From the IMG/VR virus record IMGVR_UViG_3300022187_000041, positions 1 to 51,200 of that record: a DNA stretch of 51,200 nt; one strand, given 5' to 3'. This document shows, one piece after another, positions 1-51,200 of this stretch (positions within the stretch are counted from its first letter, which is position 1; each line of letters begins with the position of its first letter). The notes under the pieces are model-generated. The model was not told the DNA's origin. It worked only from the letters and a program-made list of their open reading frames with translations, and made no database searches. The translations under genes were made by a program, and so were the position numbers. Origin of the DNA: a virus (lineage: Duplodnaviria; Caudoviricetes).

Positions 1-3000
1 ATACTGCGTTGGATAGTGTTGAGGCTGGTGGTACTTACAACGTAGCTGTTGGAGATGCTGCTGGTACGGCAATAACAACGGGCGATAACAATGTAGCAGT
101 TGGCGCAGATGCACTTTTACTTAACAGTTCAGGCGGCAGTAATACTGCATTGGGGACGAGTTCGGTAAGAAGCAACACAACAGGCGCAAATAATGTTGGG
201 TTAGGGCAAGCCGCTCTCTACTCCAACACCACCGCCAGCTACAATACTGCCACAGGTTATCAGGCGGCTTACTCCACCACCACAGGAGCTTACAACACTG
301 CATTTGGCTATCAAACTTTACTAGACAATACTACAGGTTATGCTAATGCGGCTTTTGCGGCTGACGCAATGGGCAACAATACTACTGGTTTTGACAATAC
401 CGCTTTGGGTAATGCGTCAATGTTCCAGAACACAACAGGGTCGTACAATGTTGCCTTGGGCCGTGCCGCCTTGCAGAACAACACCACCGCATCCAACAAC
501 ACGGCTGTTGGGTATCAGGCGGGGTATAGTAATACTACTGGTGCTTTAAATACCGCTGTCGGACAATCTGCGCTGTTTAACAACACCACCGCATCTAACA
601 ACACATCAATTGGTCGAGCATCCATGTTTGACAATTCAACAGGCGCAAGTAACGTTGCTGTGGGTTCTGGTGCATTGGCTGATAATACCACTGGCTCTTT
701 TAATGTGTCTTTGGGTATGGAGTCTATGCGTCTTAACACCACCGCCAGCAACAACACAGCCGTTGGGTATCAGGCTGGGTATGCGAATACGAGCAATGGT
801 GCAGGTACGTTTATTGGAAGTTTTGCTGGATATACAAGCGTTGCCGCCGATACAACAGCAGTCGGTTCATATACTTTGTATGCGGCGAACACAGGCACTG
901 CAAATGCGGCATTCGGTAAACAGGCTTTGTATGCAAATACATCTGGTGGATTTAATTCAGCCATTGGTTCTTTTTCGCTGATTTCTAATACAACAGGCAG
1001 TTATAACACGGCTTTGGGTAACGGTGCATTAACTAACAACACCACCGCCAGCTACAACACTGCCGTTGGTTATCAGGCTTTATATACAGGTGATACACAC
1101 TCTGGTGTGACTGCAATCGGCTATACTGCACTAAAAAATAACACAGGTAATTTGAACTTTGCTGGTGGTTATGAAACCCTTTTGGGTAACACCTCTGGGG
1201 CGAACAACACGGCAGTAGGCGCTCAGGCTCTACGCTCCAACACCACCGCCGACAACAACGTGGCCGTTGGGTATCGTGCTTTAGAGGACAATACAACAGG
1301 TGCAGGAAACACAGCTTTAGGTACTATTGCTTTACCTAATAACACAACTGGTGCTGATAATGTTTCAATCGGCCACCTTTCTATGGGAGATACCTCGACA
1401 GGTAGTTATAACGTAGCCGTGGGTAAACAAGCACTCACAGCCAACACCACCGCCAGCAACAACACTGCAGTTGGGTATCGGGCGCTTTATCTTAATACAA
1501 CAGGTGCAGAAAATGTAGCTTTGGGTAACTTTGCAGCGGATGCCATGACTACTGGAGTAGAAAACACTGCACTAGGTTACGCTAGTTTATCTGGAACTAC
1601 TACTGGTAACTACAATACCGCTGTCGGCAAAGCAGCACTACAAAACAACACCACCGCCAGCAGCAGCACTGCTGTCGGGTATCAAGCTGCGTATAGCAAC
1701 ACAGAACAAATTGTAACAGCGTTTGGCTATAAAGCAGGTTATACTCAATCTGGAGGAACTCCCGGGTCAAACACTTGGATCGGCTATCAAGCGGGTCTTT
1801 CTGCAACAACAGGTGGAGCGAACACCGCAGTTGGCCGTGAAGGTTTGGCATCAACAACAACAGGTGCATACAATACCGCAGTCGGGGCTGAAGCGTTAGA
1901 AAATAACACCACCGCATCCAACAACACTGCCGTTGGTTATCAGTCACTGTACGATAACACTACTGGTGTAAGAAACTCTGCTTATGGAGATAACTCTTTA
2001 GCTAATAATACCACCGCTAATAACAATAATGCTTTTGGTTACTTGTCCTTGCACACAAATACTACTGGCACAGCAAATGTGGCTATGGGTACAGAGGCTT
2101 TATTCTCCAACACCACCGCAAGCAACAACACAGCATTGGGGTATCAAGCTGGGTATGCAAACACTACTGGTTCAGACATAACAGCTATTGGCTATCAGGC
2201 TCTTGATAGCAATACGACAGGTAACTACAACACGGCTATTGGCCTTTCTGCCTTACAATCAAATACGACAGCCAATAGCAACACTGCGGTTGGTCGCAGA
2301 GCCATGTTTAGCAATTCCACTGGCAGTGATAATGTTGGTCTTGGGTATCATGCTATGTATTCTAATACCACAGGCAGCTCTAACACAGCTTTTGGCGCAC
2401 AAGCACTCCTTTCCAACACCACCGCAAGCAACAACACCGCAGTTGGCTATCAGTCTATGGACGCTAATACTACAGGAGTTAGCAATACTTCTGTGGGGGG
2501 CAGTTCTTTAGGCGCAAACATTACTGGTAATAGTTTAACAGCCATTGGCTCAAATGCTTTACTTGTCAATACAACATCAGGCAATACTGCGGTAGGTTCT
2601 AACGCTGCTTATAATAACACGTCAGGACGTATAGACGCTTTTGGAGTAAATGCTGCTTATAATAACACCACAGGTAATTACAACAGTGCCTTTGGTCAGC
2701 AAAATGGTTTCTTAGCGGCACTTCAAAGTAACACCACAGGCAGTTCTAATGCGGCTTTTGCAACAGGTGCGTTGGGAAATACTACCACAGGCAGTTCTAA
2801 TACGGGGATAGGTGTAGCTGCTCTTTACTCCAACACCACCGCAATCAATAACACTGCAGTTGGGTATCAAGCTGGGTATTCCCAATCAGGTGCAGGAAAT
2901 GGTAACACCTTAGTTGGTTATCATGCGGGGTATACTGGAAACAGTTTTATTGACGCTAGTGCAAACAATACGATGATTGGCAATCAGGCAGGGCTTTCAG

Positions 3001-3689
3001 CAACTACAGCCATTAAAAACACGTTTGTTGGTCAGTTTGCAGGGGGTAATGTAACAACTGGATACAATAACACCATCCTTGGGCGTTATGACGGCAACCA
3101 AGGCGGCTTGGACATCCGCACCTCAAGCAACAACATCGTACTGTCTGATGGGGATGGTAATCCTAGGGTTTATATTCCCAGTAGTGGCAGTATGGCTGTA
3201 GCAACTACTGTATTTGATACTGCAAATACCACAGGTATCACTCTTCAGAAGTATTCTAATGGCGCATATATAACAATTGGTAAAACAAGTAGTGCAGCAA
3301 ATGGAGAAGGTTATATTAACTTTCATAGAAATGGAAGTAATATTGGAGGTGTAACACAGGCCAGTACTTCTTCTGTATCTTACAACACTACGTCCGATTA
3401 TCGGTTAAAAGAAAACGTGGTCAACCTTGAGGGAGCCACTGCAAGATTAGTGCAGCTACAGCCAAAAAGATTTGAATGGATTAGTGACACAGATGGTGCT
3501 GTTTGGGATGGCTTCTTAGCACACGAAGTTCAGTCAGTTGTGCCAGAAGCAATCACAGGCACAAAAGATGCAGTCGATGCAGACGGTAATCCAAAATACC
3601 AAGGCATTGACCAAAGCAAGCTAGTGCCACTCTTGGTCGCTACGATCAAAGAACTAGAGGCACGGATCACTGCCCTAGAAAACGCTTAA
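1..3689 (+). CDS. Tail fibre, 5'-truncated, with about 14-aa N/T/G/A-rich repeats and C-terminal peptidase S74 intramolecular chaperone
   Basis: Frame open from window start (TALDSVEAGG...); repeats NTTG/NTTASNNTAVGYQ; C-terminal SDYRLKENV...GFLAHEVQSVVPEA...LVPLLVATIKELEARI. Confidence 0.9.
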   Translation, partial: TALDSVEAGGTYNVAVGDAAGTAITTGDNNVAVGADALLLNSSGGSNTALGTSSVRSNTTGANNVGLGQAALYSNTTASYNTATGYQAAYSTTTGAYNTAFGYQTLLDNTTGYANAAFAADAMGNNTTGFDNTALGNASMFQNTTGSYNVALGRAALQNNTTASNNTAVGYQAGYSNTTGALNTAVGQSALFNNTTASNNTSIGRASMFDNSTGASNVAVGSGALADNTTGSFNVSLGMESMRLNTTASNNTAVGYQAGYANTSNGAGTFIGSFAGYTSVAADTTAVGSYTLYAANTGTANAAFGKQALYANTSGGFNSAIGSFSLISNTTGSYNTALGNGALTNNTTASYNTAVGYQALYTGDTHSGVTAIGYTALKNNTGNLNFAGGYETLLGNTSGANNTAVGAQALRSNTTADNNVAVGYRALEDNTTGAGNTALGTIALPNNTTGADNVSIGHLSMGDTSTGSYNVAVGKQALTANTTASNNTAVGYRALYLNTTGAENVALGNFAADAMTTGVENTALGYASLSGTTTGNYNTAVGKAALQNNTTASSSTAVGYQAAYSNTEQIVTAFGYKAGYTQSGGTPGSNTWIGYQAGLSATTGGANTAVGREGLASTTTGAYNTAVGAEALENNTTASNNTAVGYQSLYDNTTGVRNSAYGDNSLANNTTANNNNAFGYLSLHTNTTGTANVAMGTEALFSNTTASNNTALGYQAGYANTTGSDITAIGYQALDSNTTGNYNTAIGLSALQSNTTANSNTAVGRRAMFSNSTGSDNVGLGYHAMYSNTTGSSNTAFGAQALLSNTTASNNTAVGYQSMDANTTGVSNTSVGGSSLGANITGNSLTAIGSNALLVNTTSGNTAVGSNAAYNNTSGRIDAFGVNAAYNNTTGNYNSAFGQQNGFLAALQSNTTGSSNAAFATGALGNTTTGSSNTGIGVAALYSNTTAINNTAVGYQAGYSQSGAGNGNTLVGYHAGYTGNSFIDASANNTMIGNQAGLSATTAIKNTFVGQFAGGNVTTGYNNTILGRYDGNQGGLDIRTSSNNIVLSDGDGNPRVYIPSSGSMAVATTVFDTANTTGITLQKYSNGAYITIGKTSSAANGEGYINFHRNGSNIGGVTQASTSSVSYNTTSDYRLKENVVNLEGATARLVQLQPKRFEWISDTDGAVWDGFLAHEVQSVVPEAITGTKDAVDADGNPKYQGIDQSKLVPLLVATIKELEARITALENA
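225..2880 (+). repeat. 13 dispersed copies of a nucleotide cassette AAC ACC ACC GCN AGC/TCC AAC AAC ACN GCN GTT GGN TAT CA within the tail fibre
   Basis: ACCACCGC at 228, 483, 585, 738, 1041, 1242, 1446, 1650, 1908, 2010, 2112, 2418, 2835; the flanks vary more than the octamer. Confidence 0.9.
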
Positions 3690-3716
3690 TCGTAAAAGTC
3701 AGAAAAGGAGAAAGAC

Positions 3717-3965
3717 ATGACTGATACACCAACTGCGGAAGAAATCGCACAACACTACACAGCAATGGGTCACTCCGTTGATCTAATCAACGACATCGTT
3801 GCTGGAAACCAAGATGACGACATGGAAGCGGCAGACCGTCAGGACACAGTTGACCGTAACGTAGAGCATCTTCAGTTAATGGTTGCTAAAGACTTTTGGA
3901 CTGACGAAGATATGACAGCGGCAAATGCTGCTATTACTTCAGGCAACGGTTACACAGCCTCTTGA
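3717..3965 (+). CDS. Hypothetical protein downstream of tail fibre (possible fibre assembly factor)
   Basis: Strong RBS AAGGAG; acidic 82 aa; position. Confidence 0.75.
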   Translation: MTDTPTAEEIAQHYTAMGHSVDLINDIVAGNQDDDMEAADRQDTVDRNVEHLQLMVAKDFWTDEDMTAANAAITSGNGYTAS

Positions 3966-3990
3966 CAAATATCTTTTATTGAGATATAAT
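3962..3990 (+). promoter_or_regulatory. Sigma70-type promoter, perfect consensus
   Basis: TTGACA (3962-3967), 17 bp, TATAAT (3985-3990), at a gene boundary. Confidence 0.85.
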
Positions 3991-4037
3991 AACGTAGCAT
4001 CTTGAATGCATAACTATAACAAATAAGGAAAATGATC

Positions 4038-4265
4038 ATGGGAAAAAATGAAAAAACCCCTATCACTATCAACGAAAAAGAATACTTTATTGAGGACTTG
4101 ACAGACGAGCAAAAAACTATGCTCAATCATGTTCAAGACCTAGACCGCAAGTTAGCTAACGCTAGGTTTAATCTAGATCAACTTGCTATCGGACGTGAAG
4201 CATTCATAAACATGTTATCCAATTCTGTAGAAACAGAAGAGCCACAAGAAGAAGAGGCAGCTTAA
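4038..4265 (+). CDS. Hypothetical coiled-coil protein
   Basis: RBS AAGGA; ORF track 4032-4265, start refined by RBS spacing. Confidence 0.75.
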   Translation: MGKNEKTPITINEKEYFIEDLTDEQKTMLNHVQDLDRKLANARFNLDQLAIGREAFINMLSNSVETEEPQEEEAA

Positions 4266-4267
4266 CT

Positions 4268-4510
4268 ATGTCAGTAACCCCAGAAGAACTAGAAGCTATG
4301 CTGGATCGGGCAGCTAAAAAAGGTGCAGCAGAAGCTTTACGCTCTCTGGGGTTACAAGACGAAAGTGCAGCAAATGATATACGTGACATGCGTAGTTTAA
4401 TTGATGCATGGAGAATGACTAAGAAAAGCATATGGGCTACTACAGTTAAACTTGGTACAGTAGCCGTGTTAACTTTTATAGCTACAGCAGTATGGATGTC
4501 TTTTAAGTAA
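4268..4510 (+). CDS. Small membrane protein, DUF6127-like (possible holin)
   Basis: PEELEAMLDRAAKKGA..ALRSLGL.DE.A..DIRDMRSLIDAWR plus C-terminal TM helix. Confidence 0.65.
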   Translation: MSVTPEELEAMLDRAAKKGAAEALRSLGLQDESAANDIRDMRSLIDAWRMTKKSIWATTVKLGTVAVLTFIATAVWMSFK

Positions 4511-4540
4511 ACACATAATCTAAGCTCTGGGGAGATGCTT

Positions 4541-5002
4541 ATGATAGATCCAGTAACTGCTATTGCAGGTGCTACCGCTGCCTTCAATGCCATTAAGAAA
4601 GGCATACAGGTAGGCAAAGATATACAAGACATGGGTGGTACTTTAGCTAAGTGGTCTGGCGCATTGGCTGACTTAGATTTTGCTGATAGGCAAGCACAAC
4701 AACCACCGTGGTATAAGGCTTTAGGTGGTGGCGTAGAAGCTCAAGCGATGGAAATATTTGCAGCTAAAGAGAAGGCTGCAGCTATGCGTAAAGAATTAAA
4801 AGATTTTATTTCAGTTTACTATGGCCCGTCTAAGTGGCAAGAGATACTTGAAATAGAAGCAGATCTCAGAAAACAAAAAAAAGAACACGAACACAGAAAG
4901 ATTGAAATACAGAGAACTATAATGGAATGGACTGCAGGTATCGTACTCTTTTTAGTCTGCTCAGGTGCTCTCTTCGGTTTTGTATGGATAGGAACTAGAT
5001 AA
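4541..5002 (+). CDS. Hypothetical membrane-anchored protein
   Basis: MIDPVTAIAGATAAFNAIKKG N-terminus, C-terminal TM helix; RBS GGGGAG. Confidence 0.75.
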   Translation: MIDPVTAIAGATAAFNAIKKGIQVGKDIQDMGGTLAKWSGALADLDFADRQAQQPPWYKALGGGVEAQAMEIFAAKEKAAAMRKELKDFISVYYGPSKWQEILEIEADLRKQKKEHEHRKIEIQRTIMEWTAGIVLFLVCSGALFGFVWIGTR

Positions 5003-8000
5003 ATGAAAACGTTCAAAGGCTTTACTAATCAGCAGACCCATCAACTCCTCAAAGAGATGGGCTTCACAGGCCCAGCGCAGAAGGATGAGATGGATGCGTT
5101 TCTTGCGTCTAGCCCTAGTGCAGCATCTAAGATAGGCCGTTACGCTGAGATAGCTAAGCAACGTGTAGAGGGTGGCCCTTTGTCTGGCATGGGGTTTGCT
5201 CAAGGTGATCTTGTAGAAAAAGTTAAAGATCCTAATGAATATACTGCTGTGTCTAGAATAACACCTAATGTATCTACTGACGTTGGAACAATAGAAAATA
5301 GTAATTTTACAGGAGAAACAGGTAATTTATTAGACCCTAATGCTTCTATAGATTCTTCTAAAGCTACTACACCTAGTTATAAATTTACATATGATCAAGC
5401 TGTAGCCCGTCAAGCTCAGAGAGATGTAAAGTCACCTGAGGAAGCTAGAGCTATTCAGATAGCTTTAGATATGGGACCAGATGCTATACCTGCACCTGAA
5501 GGATCTGAAGTATTATCTGTAGGTACAGCTTCACCTGAAACTACTCAGCCCTCTATAGACTTAGACACTGCACAGCAATCCTATAGTGACGCTATGGGTC
5601 AGCTTACAGAAGCACAGAAAGCTCTGACTAATGTTGAGATGCCTGAGGGTTCTTCTATTGATCCAGCAACAAATAGACTACCTAATGCTTCTTACGAACA
5701 GATACTAGAAGAGGTTGGACCTTTTACTAGTGATTTTGATTCTTATGTAGGAGATTTTAAGCCTTTTGAGGTTGATGATTTTAAGTCTTTAGTGGCTAGT
5801 GGCAATATTCCAGAAGACCCTAGTGATTACGAGATAGAACCTCTAGGATCAGAGGGAATTAACAAGAAGTTTTTAATAAAGTACCCTAATGGTCAATCTA
5901 TAGAGTACTCAACTTATAGTGCTGCCGTGGCTAATAGTGCACCAGATATAGCTAGTATGTTTGCTCAAGGTCTTAATCAGGCTAAAGATAGTAAAATATA
6001 CAGGGAAACTAATAATTATAACCAGCTTCTTACTGACGTAGAAAATGCTGATGAATTAGTTACACAAACAGGGGCTGACGTAGCCACTAAACAAAAGCAG
6101 TTTGAAACTACAGACATACCTTCTACGAGTGAAGCTCTAGGTAAAGCTATTACTACCCCTAGCTCTGTATTGCAGAAGCCTACTGTGTATGGCTTGAAAG
6201 TAGAAGACGATCAGCTTATTGATGAAGATACTGGACAGGTAGCTACAGCCGCTTCACTCTTAGTTAAGCAAGCACAGGCTGCAGATGCAGTGGAAGACCC
6301 TGCAGTTAAAGCTACCTTAGCTTATTTAAGTGGTTTGACTGAAGAAGAGAAAGCTTCTAAGTACCCTATGCCTAGCCCACCTGAGGGTAATTGGGGTGGC
6401 TTTCTAGGTTTATTTTTTCAAGAGCCTGATGCTGATGCAATTAAAGAATATAATGATGCAGTAGCTGGGGTACACGCTCGTATTGAGCAAGACGCTATTA
6501 AGTCTCGTGCAGAAACATATACTGCTGTTATGTCACAGGATAAAGTTAAGACTGCACTAGAAGACTTTGCTGCAGCTACAGGTACACCATCCAGTGATGC
6601 TTTAATGAAAGCAGAAACGATGCTACCTGAAGATCTAGCCCAGCTAGACTTAGATGCAGAAACGCTAGACATTATACGTGAAATCCCTGAGGTCAAGAGG
6701 ACATTAGATGCAGGTGAAGTACCGACTGCAGCTTTATTTGATGAGTATACAAAATCGGAAGCCGCAGAGTTTGAAGGCGAAGTTGGAGAGGTTGACCCAG
6801 CTAAGTTTGAAACTGAAACTCCTAAGGCAGAAGCTGAAGTAGACTACAACCTACCACCTAGTGAAGTAGCGGAAGTAGAGAAAAGTAAAGTAGAAGATGC
6901 CGCTAACTTTAATGAATACGCTACAGCAGAAGAAAAGAAGTCTGAGTTTGTACCTGAGATTACTGCAGAAGAAACTGCTGTAGGTGATGAAGAGATTGTT
7001 GATGTAAATAATATCATTAACAGTGAAGAAGTAATCGTAGCAGGTAAAACTCTAGAAGCTTTAAACGAAGCGTCTACCGCTAAGGCTGCAACTGCTACCT
7101 TCACTCAACAGTTAGCCGCTAAAGCAGTCAAGGGTGAAGTAAGTGCTGCATCTACTGTGCAGTTCCAGATGGAAAAACTTATGAAGTCCTTTGATGATGG
7201 GACACCCGCATGGGCGGCTGGAGCTTTACGTAAAGCTAATGCAGCTATGAATGCTCGTGGGTTAGGCAATAGTTCTATGGCTGCTGCTGCAATTATCCAG
7301 GCTTCACTAGAAAGTGCTATCCCTATAGCTCAACAGGATGCAGCTACATTTCAAGCTATGGATATGGAGAATGTCCGTAATGAGCAAGCCGTAGCTCTAG
7401 CTAATGCTGCTGCAGCACAGAACTTTGAGTTAGCTAACTTGTCAAACGAACAGGCTACACGTATTCAGAACAGCATGAACAATGCTAATCTCCAGTTAAA
7501 GAACTTATCTAACGAACAAGAAGCTGTACTTGCTACTGCACAATTCAAGGCTGCACTGTTAGGCCAAGAGCTTGACATTAGTGCTAACGTAGCGATTGCT
7601 AATGCTGCACGTTATGCTGCAGTCAACGATATTAACTTGACAAACAGACAGCAAACCTCTATACTTAAATCTACACAGAACTTAGAAGTAGAGATGGCTA
7701 ACCTGTCTAACTCACAGCAGACAGCCTTGTCTAACTTACAAGTTAAAGCTGCCATGATGGGCCAAGAGTTGACTAACGAGCAACAGATGGCTGTACTAGA
7801 GAGTACACAGGCGTTTGAGACTAACATGCAAGACGCTACCATGAGGCAGCAAGCGTTTATCCAAGATGCTGTAGCTCGTGCAGCTATGGAAGGCCGTGTC
7901 TTAGATAACAAGCAACAGACTGCTTTGTTCAACGTGTCTAACGCTGTAGCTGAACGTGAGATAGAACTCAATAACGAACAGCAAACAGCTATCTTCAACA

Positions 8001-8953
8001 TGAGCAATAAGCTAGAAGTTGATATGACTGAGATGTCTAATCGTCAGCAGACTGCTTTAGCTAATGCACAGATTGAAGCTGCAATGAAGGGGCAGGAGCT
8101 TACGAATAAACAGCAGGTAAACGTTATCAAGGCAGAGCGTATTGCTGAGATAGCTAACTTAAACTTCAGTGCTGAGCAAACACGAGTGCTCAAGAACTCA
8201 GAGATGGCTATGTCCGTAGACTTAGCTAACCTGTCAAACAAACAAGCTAAGCTTATGGCTGACGTAGCGTCTATGGCTAACGTTGATATGGCTAACCTAA
8301 ACAACCGTCAACAGGCTGCAGCACAACAAGCTCAGGCCTTCCTGCAGATGGACATGGCTAACCTAGATAACGAACAGCAAGCAGTTATGTTTGAAGCACA
8401 GTCTCTTGTGCAGAGCGTACTGTCAGACCAAGCTGCAGAGAATGCTCAGCTACAGTTTAACGCTGAGAGTATCAACCAAGTTAATCAGTTCTTTGACAGC
8501 ATGTCAACGCAGATCAGTCAGTTCAATACTGCACAAGAGAATGCTATGGAGCAGTTCAACGCTGGTGAAGAAAACTCTATGACTAAGTTCCAAGCTGAGC
8601 TAGATAACCAGCGTGATATGTTTAACGCACAGAATGAACTGGTTATTGCACAAGCTAATACTGTGTGGAGACAGACTATTGCTACAGCTAATACGGCTGC
8701 ACTTAATGAGGCTAACATGGCTGAAGTTATGGCAGCTAACAACCTGACTATGCAGGGTCTAGCTGAGTTGTGGCAACAGGAGCGTGACTTGTTAGACTTC
8801 GCATGGACTAGCTCTGAGAAACAAATGGATCGTGAGCACGAGTTAGCTAAAGCAAATATACAAGCAGATGGCGCAGAGGATGCAGCCTATAGTTCTGCTG
8901 CAGGTAACTTCTTGTCTAGTGTTGTAACAGCGTTCATCACCAAAAAACTATAA
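5003..8953 (+). CDS. Large structural/internal virion protein (A/N/Q-rich helical C-terminal half)
   Basis: 1316 aa; NLSNxQQ repeats; position after tail genes. Confidence 0.7.
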   Translation: MKTFKGFTNQQTHQLLKEMGFTGPAQKDEMDAFLASSPSAASKIGRYAEIAKQRVEGGPLSGMGFAQGDLVEKVKDPNEYTAVSRITPNVSTDVGTIENSNFTGETGNLLDPNASIDSSKATTPSYKFTYDQAVARQAQRDVKSPEEARAIQIALDMGPDAIPAPEGSEVLSVGTASPETTQPSIDLDTAQQSYSDAMGQLTEAQKALTNVEMPEGSSIDPATNRLPNASYEQILEEVGPFTSDFDSYVGDFKPFEVDDFKSLVASGNIPEDPSDYEIEPLGSEGINKKFLIKYPNGQSIEYSTYSAAVANSAPDIASMFAQGLNQAKDSKIYRETNNYNQLLTDVENADELVTQTGADVATKQKQFETTDIPSTSEALGKAITTPSSVLQKPTVYGLKVEDDQLIDEDTGQVATAASLLVKQAQAADAVEDPAVKATLAYLSGLTEEEKASKYPMPSPPEGNWGGFLGLFFQEPDADAIKEYNDAVAGVHARIEQDAIKSRAETYTAVMSQDKVKTALEDFAAATGTPSSDALMKAETMLPEDLAQLDLDAETLDIIREIPEVKRTLDAGEVPTAALFDEYTKSEAAEFEGEVGEVDPAKFETETPKAEAEVDYNLPPSEVAEVEKSKVEDAANFNEYATAEEKKSEFVPEITAEETAVGDEEIVDVNNIINSEEVIVAGKTLEALNEASTAKAATATFTQQLAAKAVKGEVSAASTVQFQMEKLMKSFDDGTPAWAAGALRKANAAMNARGLGNSSMAAAAIIQASLESAIPIAQQDAATFQAMDMENVRNEQAVALANAAAAQNFELANLSNEQATRIQNSMNNANLQLKNLSNEQEAVLATAQFKAALLGQELDISANVAIANAARYAAVNDINLTNRQQTSILKSTQNLEVEMANLSNSQQTALSNLQVKAAMMGQELTNEQQMAVLESTQAFETNMQDATMRQQAFIQDAVARAAMEGRVLDNKQQTALFNVSNAVAEREIELNNEQQTAIFNMSNKLEVDMTEMSNRQQTALANAQIEAAMKGQELTNKQQVNVIKAERIAEIANLNFSAEQTRVLKNSEMAMSVDLANLSNKQAKLMADVASMANVDMANLNNRQQAAAQQAQAFLQMDMANLDNEQQAVMFEAQSLVQSVLSDQAAENAQLQFNAESINQVNQFFDSMSTQISQFNTAQENAMEQFNAGEENSMTKFQAELDNQRDMFNAQNELVIAQANTVWRQTIATANTAALNEANMAEVMAANNLTMQGLAELWQQERDLLDFAWTSSEKQMDREHELAKANIQADGAEDAAYSSAAGNFLSSVVTAFITKKL

Positions 8954-8965
8954 AGGTTTACTTAT

Positions 8966-10558
8966 ATGTCTAGCTTTGACCAAGTAATAAAAAACATACT
9001 GTCTGATCTCTTTGGCTCTAATGAGCAAGAGGATGTAGTAAGACCTCAAGCCAGACCATCTGGTTTAGGTGCTCCCACTACTAGCCCACGCCCTCGACTT
9101 AGACCAGAACAGGATGACGATGATGAAGTAGCTATCCCGTCAGGAAGTGAGGCTACATCTAAGTTTATTGCTGCAATGGCTGACTATGATGATACACCTG
9201 AGCAAGGCGTAGACATACCTCTTTCTACTTTACAGACAGATGCTAGAAACCTGAACGGTAAGTACAAGACTACAGCTATGCAGTTAGCTAAACTTAACAA
9301 AGGTGCGCCTTTAACGGATGGCGGTAGAGCTAACGTAAGGGTTGCAGGTATAGAAGAAGACAATACATTAGACGATCTTTTGTTTGATGTAAGGGTTGCA
9401 ATGAATAGACGCCCTCTAGAAGAAATACCTTTATCTGAACAGCCTATAACAGGCCAAGGTTTTGATATGTCAGTTAAAGACATACAGATACACCTTAACT
9501 CTCGTGGGTATGATGTAGGTGGTATAGATGGTAAGATGGGTTCAAAGACACGGGCTGCTATCAAGTCTTTTCAAAAAGATGAGGGTCTGTCTGTAGACGG
9601 TATTGCAGGTAAGAACACACAAAGAGCACTACAAACTGAGAAACCTCTAGAACCAATAATTACAACTGTGTTAGATGATATAGACCCTTCAGCGGCTGCG
9701 CCTGATGATTCTCGTTTTATAGCTAATCCTTTAGATGAGTTTATGCCTAACTTAAACATAGGAAGCATTCGTGACATTAAGTTAGATACTACTGCCATAC
9801 AAACAAAGCTTTCAGATCTAGGTTATGATGTAGGGGAGATAGACGGTAAGATGGGTAAACGTACCCGTAAAGCTATCAGAGAGTTCCAAAAAGATAAAGG
9901 ACTAATGGCTGACGGTGTTGTTGGGCCTGACACTACAGAGGCTATAATACGTGAACAACGTACCTCTAACATAGACGAAGAGACAGGTATGCCAGAAGTA
10001 AAAGACGGTAGCATACTTTCAGGGCTAGGTAATCTTCTAGGTAATTTAGGTTTAGGTACTAGCGAGTTTAGGTTCTTTGCGGGTAATCTGACTAACCCTG
10101 GTGGTAAAAGAACAGAAAAGTCTTTAAATAAATCTGACATGAAGGCGTTACGTTCTGCAGTAAACGCAGCCATACAAGACGGTAGGTCTTATACTACGTA
10201 TGAAGACTTTGGTTTTGATGAAATGGAAGTAAATAAGTACAGCCCTTTAAGTGGTGTTATTGATCCTGACTTACGCATGGCTAGAAGTATAGGTGTATTT
10301 AATTTTGACGTAAACGACAAAGGAAATGTTGTTATTGAAGATACGTTTGACTTTAATCCAGGCCCTAAAAGAATAGCTTATTACGAAGCAGTTAAAAAGG
10401 GTAATAAAAAAGAAGCTTTGGCTATGCTTGCTGATGTATCACCTGTACAGGCAGCGTCTATGGTAGGCTACGCTAAACAAGAAAGCCTTAAAGAGCAAGA
10501 CAAACCCTACGAAACACAGATAAATATCAACTTAGGCAAACCTGATACGTGGTCCTGA
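8966..10558 (+). CDS. Virion protein with two peptidoglycan-binding (PG_binding_1) domains
   Basis: IQ..L...GYDVG.IDGKMG..TR.AI..FQKD.GL..DG..G..T motif twice. Confidence 0.85.
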   Translation: MSSFDQVIKNILSDLFGSNEQEDVVRPQARPSGLGAPTTSPRPRLRPEQDDDDEVAIPSGSEATSKFIAAMADYDDTPEQGVDIPLSTLQTDARNLNGKYKTTAMQLAKLNKGAPLTDGGRANVRVAGIEEDNTLDDLLFDVRVAMNRRPLEEIPLSEQPITGQGFDMSVKDIQIHLNSRGYDVGGIDGKMGSKTRAAIKSFQKDEGLSVDGIAGKNTQRALQTEKPLEPIITTVLDDIDPSAAAPDDSRFIANPLDEFMPNLNIGSIRDIKLDTTAIQTKLSDLGYDVGEIDGKMGKRTRKAIREFQKDKGLMADGVVGPDTTEAIIREQRTSNIDEETGMPEVKDGSILSGLGNLLGNLGLGTSEFRFFAGNLTNPGGKRTEKSLNKSDMKALRSAVNAAIQDGRSYTTYEDFGFDEMEVNKYSPLSGVIDPDLRMARSIGVFNFDVNDKGNVVIEDTFDFNPGPKRIAYYEAVKKGNKKEALAMLADVSPVQAASMVGYAKQESLKEQDKPYETQININLGKPDTWS

Positions 10559-10559
10559 T

Positions 10560-11003
10560 ATGTTTGGCTTACCTTTAGAACTCATAACGATGCTCTTCTC
10601 CACTATCCTTGGTGGCGTCATGTCTATCTGGGGGCAGAACATGAAGAACAAGCAGGAGCAACAAAAGATGATGTTGCAGACTGCGCAGTTCAGAGCAGAC
10701 CAAGTTAACGAAGCTAGGAACGCAGGGAAGAACGATAAACACTTTGCTTGGACTAGGCGTATTATAGCTTTATCTGCAGTGTTCAGCATTATTGTCTTGC
10801 CAAAGCTAGTAGCAGTATGGTATCCTGAGGTTGGTGTAATCGTAGGGTACACAGAAGCAACGGGGGGTTTCTGGAACTGGTTGTTTGGCCCTGCAGAATC
10901 CGTACAGTGGCGTACAGCACAGGGTTTTGTAATCACACCTTTAGACACACATATAGTATCAGCAATCGTAGGTCTGTACTTTGGTGCAGGATTTACTAAG
11001 TAG
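10560..11003 (+). CDS. Putative holin (3-TM, GTA-holin-like)
   Basis: Three hydrophobic segments; WTRRIIAL...IVGLYFG. Confidence 0.55.
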   Translation: MFGLPLELITMLFSTILGGVMSIWGQNMKNKQEQQKMMLQTAQFRADQVNEARNAGKNDKHFAWTRRIIALSAVFSIIVLPKLVAVWYPEVGVIVGYTEATGGFWNWLFGPAESVQWRTAQGFVITPLDTHIVSAIVGLYFGAGFTK

Positions 11004-11012
11004 GAAAATAAA

Positions 11013-11624
11013 ATGGCAGTATTAGAATATAGCAAACCTATTCCAGGTTCATCCCTTACGACACACAAGATAGGTGAGCGTCAGTGGGAAAGACCCCCAG
11101 AGATTGCCTCTGTAGACGAAGCTTTAAAGTACTACATGCAGCGGTTGACTGATGAAGAGATTATTGATGACTTCATGGTAGCCATAGAGTCAGGTATTGC
11201 TATTAACCCTCTAGTAAAAACTTTGTATATGTCAAACGTTATGCGAGGTGTACATAGTTTAGATGTAGGTATACTTGTTGCTCCTGCGTTGACTGAATAC
11301 TTTGCTGCTTTAGCTAGAAGCTATGATATAGAATACAAGATGTCTAATAAAGACTACAAGAAAGAGAAGCAAGAAAAAGAGAACGCTAAGATTACTATGC
11401 TTCTACAGGCTGCAGTTAAACAAGCAGATACACAGGATGAAGGTACAGCTATGTTACAGAACATGGCAGACTTTTTAGAGCAAGAAGTACCTGAGGAAGC
11501 TATGCCTGAAGAGGCTGTACCACAGGAAGAAGTACCAGAGGCTGAAGAGCTACAACAAGTAACAGAACCTGCTGAAGAGCCAATGCCGCCTGAGGGTGCA
11601 GGTCTTATGGCGAGAGGTGCATAA
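11013..11624 (+). CDS. Hypothetical structural-module protein
   Basis: PIPGSSLT...WERPPE motif; acidic tail; synteny. Confidence 0.7.
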   Translation: MAVLEYSKPIPGSSLTTHKIGERQWERPPEIASVDEALKYYMQRLTDEEIIDDFMVAIESGIAINPLVKTLYMSNVMRGVHSLDVGILVAPALTEYFAALARSYDIEYKMSNKDYKKEKQEKENAKITMLLQAAVKQADTQDEGTAMLQNMADFLEQEVPEEAMPEEAVPQEEVPEAEELQQVTEPAEEPMPPEGAGLMARGA

Positions 11625-11626
11625 CT

Positions 11627-13237
11627 ATGGGTTTTAACTTTAAAGCATTTGCCACGGCGTTTATGGATGACCAAGCTAAGGCTATTCAGAAGCGTGTCCA
11701 AGATGCAGAGGACTATGAAGATCAACAGCGTGAACTAGCTGAACGTAATAAATCTGTTGTAGGTAAACGTAGAGCCTTAGTCAACTTAGCTAAAACAGAA
11801 ATCAATATGCTTAGAAAGCTAGGCGCAAAAGACAAGCACATCAATGCAGCTATTGCAGCAGGGCCAAAGGCTCTGTTTGAGTTCTCACAGTCGCTACAGA
11901 AAGAAGCACAGAAGAGGCCCAGCGCTGGTGGTTCGTACACATTTAGTGATAGTGAGCTAGATGCTTTCATTGATATGCCTGATGAGTTTTCCGCACAAGC
12001 TATGGACCCTGCTGAACACTACGCTAACTCTATTGGTTTAGCTTCACCATCACTAGGTAGTTACCAAGCTAAAGATCAGGGCTTCCTAAAGTCTGCGCTG
12101 GGCATGGGTCTTAAAGATTCAGCAAGGGCTAGACTGGATAAAGATGCGTACTACGAAGGCTACTCTATGATGGACATCAATGAGGTAGCTAGACAAGAAG
12201 CCTATGAGAGTATGGACCCCGGAACTTACTTCTCTTTTAGCCCTTCCAAGGATTACAATCCTGTGACTGTAGGTCCAGCTTTTAGAGAGGCCTATGATGA
12301 TGCGGGTGAATTATCTCAGGCTGTAGAGTCTCAGCTTCGTAGACAGTTTCCTGCAGAGGCAGACTACATGCAAGAAAAAGCTAGGATTATCGCACGTCAA
12401 AGATCAGGTGTGATTGATGCGTATGCTCAGCAGTTTGGTAAACGTTTCTTAGAGGATACATCTATTAACCTACAAGGTCTAATGGGTGATGATTTGTATC
12501 AAGCTACATACATGAATTACCAAAGCCAAGATGACTTGGAAAGATACATTGTAGATGGCTTGCTTGACCTAGAAGGTATTAGCGTTGGTAGTACTGTTAA
12601 AACAAAGGACAATGAGGGCAGAATTGTAGAGATTACATTAGGTGAAGGTGATGAAGTCTCTCGTATGAAGATTAACGGTAGGGTTGTAGATGATGATGAT
12701 GTAGCTGCCCTAGTAGCTAACCTACAAAAGCAGGGACTTCTTAGTCAGTCTTCTATAGCTGTAGGGGGTCAGCCTCTACCAGAAGCGGAACCTGAGGTAG
12801 ATCCAGAAAAGGTATTCTTTTCAGGTGATGACATCCCAGACGGAACCTTTGATGGTAAACTACACTATGTAAAAGAAACAGATAAAGGTAGAGGTGTAGC
12901 TTTAGGTGTACCACCAAGACCAGCAGAGGGTTTGTTTGCTGAGTTTAGAGGCTCAGGTATGGATGGTGCAACCAGAGATAAGATACTCTCAGGTGAGATG
13001 CCTGTACCCGATAACTTAAAGCCTAGCCAATGGGATGAACTGTTTGGGAATACACATAATGCTGACGGAACACGTAAAGTAACTGTTGACACAACAGAAA
13101 CAATACGTTATACTGAGTCTAATCCATTGGATTTAAAAACAATGAGTTCAGACGAGGCAGAAGAAGCATATGAGAATCTTAAAAAAGGCGAGTATTTTAT
13201 TAATCCTGCTGACGGTAGGGTACTTCCTAAGCGTTAG
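11627..13237 (+). CDS. Putative internal virion protein
   Basis: 536 aa; MGFNFKAFATAF start; position among ejection-protein-like genes. Confidence 0.6.
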   Translation: MGFNFKAFATAFMDDQAKAIQKRVQDAEDYEDQQRELAERNKSVVGKRRALVNLAKTEINMLRKLGAKDKHINAAIAAGPKALFEFSQSLQKEAQKRPSAGGSYTFSDSELDAFIDMPDEFSAQAMDPAEHYANSIGLASPSLGSYQAKDQGFLKSALGMGLKDSARARLDKDAYYEGYSMMDINEVARQEAYESMDPGTYFSFSPSKDYNPVTVGPAFREAYDDAGELSQAVESQLRRQFPAEADYMQEKARIIARQRSGVIDAYAQQFGKRFLEDTSINLQGLMGDDLYQATYMNYQSQDDLERYIVDGLLDLEGISVGSTVKTKDNEGRIVEITLGEGDEVSRMKINGRVVDDDDVAALVANLQKQGLLSQSSIAVGGQPLPEAEPEVDPEKVFFSGDDIPDGTFDGKLHYVKETDKGRGVALGVPPRPAEGLFAEFRGSGMDGATRDKILSGEMPVPDNLKPSQWDELFGNTHNADGTRKVTVDTTETIRYTESNPLDLKTMSSDEAEEAYENLKKGEYFINPADGRVLPKR

Positions 13238-13247
13238 GGGTTTAAAC

Positions 13248-13814
13248 ATGGGAAATGCAATTGACTTCTCACAGAGGGGAAGCACAGGAAACACTATAGA
13301 TTTTTCCACAAGATCTACAGATACTTCTTTAGTAGAGAAACCACAAGCGCCTGTACACACAGGACCGTTTGAAAGTAAAGCAGCTTTTATAAGTGCAATA
13401 CAACCTTTAGCTAAACAGCTATCTCAAGAGTTAGGTATTGATGAGCGTGTTATCATTGCACAAAGTGCGGTGGAAACAGGGTGGGGTAGTAAAGTAAAAG
13501 GTAATAGCTTCTTTGGTATCAAAGCACATGGCGGTGAAGGTATTGACTTTACTACACATGAAGTTGTCAACGGTCAAAGAGTTAAGATCCAAGACACCTT
13601 TAAAGCATATAATAGTTTAGCTGATAGTGTACAAGGCTACGGTACTTTTTTACAAGAGAACCCACGCTACAAACCTTTCCTTACAGCTACTACATTAGAA
13701 GAACAGATTGCTGCATTAGGTAGGTCAGGCTACGCTACAGACCCTAACTACGCAAAGACAGTAAGAAGTATAGCTAAAGGAAAAACTCTCAGAGAGTTAG
13801 GCGGTTATGAATGA
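13248..13814 (+). CDS. Glucosaminidase / FlgJ-like peptidoglycan hydrolase (GH73)
   Basis: IIAQSAVETGWG, NSFFGIKA, GYATDPNYA motifs; start refined from track ORF 13170. Confidence 0.9.
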   Translation: MGNAIDFSQRGSTGNTIDFSTRSTDTSLVEKPQAPVHTGPFESKAAFISAIQPLAKQLSQELGIDERVIIAQSAVETGWGSKVKGNSFFGIKAHGGEGIDFTTHEVVNGQRVKIQDTFKAYNSLADSVQGYGTFLQENPRYKPFLTATTLEEQIAALGRSGYATDPNYAKTVRSIAKGKTLRELGGYE

Positions 13815-16800
13815 CAAACCAAGTAGATATATTTAAGAAGTATGGATTAGGAGAGGGTGGCTTTGCAAAAGTAGAGCCACCTATGCACAAGCATAGCTCC
13901 ACTGTGTTAGACAATGAAGAGGAAGTCTTTGATAGTCCTGTACCTGAGGGTCAGAAGTTAAAGAAGAAAGACCTGTATAGATACGAAAACCTTAACACCA
14001 TACGTGACTACATGTCAGCCAACAAAGGCGCTGACTATATGGATATAAGTGAGGAAACTCTAGTAGAAGACTTTGTTGACCACATGCGTTTCTTTAATAC
14101 TAACGCTGTGTCTACTGCAGGTGAGGTACGCTTTATAAGTAAGGCTGATGAGAACACTAAGGCTATGGCTGCACAGGCGTACAACTTGTACGACAGCTTA
14201 GGTAATGTGTTTGTCAATGACGGTATATACGGTGCGTTAGACGGTGTGAAAGACTACGTGTTTGCTGCAGCGTCAGACCCTACAAACTATGTGGGTGCGC
14301 TTACTGGTGGTTTCGGTAAGGCGGCTGCATTAGGTGTAACACAAACAGGTAAGGCTGCAATTAAGCAAGCAGCAAGTCAGGCCGCTAAACGTGCAGCACA
14401 GAGTGGTGCTACTAAGCAAGCCGCTGAGAATGCTGGTATTGAGGCTGGTACTCTAATGGCTCAGAAGATGATAGCTAAGAGTGCGTCTAGCAAAGAAGTC
14501 TCTATGGCAGCACGTAAGGCTGCAAAGAAAGCCAAGGCAGAAGTTAGACTTCGGGCTGCACAAAATGCTGCATCAGGTGTAGCTAAAGATGAACTAAAGA
14601 AGGCTGGCAAGAGGGCTGTACTACAGACTACAGCTATTGATGCACTTGTAGCAGGTATACAGGATAATGCTATCCAACATATTTACCTAGATGTAGGTGC
14701 TCAAGAAGAATACAGTGAGTTACAAACAGGTTTATCTCTTGCGCTGGGCGGTGTAGGGGGTGGCTTGCATTACGCCTTTGGTAAGTTTGGTGGTGCGTCA
14801 GGCTTAGGTGATGCTGTACAAGAAGCACAGATAGCAGGACGTGCAGAGAAGTCAACTGAGCTAGTAGACAGAGCTAAGATTGCTTCACTAGACAAAGACA
14901 TTAAAGCTGCAGAGGCTATGCCAGCAGCAACCAAGGGTCAGAAGACAGCTAGAACTAGAAAGATAAACCAACTCAAGGCAGAGAAGCGTAGACTAAAACG
15001 TGAGACTGTAGGTAAGCCTTTGCTACCTGACGTTAAGGATCAGGATAGAGCATCTAACGCTATCAAGGATGGTATCAAAAGATGGGATGAAAAAGTCAAA
15101 GCAGGTGAGGAAGTCTTAGAAGAGAATACCGCTATACCTGAAACTCTCTTACGTCAAATTATGTTAGGTGATGGTAATAAGGGTGGTGTTGTAGAAGTCT
15201 TTAGGGATAAAGGTATAAAGATTCGTAGGGACACTAAGGTGTCTGACATTATGACTAACCTGTTAAGGTTCATGCCAGAAGAAGAACTACAAGAGATCTC
15301 TGGATTGTTCAGAAGTCGTGTAGGTGTAACACTAGGTGAGGCTGCTGACTTAGGTGTGGAGATTGGCGAGATTATTGCAGCAGATGTATCCAGAGCAGGA
15401 CGTAAGCTTGCAGTTATGTCTCAGGTTAGACGCACTATAGACGGTGGTGTCGTTGCTGGTAACGAGATACTTAAAGAAACACTAAACAGTAAAGAACTAC
15501 GTGACACACTTGAGTCTGAGTTTGCCTTAGCTAGAAAAGCTAAGCGTTTTTCTTACGGTCAGAACGTATGGAAACGTATGTTGGTTTCATCTCCTGCTAC
15601 TACAGCCGCAAACGTCATGGGCTTCGGGCAGTTTTTTACTGGTCAAGTTGTAGCTGACACTATGTCATCTGGTCTTCTTATGGTTGGCGCTGCAGGGCGT
15701 TACGGTATAGGCGACAAAGTAGGTGCAGATAAACTATTCCGACAGGCTAAAGTCTATCGTCAAATACAAACTCAAAAGATGAAGAACTTTGCTGACCCTT
15801 TCACAACGCATGATGCTTACATGAAGATGATGAAAGAGATCAAAGATGAAACAGGGCAGTCAGATATTCAAGGTTTGCTGTTTGAAACAGTAGCAGGGGG
15901 AGTAGAGCGAAGCGCTAAGCGTTTTGGAATGGACCCTAACGATCCTGTGTACAAGAATGTAGAAAGACTAACAAACGCATCTATGAATATTACGGGTGTG
16001 CGTATTCAAGATACATTCACTAAGTCACAGATGTTTATGACTGAACTAGACAAGTACCTACAGTTAAAGAAAGAAGTATCACTCAAGACAATTCTCAAAG
16101 AAGGTAGACTAGAGGAGATAGACGATGACGTTATTGGTGCTGCTATTGACACGACACTACGGTCTGTCTTTTCCAAAGACTACACGACAAAAGATCAAGC
16201 CTTCGGAGAGATAGCTAAGTTTGTAGAGAAAGCTTCTAACACCCCAGGTTTGGGAACTATCATACCTTTCGGTAGATTTATGAATAACGTTGTAGCTACA
16301 GCTTATCAGTGGGGTCCAGCATCATTGCTACCTGCTGCATCACGCATAGCTAAGGATGGAGACATCCAGTCTATTGAGGCTATGTCCAGAGCTTTAGTAG
16401 GTACATCAGGATTAGGTATGGCTATGCTGTACTCAGAGAAGCAAGAGAAGCAAGGCCTAGCTTTCAATGAGATTAACACAGGCGGCGGTACTATCATAGA
16501 TGTACGTAACGTATTCCCTATGTCAGCCTTCTTAGCTATGGGTAGGGCTGCAAACCTTAAACGTAAAGGTGAGCCTGTACCTAAAGAGCTTTACCAAGAG
16601 ATAGGTAACCAGCTTGCCATTGGTCAGGTTGCACGAGATGCACAGTTTGCAAACGACATGTACAATATTATGGACATGATGTTCAACGCAGAGGGTGGCA
16701 ACAGAAGCAGAGGCTTTGAGGCTTTGTACAAGTCAACAGGTAATATCGCTGCTGGCTTCACACGTCCTCTTGATGCAGCTAACAGAATGGTTGGCTTCCT

Positions 16801-17479
16801 GACTGACACTGATACAGCCAAGGACGTTAGACAAGCTAAGGGTGGCGCAGTGTTTACGCAAAGCGCATCTAAATACTTTGACAATATCCTAGAGGTATTG
16901 ATAGGTGAAACAGATACTATCACTGGTGAAAAACTACGAGTAGCTACACGTAAGGGTGACGTATATGACGCTAATCCATTGGCTAGGATACTAGGTATCA
17001 ACATCAAGAAAGGCAGAACAGCAGCAGAGAAAGTATACTCGCTGTCTGAACTACAGACATGGACAGCAGACCAACGTGGTAAGATCCCTATGTACGACAG
17101 GATCTTTAATGAGTCAATTGCTCCTATGCTAGAGCCTAGAATGTCTAGACTTTTAAAGGATGAACGATTTACTGAGGGGAAGGGTTTACCTGCAGGTGCA
17201 AGCTTGCTGCAGTATCGTAGAGACAGGGTTAAATATGAGCTTCAACAAGCTCGTAAAGAAACACGAAACATGCTAGACTATTATGAGAATCCCGGTTTCA
17301 TGGATCGGTTACGCTTTAAGGCTTACACTAAGGGTACTAAAGAGCAACAAGCAGAAGCCCTCAAGTACATGAAGCGTAACGGTGTCTCCTCTACAGATGT
17401 AAGAGAGTTCAACTTCAGAGAGTTAAACATGTACAACTCATACATAGATCATCTCAATTACCTAAAGAAGGGTAACTAA
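13811..17479 (+). CDS. Large internal virion (ejection) protein
   Basis: 1222 aa; last gene of structural arm; Ala/Lys-rich segment. Confidence 0.65.
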   Translation: MTNQVDIFKKYGLGEGGFAKVEPPMHKHSSTVLDNEEEVFDSPVPEGQKLKKKDLYRYENLNTIRDYMSANKGADYMDISEETLVEDFVDHMRFFNTNAVSTAGEVRFISKADENTKAMAAQAYNLYDSLGNVFVNDGIYGALDGVKDYVFAAASDPTNYVGALTGGFGKAAALGVTQTGKAAIKQAASQAAKRAAQSGATKQAAENAGIEAGTLMAQKMIAKSASSKEVSMAARKAAKKAKAEVRLRAAQNAASGVAKDELKKAGKRAVLQTTAIDALVAGIQDNAIQHIYLDVGAQEEYSELQTGLSLALGGVGGGLHYAFGKFGGASGLGDAVQEAQIAGRAEKSTELVDRAKIASLDKDIKAAEAMPAATKGQKTARTRKINQLKAEKRRLKRETVGKPLLPDVKDQDRASNAIKDGIKRWDEKVKAGEEVLEENTAIPETLLRQIMLGDGNKGGVVEVFRDKGIKIRRDTKVSDIMTNLLRFMPEEELQEISGLFRSRVGVTLGEAADLGVEIGEIIAADVSRAGRKLAVMSQVRRTIDGGVVAGNEILKETLNSKELRDTLESEFALARKAKRFSYGQNVWKRMLVSSPATTAANVMGFGQFFTGQVVADTMSSGLLMVGAAGRYGIGDKVGADKLFRQAKVYRQIQTQKMKNFADPFTTHDAYMKMMKEIKDETGQSDIQGLLFETVAGGVERSAKRFGMDPNDPVYKNVERLTNASMNITGVRIQDTFTKSQMFMTELDKYLQLKKEVSLKTILKEGRLEEIDDDVIGAAIDTTLRSVFSKDYTTKDQAFGEIAKFVEKASNTPGLGTIIPFGRFMNNVVATAYQWGPASLLPAASRIAKDGDIQSIEAMSRALVGTSGLGMAMLYSEKQEKQGLAFNEINTGGGTIIDVRNVFPMSAFLAMGRAANLKRKGEPVPKELYQEIGNQLAIGQVARDAQFANDMYNIMDMMFNAEGGNRSRGFEALYKSTGNIAAGFTRPLDAANRMVGFLTDTDTAKDVRQAKGGAVFTQSASKYFDNILEVLIGETDTITGEKLRVATRKGDVYDANPLARILGINIKKGRTAAEKVYSLSELQTWTADQRGKIPMYDRIFNESIAPMLEPRMSRLLKDERFTEGKGLPAGASLLQYRRDRVKYELQQARKETRNMLDYYENPGFMDRLRFKAYTKGTKEQQAEALKYMKRNGVSSTDVREFNFRELNMYNSYIDHLNYLKKGN

Positions 17480-17480
17480 G

Positions 17481-17515
17481 AAAAGAAGAGGGGGCCACGA
17501 CAGCCCCCTTTTTTA
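17481..17515. terminator. Bidirectional intrinsic terminator between the convergent arms
   Basis: AGGGGGC-cacgaca-GCCCCCT stem with T-run on + and A-rich run upstream. Confidence 0.9.
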
Positions 17516-17725
17516 TTTAAGTTTAGTTACTTCCGCTGCATGTCTAGCTAATAAGATAGCATCTTCTATACTTTGCAGTGCTCTATCTTTTGATTTAGAT
17601 TCATACAGGCTAGTAGATATGTGACGCTGGGCAGGTATCAATAAGGTAACTAACTTATCGTAGAACTCTTCCTGCCTAGCTCGTGTGTGCTTTTTAGCTT
17701 CTTCTTCTATGTTCACATTATGCAC
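17513..17725 (-). CDS. Hypothetical protein
   Basis: ORF track; last gene of the replication arm. Confidence 0.65.
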   Translation of the reverse strand: MHNVNIEEEAKKHTRARQEEFYDKLVTLLIPAQRHISTSLYESKSKDRALQSIEDAILLARHAAEVTKLK

Positions 17726-17906
17726 TCTCTGGTATCTGGAAACAGTATGTTTTAGCTGTAGCTGATGGCCCTGGTTTTGAATCTTCTAAGCGTGTTTCCA
17801 TTTTAGAACCTACCTCACTACAAGACGCACGGTCCATGAACAAACCATTAAAGGCATGTACCTGTACCTTACCTTCAAACATCATAACTAGCAGTAAAGC
17901 ATACAT
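17718..17906 (-). CDS. Hypothetical protein (hydrophobic N-terminus, two Cys)
   Basis: ORF track; tight packing. Confidence 0.65.
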   Translation of the reverse strand: MYALLLVMMFEGKVQVHAFNGLFMDRASCSEVGSKMETRLEDSKPGPSATAKTYCFQIPESA

Positions 17907-17907
17907 A

Positions 17908-18027
17908 CTAGAACCAACTCTTCACTTGATCAATCAAAGCTGGTCCGTGCTCCGCTGCTAAGTTAACTACTTCTCCGATAGCTACCATACCGATAGTTGC
18001 TACTGCCATAAATTCAATACCTGTCAT
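17908..18027 (-). CDS. Small hydrophobic peptide (39 aa), not in ORF track
   Basis: RBS AAGGAG; MTGIEFMAVATIGMVAIGEVVNLAAEHGPALIDQVKSWF; fills the gap exactly. Confidence 0.7.
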   Translation of the reverse strand: MTGIEFMAVATIGMVAIGEVVNLAAEHGPALIDQVKSWF

Positions 18028-18045
18028 TTTACTTCTCCTTTGGGT

Positions 18046-19119
18046 TTAAGTTAGATCTACTACTTCACATACATCACCAGTACAAGCCATAGTCTGCATT
18101 GCAACAGTGTTGTCTTCTTGTTCATAGTCAGAGAGCTTACTCCAATTAATCTTCTCTGGCATAGAACTTAATAATACTTCATACTCTTCCTTTGTGCAAT
18201 CCTGATATGGAGCTTGCTGATAAGTATGATCTGAGTGTGGCAAGAAAGACACACCTGACATCTCGTCAAAGTGCTCATACACAAACGCACCTACATGCAT
18301 CCACTCATAGTCACGCACTGATATAGTCACGCTAGGTTTGTGCTCACACCAATGACGCTGATAGGTAAGCCAAAGATCTAGTTGCTCTAGGGCTGTCATA
18401 TCATTACGTGTTACCGCACCTGCAGGTGACTTCTGTGGGAAGCTGAACACAGTAGTTGTATCACCCTTCATAACGCATGGCTCATTAGGAATACCTTGAT
18501 CCTTCATAAGCTGTGTTAGTGGATCTTTGTTATCACCACGGACAGTACGGATATAATAGGGACTATGGCGAGCATGTATCCCAGAGGCTGAATCCACCAA
18601 TTGTGATACCGTACCCGAAGGTTTGACGCATGTAATCGCAGCAGCCACAGGTATACCAAGACGGTCAGCCCATTCAGCATTAGTAGCCACAGCAAGGGAA
18701 CGTAGGTGCTCAAGTGTTTTCTCCAATCCTCTATTCTCATGTGTCATTAAGGGGTTGTCCATTATTCCTGTAAGCGACACACCCAACAGACGCTCTTCTT
18801 CGGTGTTCTTGCTCCACACCTTACGCAAGTATGGAAACTTTGTGTAGGCCGACTGGATTGTTCCAAGGATTGTTGCGATGCGTACCTTGCCTTCCAAGTT
18901 TTCAATAGTATCTGTGGCACGTACAACAACTTCCGTAAGATTACAGAACTGGTACGGACGCAAGATAATCTCGCTGCACGGGTTAGTCCCAAACTCATGG
19001 TGAGGGTCACGTCTACCATTCTTTGCAGCCTGTACTTTACTTGCCTGACGATTGAATACACCACGTTCTCCTGACTTGCTTTCTACTAGGGCTTGCCACT
19101 CACGCATGAACGTTTCCAT
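18046..19119 (-). CDS. nrdJ: Class II (B12-dependent) ribonucleotide reductase, C-terminal fragment
   Basis: TNPCSEI, FCNLTEV, TCVKPSGTVS, EHKPSVT, C-terminal ACTGDVCE; frame opens at 19191 (GQWWETAAHRALANNS). Confidence 0.9.
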   Translation of the reverse strand: METFMREWQALVESKSGERGVFNRQASKVQAAKNGRRDPHHEFGTNPCSEIILRPYQFCNLTEVVVRATDTIENLEGKVRIATILGTIQSAYTKFPYLRKVWSKNTEEERLLGVSLTGIMDNPLMTHENRGLEKTLEHLRSLAVATNAEWADRLGIPVAAAITCVKPSGTVSQLVDSASGIHARHSPYYIRTVRGDNKDPLTQLMKDQGIPNEPCVMKGDTTTVFSFPQKSPAGAVTRNDMTALEQLDLWLTYQRHWCEHKPSVTISVRDYEWMHVGAFVYEHFDEMSGVSFLPHSDHTYQQAPYQDCTKEEYEVLLSSMPEKINWSKLSDYEQEDNTVAMQTMACTGDVCEVVDLT

Positions 19120-19154
19120 GTCAGGCTTCTCAGTGTAGCTTACAGAGTTATTCG

Positions 19155-19919
19155 CTAACGCACGATGCGCTGCAGTCTCCCACCACTGTCCTCACTTAGG
19201 TTAGACAAACTAATCATAGCACTACGGCGTACACCACCTACTACAACGATCTGACCAATGAAGCACATCAAGTCGTGACACTCAATGCTAGATAGCCTAC
19301 GTCCTTGTGCGTTCTTGAATGTTGCAATAGCAAAGTTAAACAGTTCAACTAAAGGCGCTGGGCCACTAGCTCTACCGCCAAACGTTTTAAGTCTAGACCC
19401 TGCAGGACGTACCAAACCTATGTCCCACTGAGGGATTTCACCAGCCCAGAGGAGTGCCAACAATTGTCTGAAAGCTTTAGCCCAACCTTCCTTACTGTCT
19501 TTGACAACGATTGTAGTTTCACTGTCGAACAACTCAGGGACTTCAGGGAGTTTACTAACAAACTGACGCTCAACACTGAAGCCAACACCAGTACCGCACA
19601 AGAGGATAAACATAGCCTCGTCGAAGGACTTAGGGTCATCTACGGGTAGGTAACTACAGTTATACCCTGCAGTATTATCACGAGCTAGAGCAGGGCCAGC
19701 AGTCATCATAGCTCGCATAGATGGCATAACATCTAAGCTTAGAATAGCGTCACGCATCTGATCTACGTAGCTATCATGCCCTGCCTTAGGGCGTACAACG
19801 TTATTCATGTAGCGCTCTACTGTTTCACTCCAAGACTCACGCCCTTTGTTATCAAAGTATTTAGCGTACCTAGACTTGTGAATGAATGACTGATAGTCAG
19901 TCGGTAAGTAATTATCCAT
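19155..19919 (-). CDS. nrdJ: Class II ribonucleotide reductase, N-terminal fragment (ends at a frameshift)
   Basis: SRYA, PSMRAMMTAG, YNCS, GTGVGFS, VGGVRRSAMISL; out-of-frame tail after SNLS. Confidence 0.9.
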   Translation of the reverse strand: MDNYLPTDYQSFIHKSRYAKYFDNKGRESWSETVERYMNNVVRPKAGHDSYVDQMRDAILSLDVMPSMRAMMTAGPALARDNTAGYNCSYLPVDDPKSFDEAMFILLCGTGVGFSVERQFVSKLPEVPELFDSETTIVVKDSKEGWAKAFRQLLALLWAGEIPQWDIGLVRPAGSRLKTFGGRASGPAPLVELFNFAIATFKNAQGRRLSSIECHDLMCFIGQIVVVGGVRRSAMISLSNLSEDSGGRLQRIVR

Positions 19920-20281
19920 TATCGTTTATCCCCATTACCTTTTATAGTTCCTCTTTCTTGTCGATCTTTTAACTTCTTTAAATTATTCCTAGCTATGTCT
20001 GAAAGGTCTACATTTAAGTCACGGCACAGTGCTGCTATGTACCACAGGCAGTCACCTATCTCGTCCGAAATACCTTCACGATCAAAGCTACCATCCCGTA
20101 AGATCTTCTTTACTTTGTTAGCTACCTCACCTGCCTCTGCTGCTAAGCCCAGCGCAGGGTAGATAACTTGATGTTCTACTTTGTAGATAGCAGTGGATGC
20201 TGCCATTTCTTGATACTCGTTTAGCAAGTAATCAACATCGTTAAACCTTTTGAAAGCATCAATATCTTCTTGACTGATCAT
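19919..20281 (-). CDS. mazG: MazG-like nucleotide pyrophosphohydrolase
   Basis: YPALGLAAEAGEVANKVKK...DEIGDCLWY...NLKKL.DR..RG. Confidence 0.9.
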   Translation of the reverse strand: MISQEDIDAFKRFNDVDYLLNEYQEMAASTAIYKVEHQVIYPALGLAAEAGEVANKVKKILRDGSFDREGISDEIGDCLWYIAALCRDLNVDLSDIARNNLKKLKDRQERGTIKGNGDKR

Positions 20282-20282
20282 A

Positions 20283-20453
20283 CTACCATCTCTCCTTTAC
20301 ATTTAATTTATCTATCTCTACATCATCTATGTCGTGGAACGTATTGTGTATTAGATCATATAAGTCTTCTGTATGTGCATCCTCTACAAGCGATAAGATA
20401 TTACCATCTTCTTCTACTTCAAGAGTGAAGGTAACACTAAACTTCTTTCTCAT
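20283..20453 (-). CDS. Small acidic hypothetical protein (56 aa), not in ORF track
   Basis: MRKKFSVTFTLEVEEDGNIL...; ATGA overlap with the upstream gene. Confidence 0.7.
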   Translation of the reverse strand: MRKKFSVTFTLEVEEDGNILSLVEDAHTEDLYDLIHNTFHDIDDVEIDKLNVKERW

Positions 20454-20677
20454 TTATGTCTCTCCTTGTAGTTATCAATGAGCCAACCTAGATACACCTT
20501 CGCTTTCTCTAAGTCTTCTAAACCATTCTTATACTCGTGACGCCACATATACTTCAATACATTACCTGCCATGTATGCACTTGTGCCATGCATTGAGCTT
20601 GTCATAGCACGTATAGCTTCAATACATTCTATCCCTGCCTGATTGTAGTGGATAGGTTTCGTTACTGGATCTGTCAT
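20450..20677 (-). CDS. DUF3310 family protein (T7 gp1.7-like nucleotide kinase domain)
   Basis: DPV.KP.HY....IECIEAI...GNVLKY.WR..YKNGLEDL.KA..YL. Confidence 0.9.
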   Translation of the reverse strand: MTDPVTKPIHYNQAGIECIEAIRAMTSSMHGTSAYMAGNVLKYMWRHEYKNGLEDLEKAKVYLGWLIDNYKERHK

Positions 20678-20678
20678 G

Positions 20679-21023
20679 TTAAGCATTCCCTAAAGTCTTA
20701 GTAAACCTAGTAAGTTTCACAACCTTACCGTCTGTCCCTTCTACCTCTTCATACATCTCTTTTACGTCATTGTCAAGACCCATTACTTCATTTCTGTAAT
20801 CTTCTACCTCACGATATAAGTCTTCATCATCCTGTGCCATCTGTAAGAAAGCACCCATGAGTGTAGCTAAGTGAATGAGGTAGGCTAGATCCTCTACGCA
20901 CATCTTATTGTTTTCACCTACGATTAAACCTGTAGCTAACTCTCCTGTCCAATCCCCTTTTTTGTCAAACTCTACAGGTGATAGTATCAGTGCAACTTCA
21001 TCTTCTTCTATTGTGCGTGTCAT
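20679..21023 (-). CDS. Hypothetical protein
   Basis: ORF track; overlaps neighbours. Confidence 0.75.
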   Translation of the reverse strand: MTRTIEEDEVALILSPVEFDKKGDWTGELATGLIVGENNKMCVEDLAYLIHLATLMGAFLQMAQDDEDLYREVEDYRNEVMGLDNDVKEMYEEVEGTDGKVVKLTRFTKTLGNA

Positions 21024-21475
21024 TTCTTTATCTTCTCCTTTAGGGTTATCGTCTTAGCTTTAATAACTCTACCCTTTTCTTTGAGCCATTCTTCGGGTAT
21101 CACACGGTGCGCCCATATGAAACCATTCTTGTCACACCAATTGCAGTACCTAGTCTTTGATCCCTTGTAAAGCTTAGCCATAGAGTTACTAAACACAAAC
21201 CTTATGTCTAGCTCAGGGTGTTGCTTACGTACCTCTAAGTGCTTACGTCTGTCCTCACTATCAAAGATACCCTTAGTCTCAATGATGATACCATTGTCTA
21301 GCATAAAGTCAGGCGTATAAGTTCTATATCTCAAGTCTTCCCATTCAATCTTTAGAACCTCGTACCTGACTTTACTTTGCTTATCCTTTAGATACTCAGC
21401 TACTTCTCTTTCAAGACCGCTGCGGTATCGTCTAGAATTATGTCTTCTCTGTTTCTTCACTGGCAATTGATACAT
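21020..21475 (-). CDS. Endonuclease I (T7 gp3-like Holliday junction resolvase)
   Basis: YRSGLE, YTPDF.L.NGIIIETKG.F...DRRKH, P.LDIRFVF. Confidence 0.92.
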   Translation of the reverse strand: MYQLPVKKQRRHNSRRYRSGLEREVAEYLKDKQSKVRYEVLKIEWEDLRYRTYTPDFMLDNGIIIETKGIFDSEDRRKHLEVRKQHPELDIRFVFSNSMAKLYKGSKTRYCNWCDKNGFIWAHRVIPEEWLKEKGRVIKAKTITLKEKIKK

Positions 21476-22313
21476 ACTCTACTGTTGGGGGTGTCTTACC
21501 ACCTTTGTAAACTTTAGAAGGCAGAGCCTGTAAGTCAGGCCAGCATTTGTTCTTGTAGTCACACCATCCACACGTCTTGCATAGCTTCATGTTACCACTA
21601 GCCTTGCCTCTGTATGTCTCAGGCACAGCCTCAAAGCAGCGCTCAAAGGGTTTGTCTTTGTCTATGTAGTCATAGGTTTCCTCTATCTTTTCTAGTACGT
21701 GATCTGTATCAGCCTCACTAGCGGAGACATACTTAAAGTCACCGTTAACTTTGTTAATTACCCACCAGCCACCGACTCCTTTGTCTGCTGCCTTAGCGTA
21801 ACCTACAAGCTGTGACACATAACCAAACGTGTCATCACTGTTGAGGGTATGGAAGTCATTAAACTTATTCTCGTATGACCAAGGAGAGGCAGACTTAATA
21901 TCATCTACCTTACCGTCAAGCACCATGTCGTACTCTCCGCTAATCTCCTTACCGTTACCTAAGTCTAGTGTAACCCTGTCGTTACCTTGGAAGTGTACCT
22001 TAGCACCACGAAGGATACCCTTGAACACAGCCTCTACTATATCGCCTATCAACATGTTAATCTTGAAAGACACAGGCTTAGCTTCCGCTACATCAGGGTG
22101 GTTCTTCTGCATCCACAACTGACAGGTAGGACGCCCAATGTTGGACATCCTTAGTTTAAACTCACGTTTCTTTGCGTCATCCTGGAACTGTTTAGTAAGA
22201 GCTTCCTGCACATCAGCAGCTACCTCTGCGATAACTGGTGCTGGCATAGAAGCCTTACCGTCTAGGACATCACGAAGAAAAGAGTGTACTGCTATCTCCG
22301 CTACATGCTGCAT
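21438..22313 (-). CDS. PD-(D/E)XK exonuclease (Cas4-like fold)
   Basis: LRMSNIGRP.CQLW, GEYD...DDIKS, QL.GY, C..C.YK..CW. Confidence 0.8.
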   Translation of the reverse strand: MQHVAEIAVHSFLRDVLDGKASMPAPVIAEVAADVQEALTKQFQDDAKKREFKLRMSNIGRPTCQLWMQKNHPDVAEAKPVSFKINMLIGDIVEAVFKGILRGAKVHFQGNDRVTLDLGNGKEISGEYDMVLDGKVDDIKSASPWSYENKFNDFHTLNSDDTFGYVSQLVGYAKAADKGVGGWWVINKVNGDFKYVSASEADTDHVLEKIEETYDYIDKDKPFERCFEAVPETYRGKASGNMKLCKTCGWCDYKNKCWPDLQALPSKVYKGGKTPPTVEYVSIASEETEKT

Positions 22314-23152
22314 TACTCAAAGTCCTGCACGTCTACGATGTTAGCTACGATTGCACTATCCTCATCAGAGATACGCTCTACGTTCTGCTCTTCCCACTTC
22401 TTGAGGATATACTCATTGCTACGCTGTACGTAGTCCATGAAGTTCTGCAGTACATCGTTATCCCCATCAGAGAAACCTACAGTAGCACCCAAGGAAGCTG
22501 ACACTACAGCAAACTTAGTACCGTTAGGCATAGTGCGTTCTTCTGGTGTTAGAGTGATAAGGTTTTCTACTGGTGAGATACGCTTGCTCATAAGCTTGGT
22601 AATGGTAGCATCAATAGACTGTAAGCTCTCACGGTTCTTAACATCATACACAAAAGGTACTTCTCCGTTGTGCTCTAGCACAGGATCACCACCCTCAACG
22701 AAGGCATCCTTGAACACAGCCATACCCATGAGCACCTTGTAACGATTAACACTACGAATAAAGTCTTGCTGATCTTTAGGTAGTGCAGCAAAGTCTTTGA
22801 TGTAACCTGACGGACGCCCTAAGTTAAACGTACCTTGAGTATCTTTCAAGTCCATGTTCAGGTTGTTAGCCATCACAGATCGTTGGAACATATTGATAGA
22901 GCTATCCCATTTCTGCCAACGCTGACGCTCAACAAAGAAGCGAACATCCAAGCTACGTGCAAGGAACTGTTCGTCGCCTTTCTTAATCTTAAACACAGGA
23001 GAGTTAGCAACCTTACCTTCAACTACTTCTTGAATAACTCCAGTAGTTACACGATAAAGATCTACTGAATTAGATGTGTTAGTACTAGCTGAGAACCCCA
23101 TTGCATCTGCGAGGTTCATGTTTTCTACACTGAGTGGAACTATATTGTTCAT
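22313..23152 (-). CDS. Putative single-stranded DNA-binding protein
   Basis: Position between polymerase and exonuclease; acidic C-terminus; own promoter. Confidence 0.55.
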   Translation of the reverse strand: MNNIVPLSVENMNLADAMGFSASTNTSNSVDLYRVTTGVIQEVVEGKVANSPVFKIKKGDEQFLARSLDVRFFVERQRWQKWDSSINMFQRSVMANNLNMDLKDTQGTFNLGRPSGYIKDFAALPKDQQDFIRSVNRYKVLMGMAVFKDAFVEGGDPVLEHNGEVPFVYDVKNRESLQSIDATITKLMSKRISPVENLITLTPEERTMPNGTKFAVVSASLGATVGFSDGDNDVLQNFMDYVQRSNEYILKKWEEQNVERISDEDSAIVANIVDVQDFE

Positions 23153-23185
23153 GTATTATCCTTTTCAATTTTAGTTAGAAGCCAT

Positions 23186-23214
23186 GTTATACCACTAAAC
23201 GTCCTTTGTGTCAA
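23186..23214 (-). promoter_or_regulatory. Sigma70-type promoter for the SSB gene, overlapping the end of pol
   Basis: TTGACA (23214-23209), 17 bp, TATAAC with TGn extension. Confidence 0.75.
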
Positions 23215-25240
23215 GCCAATTCGGACCTATCTTAGCTTCTAATAGTAGTGGCACATTCATCTTTACGTTGTAGGCTTGCTCAATTAGTGAATCCAAACAT
23301 TCATTTATGTCTGTAATTATTTGTAATACTTGATCTTTCTCATTAGGATGTACGTCTATAACCATTGAGTCATGTACACTATTCACTATGCATGACTGAA
23401 AACTATTTAGTCTAGCGTCCATCTCGTTGAGTACGACAGGTACTACATCACCCGTAGCAAAGCCCTGCACAGGGTAGTTCTTGATCATCGTGAAGTGTGA
23501 CGGTGTACCGTTAGGCCTACGTGTAACCTCAGGGAAAGCATACTGTCTGCCACTGACGTTGGTGATCTTGTTGAACCTGATGGCCTCATCACCTAGCTTC
23601 TTGTGCCACTCTGCTATACCTTTGTACTTCTTATTGAAGTGCTCGTAGTATGCAGCCTCTGCCTTACTTCTACCATATCCAGTAGCACCGAAGAGTGGAG
23701 CAAAGGTGTGAGCCTTAGCGTCCTGCCTACCTGTTGGTTGACCTGCATCACTGATAACCTTAGCAGTGTATGCGTGTACGTCAAACCCTGTGTTGATCTC
23801 TTCAATAGCCACCTTGTCCTGTGACAGGAACGCTGCGACACGGAACTCAAGCTGTGCAAAGTCAGCCTCAATTATGGAGCCTTCGGGAAACCTAGACACG
23901 AACACTCGTTTAATAGGGAAGGTGCCGCCTCTTGGCATGTTTTGCATGTTGGGATTCCGTCCAGAAAATCTACCTGTATTGGTGATATGCTGGGTAAGGG
24001 TAACATGGAGTAGTCCGTCTTGTTTAGTGTGGGTGGAAATACCATCGACAAAGCTAGACAGATAACTACTAATAGCAGAAAGCCTTTTAACATCTTCAAG
24101 GAAGTCCTTTGCTGATTCCATGTTGTGATTGTTAGCTGTTGCAATAAGCGCATCTAGTTTATCCTTTCCTGTAGCGAAGCCGTTGTAGCTAATCCATTTA
24201 CGTGCGGGTGGTGGGTTGAACCCTAAGCCAGCCATCTCTTTAGTCTCTTTAAGTCTGTAGCCTTTACCGCCACAGTCAGGACAGGCATTACCTTTCTTAA
24301 AAGGTGTACCGTCTTTCTTAGTCTTAAATGTTTTACCTGTACCATTACATGTACCACAGTGTAGCGCAACTGTCTTACGCATCAAGTCACTGTTAGCTTC
24401 TATGATACTCTTGTAGTCTGCTGCATTGTCAGCGTACTCAAACAAGTCAGACCATTCTTTTTTGTTGTGTATCCTGCGACTGAAGATAACCTGAGATAGT
24501 TGCTCTGGACTGTTCAAGTTTATAGGGGTAGCCCCCATTAACGCTCGCACTTTTGTAGACAGTCTCTGCTCAATATCGGATTTCTCTGCTTGGAACTCAG
24601 TCCTGACGTGTTGGAGGGCGGCTCTATCCACCCTGATTCCTGACATGTACATTCGTGCCAAAGTGCGGCAGGTGTTGAAGGTAATACCTTTGATACGGTT
24701 GAGGGAATCTGAGGTAGGCTCTGCGTAGTCTCTTTCGGCTGCTTCGTACAGTTCACCAGTAGTACGCAAGTCACACTCAAGGTAGTGACTAAGTTTATCC
24801 AACGGGATTTCATTTGTATTGTATCCTTTCTTGTAGTACTCTTTGAGTGTGTCATCCTTCTGATGATCTAGGTTCCTACGGATAGCGCACTGCTCTAGGC
24901 TTAGCGGTTGCTTCTGCCCACGCTGTAAGATATACTCAGCGAGCATGGTGTCATAGATGTCACCGTCATACTTGAAACCTGTAGCCCACAGCCATGACAA
25001 GTCATACTGTAAGTTGTGACCTATAAGTAGGGTTGTAGAGTCTAACCATCTCTGTAGTTTGCATTTGTTTTTCGTAGTGTCGTTACGCTCTGAGTGATCA
25101 AAGCAAAGCAGATCCTTATCGCCTGTTTCTAAGCACAACACGCCTACCTCTGTAAGAGTATTGGCAGGTTCAAACGGATCGTTAAAGATCTTACCGTTAC
25201 GTAATGTTATACTATTCTCTACGTCTAATACTCGTTTCAT
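23195..25240 (-). CDS. polA: DNA polymerase family A with 3'-5' exonuclease and DnaJ-like zinc-finger insert
   Basis: LDVE, GHNLQYD, DTML, TGRFSG.NPN.QN.P, ADFAQLEFR, KAHTFAPLFG, NYPVQG, VHDS; CGTCNGTG and CPDCGGKG. Confidence 0.95.
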   Translation of the reverse strand: MKRVLDVENSITLRNGKIFNDPFEPANTLTEVGVLCLETGDKDLLCFDHSERNDTTKNKCKLQRWLDSTTLLIGHNLQYDLSWLWATGFKYDGDIYDTMLAEYILQRGQKQPLSLEQCAIRRNLDHQKDDTLKEYYKKGYNTNEIPLDKLSHYLECDLRTTGELYEAAERDYAEPTSDSLNRIKGITFNTCRTLARMYMSGIRVDRAALQHVRTEFQAEKSDIEQRLSTKVRALMGATPINLNSPEQLSQVIFSRRIHNKKEWSDLFEYADNAADYKSIIEANSDLMRKTVALHCGTCNGTGKTFKTKKDGTPFKKGNACPDCGGKGYRLKETKEMAGLGFNPPPARKWISYNGFATGKDKLDALIATANNHNMESAKDFLEDVKRLSAISSYLSSFVDGISTHTKQDGLLHVTLTQHITNTGRFSGRNPNMQNMPRGGTFPIKRVFVSRFPEGSIIEADFAQLEFRVAAFLSQDKVAIEEINTGFDVHAYTAKVISDAGQPTGRQDAKAHTFAPLFGATGYGRSKAEAAYYEHFNKKYKGIAEWHKKLGDEAIRFNKITNVSGRQYAFPEVTRRPNGTPSHFTMIKNYPVQGFATGDVVPVVLNEMDARLNSFQSCIVNSVHDSMVIDVHPNEKDQVLQIITDINECLDSLIEQAYNVKMNVPLLLEAKIGPNWLDTKDV

Positions 25241-26499
25241 TAAGCCATGTACCTCGCTCTTGCTCCATCCAACTCACAGTGTACAACACCATGCCATCCA
25301 CCACGTAGCTTGTTCTTAGCTATGTTCAAGTGGCGCTGGGTTTGATTGTTTGTACTTACATCATTAGGATCTATAGTAGCTGTGTGTATCTTACCTTCGT
25401 TTAACTCAGGGTTCTTAGAGATCAACACCATCAGGTCTGCCTCTGCAGCCTTACCTGTTTTACTACCTTCTAACATTGATTGATCCACGTACACCTTACC
25501 TTCCGCTACTGCTGATAGCTGTGACATCCATATGATTGCACAGTCATACTGCTTAGAAATGTTCCTAGCATGTATCGCTGCCTCTTTCAAGTACACATCT
25601 GACTTATCTGTATTACGTGTTGCAAATTTATCACCCATGTCTAGCACCAAGATGTCAGGCTTGTATGCCTTGACGATAGCTTCAACCCAAGACATGTCCT
25701 TACCTGTGCTGTCATAGATCTTGATGTTGTCATGCACTGGTTTGTATCGTGTGTTAGCTAGGGCGTAGTTACCCTTGACTTCTTCCATTGACATGTCCGT
25801 AGCTGCACTGAGATACCTAGCACCTACACGAGAGTAGTGCTCCTCGTTACACAGGATGATACACTTGGCACCCTGCCTGGCGAACCCACCCTCAGAGGCG
25901 ATAAGAGAGGCGTGGAAGCTGGTCTTACCTGTGTTAGGCCTTGCACCTACAATCACTAAGTGACCACCGCTGATACCCTCTACACGGTTGCGTAGGGATG
26001 GGATGTTGAATTGCCACTTAGACTGAATGTCATTGGCCTCTAGTAAACTATCAATAGAGATGTCACCCCAATCAACCTTGAGGTTAGGCATAAAGTCATC
26101 TTGATAGTCGGACAGTAGCTTACGCATAGGCTCTAAGGTATTCTCTGATCCATTGACATACTGGAAGCCTAGCTTAGCTATCTCTTCTCCTACTAGCTGC
26201 TGGAATAACTTAGCTAATACTTCTTGTGCAATGTCCTTTGATAGAGACTGCTCATGTCCTATCTTCTTGAATAGATCCTTGTACATATCTTTGTTGGATG
26301 TAGTAAGAACGTTACGTGTAAAGAACAGCGCTTCAAGTTCAGCAGGTGTAATGGTCTTATCGTACTGCTGCATAGCGTAGTCTAAGGTGTTCTTGATCTT
26401 ACGAACCTCTTTAGTAAAGAGCTTGTCAGGAGTGCGGATACCTTTATGGTTCTCATAAAAGTCCTTGTCCATCAAAGTTCTAATCAGTGCTAATTCCAT
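25240..26499 (-). CDS. DnaB-like (SF4) replicative helicase
   Basis: GARPNTGKTS Walker A, ILVLD, SQLS, IAKNKL.G. Confidence 0.92.
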   Translation of the reverse strand: MELALIRTLMDKDFYENHKGIRTPDKLFTKEVRKIKNTLDYAMQQYDKTITPAELEALFFTRNVLTTSNKDMYKDLFKKIGHEQSLSKDIAQEVLAKLFQQLVGEEIAKLGFQYVNGSENTLEPMRKLLSDYQDDFMPNLKVDWGDISIDSLLEANDIQSKWQFNIPSLRNRVEGISGGHLVIVGARPNTGKTSFHASLIASEGGFARQGAKCIILCNEEHYSRVGARYLSAATDMSMEEVKGNYALANTRYKPVHDNIKIYDSTGKDMSWVEAIVKAYKPDILVLDMGDKFATRNTDKSDVYLKEAAIHARNISKQYDCAIIWMSQLSAVAEGKVYVDQSMLEGSKTGKAAEADLMVLISKNPELNEGKIHTATIDPNDVSTNNQTQRHLNIAKNKLRGGWHGVVHCELDGARARYMA

Positions 26500-26677
26500 T
26501 AGCTTTGTTCCTCTCTATAGCTCTCTTCCGTTCATCATCATCAAACTCTCGTATGTTATTCTTGAGGTCTGATAACTCTTGGTCTTTCTTTCTTAACTGC
26601 TTTGATAGTAAATCATTTTCTTTCTTTAATTGTTTGATCTCCCATCTCATATCTTCTATTGTTCCAGCCATGCTCAT
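26480..26677 (-). CDS. Hypothetical coiled-coil protein
   Basis: ORF track; RBS GAGGAG. Confidence 0.7.
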   Translation of the reverse strand: MSMAGTIEDMRWEIKQLKKENDLLSKQLRKKDQELSDLKNNIREFDDDERKRAIERNKANGISTD

Positions 26678-26681
26678 AGTA

Positions 26682-26915
26682 CTACTCCTCTTCTAAACAA
26701 AAGCCACACATGTCATTCTGCGCTGGGCCACCACAGCTTACACATTTCTGCCATTTCTTTTTTACTCTGTTTGACTCTGATTCTAAACCAGCTTCTACTA
26801 ATGTTATAAATCCTACGTTAAATACCGCTGCGAATGTCTCAGGGTCACACTCTACTTGTAGTGTAGCACTGCCATCCTCATGCTCTTCTACTTCTGTTAC
26901 TTTTATTTCACTCAT
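26682..26915 (-). CDS. Hypothetical protein with C-terminal CxxC...CxxC
   Basis: EHEDGSAT motif; CVSC...CGFC. Confidence 0.7.
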   Translation of the reverse strand: MSEIKVTEVEEHEDGSATLQVECDPETFAAVFNVGFITLVEAGLESESNRVKKKWQKCVSCGGPAQNDMCGFCLEEE

Positions 26916-27066
26916 CCTTTACTCCTATACATGGTAGCAAGATAGTCTGCTTACAGTAACGTGGGAACTCGTCATATGTCATAGCAATTAATACAGGTAG
27001 ACCTGCTATTATAAATGCGACTATGGCAGACGCCTTGATTGCACCACTAATATTACCTCTCATCAT
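26908..27066 (-). CDS. Small membrane protein
   Basis: One TM helix; ATGA overlap with thyX. Confidence 0.6.
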   Translation of the reverse strand: MMRGNISGAIKASAIVAFIIAGLPVLIAMTYDEFPRYCKQTILLPCIGVKDE

Positions 27067-27722
27067 ACGCTCTCCCTTAATGCTTTCCACGATACGGGGA
27101 ACAGCTTAGACATCTCGTAGTTAATATCCCAAGCTACATACTGAGTCTCTGCTTGTGTGTCACCCTTACAACGTAAGTTACACATGTCAGCAAAGGCATC
27201 TAAGCTACCTGACCAGTACCACTCAGTCATCATACTCTGTGGCAGTACCATACGTGCTTGCTCAGGACATACATTTTCTAACAACAACCTTTGGTAATCT
27301 TTTAAAGCCCTATGATGCAAGTCGCTAATAATACGATCAGCATCCTCATCATACCACTCGCCACTACTACCTTGCTTCTTATCTTCGCTGCGCCCACGCC
27401 AAGATCTAGGCACATAGAACTCAGGCTCCTTGTCTACGTATCGTCTTGATACTTCATTCCAACGTAGAAACTTATGCTTGACTAACTGTCTAGCTACAAA
27501 GACTGGTGCCTTGATGTGGAAACTAGCAAAGCAATGCCCAAAGGGGCTGATGTGTTTGTGCTCTGCAAGATAACGAATAAGCTTAGCGTCCTTGTCTTTC
27601 AACTTAGGTGGCCCCCATACATCACTCGTATCCATCTCACTCTGCTTACCAAAGCTTACACGAGCAGCATTAGCTACTGTCAAGTCAGTACCCATGTGAT
27701 CTATGTATGTTACTTTAATCAA
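27063..27722 (-). CDS. thyX: Flavin-dependent thymidylate synthase
   Basis: NAARVSF, H.SPF, FVARQLVKH, NEVSRRYV, EQARMVLP, AQ/TQ.ET motifs. Confidence 0.95.
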   Translation of the reverse strand: MIKVTYIDHMGTDLTVANAARVSFGKQSEMDTSDVWGPPKLKDKDAKLIRYLAEHKHISPFGHCFASFHIKAPVFVARQLVKHKFLRWNEVSRRYVDKEPEFYVPRSWRGRSEDKKQGSSGEWYDEDADRIISDLHHRALKDYQRLLLENVCPEQARMVLPQSMMTEWYWSGSLDAFADMCNLRCKGDTQAETQYVAWDINYEMSKLFPVSWKALRESV

Positions 27723-28230
27723 GTGTCAACTCCCGTAATACTTCTAGTGCCTGATCTTCTGTTATCTTAAACCATTCACCTTTACGTTCACCTTTACGCT
27801 CAGCTACCTTGTGTGCGTCACGCTCAGCCTTGTTACGATCATCAAAGTAAACTGAATGGATCAACTCATAGTCACGCATAGGTGAGCTTGTTTGATAGCC
27901 ATTGAGTCTATCCTCTGCGTCTACTGCCTTGCCAATCTTAACCCAGTCAGGCCAAGCCTTGTTACGGATAGCGTACACGTAACCCTCAAGGATTTGTTTG
28001 TCTTTCTGTAAGGCACTGAACGCTGCGTCACCAAAAGATTTGTAGTGACCTGGTTTATACAACGGGTGTTTCTTCGGAATGTATTTACCGTTTACAAACA
28101 TACGCTGTGGATTGTTTCTTGGGTTGCTCTTGTTGTTACGATCCTTTTGTATGTCAGAAGTGTTACCTTCTTGATAATACTTTGGCTTACCTGTTCTAGG
28201 ATTTACACTAAGTTCTTTCAGTAAAGTCAT
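27715..28230 (-). CDS. GIY-YIG family (T5orf172/MUG113-like) nuclease
   Basis: GYVYAI...WVKIGKA...RL..YQTSSP...E...H...GEWF. Confidence 0.85.
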   Translation of the reverse strand: MTLLKELSVNPRTGKPKYYQEGNTSDIQKDRNNKSNPRNNPQRMFVNGKYIPKKHPLYKPGHYKSFGDAAFSALQKDKQILEGYVYAIRNKAWPDWVKIGKAVDAEDRLNGYQTSSPMRDYELIHSVYFDDRNKAERDAHKVAERKGERKGEWFKITEDQALEVLRELTLD

Positions 28231-28351
28231 CTCTAACTCCTTTATGTTTCTCTTTACGTAATGGTTTAGGTTTCTTCTTGTCAGGTATAACCTGAGGTTT
28301 ATACTTAGGCTGTCTTAAATCTTTAGCCATAGGGTTTGTCTTGTTCTTCAT
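28208..28351 (-). CDS. Small basic protein (47 aa), ArfA-like pattern, not in ORF track
   Basis: MKNKTNPMAKDLRQPKYKPQVIPDKKKPKPLRKEKHKG...; fills the gap between primase and GIY-YIG gene. Confidence 0.7.
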   Translation of the reverse strand: MKNKTNPMAKDLRQPKYKPQVIPDKKKPKPLRKEKHKGVRDDFTERT

Positions 28352-29150
28352 AGGCCAGCTTCCTCAGTTCATCTAAGTCCTCAGGCCTCTCGTACTTCAA
28401 GTCATCCTGTAAGTACAACGCATAGCTAGGTAGACCTGTCCACATCTCTATCTCTTTCTTGTAGCTCAACGTCTTCTGTAAGGCATCAGGGTCAAGCGCA
28501 ACGATAACCTTTGTTGCGTTGTCTTGTATATACTCTAAGTGTTTATCTGTCAAGCTAGTCCCAAGTATAGCAAACCCAACCGAATTGGGTAGCTTCTTAG
28601 CCACAGTGATAGCACTGATGACATCCTCTACCACAACGTAGACACTGTTACGGTCAGACATAGAGCGTACATAATAGTCTGCACTACCACCATACCTGTA
28701 CCACTTTGGTATAGCACCATCAAGAGCACGTCCAATAGCATCAACAACAGTACCATTGTGTACGATAGGAAACACCGCACGTTTATCTTTCACGTCATAC
28801 ATTAATGACTCACCAGCTAAGACAGGCCATCGCTGCTTGAACCTACGCATGGTAGCATTGCCCTCTGTAGTGATATGTTCTGGATAAACAAAGGGCTGTA
28901 ACTCTTTGTTATCACTGGATGATTCTAGTAATGGTTTCACGAAGTAACTCTCCAACTCTGCTCGTGTCATGTCTGTGTCGAACCTACCGCCAACATCACA
29001 GGCTAACTTGAAGCAGTTGTACTTCAAGACACCCATCTCCATCGATGCAGTAAAAGTATTCTTGCTGTTGCAAAACGGACAGTCACCACGATGCGGCCCG
29101 TTAATTGCCATCTCTTCTGCGTACTGCCTGTGTTGCTGCCAGATAGTCAT
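28323..29150 (-). CDS. DNA primase (zinc finger plus TOPRIM)
   Basis: CPFC...NCFKLAC; VVED; LGTS; ALDPDA. Confidence 0.9.
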   Translation of the reverse strand: MTIWQQHRQYAEEMAINGPHRGDCPFCNSKNTFTASMEMGVLKYNCFKLACDVGGRFDTDMTRAELESYFVKPLLESSSDNKELQPFVYPEHITTEGNATMRRFKQRWPVLAGESLMYDVKDKRAVFPIVHNGTVVDAIGRALDGAIPKWYRYGGSADYYVRSMSDRNSVYVVVEDVISAITVAKKLPNSVGFAILGTSLTDKHLEYIQDNATKVIVALDPDALQKTLSYKKEIEMWTGLPSYALYLQDDLKYERPEDLDELRKLAYEEQDKPYG

Positions 29151-30076
29151 TCTTTCTCCTTGAATGCACTGCGCTGGGCTAGTGCTTCTGATGCACCAGT
29201 AAAGGTGTGCTTGATGTAAGGCGTAAGGCTTTGGATGTTGACGTGTCCACTGACTTGTTTGATCTGCGTGATGTCAACACCTGCCTCTACCATCTCAGTG
29301 ATAGCAGTACGGCGCATGTCCATAGCGGTTAACTCTTTAGGTAGACCTGCCTGTTCTTTGATCTGATTAACATACATGTGTAGCTTAGCCTTAGCGTAAG
29401 GGCTATGCACGTTGTTGATCTTCTTTGTTCGGGGTGCTACGTATTCCTGAAAGCCAAACCGTTCTTTCTGCTCTACAAGAATACTCCTAAGCCCATCACT
29501 GATAGGTAAGTGTACGTCTGCACCTCGCTTGCTCTGCGTTAAGTCCATGCGGCTGTTCTCTAGATCTAATGCACCCCATGTAAGTAAACGCATGTCACCT
29601 ACACGCTGGCCCCACTCATATGCCATGTGTACAATCAACCCAATAGAGTATCCTGTCCACTCACTGTAAGCGGTAAGCAGGAAAGCCTTTACTTGCTCAG
29701 GCTCCCACGTAACCTTGCGAGGTGGGTTAGGTACACGATCCATGTGCGGTACTGGATTGACTATACGTATGCCTAGACCTATGGCTTTGTTAAGTACGAT
29801 GGACAGTATAGCCGCAAGCTTGTTAGCTCTAGGTATACCATTCTTGATCCACTCATCATACGCAGCTTCTACCTGTGTAGTGGACATGTTCCTAAGTAGA
29901 ACACCACCTAGATCCCTACGCACAACTTTTAAGTTAAGGTAGTACTCCTTCTGTGACGTAGGTGAGAGGTTACGGTAAGACTTACTATCAAGGTAGTAGT
30001 CAATCAAAGTGCTAAGCCTTGAGTCTTCTGTAGGTTTCTTCACCATTTCTTTCTTGTCTTCCAGTATACCCAGCAT
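29147..30076 (-). CDS. int: Tyrosine recombinase / integrase
   Basis: GQRVGD (R), QSKRG (K), DMRRT, VSGH, PY catalytic Tyr; alternative start 30046. Confidence 0.9.
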   Translation of the reverse strand: MLGILEDKKEMVKKPTEDSRLSTLIDYYLDSKSYRNLSPTSQKEYYLNLKVVRRDLGGVLLRNMSTTQVEAAYDEWIKNGIPRANKLAAILSIVLNKAIGLGIRIVNPVPHMDRVPNPPRKVTWEPEQVKAFLLTAYSEWTGYSIGLIVHMAYEWGQRVGDMRLLTWGALDLENSRMDLTQSKRGADVHLPISDGLRSILVEQKERFGFQEYVAPRTKKINNVHSPYAKAKLHMYVNQIKEQAGLPKELTAMDMRRTAITEMVEAGVDITQIKQVSGHVNIQSLTPYIKHTFTGASEALAQRSAFKEKE

Positions 30077-30255
30077 TCTGAACAGTGTCCTTTCCCTATT
30101 ACAGTATCAATAAACCACACTACGTTAAGCCTATTGTCTCTCTTCCATTGCCAATTCCTGGCGCTGAACGTTTGATTGTTGCTACCGCCTACAAGTACAT
30201 TGATTAGTACACTGAAGGCAGTGAGCACTCGTTTGATATACTTACGTATCATCAT
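30040..30255 (-). CDS. Hypothetical protein
   Basis: SVLINVL.GGS.NQTFSAR...HC..CW. Confidence 0.7.
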   Translation of the reverse strand: MMIRKYIKRVLTAFSVLINVLVGGSNNQTFSARNWQWKRDNRLNVVWFIDTVIGKGHCSECWVYWKTRKKW

Positions 30256-30340
30256 CGTCTATACCCTTCCACATGAAGTAGATGAACCCACCTACATAGG
30301 CTATGAGGAAGGGTATTACTATTTGTGAACCTGCTACCAT
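30242..30340 (-). CDS. Small membrane peptide (32 aa), not in ORF track
   Basis: MVAGSQIVIPFLIAYVGGFIYFMWKGIDDDDT; fills gap. Confidence 0.55.
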   Translation of the reverse strand: MVAGSQIVIPFLIAYVGGFIYFMWKGIDDDDT

Positions 30341-30341
30341 A

Positions 30342-30653
30342 CTAGCTGTTGATGTATGGATCGTGGTTGATGTAGTAAGATACACCCATCTCGTAGTCTC
30401 CTGCATGGGAGTACAGTTGGCTCAATGCATCTGCTGCATTGCGTACCTTCTCTAGTTTAGCATCATCAGATAAGTCTTCGTCATAAATAAAGTCTACTGG
30501 AATAGCTGTGACTACTTGCTTGTAGCTACGCCACACATCAATGCCCGACTCATGTACTTCACCTGTCTTCTCGTGTACACTTTCATATACAAAGATCACC
30601 GCATCGTTATGATCCCATACTTTTACTTCTACTGTTTGGTCTTCAATAATCAT
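30342..30653 (-). CDS. Hypothetical early protein
   Basis: RBS GGAG; start refined from track ORF 30701. Confidence 0.7.
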   Translation of the reverse strand: MIIEDQTVEVKVWDHNDAVIFVYESVHEKTGEVHESGIDVWRSYKQVVTAIPVDFIYDEDLSDDAKLEKVRNAADALSQLYSHAGDYEMGVSYYINHDPYINS

Positions 30654-30666
30654 TGTCTCTTCTCCA

Positions 30667-30831
30667 TTAGAACATTGGGTAGTAAAGTTCACCGTTGTCA
30701 ATCATACGCCTGACATCATCTAGCTCACGCTGCACGTTGTCTGCACGATCAAACTCGCCAAGCCATTCTGCATCGTCTATCTCTTTCTGTAGGTCAATGC
30801 TGTAGTCATTGATAGGTAATACGTAGTCCAT
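30667..30831 (-). CDS. Hypothetical early protein
   Basis: RBS AAGGAG before MDYVLP. Confidence 0.7.
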   Translation of the reverse strand: MDYVLPINDYSIDLQKEIDDAEWLGEFDRADNVQRELDDVRRMIDNGELYYPMF

Positions 30832-30844
30832 GTTAGTGTCTCCT

Positions 30845-31132
30845 TTAGTGTCCATAGTTACAGCCGATGCGCCATACATCACCTGCTCTTGATTTAACCC
30901 ACCACTCAGCTACACCACAGCAACCTTTAGCTGCGGCCTTCTTGTATGGCGGTGAGTGTAGCCCATCCTTGAAGCGATAGGCTCTGAAGTTATCGGCATA
31001 CTCTAGGTCTGCCTTGTTAATCTCGTAGAGTAAATCTTCCCACACATCAGCAGGTACTTTCTCAAACCCTTTACGGTTCCACTTTGAGCAGTCGATTCCA
31101 CGTTCTGCCAGTGCTGTAGTCCATTTACTCAT
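30845..31132 (-). CDS. Hypothetical early protein (GCCG motif)
   Basis: ORF track; DNFRA...GCCG...IGCNYGH. Confidence 0.7.
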   Translation of the reverse strand: MSKWTTALAERGIDCSKWNRKGFEKVPADVWEDLLYEINKADLEYADNFRAYRFKDGLHSPPYKKAAAKGCCGVAEWWVKSRAGDVWRIGCNYGH

Positions 31133-31313
31133 CTGTATATACCTTTCTCTTTAGCCATCGTAGTACGATAAGTATTGTTAATATCTGTATGTATATCACG
31201 AAAAGATTAGCCGTGTCAAGATCTCTTACGTCTATACCTATACTCGCAAGGATAACTACGGTGAGTAGCATCAGGAAGTATGCAAGCATAGGTGTCATAA
31301 GTAAGATCAGCAT
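31125..31313 (-). CDS. Small two-TM membrane protein
   Basis: Two hydrophobic helices. Confidence 0.6.
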   Translation of the reverse strand: MLILLMTPMLAYFLMLLTVVILASIGIDVRDLDTANLFVIYIQILTILIVLRWLKRKVYTDE

Positions 31314-31317
31314 AGAG

Positions 31318-31659
31318 TTAGTCCATCCGTGTTACGAAGTACTCACCATTAGGTAACGGCAGCGCAAGCATAGCGTACTGATAGAAGTATGCAGGGCCAT
31401 CAGGCGTGAGTAACTTTCCGATGTAAGGTAAGTCAGGATCTTCTGCATTCTTGTATGTACCATCTTCTAAAACCTCACCTTTGAATTGATAAAGCCTACC
31501 GAAACCATAGCGTTCAGTCATAAAGTCAATGATGTCTATGCCTTTCATGTAGCCATAGATGATGTACTCACCTACCCAATAGGGTAATACTCCAAGCATT
31601 TCTTGTAACATTCCAGGATCTACGTCAGGGAAAGCCTTTGTGTTGATTGTTAAGTTCAT
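31318..31659 (-). CDS. Hypothetical early protein
   Basis: RBS GAGGAG; ORF track. Confidence 0.75.
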   Translation of the reverse strand: MNLTINTKAFPDVDPGMLQEMLGVLPYWVGEYIIYGYMKGIDIIDFMTERYGFGRLYQFKGEVLEDGTYKNAEDPDLPYIGKLLTPDGPAYFYQYAMLALPLPNGEYFVTRMD

Positions 31660-31799
31660 TGTGTCATCTCCTCAAGTTTTTCTTTCAGTCTAACGACTTG
31701 CTGTTCAAGCTTTTGTATCTTTCGTTCTTCCCAAGTGCTTTGATGTTCTTGAGTAAAACGTTTCATATTATCCAAAAAAATATCTATATTTTGCATCAT
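31656..31799 (-). CDS. Small hypothetical protein (47 aa), not in ORF track
   Basis: MMQNIDIFLDNMKRF...; ATGA overlaps on both sides. Confidence 0.6.
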   Translation of the reverse strand: MMQNIDIFLDNMKRFTQEHQSTWEERKIQKLEQQVVRLKEKLEEMTQ

Positions 31800-32890
31800 T
31801 GTGTTAGTCCTTTCATTATGTGTGATACTACGTCAACGGTCCATCCATTGCCAAGCATTTTGTACCGCTGCGTATTTGATACGTGGTCAGTGTAACCCTC
31901 TGGCACAGTTTGTAAACGCTCGCACTCTAGCGGTGTTAGCTTGCGCCATGTCATACCTTCATCGTAGGTAAGATGATTGTTGTGTTGCCACGATGATGTG
32001 CTTATTGTAGGTGTCTTACCGTCCTGTGCTTTGAGTCCTCCTTTGTTAAATCCTCTACCCTTCTGTAATATCTTAGGTTGTAAGTGTCCACCATCAGAAG
32101 ACACTAGCGATGGGCCTTTACCGTCAGGGTGATACACTCTGTTTACGTAGCTGTACTTATCACTTATACCTGCATCACCTACTAAGATAAGACCGTCAGG
32201 TGATGGCGCTGGCACGTAGCCAAACGAATAGCCGTGAGTACCTGCACAGAGTGTAGCAAACTTACCATCAGTAGGATAGATAGTATTGCATTGGCTCTTG
32301 TACTTAGGGTTAAGCTGGTTGCCACCCATGTAGCTCTCACGTAGCTTCTTACCTGCGTAATACTTTTCTTCTACCTCAGGCTCAAGTATATCTCTGAGTA
32401 CAATACCCTTGTCTTCTGTTGGTACATCAAAGGGAATGTTTGTCCAGTATAAACGGTAGCGGTTCTGAGCAGACACTAGGTTGCTGTTGATAGCTACAGG
32501 ATCTACGCCCAGCGCCTCAGTGATAACGTCCATACTTTCTTTCTTCATACGCACGTTCTCTAGCAAGAAATACTTAGGCTTGAGTGCCTTGAGTAGCCGC
32601 ACATATTCCCAGAATAACTTACTGCGTGGATCATCAAAGTTAAGTTGCTTACCTGCAAAGCTAAAGCCCTGACACGGTGAGCCACCGATAAGTATATCAA
32701 TATCTGGCAGACTGTCAGGATCTATGGCAGTCACATCACCTAGCTGAACTGTCTCTGGAAAGTTAGCTTGTGTTACCTTGATTGCGTACTTGTCAATCTC
32801 CGCTGCAAAATAATTATCGATTGGAATGCCTGCCCTTTCAAGGGCAAGCTGTCCACATGACATCCCGTCAAATAGTGATAGTACATTCAT
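31796..32890 (-). CDS. DNA (cytosine-5)-methyltransferase
   Basis: LSLFDG.SCG, GGSPCQGFS, ENV, QNR.RLYW, ECERLQ, YKMLGNG. Confidence 0.95.
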   Translation of the reverse strand: MNVLSLFDGMSCGQLALERAGIPIDNYFAAEIDKYAIKVTQANFPETVQLGDVTAIDPDSLPDIDILIGGSPCQGFSFAGKQLNFDDPRSKLFWEYVRLLKALKPKYFLLENVRMKKESMDVITEALGVDPVAINSNLVSAQNRYRLYWTNIPFDVPTEDKGIVLRDILEPEVEEKYYAGKKLRESYMGGNQLNPKYKSQCNTIYPTDGKFATLCAGTHGYSFGYVPAPSPDGLILVGDAGISDKYSYVNRVYHPDGKGPSLVSSDGGHLQPKILQKGRGFNKGGLKAQDGKTPTISTSSWQHNNHLTYDEGMTWRKLTPLECERLQTVPEGYTDHVSNTQRYKMLGNGWTVDVVSHIMKGLTQ

Positions 32891-32892
32891 GG

Positions 32893-33270
32893 CTATGATA
32901 CCTTTTCTTCTGCTCCAAACAAACGCTTGGCTGTGTCATCGTCAATAATATACTTCTGTGCAGTTGTCAAGTCCTGCACTACCCACGGACGCTTACGTGC
33001 TCTAGAGTTGTAGCTTACAAGTGACACTTTCATGCCTTGCAGTGATGCAATCTTGCTTGTGTCAAATCCCATGAGTGAAGCCATCTGCTCAAGAGCTTGC
33101 TCATCCTTAGACTTAGCTCCATCAATCAATACCTTTACTTTGTAGGTAGCTTCACCGTCAGTGAATGAGCAGTTTCCTACGTTAATAGATACACCATGTA
33201 TACCTGCGTTCTCTAACGCTTCCTGCATGGCTTCACGGATCTTACGGGCTGTGGGTTTATCAAACTTCAT
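32893..33270 (-). CDS. Hypothetical early protein
   Basis: RBS AAGGAG; YNSRARKRPW. Confidence 0.75.
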   Translation of the reverse strand: MKFDKPTARKIREAMQEALENAGIHGVSINVGNCSFTDGEATYKVKVLIDGAKSKDEQALEQMASLMGFDTSKIASLQGMKVSLVSYNSRARKRPWVVQDLTTAQKYIIDDDTAKRLFGAEEKVS

Positions 33271-33494
33271 TGTTCTATCTCCTTCTTGATTGCTTGCAGT
33301 GCATTGATTAGACCGTCAACTGTATCATCAAACCTGATAGGGTCATAGTCTTCACAGTGATGTAGATCATCAATGTCTGCTATCTCTTGTGCGTTTATAA
33401 AGTCACCCTCAGCGGTACGTGTCCAGTGCTGAGCGATGGATATGGTGCGCCCGTTATGACGCACCACAATATTGTTGAAGTCTAGCTTAGTCAT
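33267..33494 (-). CDS. Hypothetical early protein
   Basis: ORF track; ATGA overlap. Confidence 0.7.
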   Translation of the reverse strand: MTKLDFNNIVVRHNGRTISIAQHWTRTAEGDFINAQEIADIDDLHHCEDYDPIRFDDTVDGLINALQAIKKEIEQ

Positions 33495-33500
33495 CTGACA

Positions 33501-33728
33501 TCACCCTGCAAAGTGGCGTAGCTTACGCTCAGTGTTACGGTTAGGCTTGTGCTCTACGTAGACAGTACGCTTGCCAATGTGTAGCGCAGTCATGCAGTCA
33601 TTGCGTGTGACTTTGAAGCCACGGCTTGCGTGTTTACGCTTGCGAGTTAAGCCCTTGAGTCCAGCGAAGTTGAAGCGGAACCCTTGAGTGCCATCATTGA
33701 GAGGCTTAGTAGCGAATAATACAAACAT
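33501..33728 (-). CDS. Basic hypothetical early protein
   Basis: RBS AAGGA; own promoter upstream. Confidence 0.7.
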   Translation of the reverse strand: MFVLFATKPLNDGTQGFRFNFAGLKGLTRKRKHASRGFKVTRNDCMTALHIGKRTVYVEHKPNRNTERKLRHFAG

Positions 33729-33762
33729 GATATGTCCTTTCTAAGACAGTTAAGATAAGTTA

Positions 33763-33791
33763 AGGTTAGTTAAGTTAGTCTAGGCTGTCAA
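33763..33791 (-). promoter_or_regulatory. Sigma70-type early promoter
   Basis: TTGACA (33791-33786), 17 bp, TAACCT; intergenic. Confidence 0.65.
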
Positions 33792-33793
33792 GC

Positions 33794-34381
33794 CTAAACA
33801 TTGTGAATACGTTTCCATGCAACCCATGTCGCAGCTTGCATCTCGTAGGCTGTCATGCCGTGCTTTTTGCCAGCCCTACGGTAGGCTTCTTGCAATTCAG
33901 CACGAAGCTTTTTGCCTATGTTAGGTACTTTCTGCATGGTGCGTCTGTCCTTGTTAGCGATGCACCATGCATGACCGTCTATTACGCATACATCATTGCC
34001 ATTAATACAGTTAGCAAAATCGGTTATCTTAGGGCCATTGAGTATGAAAGAAACGTCTTCCATATTGTGCGGCATAGATTGTAGAATAAACCAAGCCTTG
34101 TCTCGCATCTTAGGGTAAGTGCTAGGCTTAGTATCCTCAACATAACCGCCCTCAGTAAATATGCGGCACATCTTGTCAGCGTTACGCACGTTCATTGCCC
34201 AATCATTGGTAGGGCTTAGTGCAGCAATCACACCAATAACAATGTGCAATGGCAGTTCATACTTGTCTGCTATCTCTTGCGCCAATTCCTTAGCGTCTGC
34301 GTACCAAGTCAGACCGTGATCGATCTCATCTTGTGTAGCTTGTTTGAAGCAAGCAAGTATGTTGCGTGTGTATTGTGTCAT
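33794..34381 (-). CDS. Conserved phage early protein (DUF7178-like, possible HhH-type fold)
   Basis: WY..A...GVIAALSP..W..N...GPK...F...I.G...VIDGHA...QAATW. Confidence 0.65.
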   Translation of the reverse strand: MTQYTRNILACFKQATQDEIDHGLTWYADAKELAQEIADKYELPLHIVIGVIAALSPTNDWAMNVRNADKMCRIFTEGGYVEDTKPSTYPKMRDKAWFILQSMPHNMEDVSFILNGPKITDFANCINGNDVCVIDGHAWCIANKDRRTMQKVPNIGKKLRAELQEAYRRAGKKHGMTAYEMQAATWVAWKRIHNV

Positions 34382-34548
34382 AGTGTCACCTCTTGATCTA
34401 TCATGTCATTGTGTACCTTAGCCATGAGATTATACATCATCATTGCACCTGTCAATACCATAGGATCACGAGCTTTGTTTATCCATGCTTCTAGTTCACG
34501 CATATCTTTAGGCGTGTGAAACATTCCAAGCGTATCTATCTTAGTCAT
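34378..34548 (-). CDS. Hypothetical first early protein
   Basis: RBS GAGGTGACAC, identical to that of the next gene; GMFHTP. Confidence 0.7.
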   Translation of the reverse strand: MTKIDTLGMFHTPKDMRELEAWINKARDPMVLTGAMMMYNLMAKVHNDMIDQEVTL

Positions 34549-34577
34549 AAGTGTCACCTCACTGTTGAATGTATTTA

Positions 34578-34606
34578 GTAGTGACACAGCCAAAACCATA
34601 TGTCAA
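34578..34606 (-). promoter_or_regulatory. Probable early promoter
   Basis: TTGACA (34606-34601), 17 bp, weak -10 CACTAC with TGn. Confidence 0.45.
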
Positions 34607-34609
34607 GCA

Positions 34610-34925
34610 TAAGCTGCGGTTGGCCGCAGTTATCCTGGCTGTGTCCAAACAAAAGACATCCAAGACATCCAGTAGACGGACTGATGTATTTTACCGTTCT
34701 TGAGTTGAGCTTGACGTTATCGCATCAACAATTATTTGCTATCCACCCTTGCTCAAAGACGCAATGCGCCTATCGGGTTTCTTCAATAGTCCGTTCTTTA
34801 AGCGGATCATTTAGTCGCACGTCAGAGTCCACTGACTTATAGTAATGGGTTGCAAAGCCCAACGCTGTAGCAATCTTTCGTTCTATCTTTGGTGTGGGCT
34901 ATTATCACCATCTGGCCCATTGTTC
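34610..34925 (-). ncRNA. Candidate structured non-coding RNA / early leader
   Basis: No credible ORF; nested and tandem stems (see findings). Confidence 0.4.
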
Positions 34926-34930
34926 TGTGT

Positions 34931-34981
34931 ATTCAGTCTGTTTTATTTTAGTCTGTTAGTCAAGTTCTAATTTTAGTCTGT
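34931..34981. repeat. Three direct repeats of ATT(TT/C)AGTCTGT overlapping a possible minus-strand promoter
   Basis: Copies at 34931, 34945, 34970; TTGACT-17-CAGACT on minus strand (34963-34935). Confidence 0.65.
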
Positions 34982-35099
34982 CTTATTTGATAGGGCTTTT
35001 CACCGTATCTGTCAGAAGGACGCTGAAACACTTTGAAGAACCTACGTTGCTTGCGATTTGTTTCTTGTCGCTTTCGATAACTCATACTTGCAAATGATG

Positions 35100-35720
35100 A
35101 AGACGGACGCAAGCAAAAAATTGCAATGTGTGTAACTTTTTTGGGGGGTAGGGGTATTTTTGGGTATATACACTATAAATATACAAAGGTTTTTACATCT
35201 TTAGGTTGTGCATCACTTATGCTTTTTTCGCATTGCTATGTTATATTATAACACTTTATTGCTCTTTTCACGCCGTCACTGATAGCTTATCAGTCTCTTT
35301 TGCTAATGTTTTCAATGGTTTACTAGCTTAGCACAGCATAAAATACACTTTAAAGGCGAGCTGCTTAGCTTAATGCAACTAAAAAGTGTCCAGTTCAACC
35401 TAAAGTTGCGAGGGGAGGGGCGAGGGCCACCAGGGGGTTACCCCGTTATATATACATACTCTGCAACACACGGGGTTTTTCAAAAGAGTCGTACACAAAG
35501 ACGTACACACAAGCTAATCTTAATCACGTTATGTTACAATTGTTACAATATAATCACTTTTTATTGCAGTTTGTACGATTAGGGATTGACATGGGGGTAA
35601 AAATGTGTAAAACTGCGTAGCAGTAGCAGCCCTAAGTTAAACATTAGAGTTAAAACAAAAGAAATATGAACCTAAGATAGTTAAACTTAGAGTTAAACTA
35701 CACAAAAGTAAACATTCTTT
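35100..35720. other. Divergent control region, probable location of genome termini / direct terminal repeat
   Basis: Non-coding divergence point of both arms; G-tracts, palindromes and GTTAAA repeats; exact ends not determinable. Confidence 0.55.
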
Positions 35721-35730
35721 AATTTAACCC

Positions 35731-35759
35731 TTGACATGTAACTACTTATATGTTACTAT
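35731..35759 (+). promoter_or_regulatory. Sigma70-type promoter for the morphogenesis arm
   Basis: TTGACA (35731-35736), 17 bp, TACTAT with TGn extension. Confidence 0.75.
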
Positions 35760-35935
35760 CCTCTAAGTAACTACATAACGTATAACTATAAAGTTACTAC
35801 TATAGCGTATTACGGAGAATATTTGTACATATATAGCTAGTGTTGTCTCTTCCATCATGTGTCTCCCCTCCTACACTCCCTACATTTGTACATTTATCTC
35901 TGTAATACGTCTTTTACATGAAATAACTCTTGACA

Positions 35936-36196
35936 ATGCGTAAAAAACCAGTACAACTATATGCAAGTGAAACCGTAATAGAAGACTTTTACGAAGCTAT
36001 AGCTGATAACAACCCTCGTGCTTTACATAAAGTTCATATACCTAAGTCGGATGTGTTCTATGTACGTGAAGCCATATATCAGCGTACTGGTGAGCACTAC
36101 ACGTTAGACCACGTTGAACGTGCGATGTACTTAGAGGGACACTTACAGGCACATGAAGTGCTTGACCCTGAGAGAAAACGAGAGTATGGTGAATAA
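35936..36196 (+). CDS. Hypothetical protein
   Basis: HIPKSDVFYVREAI...VERAMYLEG. Confidence 0.7.
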   Translation: MRKKPVQLYASETVIEDFYEAIADNNPRALHKVHIPKSDVFYVREAIYQRTGEHYTLDHVERAMYLEGHLQAHEVLDPERKREYGE

Positions 36197-36480
36197 TGGC
36201 TACAACTAAAGATGTAGAGCGGTTGCCTAGCGGGAAGTTAAAGTACCGTGGTGAAACTTATCCAGGTTACAACAAACCGAAGCGACTATCGGGTGAAGCT
36301 AAGAAGTCAGCCGTGTTAGCTAAGAAGGGTGATCAGGTAAAAGTTGTACGCTTTGGTGATCCTGACATGCCTATCCGTAAAGATAACCCAGGTGCACGTA
36401 AAAACTTCAGAGCCAGACATAGTTGTGACACAGCGAAGGACAAGTTCACTGCACGTTACTGGTCATGTAAGGCTTGGTAG
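36196..36480 (+). CDS. Conserved basic phage protein (DUF6321-like)
   Basis: VRFGDP.M....D.P.ARK.FRARH.C....K.TARYWSC..W. Confidence 0.75.
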   Translation: MATTKDVERLPSGKLKYRGETYPGYNKPKRLSGEAKKSAVLAKKGDQVKVVRFGDPDMPIRKDNPGARKNFRARHSCDTAKDKFTARYWSCKAW

Positions 36481-36485
36481 TAGCT

Positions 36486-36761
36486 ATGAGTGATCTTAAA
36501 CTCCCTGTAGCACTTGTAGCAGCGATGGCTATACAACTTGTAGCTGCTGTGTGGTGGGTATCCAAACAGGCCCACACTATTGAGGTACTACAGCAAGACG
36601 TTGTAGATATGAAGACTTATATGAACTCTATGGACATAGACTTAGAGGCTTTGATAGAGTTCGCTACGTTTACAGAGAACAGGTGGGCTGAAGAGTACAG
36701 CAATGATTTGACTTACGAGAGATCCTTTGGTACTAAGGAACCTGTGATTGAAATCGACTAG
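36486..36761 (+). CDS. Membrane-anchored coiled-coil protein
   Basis: N-terminal TM (LPVALVAAMAIQLVAAVWW). Confidence 0.7.
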   Translation: MSDLKLPVALVAAMAIQLVAAVWWVSKQAHTIEVLQQDVVDMKTYMNSMDIDLEALIEFATFTENRWAEEYSNDLTYERSFGTKEPVIEID

Positions 36762-36852
36762 CACTAAGAAGCTACCTAAACGTAAACGTCCAATACAGAA
36801 ACTGAAGAAGAAACGCTATCTTCAGAAAAAACAAGAGAAGAGCAAGCATTGA
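36748..36852 (+). CDS. Very basic 34-aa peptide, not in ORF track
   Basis: TTG start with RBS AAGGA; MKSTSTKKLPKRKRPIQKLKKKRYLQKKQEKSKH; overlaps next start. Confidence 0.5.
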   Translation: MKSTSTKKLPKRKRPIQKLKKKRYLQKKQEKSKH

Positions 36853-37100
36853 CTTTAATATCTCACTTTCCTTTACCTAGCTTTCCTTTTCAGACTCACG
36901 AGAACATAGTCTTTGAGAAGGCTGACAAAGATAGGTCTAGTAGGAACAATGAAGAGTATAAGCCAGAGCAGCCTAACTTAGTCACACCTGATACACCAGT
37001 AGAAGACTTGAAGTTAGTCAATCAGATGTACGCCTATAACCCTGACCCTAATAAGCTGCGTAAGCCTGACGGTCAGATAGTTAACTTTATTATAGCTTAA
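36849..37100 (+). CDS. Hypothetical protein
   Basis: ORF track; TTG start. Confidence 0.65.
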   Translation: MTLISHFPLPSFPFQTHENIVFEKADKDRSSRNNEEYKPEQPNLVTPDTPVEDLKLVNQMYAYNPDPNKLRKPDGQIVNFIIA

Positions 37101-37105
37101 CTTAT

Positions 37106-37786
37106 ATGCCGTACTTAACGAGTAGCATACCGTATTTCAAAGCGTGGGTACGCCGTGAATACACGAAGAACTTAGAGGATTATCATGGAGAGTATCTTCA
37201 CTGCATGGTCATTGGTGTTACTACCATGCCAAACAGAACGCTCAGCTTTCAAGTCATTTTTACAGGCTGCGAGTCAGACTTCACAGAAGACGAAGAAAAC
37301 GTCCACGGTGGGGCTATGTGGGCTAGGATGCCGCTCACTGCGTTGGTTGCGGATACACCTCTGGCTGAGTGGCCTAACGAGTTACCCCCGTACTTAGCTC
37401 AGCCGTGGGACTGTATGTCTCACACACATAGTGTATATAAGTTAGAACGTGCAAGCCCAGCGCCGTGGATAGCTAAGGTAGACGGAGAGTTCTACCCGGC
37501 TAAGTACTACTTCACAGTAGACTACACGGATAACGAGGTAGCTGACGATCCAGCACAGCATAAACAGAGTCACGTATTAGAATTACTTGATGCGGGTCCA
37601 TATACAGGTAACATCGTTGCGTTACCCAATAACAGAGTGAGAGTAACTCACCCAGCGTGGTTTGAGACAGGCGAGGGAGCACCAGACTTCAAGCCTAACC
37701 AGCACACATATCACTCTAAGCAAGACGTAGATTACATATGGGATACGCAACGAGTGTTTAACAATCTGTATAACGAGGAAGACTGA
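37106..37786 (+). CDS. Conserved marine phage hypothetical protein
   Basis: HGGAMWARMP, QPWDC.S, Y.FTVDY, QHKQSHV, ALPNNRVR. Confidence 0.8.
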   Translation: MPYLTSSIPYFKAWVRREYTKNLEDYHGEYLHCMVIGVTTMPNRTLSFQVIFTGCESDFTEDEENVHGGAMWARMPLTALVADTPLAEWPNELPPYLAQPWDCMSHTHSVYKLERASPAPWIAKVDGEFYPAKYYFTVDYTDNEVADDPAQHKQSHVLELLDAGPYTGNIVALPNNRVRVTHPAWFETGEGAPDFKPNQHTYHSKQDVDYIWDTQRVFNNLYNEED

Positions 37787-37787
37787 C

Positions 37788-38153
37788 ATGATGATGGGAA
37801 AGAAAAAGAAGGGCTACGCTGCAGGTGGGGCATTGAAGAAACCTAGTGCTTCAGAGAAGGGTGTAAAGAAGTTACCCAAGACTGTACGTAACAAAATGGG
37901 CTACATGAAAGATGGTGGCAAGGTTAAGAAAAAAGGTTACGCTATGGGTGGTATGACAGGTTCGTACAACCCTACTCAGGCTGACATGCAGCGTCAACAG
38001 AATATGATGCAAGCTCAGCAACCTAAGCCAGCTATGAAAAATGGCGGCATGATGAAAAAGAAAAAAGGTTACGCTAAGGGCGGTAAGGTAATGACGTACA
38101 ACTTAGGTGGTATGGTCAAAGCACAAACTGACAACCGTAAGAACAAGAAGTAA
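37788..38153 (+). CDS. Lys/Gly/Met-rich protein with KKKGYAxGG repeats
   Basis: Repeated GYAxGG / MKxGG motifs; RBS GAGGA. Confidence 0.75.
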   Translation: MMMGKKKKGYAAGGALKKPSASEKGVKKLPKTVRNKMGYMKDGGKVKKKGYAMGGMTGSYNPTQADMQRQQNMMQAQQPKPAMKNGGMMKKKKGYAKGGKVMTYNLGGMVKAQTDNRKNKK

Positions 38154-38159
38154 CACTAG

Positions 38160-38519
38160 ATGCCTGTACTTAATAATGGATCTAAGTTTGTAACACACGC
38201 TACTGCTCTGACAGGTACATCTGACACGGATTGTTACGTTGTACCTGATCACTTTTCATCACACCTAGAGCACTTGATGATTACAAACAGTGATTCTAGT
38301 AATAGAAACTACACTATTAAGTACTACGAGAAGGCAGCGAATACTACGTTTACTTTGTTTACAGCACATGCAGTTGCAGGTAAAGGTGCTGAATCTGTGT
38401 TTACTGTAGACAAACCTTTGTTCTTACACGCTGAAGACAAGATAATTGTAGCAGCGGGTACAGCAGATACGCTTACCGTTATTGTAGCTGCAGAGGAGTT
38501 CTTTGATCCTAATCGCTAA
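38160..38519 (+). CDS. Hypothetical beta-rich protein (possibly structural)
   Basis: ORF track. Confidence 0.7.
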   Translation: MPVLNNGSKFVTHATALTGTSDTDCYVVPDHFSSHLEHLMITNSDSSNRNYTIKYYEKAANTTFTLFTAHAVAGKGAESVFTVDKPLFLHAEDKIIVAAGTADTLTVIVAAEEFFDPNR

Positions 38520-38612
38520 TTGCATAACGGGATTGCAAACTTGTATGTAGTACGCTAACATAAAATATGATATAACTATCTCCACAGCACATAAGCAAAA
38601 GGAGATAGTGCA

Positions 38613-38753
38613 ATGTTTAAACGTATATTAAAGCGGTTCCAAGAGAACCAACAACGCAGAGCAGACTATTGGATACTCATGAATTTGAGTGACAAAGAAC
38701 TGCACGATATGGGGATCAGTCGTGGCGAAGTCAGGCAAAAAGTCTACGGTTAA
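38613..38753 (+). CDS. DUF1127 (YjiS-like) small protein, not in ORF track
   Basis: RBS AAGGAG; MFKRILKRFQENQQRRADYWILMNLSDKELHDMGISRGEVRQKVYG has the LSDxxLxDxGxxR signature. Confidence 0.85.
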   Translation: MFKRILKRFQENQQRRADYWILMNLSDKELHDMGISRGEVRQKVYG

Positions 38754-38907
38754 TGCAGCGGGTAATTATACTAAGCCTACTATGCGTAAGCGCTTGGTTG
38801 CTTCCGTCAAAGCTGGCGGGAAAGGTGGAAAGCCCGGACAATGGAGCGCCAGGAAAGCCCAAATGGTTGCTAAGCAGTACAAAGCTAAGGGCGGGGGTTA
38901 TAAGTAA
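38722..38907 (+). CDS. Small basic conserved phage protein
   Basis: VNAAGNYTKP.MRK...GG.PGQWSARKAQ..AK.YK..GGGY; GTG start refined from track ORF 38689. Confidence 0.75.
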   Translation: MAKSGKKSTVNAAGNYTKPTMRKRLVASVKAGGKGGKPGQWSARKAQMVAKQYKAKGGGYK

Positions 38908-39155
38908 TGGCCCTCGCTAAATCACAGAAAAGTCTAAAGTCATGGACGAAACAGAAGTGGCGCACTAAGAGTGGCAAGCCTAGTGCTAAAACTGGTGAGC
39001 GGTATCTACCTGATAAGGCTATTAAGTCTCTTAGCGATAGTGAGTATGCCGCTACAACCAGAGCTAAACGAAAAGGCACTAAGGCAGGTAAGCAGCATGT
39101 GGCTCAGCCTAAGAAGATTGCAGCCAAAACCAAAGCCCACAGGAAGATAAAATGA
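38907..39155 (+). CDS. Small basic conserved phage protein (DUF5872-like)
   Basis: SQKSLK.WT.QKWRTKSGKPS..TGERYLP. Confidence 0.75.
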   Translation: MALAKSQKSLKSWTKQKWRTKSGKPSAKTGERYLPDKAIKSLSDSEYAATTRAKRKGTKAGKQHVAQPKKIAAKTKAHRKIK

Positions 39156-39529
39156 AACGAAACCTTACGGAAAAACAAAGTAAGTTCTTAGAGGTTCTCT
39201 TTGAAGAGGCAGCAGGGGATGTTGTACTCGCCAAGAAGCTTGCAGGTTATAACCCTGAGTCATCTACTACATCTATTGTGGAGTCATTGAAAGATGAAAT
39301 ATTTGACGCAACTAAATCATATATGTCAAGAGTTGGCCCTAAGGCTGCAGTTGCATACGCCAGTGCTTTGGACGATCCTACCCAGCTAGGCGTTAAGGAA
39401 CGCATGGTAGCTGCAGGTCAGATCTTAGATCGTGCAGGTATTGTTAAAACTGAGAAGGTAGCAGTAGAGTCAAGCGGTGGTTTGTTTATATTACCGCCCA
39501 AGAATGCAGATGCTTCTGAGGCTACGTAA
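39152..39529 (+). CDS. Putative terminase small subunit
   Basis: LTEKQ..FL...A..AGY HTH-like start; ILDRAG; upstream of TerL. Confidence 0.6.
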   Translation: MKRNLTEKQSKFLEVLFEEAAGDVVLAKKLAGYNPESSTTSIVESLKDEIFDATKSYMSRVGPKAAVAYASALDDPTQLGVKERMVAAGQILDRAGIVKTEKVAVESSGGLFILPPKNADASEAT

Positions 39530-39974
39530 AGAGCGCCCACTCCAAAGTGAGTACTGGATGCTACCCAAAGTACCTTTTAAGGTAAAGCTTTGGCAACGCA
39601 TACCACGTACTAGCAACTACGTACCCTTCGGCTATGAGGTGGACCCTGAAGATGAGGAATGGCTGAACCCTATACCTAGAGAGTTAGAACTGTTAGAGTT
39701 AGCTAAGAAGCACTTGAAGCAGTACTCTTTAAGACAAGTATCAGCGTGGCTGACTACTCAGTCAGGTAAAAGCATAACTCACGATGGCCTGAAGAAGAGA
39801 ATAGATGTCGAAAGAAAAAGAAAGCGTCTTGCTGCAATTAAGCGCTACTATGCCAAGCGGCTCCAAAAAGCGTTACAACAAGTCGAAGCGCTTGAAAAAA
39901 ACTACACAGGCTACTTCATCTACGAAGACGAAGAAGGAACCGACAGTAGTGACACCCAGCCCAGCGCAGGTTAA
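39510..39974 (+). CDS. Hypothetical DNA-binding protein (PFGY plus HTH-like segment)
   Basis: VPFGYE...YSLRQVSAWL....G..ITH.GL.KR. Confidence 0.65.
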   Translation: MLLRLRKERPLQSEYWMLPKVPFKVKLWQRIPRTSNYVPFGYEVDPEDEEWLNPIPRELELLELAKKHLKQYSLRQVSAWLTTQSGKSITHDGLKKRIDVERKRKRLAAIKRYYAKRLQKALQQVEALEKNYTGYFIYEDEEGTDSSDTQPSAG

Positions 39975-41394
39975 GCCACCTGAGTATGAGGTAGAGGAAG
40001 CACAGAACATTGTCTTCAGGCCAAACCCTGGACCTCAGACGCAGTATCTAGCTTCTAGTGAACGTGAAGTTTTATATGGTGGAGCAGCGGGTGGCGGTAA
40101 GAGTTACGCTACATTAGCTGACCCTCTGCGTAACATGAACAGTCCAGACTTTAGTGGTCTACTTGTACGTCACACGACAGAGGAACTTAGGGAACTCATA
40201 CAGAAAAGCCAAGAGTTGTACCCTAAGGCTATACCAGGAATTAAGTGGTCTGAGCGTAAGAGCCAATGGACTACACCAAGAGGCGGTACACTTTGGATGT
40301 CGTACTTGGATAGAGATACAGACGTTATGCGCTACCAAGGACAGGCGTTCAACTATGTAGCGTTTGACGAGTTGACGCAGTGGCAGTCACCCTTTGCTTG
40401 GGACTACATGCGTTCACGTTTACGTAGTGCAAACAAAGACTTAGGTTTGTACATGCGAGCTACGACTAACCCAGGTGGGATCGGACATGCTTGGGTAAAG
40501 AAGATGTTCATTGATCCAGCGGCACCTAATACGCCTTTCTGGGCAACGAACATAGAGACTGGTGAGGTATTACGCTTCCCGTCAGGGCATAGTAAAGCTG
40601 GTGAACCCCTGTTTAAAAGAAGGTTTATACCTGCCAGCCTCTTTGACAACCCGTATCTAGCTGAGAGTGGTGACTATGAAGCAATGCTTTTGTCATTACC
40701 TGAGCATCAACGTAAGCAACTACTAGAGGGTAATTGGGATGTTAACGAAGGCGCAGCCTTTCCTGAGTGGAACAGAGCCGTACATGTCGTGGAGCCTTTT
40801 AAAATTCCCGCAAGTTGGACTAAGTTTAGAGCTTGCGACTACGGCTACGGAAGTTTCACAGGCGTTGTCTGGTTTGCTGTATCACCCAATGAACAGCTTG
40901 TTGTTTACAGAGAGCTTTATTGTTCTAAAGTTACAGCTACTGATTTAGCGGATATGATACTTGAAGCCGAGAGTGGTGATGGAAGTATAAGGTACGGCGT
41001 GTTGGATAGTTCCCTGTGGCACAAAAGAGGCGACACTGGCCCTTCCTTGGCTGAGCAGATGAACCAAAAGGGATGTAGGTGGAGGCCTTCGGACCGTTCA
41101 CGAGGCTCAAGGGTTGCAGGTAAAAACGAGCTACACCGCCGTTTACAGGTTGATGAGTATACTCAGGAGCCAAGGCTGGTGTTCTTTTCAACCTGTACTC
41201 ATTCTATAGCTCAGCTACCGTCTATTCCTTTGGACAAGAGAAACCCAGAAGATGTAGACACAAATGCAGAAGACCACTTGTACGATGCAATACGGTATGG
41301 TATAATGACAAGACCAAGAAGTTCTTTGTGGGACTATAATCCTGCTTCACATAGATCTGGCTTTCAAGCTTCAGATTCAACCTTTGGATACTAA
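39805..41394 (+). CDS. terL: Terminase large subunit
   Basis: LYGGAAGGGKS Walker A, FDELT Walker B, TTNPGG, DYGY, EDH.YDA.RY; true start may be GTG 39949. Confidence 0.95.
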   Translation: MSKEKESVLLQLSATMPSGSKKRYNKSKRLKKTTQATSSTKTKKEPTVVTPSPAQVKPPEYEVEEAQNIVFRPNPGPQTQYLASSEREVLYGGAAGGGKSYATLADPLRNMNSPDFSGLLVRHTTEELRELIQKSQELYPKAIPGIKWSERKSQWTTPRGGTLWMSYLDRDTDVMRYQGQAFNYVAFDELTQWQSPFAWDYMRSRLRSANKDLGLYMRATTNPGGIGHAWVKKMFIDPAAPNTPFWATNIETGEVLRFPSGHSKAGEPLFKRRFIPASLFDNPYLAESGDYEAMLLSLPEHQRKQLLEGNWDVNEGAAFPEWNRAVHVVEPFKIPASWTKFRACDYGYGSFTGVVWFAVSPNEQLVVYRELYCSKVTATDLADMILEAESGDGSIRYGVLDSSLWHKRGDTGPSLAEQMNQKGCRWRPSDRSRGSRVAGKNELHRRLQVDEYTQEPRLVFFSTCTHSIAQLPSIPLDKRNPEDVDTNAEDHLYDAIRYGIMTRPRSSLWDYNPASHRSGFQASDSTFGY

Positions 41395-41399
41395 AACAT

Positions 41400-43520
41400 A
41401 TGGAACAAGACGATTTATTTGAAACAGATGACGTAGCCGTTATACAGGACGGTGAGGAGTTAGATGCCTCTAGCGTAGTGTCTTATGTAGAGTCTCGCTT
41501 CAAACGTGCAGAGGATGCACGGTACGTAGATGAAAGTCGGTGGTTACGTGCATATCGTAACTACAGAGGTTTGTACGGTAGTGATGTACAATTCACAGAA
41601 ACTGAAAAGTCTCGTGTGTTTGTTAAGGTTACTAAGACTAAAACACTAGCAGCGTATGGTCAGATTGTAGATGTACTTTTTGGTAGCTCACGGTTTCCAC
41701 TCACAGTAAACCCTACAACGTTACCTGAGGGCGTAGCTGAAGCTATGCATATAAGTATAAACCCTCAGGCTGAACAAGCCATAGATCCTTTGCGTTCTGC
41801 CTTTGAGGAAGAGCCTAAGGTTAGCTTCTTGTTTGACCCTGATGAAAAGCTCAAGCCTGGCGAGACTATGTATGACCGCATGAAACGCATGGGTCCACTA
41901 AAGAATAAACTTGAGGCTGTAGGTGAGAAGATCGTAGAAGGTCCAGGCACAACTCAAGATACAGTAACATTCCATCCTGCTATGGTAGCAGCTAAGAAGA
42001 TGGAAAAGAAAATACATGACCAGTTAGAAGAGAGCGGAGCTAATAAACAGCTTCGCCATACTGCTTTTGAGATGGCACTATTTGGAACGGGTATTATGAA
42101 AGGCCCGTTTGCTATAGATAAAGAGTACCCTAATTGGGATGGAGAGACAGGTGAGTATGACCCTGTTATCAAAACTGTACCGTCTACAAGTCACGTATCT
42201 ATATGGAACTTCTATCCTGACCCAGATGCGTATAACATGGATGAGGCTGAGTACGTAGTAGAGCGTCACCGTATGACACGCTCACAGATGCGTAGCTTGA
42301 AGTCTCGCCCTTTCTTCCGTAACGAATCAATTGACAATGCTATTGCTGCAGGTGAGTCCTACGATAAGAAGTATTGGGAACAGGACATGGAAGATGACAG
42401 TGTGTCAAACACTGCACCTGAACGTTATGAAGTACTAGAGTTCTGGGGTTATGTAGACACAGACATCCTAGAAGAGAATGGTGTACGCATTCCTCGTGAG
42501 TTGAAAGATTCAGAGCAGCTAAGTGTAAACGTATGGATTTGTAACGGAGAAGTACTACGCTTGGTACTCAACCCATTCAAACCTGCACGTATTCCTTACT
42601 ATGCTGTACCTTATGAGTTAAACCCATACAGCTTCTTTGGTGTAGGTATTGCTGAAAACATGGACGATACGCAGACACTGATGAATGGTTTCATGCGTAT
42701 GGCGATAGATAATGCTGCACTCAGTGGTAACTTAATCATTGAAGTTGATGAAACAAATCTGGTCCCAGGGCAGGACTTATCTGTGTACCCTGGCAAGGTG
42801 TTTCGCAGACAGGGGGGAGCACCAGGACAAGGCATTTTTGGGACAAAGTTCCCCAACGTTGCTGGCGAGAACATGCAACTCTTTGATAAGGCAAGGGTAT
42901 TAGCTGATGAGAGTACAGGCTTCCCAAGTTTTGCACACGGTCAGACAGGTGTATCAGGAGTGGGGCGAACTGCTTCTGGCATTTCTATGCTTATGTCTGC
43001 AGCTAATGGTAGTATACGAAATGTTGTCAAGAATGTCGATGACTATTTGATTGCCCCACTAGGACGTGCATTCTTTGGTTTCAACATGCAGTTTGACTTT
43101 GATAAAGAAATCAAGGGTGACTTAGAAGTTAAGGCATCAGGTACAGAAAGCTTGATGGCTAACGAGGTACGCTCACAGCGCTTGATGCAGTTCATGGGTG
43201 TAGCATCTAATCCAGCACTCATGCCATTCGTTAAGAGTGACTACATTATTCGTGAGATTGCTAAGTCTATGGATCTTGATCCTGATAAAGTTACTAACTC
43301 TTTGGGTGACGCAGCTATACAAGCTGAGATCCTCAAGAAGTTTACAACACCACCACCCCAACCTGAAGAGGCAGGACCACAAGGTCCACCCGCACCACCC
43401 AATCCAGGTGCAGCCCCAGAGCAAGCAGGAGTAGGCGTGAGTGACACAACAGGCGCTGGTGGGGGTAACATAGGCACAGGTACAGTACCCACTCCTGGTG
43501 AGCAAGGATTTACTGGCTAA
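41400..43520 (+). CDS. Portal protein
   Basis: 706 aa after TerL; FGTGIMKGP, YPDP, PY..NPY.FFG.G, RTASG.SML. Confidence 0.9.
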   Translation: MEQDDLFETDDVAVIQDGEELDASSVVSYVESRFKRAEDARYVDESRWLRAYRNYRGLYGSDVQFTETEKSRVFVKVTKTKTLAAYGQIVDVLFGSSRFPLTVNPTTLPEGVAEAMHISINPQAEQAIDPLRSAFEEEPKVSFLFDPDEKLKPGETMYDRMKRMGPLKNKLEAVGEKIVEGPGTTQDTVTFHPAMVAAKKMEKKIHDQLEESGANKQLRHTAFEMALFGTGIMKGPFAIDKEYPNWDGETGEYDPVIKTVPSTSHVSIWNFYPDPDAYNMDEAEYVVERHRMTRSQMRSLKSRPFFRNESIDNAIAAGESYDKKYWEQDMEDDSVSNTAPERYEVLEFWGYVDTDILEENGVRIPRELKDSEQLSVNVWICNGEVLRLVLNPFKPARIPYYAVPYELNPYSFFGVGIAENMDDTQTLMNGFMRMAIDNAALSGNLIIEVDETNLVPGQDLSVYPGKVFRRQGGAPGQGIFGTKFPNVAGENMQLFDKARVLADESTGFPSFAHGQTGVSGVGRTASGISMLMSAANGSIRNVVKNVDDYLIAPLGRAFFGFNMQFDFDKEIKGDLEVKASGTESLMANEVRSQRLMQFMGVASNPALMPFVKSDYIIREIAKSMDLDPDKVTNSLGDAAIQAEILKKFTTPPPQPEEAGPQGPPAPPNPGAAPEQAGVGVSDTTGAGGGNIGTGTVPTPGEQGFTG

Positions 43521-43708
43521 TGTCTATTAAGAAGTTAGTAAACGACAAACCTTTGTGGGATGACTTTGTTGAGACTATCAACAAGAAGATAGACATAGCC
43601 CAGCGCAGGTTAGAGCAGGAGAGTACTATGGAAGGTATGTATCGTGCTCAGGGTGAAATAGCTGCATTACGTAGGCTCATATATTTAAGGGAAGAAGTAA
43701 ATGCTTGA
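43520..43708 (+). CDS. Conserved hypothetical protein after portal
   Basis: YRAQG.I.ALR.L..LR..V. Confidence 0.8.
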   Translation: MSIKKLVNDKPLWDDFVETINKKIDIAQRRLEQESTMEGMYRAQGEIAALRRLIYLREEVNA

Positions 43709-45470
43709 TGACAACAAAGCTCAGATGGAGACGGACCTTATAATGAATGAGCAGAAAGATCCTGTTAGTGGGAACACTGCTCCTATAGGTGCTAAACCTA
43801 GTGAGGTACGTGATGATATTGACATTCGTGTCAGTGAAGGTGAGTTTGTAGTAAATGCACAAACGGTTAGATACTTCGGAGAGGAATTTTTTAATGAGTT
43901 ACAAGAAGCTGCCGCACAAGGTTTTGAACGGATTAAAGAAGGTGATGAGTTACCTTTCAGAGATGATGAACTGGATGTTGACGAAACTGAAGATCAAGAA
44001 GTAAAACCAGAAGGCTTTGCCTATGGTGGTGCTGTAAAGGGTTACGCTGAAGGTGATATTGTAGTACCTCAACCTGTAGGCGGTGGTTATGGCGGCTACG
44101 GTGGTACAGGTGCTTTGTTTGGAGGCTTTGAATCTAAGACATATATTAACCCTAAAACAAATCAGAAGATGATTGTGTTCTTCTTTAATGGTAGACCCAT
44201 GAAGAGAATACCCCCTGGTTTTGTTTTGATGGGTGCAACCCCTGCAGAGGAACAAGCACGAGCTACACAAGCACCTAGAGATGATGACGATGATGATAAG
44301 CCGAAGCAGGAGTCTGACCCTACATGGAGAAACACTCCTGTAGAGGAGTGGACTACAGACATGTACGAAAACTACTCTAATTATAATCAGCTAAAAACAA
44401 ATGCAGGTGATCTGTCTTTACTTGAAAAGTCTTTAATAGGTCTTGTTGGTGGTGCAATTGGCGGTCCTGCAGGTGCTATTGCTTTGACTGAATTGGCACG
44501 AAGAGAAAATAAAAAGATAGCTGAAAAAGTTGTAACTAATGTTATGGGTATGGTTGACAGTGATAAAAACCCTGATGGTTCTTCTTTAGATACAGGTACT
44601 TTAAGTATATTAAATACAGCTAGAGTAAATGCTAATTACAATATTATGAATATTGATAGTAAAGACATGTTAGGATTTACTAAAGAAGATGCTGGACCTA
44701 TTGCTTCTGGAACAAAAGCATCACAGGATATACTAGACCAACAACGTAAAATAGTTGAAAAAGTTAAAGTACTTGACCCAGAGAAAAAGTCTGACTTCTA
44801 TAAAGATACATATGATGGTGGCTTGGGTGCTTTCTATGGTGGTTCAGAAGAAGCTGAGACTGCTCTTATCACAGGTGCTACAACTGTTTCTGGTAGAGAT
44901 GACGATGATGACGATAGACTAGTAGCAGGTACTACAGGTTCAGGTGTTGGTTATACTACGTCTACTACAGAGTCTGGTGGGACTAAATACACATTTGATT
45001 CTGAAGATGATGATGACTTTGATTGGGATGCATTTGAAGCTGATACAACTGTAGGAACTAATGTAAGTAACGTAGGCAACTCAGGTACAGATAGTGATGA
45101 CAATGATAAGTCAAGCGATAAAATACTGTGTGACTTAATATATCGCTACGGTTACCTAGACGAAGACATCTGGCGTTTAGACGAAGCGTTTGGTGATCGT
45201 GTTGCACTAGAAGATCCAGAGTTACTAGAAGGCTATCACACATGGGCTAAACCTATGGTAGCTTGGATAGAAAAAGAAACCTTCTTATCTAACCTATATC
45301 TTAAATACTGGTGTGTACCATTTACACGGCGCTGGGCAAATCACATTGCTCATGTAATGGAACCAGAAAACTATAAACCTGACTATGTAGGCAAACTTAT
45401 GCTTGCTGTAGGTGTACCTATCTCTAGAGCTATTTACAAGCTAAAGGGTAGAAAACTAAAAACTGTTTAA
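43701..45470 (+). CDS. Putative structural protein with variable centre and distinct C-terminal domain
   Basis: DPVSGN..P.G....EVRDDI....SEGEFVV; C-terminal KILC...GYHTWAKP. Confidence 0.75.
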   Translation: MLDDNKAQMETDLIMNEQKDPVSGNTAPIGAKPSEVRDDIDIRVSEGEFVVNAQTVRYFGEEFFNELQEAAAQGFERIKEGDELPFRDDELDVDETEDQEVKPEGFAYGGAVKGYAEGDIVVPQPVGGGYGGYGGTGALFGGFESKTYINPKTNQKMIVFFFNGRPMKRIPPGFVLMGATPAEEQARATQAPRDDDDDDKPKQESDPTWRNTPVEEWTTDMYENYSNYNQLKTNAGDLSLLEKSLIGLVGGAIGGPAGAIALTELARRENKKIAEKVVTNVMGMVDSDKNPDGSSLDTGTLSILNTARVNANYNIMNIDSKDMLGFTKEDAGPIASGTKASQDILDQQRKIVEKVKVLDPEKKSDFYKDTYDGGLGAFYGGSEEAETALITGATTVSGRDDDDDDRLVAGTTGSGVGYTTSTTESGGTKYTFDSEDDDDFDWDAFEADTTVGTNVSNVGNSGTDSDDNDKSSDKILCDLIYRYGYLDEDIWRLDEAFGDRVALEDPELLEGYHTWAKPMVAWIEKETFLSNLYLKYWCVPFTRRWANHIAHVMEPENYKPDYVGKLMLAVGVPISRAIYKLKGRKLKTV

Positions 45471-45521
45471 TAACTATAAGGCTACCCAGCTTAGGCTGGC
45501 CCCAACATAAAGGAAACAATT

Positions 45522-46391
45522 ATGCCTGAACTAGCAGAAGTAGAAACTAAAAAGACAGCAGGTCTTGTAAATCCAAATAGACCTACCCCTCTAGAAGATA
45601 AGATTAAAAAAGAGGAAGAAGAACTAGAAGCTTTAATGAAAGCTCGTACTGAAGAAGTAGAGCAAAAAGTAGAAGAACCAGAAGCTAAACCTGAGAAAGA
45701 AGAACTATCAGGTGAAGAGCGTACATATAAGAAACGCTACAGTGATTTACGTAGTCATCTTAACAAGCAAGCAGAAGAGTTAAAAGAACTTAAAGCCCAG
45801 CTTGAAAACGCTCAGAAGACAGGTAAGGTACGTGCTCCTACTTCAGATGAAAGTATTGATGCTTGGGCTAAGAAGTACCCTGAGATTGCTGGCATTGTAG
45901 AAACAATTGCTGAAAAGAAAGCCCAAGAAAAGTTTAAGTATGCTGATGAACGTCTGCAGCAGATTGACAAGATCAACGCAGATGCCCAGCGCACTAAAGC
46001 AGAGAATGAAATCCGTGCTATGCATGGAGACTTTGATGATCTACGTGGGAGTGATGACTTCCATGATTGGGCAGCAGAACAACCCAAGTGGGTGCAGGAT
46101 GCACTCTATGAGAATCAAGATGATCCACAATCAGTGATCCGTGTTATTGATCTATTCAAAGTAGATAAAGGTATGGACACTAAAGGAAGACGGCAAAACT
46201 CTAAGGATGCTGCTTCTCAAGTAAGAACTAAACGTACTACCAAACCAGACAATGACAACCCTGCAGGACATCTGCGTGAGTCTGAAGTTCAACGTATGAG
46301 TACACAAGAGTACGAAACCAAGTCAGACGAAATCATGGAAGCTATCCGCAGCGGTAAGTTTATTTATGATGTTTCTGGTGGAGCACGTTAA
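45522..46391 (+). CDS. Capsid scaffolding protein
   Basis: Acidic coiled coil, KKRY.DLR, directly upstream of capsid gene. Confidence 0.75.
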   Translation: MPELAEVETKKTAGLVNPNRPTPLEDKIKKEEEELEALMKARTEEVEQKVEEPEAKPEKEELSGEERTYKKRYSDLRSHLNKQAEELKELKAQLENAQKTGKVRAPTSDESIDAWAKKYPEIAGIVETIAEKKAQEKFKYADERLQQIDKINADAQRTKAENEIRAMHGDFDDLRGSDDFHDWAAEQPKWVQDALYENQDDPQSVIRVIDLFKVDKGMDTKGRRQNSKDAASQVRTKRTTKPDNDNPAGHLRESEVQRMSTQEYETKSDEIMEAIRSGKFIYDVSGGAR

Positions 46392-46398
46392 TTAAGTA

Positions 46399-46427
46399 TT
46401 GACAATACACAAACTATATGTTATAAC
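46399..46427 (+). promoter_or_regulatory. Sigma70-type promoter for the major capsid gene
   Basis: TTGACA (46399-46404), 17 bp, TATAAC with TGn extension. Confidence 0.8.
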
Positions 46428-46440
46428 TGTGTATGTTAAC

Positions 46441-46610
46441 AAAAGCATAAGTATGCCCTGATAGACGTTTCAGCTACCCTGCTTATGCTTTTACCCCTAA
46501 GCGAAGACAAATAAGTTAAGACCTACCTGATCAAGTATAGGCCCGTCTTACATATTACAAGGCCATGTGTATGTGAGTCGCACCCTAAAAAGATTAGCCT
46601 CTTACCTGAT
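46441..46610 (+). promoter_or_regulatory. Structured 5' leader of capsid mRNA
   Basis: AAAAGCATAAG/CTTATGCTTTT stem with internal loop; second stem CTTACATA/TATGTGAG. Confidence 0.55.
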
Positions 46611-46660
46611 GTTAATGCTTATAACTTTAATAAGCCTAACTATCTATGGAGGATTATATC

Positions 46661-47722
46661 ATGGCTTTCGCAACAGCGTCAGGTTATGGTAATCTACCCA
46701 ACGGTAACTTTAGCCCCGTAATCTACAGCAAACAGGTACAACTTGCTTTCCGCAAGGCCTCAATTGTAGAAGCAATCACTAACTCTGATTATTTTGGAGA
46801 GATTGCTAACATGGGTGATTCCGTTAAGATTATCAAAGAACCTGAAATCACAGTGAAGTCGTATGCCCGTGGCACGACTATCACACCACAAGACCTTGAC
46901 GATGAGGAATTTTCACTAAACGTTGACAAAGCGAACTATTTTGCTTTTAAGGTTGACGATATTGAGGAAAGTCATAGTCACGTCAATTTTCAAAGCCTTG
47001 CAAGTGATCGTGCAGCTTATCGTTTGGCTGACCAGTTTGACCAAGATGTTCTTGGTTATATGGCTGGCTTCAAGCAATCAGCTATTCACGGCAAACCCAA
47101 TGCTGCGAACACAACTGTAAACGGCACTAAAGCTGTTTCAACTGCTGGTTCTGACGAACTACTTGCAAATATGAAGCTTGACGCTTCTGACTTTAACAGT
47201 GGTTCAGCAGGTAACTCAATCGTAGTTAAGCCCCGTACAGGTGCTGACGCATTGAACACTACTACAGCTAACGCTACACCTATGCAAGTTATCGCACGGA
47301 TGTCACGTAAGCTGGATCAACAAAACGTTGACACTAACGGAAGATGGCTGGTCCTAGATCCGGTATTCGCAGAACTGCTTAAAGACGAAGATTCACGTCT
47401 TCTGAATGCAGACTTCGGTGGATCAGGGTTGCAGAACGGTTTGATCTTCAACAACATTCACGGCTTCAAAGTCTACATGTCTAACAACCTTCCTGAAGTA
47501 GGTAACGGTCCAACCTCTACCACATCTACAGGTTCTGCTCACTACGGTGTGCTGGTTGCTGGTCATTCTTCTGCAGCAGCAACTGCTGAGCAGATTAATA
47601 AGACTGAGACTTATCGTGATCCAGATTCATTTGCTGACATTGTACGTGGTATGCACCTTTACGGGCGCAAAATTCTACGTCCAGAAGCGTTGGTTAATGC
47701 AATCTACACATCTGGTCTATAA
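46661..47722 (+). CDS. Major capsid protein
   Basis: RBS GGAGG; NFSPVIYS, ITN.DY.GEI...GD.VKI, F.VDDIE, DIVRGMHLYG.K.LRP. Confidence 0.92.
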   Translation: MAFATASGYGNLPNGNFSPVIYSKQVQLAFRKASIVEAITNSDYFGEIANMGDSVKIIKEPEITVKSYARGTTITPQDLDDEEFSLNVDKANYFAFKVDDIEESHSHVNFQSLASDRAAYRLADQFDQDVLGYMAGFKQSAIHGKPNAANTTVNGTKAVSTAGSDELLANMKLDASDFNSGSAGNSIVVKPRTGADALNTTTANATPMQVIARMSRKLDQQNVDTNGRWLVLDPVFAELLKDEDSRLLNADFGGSGLQNGLIFNNIHGFKVYMSNNLPEVGNGPTSTTSTGSAHYGVLVAGHSSAAATAEQINKTETYRDPDSFADIVRGMHLYGRKILRPEALVNAIYTSGL

Positions 47723-47735
47723 GGGGGAATGAGAT

Positions 47736-48218
47736 ATGGCACTTGGTGATAATACTCTTCGTTCAGCCGCTGGCAACTCCCAACGTGGACGTAACCCTTA
47801 CATGGTTCAAACTACCTTAAATTGGGCAACAGCGTTGTCTGACAAAGGTTCTGCTCTTGCAGCGTCTGATGTCATTCCTGTAATTGCTGTACCTAAAGGT
47901 ACTATGGTCTTGAACGCAGGTATTGAAGTTGATACTGCTACTGATGGTTCTACTTTTACAGTAGACTTAGGTATGGTTGACGCTGATGTATTTGTTGATG
48001 GATTTGATGCTACATCTGCAGCAGCAGTAGTAGCGCAGAACCCTGCAGCATATCAGCCTGTAATGGCTGTTGCTGATGACAACATTGACGTAACTATTGC
48101 TTCACTTTCAGGTGGGGCAGTTAGTTCAGGTAAGTTCCGTGTATGGGCAGTTCTGATCGACTGCACTGACATGGGTGACACGTCTGCTAACGAAGTAGCT
48201 CGTGACGCACTTGCGTAA
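47736..48218 (+). CDS. Putative capsid decoration / minor structural protein
   Basis: Beta-rich 160 aa, co-transcribed with capsid ahead of terminator. Confidence 0.6.
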   Translation: MALGDNTLRSAAGNSQRGRNPYMVQTTLNWATALSDKGSALAASDVIPVIAVPKGTMVLNAGIEVDTATDGSTFTVDLGMVDADVFVDGFDATSAAAVVAQNPAAYQPVMAVADDNIDVTIASLSGGAVSSGKFRVWAVLIDCTDMGDTSANEVARDALA

Positions 48219-48227
48219 CTAAACTTT

Positions 48228-48253
48228 AGGGGCTGCTTTCGGGTGGCCCCTTT
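48228..48253 (+). terminator. Intrinsic terminator after capsid genes (short U-tract, probably leaky)
   Basis: AGGGGCTGCT-ttcg-GGTGGCCCCT then TT. Confidence 0.7.
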
Positions 48254-48273
48254 CGCACACCTTAGGAAAACAG

Positions 48274-48975
48274 ATGTCAACATACGTACAGCTTACAAAC
48301 GAATTACTTAGACGTTTGAATGAAGTCCCTCTGGATACAGCAGGTGATGGCTTTACTACAGTGCGTAACGTTCAGGCTGCAGCTAAAGATGCTGTAAATA
48401 GTAGCTTACGTGAGATATACCAGAATGGTCAAGAGTGGCCTTTCCTAAAGAATACGTACACGCAGACATTAACTGCAGGTACACGTCAATATAGTTTCCC
48501 TGCTGACTACTCTACGGTAGACTGGGAAACATTTTATTTAAAGAAGCATTCAACACAAGAGAATCAACCTCGTGTTTTAAAGCCTTTGACTTATGAAGAT
48601 TATACTACAAACCACCGCCCTAAAGATGATGAGGGTGATCAGACAAATGGTATGACAGCACCTGAGCATGTATATCAAACATTTGGTGATGCCTTTGGTG
48701 TAACACCTATCCCAGATTCCGACTACGAAGTAGAGTACACCTATTGGAGTATTCCTTCTACGTTAACAGAGTACAACGATACTTGTGTAATACCTGAGCG
48801 TTTCAACCACGTTATCTTAGATGGTGCTATGGCTTACATGATGCAGTTCAGAAGTAATGCACAGTCTGCTGGTATGCACCAACAAAAGTTTGACTTTGGT
48901 ATACGCAGTATGAAACGCATTCTATTTGATGATGAGATATATTTAAGGTCTACTGTAATTGAAAGACCCCGTTAA
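48274..48975 (+). CDS. Tail tubular protein A / head-tail adaptor
   Basis: Y..LTN.LLRRLNE, WPF, P.PD..Y; synteny. Confidence 0.75.
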   Translation: MSTYVQLTNELLRRLNEVPLDTAGDGFTTVRNVQAAAKDAVNSSLREIYQNGQEWPFLKNTYTQTLTAGTRQYSFPADYSTVDWETFYLKKHSTQENQPRVLKPLTYEDYTTNHRPKDDEGDQTNGMTAPEHVYQTFGDAFGVTPIPDSDYEVEYTYWSIPSTLTEYNDTCVIPERFNHVILDGAMAYMMQFRSNAQSAGMHQQKFDFGIRSMKRILFDDEIYLRSTVIERPR

Positions 48976-50513
48976 TGGATGACCTAAGAACTAATATTAC
49001 AGTTTGCAGTGGTGGTCTTATAACTAACGTTGATCCGCTAACACATGCAAACGCCTTGAGTGGTAGTGCTTTACGCATGATTAACTACGAGCCTTCCTTA
49101 TCGGGGGGCTATCGTCGTATTAGCGGGTATCAAAACGATTACGGTACTGTACCTGGAACAGGCGCTGTATTAGGTGTAGAAGTAAACGGCAACCTACACG
49201 ATGGTATTTTTGCTTGCAGAAGACCTACTTCAGGTAATAACTATTTACATAAGTGGAATAATAGTACTTCATCGTGGGACGCTGTAACTGCTTCTGGTTC
49301 TCCTACTATGGTAGGAGTAGATCGTGTACGCTTTTCAAGCTATAACTGGTCAACACAAGTTTTACTTTTGACAGACGGTATTAACCCTGCAGCTACATAT
49401 GATGGTACTACTTATACTCAGATCACACACGCTAATGCTCCTACAGATCCTAAGTTTTCAGAAGAGTTTGCATCACATATATTTCTAGCAGGTGATCCAT
49501 CAGAACCGTTTAACTTATTTTTTAGCGCTCCCCTTAATGCTACTGACTTTGACCCTGCTAACGGTGCAGGTGTTATTAATGTAGGTTTTAAGATTACAGC
49601 AATTAAAAAGTTTAGAGATAGTTTATTTATATTTGGTGCTAATAATATTAAAAAACTAATTGGTACAAACTCTGCAGACTTTTTATTGCAGAACGTTACT
49701 GCTAATCTAGGTTGTGTAGCACCTGACTCTGTTGTTGAATTTGGTGGTGACTTACTCTTCTTAGGACCAGACGGTATTAGACCTATCTCAGGTACAGATC
49801 GTATTGGTGACGTTGAGCTTGCACCAGTATCTAAAGAGATTCAAGACATTTTTGACAACTACTACTTATCAGAAACTATTGTAGATATTAGTATTGTTGT
49901 TATACGTAAGAAGTCTCAATTCAGGTTCTTCTTTAAGAATGATAGCTCTCTCTCTTTGATAGGCGCTATTCGTAAATCACAAAATAAACAAAGTATATTT
50001 GAATACAGTCAGCTTATTGGTATTGAAGCTAACTGTGTTGCTTCAGGTTACGTTGGTCAGTTTGAGCACGTAATACATGGAGATGGTTCAGGTAAAGTAC
50101 ACAGACAGGAACGTGGTACTAGCTTTGAAGGCAGTAACATATTTAGTTTATACCAAACACCTTACTTTTATATGGAAGACCCAGAAGTACGTAAGATCGT
50201 TTATAAGATAGATACGTATCTAAAATCAGAGGGTAACACAGAAGTCTTTGTAGGTTTATACTATGACTATGACGATGTGTATTCTTTAAACCCTACTACT
50301 TATAGTTTCTCTACCGAAGGTGCAGCAGCTATTTATGGTACAGCTATCTACGGCTCAGGTGATATATATGATGGTAACCCGTCACCTAAAGCTTTAACTA
50401 ATGTATCTGGTTCTGGTAAGTCTGTTTCTATTAGTTACGTTACAGACAATCAAAATGCAAGCCATACAATACAAGCTATTTCTATGACATATGGCTTGGG
50501 AGACAGGAGATAA
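48975..50513 (+). CDS. Tail tubular protein B / nozzle (beta-propeller)
   Basis: 512 aa; GC.A..S....GGD..FL.PDG.R; synteny. Confidence 0.75.
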   Translation: MDDLRTNITVCSGGLITNVDPLTHANALSGSALRMINYEPSLSGGYRRISGYQNDYGTVPGTGAVLGVEVNGNLHDGIFACRRPTSGNNYLHKWNNSTSSWDAVTASGSPTMVGVDRVRFSSYNWSTQVLLLTDGINPAATYDGTTYTQITHANAPTDPKFSEEFASHIFLAGDPSEPFNLFFSAPLNATDFDPANGAGVINVGFKITAIKKFRDSLFIFGANNIKKLIGTNSADFLLQNVTANLGCVAPDSVVEFGGDLLFLGPDGIRPISGTDRIGDVELAPVSKEIQDIFDNYYLSETIVDISIVVIRKKSQFRFFFKNDSSLSLIGAIRKSQNKQSIFEYSQLIGIEANCVASGYVGQFEHVIHGDGSGKVHRQERGTSFEGSNIFSLYQTPYFYMEDPEVRKIVYKIDTYLKSEGNTEVFVGLYYDYDDVYSLNPTTYSFSTEGAAAIYGTAIYGSGDIYDGNPSPKALTNVSGSGKSVSISYVTDNQNASHTIQAISMTYGLGDRR

Positions 50514-50516
50514 ACC

Positions 50517-51200
50517 GTGGCAGGTTATGTAAGACAATCTACAGCAGACATCATCCCCACCGCTACAGTTCGTGCGGCCCCAATTAACGCAGAGTATAAC
50601 GCACTCCGTGATGCTTTTGCTGCATCTGGTGGTCATAAACACGATGGTACTTCAGGTGAAGGTGAGTATGTTCCTCTTATTGCAGACTTGGATGCTCTCA
50701 ATAAAGTAGTAATTGATACAACAAACAATCGTGTAGGTGTATTCGTAGAGGTAAGCGCTGCTGCTGTTGAGCAGATACGCATACAAGATGGTGTTATTGT
50801 TCCTGTCACAGATAACGACATCGACTTAGGTACATCTTCATTAGAGTTTAAAGATCTGTACTTAGATGGTACTGCTTACATTGATACACTAGCAGTCCAC
50901 GAATCTGCTACCATCACATCAAACTTTTCAGTAAACGGTAATACTACTCTTGGTAATGCTGCATCTGACACCGTTACATTTACTGCAGACATTGCTTCTG
51001 CTATGCTTCCTTCTGCTGACAATACGCATGACTTAGGTGCTGTAGGCTCTGAGTGGCGCAACTTGTATATTGATGGTACAGCTAACATTGACGCACTTAT
51101 AGCTGACACTGCAACAATAAGCGCAGGTACAATTGATAATACAGTTATTGGGGGTAGTACAGCAGTCGCAGGTAGCTTTAGTACTATTAATTCCTCAGGT
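50517..51200 (+). CDS. Tail fibre N-terminal part, 3'-truncated, not in ORF track
   Basis: RBS AGGAG, GTG start; MAGYVRQS...INAEYNAL..AF....GHKHDGT.GEG; DLG.SSLEFKDLYLDG repeats; open to window end. Confidence 0.85.
   Translation, partial: MAGYVRQSTADIIPTATVRAAPINAEYNALRDAFAASGGHKHDGTSGEGEYVPLIADLDALNKVVIDTTNNRVGVFVEVSAAAVEQIRIQDGVIVPVTDNDIDLGTSSLEFKDLYLDGTAYIDTLAVHESATITSNFSVNGNTTLGNAASDTVTFTADIASAMLPSADNTHDLGAVGSEWRNLYIDGTANIDALIADTATISAGTIDNTVIGGSTAVAGSFSTINSSG

What the first reader, a model, noticed from the sequence alone, without database searches (positions are those of the whole stretch)
228..2842. Thirteen co-oriented Chi-like octamers written into synonymous codons of the tail-fibre repeats: a candidate host-recombination-driven fibre shuffling system
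Seen: 13 of the 14 NTTA repeats are encoded ACC ACC GC (ACCACCGC at 228, 483, 585, 738, 1041, 1242, 1446, 1650, 1908, 2010, 2112, 2418, 2835; the exception near 2262 is ACG ACA GCC). None of the roughly 20 interleaved NTTG repeats I read uses ACC ACC before Gly; they mostly use ACA/ACT, as the rest of this genome does. By eye I found the octamer only three other times in the window (25963, and 39474 and 44080 in the opposite orientation), so the DNA, not just the peptide, is constrained. Knowledge (from memory, verify): the reverse complement GCGGTGGT is the Chi sequence reported for AddAB of the alphaproteobacterium Caulobacter crescentus. Inference: all copies face the way needed for AddAB entering from the structural-arm end of the linear genome. 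Each sits in a conserved block of about 40 nt separating divergent modules of 100-400 nt. The phage may use host Chi/AddAB/RecA to focus crossovers at module borders and reshuffle its receptor-binding fibre, without an invertase or reverse transcriptase.
Basis: partly seen in the sequence, partly recalled or inferred. Interest (0 to 1): 0.88.

Follow-up and report, generated by a model that had tools for sequence, protein, structure and literature searches.

The report
Conserved junction blocks in tail fibre
A marine phage's tail-fibre gene repeats a 42-base block whose silent codon positions are frozen and spell a recombination signal known from a distant bacterium, but the likely hosts' genomes show no sign of using that signal, so the blocks are better read as shared homology joints for swapping fibre modules.

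Summary
ACCACCGC occurs 13 times, in frame and co-oriented, in the fibre ORF (3..3689). Thirteen of 14 N-T-T-A units are ACC ACC GC, against 0 of 27 x-T-T-G. A codon-shuffle null gives a mean of 1.0, and 0 of 20,000 shuffles reach 13. ACC is only 9% of Thr codons elsewhere in the phage. The reverse complement is indeed the putative Caulobacter AddAB Chi (PMC5443536).

The constraint is wider than the octamer. In 39 canonical units from 10 roseophage-type fibres, a ~42-nt block is frozen at some silent sites (AAC 35/39, ACC 36/39 and 35/39, AAC 21/21 and 35/36, TAT 34/34) and free at others.

The host-Chi reading fails its tests:
- One complete Rhodobacteraceae genome shows no leading-strand polarity (23:26) and no excess (52 observed, 50 expected).
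- A Planktomarina (RCA) genome shows no polarity beyond a compositional control.
- The octamer is not enriched outside the fibre in this phage, CRP-1 or CRP-7.

Near-identical tracts shared with other phages lie between blocks. In metagenomes the blocks carry 25-60 times the depth of the flanks.

Best reading: shared homology anchors for module exchange. A true Chi array remains possible at about 0.12.

The parts
3..3689 (+). Tail-fibre ORF, 5' end cut by the contig start (1228 aa shown). It carries 51-nt (17-codon) repeat units of NTTG and NTTA type and a C-terminal Peptidase_S74 chaperone domain.
225..266 (+). NTTA junction block 1 (AAC ACC ACC GCC ...); octamer at 228-235
480..521 (+). NTTA junction block 2; octamer at 483-490. 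In metagenome contigs many records share only 479-520 and diverge on both sides.
582..623 (+). NTTA junction block 3; octamer at 585-592
735..776 (+). NTTA junction block 4; octamer at 738-745
1038..1079 (+). NTTA junction block 5; octamer at 1041-1048
1239..1280 (+). NTTA junction block 6; octamer at 1242-1249
1443..1484 (+). NTTA junction block 7; octamer at 1446-1453
1647..1688 (+). NTTA junction block 8; octamer at 1650-1657
1905..1946 (+). NTTA junction block 9; octamer at 1908-1915. Loose ends of metagenome contigs lie at 1905 and 1948.
2007..2048 (+). Variant block 10 (NTTANNNNAFGY); octamer at 2010-2017. The matching unit in relatives is ACC ACT, ACC ACA or ACA ACA.
2109..2150 (+). NTTA junction block 11; octamer at 2112-2119
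2262..2303 (+). The one NTTA unit without the octamer (AAT ACG ACA GCC)
2415..2456 (+). NTTA junction block 12; octamer at 2418-2425
2832..2873 (+). NTTA junction block 13; octamer at 2835-2842
333..469 (+). Tract of 137 nt with one mismatch to IMG/VR locus L027 (a phage fragment of 55% G+C). It lies between block 1 and block 2. The right border is about 10 nt before block 2, and the left border is at the NTTG unit that starts at 327.
1685..1885 (+). Module 90-100% identical (30-nt windows) to L009, lying between blocks 8 and 9
1905..2120 (+). Module 83-97% identical to L045, from block 9 to block 11
3049..3171 (+). Conserved DNA anchor without an octamer, 78-90% identical in L009, L045, CRP-7, CRP-1, L027 and L022. 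Metagenome word depth is 3055-5285 in the four runs, against 13-54 in the next bin (3201-3400).
3172..3652 (+). Variable distal cassette with no nucleotide match in the relatives. It holds the Peptidase_S74 domain (aa 1131-1184, about nt 3393-3554).
3653..3935 (+). Second conserved anchor (end of the fibre gene plus the next small ORF), 78-82% identical in L045, CRP-7, L009, L027 and CRP-1
50517..51200 (+). ORF running off the contig end, a weak tail-fibre match (phrog_25747, E 3e-6). It may be the head of the same fibre gene, but the frames do not join and it has no similarity to the heads of the L009 or CRP-7 fibres.
21438..22313 (-). Cas4-like PD-(D/E)XK exonuclease, a candidate phage recombination function
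21020..21475 (-). Phage endonuclease I (junction resolvase family)
29147..30076 (-). Tyrosine integrase, far from the fibre gene and not a candidate for the direct repeats

Best explanation
The 13 octamers are the most invariant part of a nucleotide block of about 42 nt, (TCC) AAC ACC ACC GCN AGC/TCC AAC AAC ACN GCN GTT GGG TAT CAR GCN. This block opens every NTTA-type unit of a hierarchical tail-fibre repeat.

Shown: particular silent positions of the block are held fixed across at least 10 related fibre genes, while neighbouring silent positions drift freely. The block uses codons that are rare in the phage. It is present, at 90% identity or more, at 25-60 times the depth of its flanks in four metagenome runs. 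Tracts recently exchanged between phages lie between blocks.

Inferred: the blocks serve as short shared homology anchors. General homologous recombination between fibre genes of co-infecting phages, and between units of one gene, starts or ends at these anchors. The machinery would be host RecA and/or the phage's own exonuclease and endonuclease I. Modules of 100-400 nt are thereby swapped without breaking the reading frame. Lineages that keep the common block keep access to the shared module pool.

The identity with the Caulobacter Chi is then a by-product. Coding T-T-A with C-ending codons inside a tract that is almost only A and C on the sense strand (G/T-rich on the other strand) spells that octamer.
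For: (1) The constraint is real and site-specific. In 39 canonical NTTA units of 10 fibres the counts are AAC 35/39, ACC 36/39, ACC 35/39, AAC 21/21, AAC 35/36, TAT 34/34, GTT 25/33 and GGG 26/39. Ala, Ser and the later Thr columns are free (entropy 1.5-1.8 bits). The 51 NTTG units of the same genes are free: AAT 27 against AAC 24, first Thr 1.94 bits.

(2) The block's codons are rare in the phage: ACC 9%, TCC 5%, GGG 8%, GCC 9%. They are also minor in a 44% G+C Planktomarina genome: ACC 21%, AAC 34%, TCC 11%. Codon bias therefore does not explain them.

(3) The constraint is not recent duplication or within-gene conversion. Codon identity is 0.540 between blocks within a phage and 0.507 between phages, and 189 of 2000 permutations reach that difference.

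(4) Mosaicism. Window 333-469 matches L027 with 1 mismatch in 137 nt, although L027 has 55% G+C and the window about 43%. Segments 1685-1885 (L009) and 1905-2120 (L045) are 83-100% identical. Identity falls to 20-50% beyond the flanking blocks.

(5) In four metagenome runs, word depth in the bins holding blocks is 184-2897, against 13-94 in the poorest unique bins. Many contigs share only 479-520 or 1905-1948 and diverge on both sides.

(6) The same gene uses octamer-free conserved anchors (3049-3171 and 3653-3935) around a variable distal cassette. Anchoring does not need the octamer.

(7) Eleven of the 17 tracts in the window with at least 21 of 24 A+C or G+T on one strand are these blocks.

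(8) In 50,697 phage records the block is found in only 3. Two are RCA roseophages (CRP-1, CRP-7). The third is a spring-water podovirus whose single block reads ACC ACT GC.
Against: No recombination event was observed directly, so selection for exchange is an inference of the evolvability kind.

If homology length were the target, every silent site of the block should be fixed. Instead, sites about every 12 nt are free, which leaves exact runs of 8-14 nt unless the alleles agree.

One border of the best recent tract (about 332) lies at an NTTG unit, 55 nt from a block. Local alignments tend to end in conserved blocks anyway, so the border evidence is weak. Only three tracts were examined.

An exact 8-of-8 match to the only experimentally supported alphaproteobacterial Chi is improbable by chance. 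My estimate is 1e-3 to 1e-2 after allowing for the windows, strands and motifs a reader could have recognised.

The window is a metagenome assembly that breaks inside this gene. Module order and the count of 13 could be partly chimeric. Independent contigs from four runs match 1040-1467 and 1450-1934/1942 with at most one differing letter.
Confidence: 0.45

Rival explanations
1. One reading: the octamers are functional Chi sites for the host's AddAB. AddAB entering upstream of the fibre gene and moving in the direction of transcription would meet 5'-GCGGTGGT-3' on the - strand from its 3' side. It would then load RecA on a 3' tail whose first 30 nt or so are the conserved block, focusing crossovers at module borders.
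For: The octamer matches exactly the putative Caulobacter chi, for which an array of 15 copies slowed AddAB in one orientation only (PMC5443536, passages). Alpha-type AddB scores over the family cut-off in a Planktomarina genome and in G001. ACC ACC GC is kept in roseophage-type fibres: CRP-1 4 of 5 TTA, CRP-7 2 of 4, L009 6/12, L022 5/9, L027 4/4, L035 6/7. It is not kept in fibres of pelagiphages (0/6, 0/5), a Methylophilales phage (0/2) or low-G+C relatives (0/15, 0/12, 0/12, 0/8, 0/8). Phages that rely on many co-oriented host Chi sites exist (LLS, MD8; PMC12315714, passages). No annealase was recognised in the phage.
Against: In a complete Rhodobacteraceae chromosome, sampled as 40 stretches of 20 kb, the octamer lies 23 times on the leading and 26 times on the lagging strand. 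In the same sample GGGCAGGG is 98:10 and GCGCTGGG 84:21. Observed count is 52 against about 50 expected under two Markov models, and about 7,050 octamers are more frequent.

A Planktomarina MAG holds 72 copies in 2.4 Mb, one per 33 kb. They are co-oriented with the polar word GGGCAGGG 40:21. The strand share is 61%, against 65% for the reversed control word.

The octamer is rarer than its reversed word in 23 of 23 Planktomarina and 118 of 121 Rhodobacteraceae genomes. This comparator is weak, because the same holds in 143 of 151 alphaproteobacteria (6 higher, 2 ties), with no clear positive case.

Outside the fibre the copies are 2 + 2 in this window, 1 in CRP-1 and 2 in CRP-7. Those in CRP-1 and CRP-7 lie on the strand opposite to the fibre copies. 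The fixed silent sites extend to AAC AAC and TAT, beyond any octamer. No sub-word of the block is in excess in G001. Known AddAB Chi sequences differ even among Firmicutes (recalled), so sharing between Caulobacterales and Rhodobacterales is not expected.
Confidence: 0.12
2. There is no function. The block is a piece of DNA that spread recently through the phage pool by horizontal transfer and repeat expansion. The fixed silent sites have simply not yet mutated, or mutate slowly, and the free ones are mutational hot spots.
For: The block's codons look foreign to the phage. Very recent transfer between phages of different G+C is documented by the 137-nt tract. Blocks within a phage are no more alike than blocks of different phages, as expected for a well-mixed pool.
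Against: Silent sites 1-12 nt from the fixed ones are at or near saturation with three or four alleles. Ser switches between AGC and TCC, which needs at least two steps. Flanking silent sites are saturated (Leu 2.5 bits). The same sites are fixed in 10 fibres whose proteins are only 41-60% identical to the window's in their best segments. A site-specific drop in mutation rate of that size has no known cause.
Confidence: 0.18
3. Translation-level selection: a fixed pattern of codons at the start of each super-repeat sets the local elongation rate. C-ending codons for Ser, Asn and Thr are followed by GTT GGG TAT. This would help co-translational folding or register of the trimeric fibre.
For: Both C-ending codons and the minor codons GGG, GTT and TAT are fixed at defined positions of a structural repeat. 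The pattern is specific to the unit that starts each super-repeat.
Against: A Thr four codons downstream in the same unit, and all Ala, are free. NTTG units have equally invariant N, T, T and G residues but no codon constraint. Whether ACC and AAC are major or minor codons differs between candidate hosts (G001 40% and 59%; Planktomarina MAG 21% and 34%). Low-G+C relatives show no comparable pattern.
Confidence: 0.12
4. The fixed positions are contacts of an unidentified sequence-specific ligand of the DNA or the mRNA. This could be a phage or host protein or a small RNA that is not AddAB. It could also be RecA's general preference for G/T-rich strands, a reading recalled from Tracy and Kowalczykowski 1996 and not seen here.
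For: The pattern of fixed and free positions resembles a gapped motif: AACACCACCGC, then 4 free bases, AACAACAC, one free base, GC, one free base, then GTTGGGTATCA. The antisense strand of the first 25 nt is almost purely G and T. Eleven of the 17 such tracts in the window are these blocks.
Against: No candidate ligand is known. No conserved RNA structure is predicted: consensus energy is -0.19 kcal/mol with 4 weak pairs. ACA would keep the antisense strand G/T-rich but is used in only 1 of 39 units. The motif is confined to one gene.
Confidence: 0.1

Closest known systems
Chi-rich phages without a recombination module (E. coli phage LLS, P. aeruginosa phage MD8; Genome Res 2025, PMC12315714, passages read)
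   Same: These phages carry many copies of a host-Chi-like octamer, nearly all in one orientation. The idea is the same: the phage borrows the host's helicase-nuclease and RecA.
   Different: In LLS 20 of 23 Chi sites, and in MD8 32 of 32, are spread over many genes and cluster towards one DNA end. The octamer is the proven or predicted Chi of the host. Here all the co-oriented copies sit in one repeated coding unit of one gene. Outside it there are 2 + 2 copies. The octamer shows no Chi-like statistics in the likely host family.
Putative Chi of Caulobacter crescentus, 5'-GCGGTGGT-3' (PLoS Genet 2017, PMC5443536, passages read)
   Same: The eight bases are identical, read on the strand opposite to the fibre's coding strand. 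Alpha-type AddAB is present in the candidate host family.
   Different: That octamer was predicted from its skewed distribution on the Caulobacter chromosome and slows AddAB there. In the two Rhodobacteraceae genomes tested it is neither skewed beyond a control nor in excess.
Conserved-motif-mediated exchange in T-even tail-fibre and adhesin genes: His boxes of gp37 (Tetart et al. 1998, recalled) and glycine-rich motifs of gp38 (PMC3157838, search listing and abstract only)
   Same: Short conserved sequence motifs separate variable segments of a receptor-binding protein gene. They are thought to act as crossover points that reshuffle specificity by ordinary homologous recombination.
   Different: Here the motif is a 42-nt block inside a regular 51-nt repeat. 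It occurs at least 13 times in one gene, and specific silent sites are demonstrably fixed across phages. The family of fibres (Peptidase_S74-tipped NTTG/NTTA repeats of marine podoviruses) is unrelated.
Shufflons and invertible tail-fibre segments (R64 Rci/sfx; Mu Gin, P1 Cin, p15B Min; recalled)
   Same: Several short repeats lie inside a receptor-binding gene and allow segments to be rearranged.
   Different: Those repeats are inverted and are cut by a dedicated site-specific recombinase encoded next to them. Here all copies are direct. No serine invertase is found, and the only tyrosine recombinase is a distant integrase.
Diversity-generating retroelements (recalled)
   Same: They give targeted diversification of a phage receptor-binding protein.
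   Different: They need a reverse transcriptase and a template repeat. No RVT_1 match is found in the record, and the variation here is modular, not adenine-specific.

Membership tests
Chi site of a RecBCD/AddAB-type enzyme | The sequence is identical to a Chi shown to act on the enzyme of some organism | tested here: met
   GCGGTGGT is the putative Caulobacter chi, and an array attenuated AddAB-dependent processing in one orientation (PMC5443536). That paper itself says a recombination hotspot was not shown.
Chi site of a RecBCD/AddAB-type enzyme | The host encodes the matching enzyme | tested here: met
   TIGR02786 (addB_alphas) scores over its cut-off in Planktomarina MAG G126 (812 bits) and in G001 (743 bits). 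The true host of this window is not known.
Chi site of a RecBCD/AddAB-type enzyme | The sequence is over-represented in the host chromosome | tested here: not met
   In the G001 sample of 800 kb, 52 copies are observed against 49.8 and 49.9 expected, and about 7,050 octamers are more frequent. G126 holds 72 copies in 2.4 Mb. The octamer is rarer than its reversed word in 23/23 Planktomarina and 118/121 Rhodobacteraceae genomes. That comparator has no positive control.
Chi site of a RecBCD/AddAB-type enzyme | The sequence is co-oriented with replication (leading-strand polarity) | tested here: not met
   In G001 the count is 23 leading to 26 lagging, with GGGCAGGG 98:10 and GCGCTGGG 84:21 in the same sample. 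In G126 the octamer is 40:21 relative to GGGCAGGG (61 of 72 sites assignable). Its strand share is 61%, against 65% for the reversed control.
Chi site of a RecBCD/AddAB-type enzyme | It acts on the enzyme in an orientation-dependent way and stimulates recombination | not testable with these tools
   This needs a resection or recombination assay in a roseobacter. The physical ends of the phage DNA are also unknown, because the contig is broken in the fibre gene.
Chi-rich, Rec-module-less phages (LLS class) | Many co-oriented Chi sites spread over the genome and clustered towards one end | tested here: not met
   Thirteen of 17 copies are in one repeat family of one gene. The other four are 2 on each strand. 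CRP-1 has 4 in the fibre and 1 elsewhere, and CRP-7 has 2 and 2.
Chi-rich, Rec-module-less phages (LLS class) | No phage recombination genes | tested here: inconclusive
   A Cas4-like PD-(D/E)XK exonuclease and endonuclease I are present. No annealase or RecA-like protein was recognised among the ORFs scanned. Several small ORFs were not scanned.
Conserved-motif anchors for tail-fibre module exchange | Conserved nucleotide motifs bound variable segments of a receptor-binding gene | tested here: met
   Blocks of about 42 nt are spaced 102-417 nt apart. Octamer-free anchors at 3049-3171 and 3653-3935 flank a variable cassette.
Conserved-motif anchors for tail-fibre module exchange | Mosaic tracts between phages have borders at the motifs | tested here: inconclusive
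   Three tracts were examined. Five of six borders lie within about 20 nt of a block or inside one, and one (about 332) lies at an NTTG unit. Alignment ends are biased towards conserved blocks, and there are too few events for a test.
Conserved-motif anchors for tail-fibre module exchange | Crossovers at the motifs are observed experimentally | not testable with these tools
   This needs mixed infections or long-read population data. The joints in the laid contigs come from other fibre genes or repeats and do not count.
Shufflon / invertase system | Inverted crossover sites and an adjacent dedicated recombinase | tested here: not met
   All 13 copies are direct. No Resolvase-family match is found. 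The integrase lies 25 kb away.
Diversity-generating retroelement | Reverse transcriptase with a template/variable repeat pair | tested here: not met
   There is no RVT_1 match in the 51.2-kb record. The record is 93% complete.

The most novel reading that the evidence does not exclude
The array is a working recombination signal written into silent codon positions. It could be a true Chi for the AddAB of the (still unidentified) host, or a G/T-rich RecA-loading and pairing tract. Placed at the head of each homology block, it would make double-strand-break repair start crossovers exactly at module borders of the receptor-binding fibre. That would be a built-in, enzyme-free way for a phage to direct host recombination to its host-range gene.
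Probability: 0.12. Interest if true: 0.85.

Novelty: new variant of a known kind. Interest (0 to 1): 0.5.

Why it matters
Tail-fibre mosaicism is usually inferred from protein comparisons. Here the DNA shows that particular silent sites of a short repeated block are kept identical across a whole pool of marine phages, while their neighbours drift. This is a measurable signature of selection on the nucleotide sequence at module borders of a host-range gene.

If the blocks are recombination anchors, they give a concrete, testable handle on how abundant ocean phages (RCA roseophages of the HMO-2011 type) re-sort receptor-binding modules. They also suggest a design rule for engineering modular fibres.

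If the Chi reading were right after all, it would be the first case of host recombination hotspots placed inside a receptor-binding gene. It would also extend the Caulobacter Chi to another order.

The negative result matters as well. An exact match to a published Chi is not evidence of Chi function unless the host genome shows the expected excess and polarity.

Tried and rejected
RNA structure: RNAalifold on 26 block-centred 66-nt stretches gave -0.19 kcal/mol and four weak pairs. I rejected this idea. The relatives' units in that alignment were chosen to contain the octamer, so its invariance there is by construction.

Codon bias: the block's codons are rare in the phage and mixed in the candidate hosts. 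Rejected as a sufficient cause.

Codon-pair and restriction avoidance: CCGG avoidance (6 observed, 36 expected) explains why ACC is never used before GGN. GCTAGC avoidance (0 observed, 11.7 expected) explains the rarity of GCT before AGC. Neither forces ACC ACC before GCN, because ACN GCN four codons downstream uses all variants.

Concerted evolution within a gene: codon identity is 0.540 within and 0.507 between phages, and 189 of 2000 permutations reach that difference. Not significant.

Host identification:
- ARAGORN finds no tRNA in the window.
- The integrase region (28200-31800) has no DNA match in 23 Planktomarina genomes.
- The block pattern, with one mismatch allowed, gave single hits in 18 of 401 Rhodobacteraceae genomes, against 11 hits for the reversed control. 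That is background, with no arrays.

The host therefore remains inferred from kinship to the CRP phages and from the mSystems 2019 paper (PMC6918029, passages).

Abundance against the reversed word: the reversed word is commoner than the octamer in 143 of 151 alphaproteobacterial genomes too (6 higher, 2 ties). No genome shows a clear excess (my reading of the table). This comparator has no demonstrated power, so I rely on the Markov and polarity tests instead. I had no handle for a Caulobacter genome, so the polarity test lacks a Caulobacter positive control.

Place listings of the genome search for large contigs turned out to be incomplete for the reverse strand when checked against my own sample of G001. 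I did not use them for polarity. The G126 listings (72 and 87 rows) were complete and were used. Eleven of the 72 sites were dropped because they lie on contigs without a clear GGGCAGGG orientation.

Metagenome joints: 15 are listed and 263 are not shown. Sides are 20-36 letters at 90% likeness. They run from just after one block to just before another. By the tool's own warning they come from other fibre genes or repeats, so they are not evidence of deletion variants of this phage. All runs were Logan contigs, and no raw reads were available.

ORF 50517..51200 has no significant similarity to the heads of the L009 or CRP-7 fibre ORFs. Its link to the fibre rests on one weak PHROG match.

Literature: a full-text search for the octamer returned 1,532 papers, and the 20 listed looked like primer matches. 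I found no paper describing Chi-like octamers or fixed silent sites in roseophage or pelagiphage fibre repeats in searches. Supplements were closed and may hold Chi counts for Caulobacter or fibre details for the CRP phages.

Full report
WHAT THE WINDOW IS. The window is a whole IMG/VR virus record of 51,200 bases. It is classed as linear, and CheckV estimates it at 93% complete.

Its ribonucleotide reductase region is 74-76% identical in nucleotides to Roseobacter phages CRP-13, CRP-207, CRP-345, CRP-4 and CRP-1. The end of its fibre gene and the gene after it are 84% identical to CRP-7. It encodes terminase, portal, major head protein, DNA polymerase, helicase, ThyX, MazG, a tyrosine integrase, a DNA methyltransferase, a Cas4-like PD-(D/E)XK exonuclease and endonuclease I.

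This gene set and the 43% G+C fit the HMO-2011-type phages of the Roseobacter RCA lineage. The describing paper gives phage G+C of 40.3-49.7% and host G+C of 50-53% (PMC6918029, passages). The host of this particular record is not known.

ORF 3..3689 runs off the start of the contig. The last ORF (50517..51200) runs off its end and is a weak tail-fibre match, but the two frames do not join. The assembly therefore broke inside or beside the repeats, and the real DNA ends are unknown.

THE OBSERVATION. ACCACCGC occurs 17 times on both strands, against 0.65 expected.

Thirteen of 14 NTTA units carry the octamer, and none of the 27 x-T-T-G does. The second Thr before Gly is never ACC. Shuffling synonymous codons within the gene gives 1.0 copies on average, at most 6, and 0 of 20,000 shuffles reach 13.

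Outside this gene ACC is 9% of Thr codons. Before GCN it is used 4 times in 63. A Thr four codons further on in the same units uses ACT 7, ACA 3, ACG 1 and ACC 1. Neither general codon usage nor a Thr-Ala codon-pair effect explains the pattern.

THE CONSTRAINT IS WIDER THAN THE OCTAMER AND IS SHARED BY RELATED PHAGES. Forty-six related loci came from IMG/VR and seven from named phages.

In fibres from contigs of 43-55% G+C, T-T-A is ACC ACC in L009 6/12, L022 5/9, L027 4/4, L029 4/4, L035 6/7, L045 2/4 and L040-L044 1/1 each. It is ACC ACC in the isolates CRP-1 4/5 and CRP-7 2/4, but in CRP-831 0/1.

The pattern is absent or rare elsewhere:
- Contigs of 31-41% G+C: L016 1/11, L017 0/15, L021 0/8, L024 0/12, L025 0/8, L026 0/12, L028 0/8, L031 1/8, L033 0/6, L034 1/9.
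- Pelagibacter phages HTVC112P 0/6 and HTVC111P 0/5.
- Methylophilales phage Venkman 0/2.
- A spring-water podovirus of 51% G+C, 0/2.

I pooled the 39 canonical units (NTTA[ST]xx[TV]AxG) of 10 roseophage-type fibres. The silent sites fall into two classes.
- Fixed: Ser-1 TCC 15/19, Asn0 AAC 35/39, Thr1 ACC 36/39, Thr2 ACC 35/39, Asn5 AAC 21/21, Asn6 AAC 35/36, Tyr11 TAT 34/34. Less strictly fixed are Val9 GTT 25/33 and Gly10 GGG 26/39.
- Free: Ala3 (GCA 20, GCC 15, GCT 2, GCG 2), Ser4 (AGC 22, TCC 11, others 5), Thr7 (four codons, 1.82 bits), Ala8 (1.79 bits), Ala13 (1.53 bits).

The 51 NTTG units of the same genes have equally invariant N, T, T and G residues but no such fixation: AAT 27 against AAC 24, and the first Thr at 1.94 bits. 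The 31 canonical units of the low-G+C group show none either.

The unit of conservation is therefore a block of about 42 nt in which the octamer is the longest fully fixed run. The fixed codons TCC, ACC, GGG and GCC are each 5-9% of their families in the rest of the phage.

Blocks within one phage are no more alike than blocks of different phages: 0.540 against 0.507 codon identity, with 189 of 2000 permutations reaching that difference.

IS IT THE HOST'S CHI? 5'-GCGGTGGT-3' is the putative chi of Caulobacter. It was predicted computationally (Jensen 2006, seen only as reference 43). It is supported by orientation-dependent slowing of AddAB at an inserted array of 15 copies. The authors note that a recombination hotspot was not shown.

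I obtained named Rhodobacteraceae loci with a 16S probe pattern. Alpha-type AddB is present in a Planktomarina MAG (G126) and in the complete chromosome CP138932.1 (G001).

G001. I sampled 40 evenly spaced stretches of 20 kb from G001. GC skew places the origin near 2.75 Mb and the terminus near 0.9 Mb. In the 36 stretches (720 kb) kept after dropping the four that lie at the skew turning points, the octamer lies 23 times on the leading and 26 times on the lagging strand.

The same script recovers polar words: GGGCAGGG 98:10, which resembles the FtsK-orienting sequence, and GCGCTGGG 84:21. The octamer's count of 52 on both strands matches Markov expectations of 49.8 and 49.9. About 7,050 octamers are more frequent. 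No 5- to 8-mer contained in the fixed parts of the block is in excess (observed/expected 0.92-1.15). Their strand bias is the generic one of C-rich words.

Planktomarina MAG G126. This genome belongs to the genus of the RCA hosts. The stretches I fetched are 44% G+C. There are 72 copies in 2.4 Mb. I used the complete listing of GGGCAGGG as a guide to the leading strand: 87 copies against 26 for its reversed control, and strongly polar per contig. I tallied by hand 40 octamers with it and 21 against. Eleven on contigs without a clear orientation were dropped. The share on the assembly's reverse strand is 61% for the octamer, 65% for the reversed control word and 72% for GGGCAGGG. The octamer therefore has no polarity beyond that of its composition.

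Abundance. The octamer is rarer than its reversed word in 5 of 5, 118 of 121 and 23 of 23 genomes. The same is true of 143 of 151 alphaproteobacteria (6 higher, 2 ties), with no clear positive case. I give this comparison little weight.

The phages themselves. Outside the fibre the octamer occurs twice on each strand in this window. It occurs once in CRP-1 and twice in CRP-7, on the strand opposite to the fibre copies. This is unlike the Chi-rich phages LLS and MD8.

Taken together, the two defining statistical features of a Chi in its host genome were tested and not met. The biochemical feature could not be tested.

WHAT THE BLOCKS DO INSTEAD. Nucleotide comparison with the relatives shows a mosaic.
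- Window 224-551 is 87.5% identical to L027 and L029. Within it, 333-469 has a single mismatch in 137 nt, although L027 has 55% G+C.
- Window 1575-1966 is 81.6% identical to L009, with 90-100% identity in 30-nt windows over 1685-1885.
- Window 1905-2221 is 84.6% identical to L045.

Along the same diagonals identity falls to 20-50% beyond the flanking NTTA blocks, which are themselves 70-87% identical. Five of the six borders lie in or within about 20 nt of a block. One lies at an NTTG unit.

The distal part of the gene repeats the design without any octamer. A variable cassette (3172-3652) holds the Peptidase_S74 chaperone domain. It lies between two segments conserved at 78-90% in six relatives.

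The best holders of this sequence are runs labelled freshwater metagenome, with marine runs at lower shares. In four such runs the word depth is 1335-2897 in bin 401-600. It is 3055-5285 in bin 3001-3200. The poorest unique bins have 13-94.

Many contigs share only 479-520 or 1905-1948 and then diverge on both sides. Because these contigs are built from 31-letter words, exact identities of 31 nt or more between different fibre contexts must exist in those communities.

Independent contigs from the four runs reproduce 1040-1467 and 1450-1934/1942 with at most one differing letter. This supports the assembly across blocks 6 and 8 but not everywhere.

The sense strand of the first 25 nt of a block is 78-89% A+C in 12 of 14 units. 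Eleven of the 17 such strand-asymmetric tracts of the window are these blocks.

In 50,697 phage records the block is found in three: CRP-1, CRP-7 and the spring-water podovirus. In the last it is 50/57 identical but reads ACC ACT GC.

MECHANISM, WITH ODDS. At 0.45 I take the blocks to be shared homology anchors. Their conservation, their sharing across a phage pool and the between-block position of recent exchanges are shown. That selection keeps them for the sake of exchange is inferred. Which recombination machinery uses them is also inferred: host RecA, or the phage exonuclease and endonuclease I.

The main weakness is that free silent sites interrupt the block about every 12 nt. A pure homology-length argument does not predict this.

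The rivals are a true Chi array (0.12), a functionless, recently spread block (0.18), a translation-rate pattern (0.12) and an unknown DNA or RNA ligand, including RecA's recalled preference for G/T-rich strands (0.10).

I estimate its chance probability at 1e-3 to 1e-2, after allowing for the windows, strands and known motifs that could have been recognised. Given the rule of C-ending codons seen in this part of the block, T-T-A yields the octamer automatically.

COMPARISON AND NOVELTY. The block array works most like the conserved-motif crossover points of T-even fibre and adhesin genes. It is not a member of the Chi-rich phage class, a shufflon or a DGR on the features tested.

What is new is the demonstration of position-specific fixation of silent sites in a repeated fibre block across a natural phage pool. 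I found no description of it in the searches made. Supplements were closed.

I rate it a new variant of a known kind, with interest 0.5. The signal is real and unexplained in detail. The most exciting interpretation failed the tests that could be run.

Noticed in passing
whole window: There is very strong avoidance of short palindromes. CGCG is 0 (47 expected), CCGG 6 (36) and TCGA 20 (42). CAGCTG, GGTACC, GCTAGC, CTTAAG, CCATGG and CACGTG are all 0 (9-14 expected). This looks like restriction-site avoidance. It explains why ACC is never used before GGN and why GCT is rare before AGC in the fibre repeats.
   Followed up: partly
window 18046-19119 (-) and 19155-19919 (-): The ribonucleotide reductase is in two adjacent ORFs. 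They match positions 353-698 and 33-292 of the same PHROG profile. CRP-7 also has its reductase annotated in pieces with an ORF between them. This could be a split gene, an intervening element or a frameshift.
   Followed up: no
G001 (CP138932.1), sample of 40 x 20 kb; G126, G002-G004: In a Rhodobacteraceae chromosome the most polar octamers are GGGCAGGG (98 leading, 10 lagging) and GCGCTGGG (84:21). GCGCTGGG is also commoner than its reversed word in four further genomes: 87 v 49, 343 v 252, 595 v 354 and 513 v 411. It is a candidate for the family's own Chi-like or other polar signal.
   Followed up: partly
window 333-469 and L027 6667-6803: A 137-nt tract with a single mismatch is shared between this 43% G+C phage and a viral fragment of 55% G+C. 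It implies very recent short-patch exchange between quite different phages.
   Followed up: partly
window 3049-3935: The distal fibre cassette (3172-3652, with the Peptidase_S74 domain) is unique. The segments on both sides are conserved at 78-90% in six relatives and carry about 50-100 times the metagenome depth of the cassette. This is a classic layout for cassette replacement.
   Followed up: partly
window 1-3 and 50517-51200: Both ends of the contig lie in tail-fibre-like ORFs whose frames do not join. The assembly probably broke in the repeats, and part of the fibre gene, possibly with more blocks, is missing.
   Followed up: partly
G126 (Planktomarina MAG), loci L236-L241: The 120 kb fetched from this Planktomarina MAG is about 44% G+C with A/T-ending codon preferences. 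This is well below the 50-53% reported for the cultured RCA hosts (PMC6918029), so the genus spans a wide G+C range.
   Followed up: no
window 27715-28230 (-): A small ORF gives weak homing-endonuclease or endonuclease PHROG matches (E 2e-5 and 2e-3) beside stronger matches to families of unknown function.
   Followed up: no
sequencing runs X1-X13: The runs that hold most of this fibre region are labelled freshwater metagenome. Marine and seawater runs hold a quarter to a third of its words. The habitat label sits oddly with the kinship to coastal RCA roseophages and leaves the host open.
   Followed up: no
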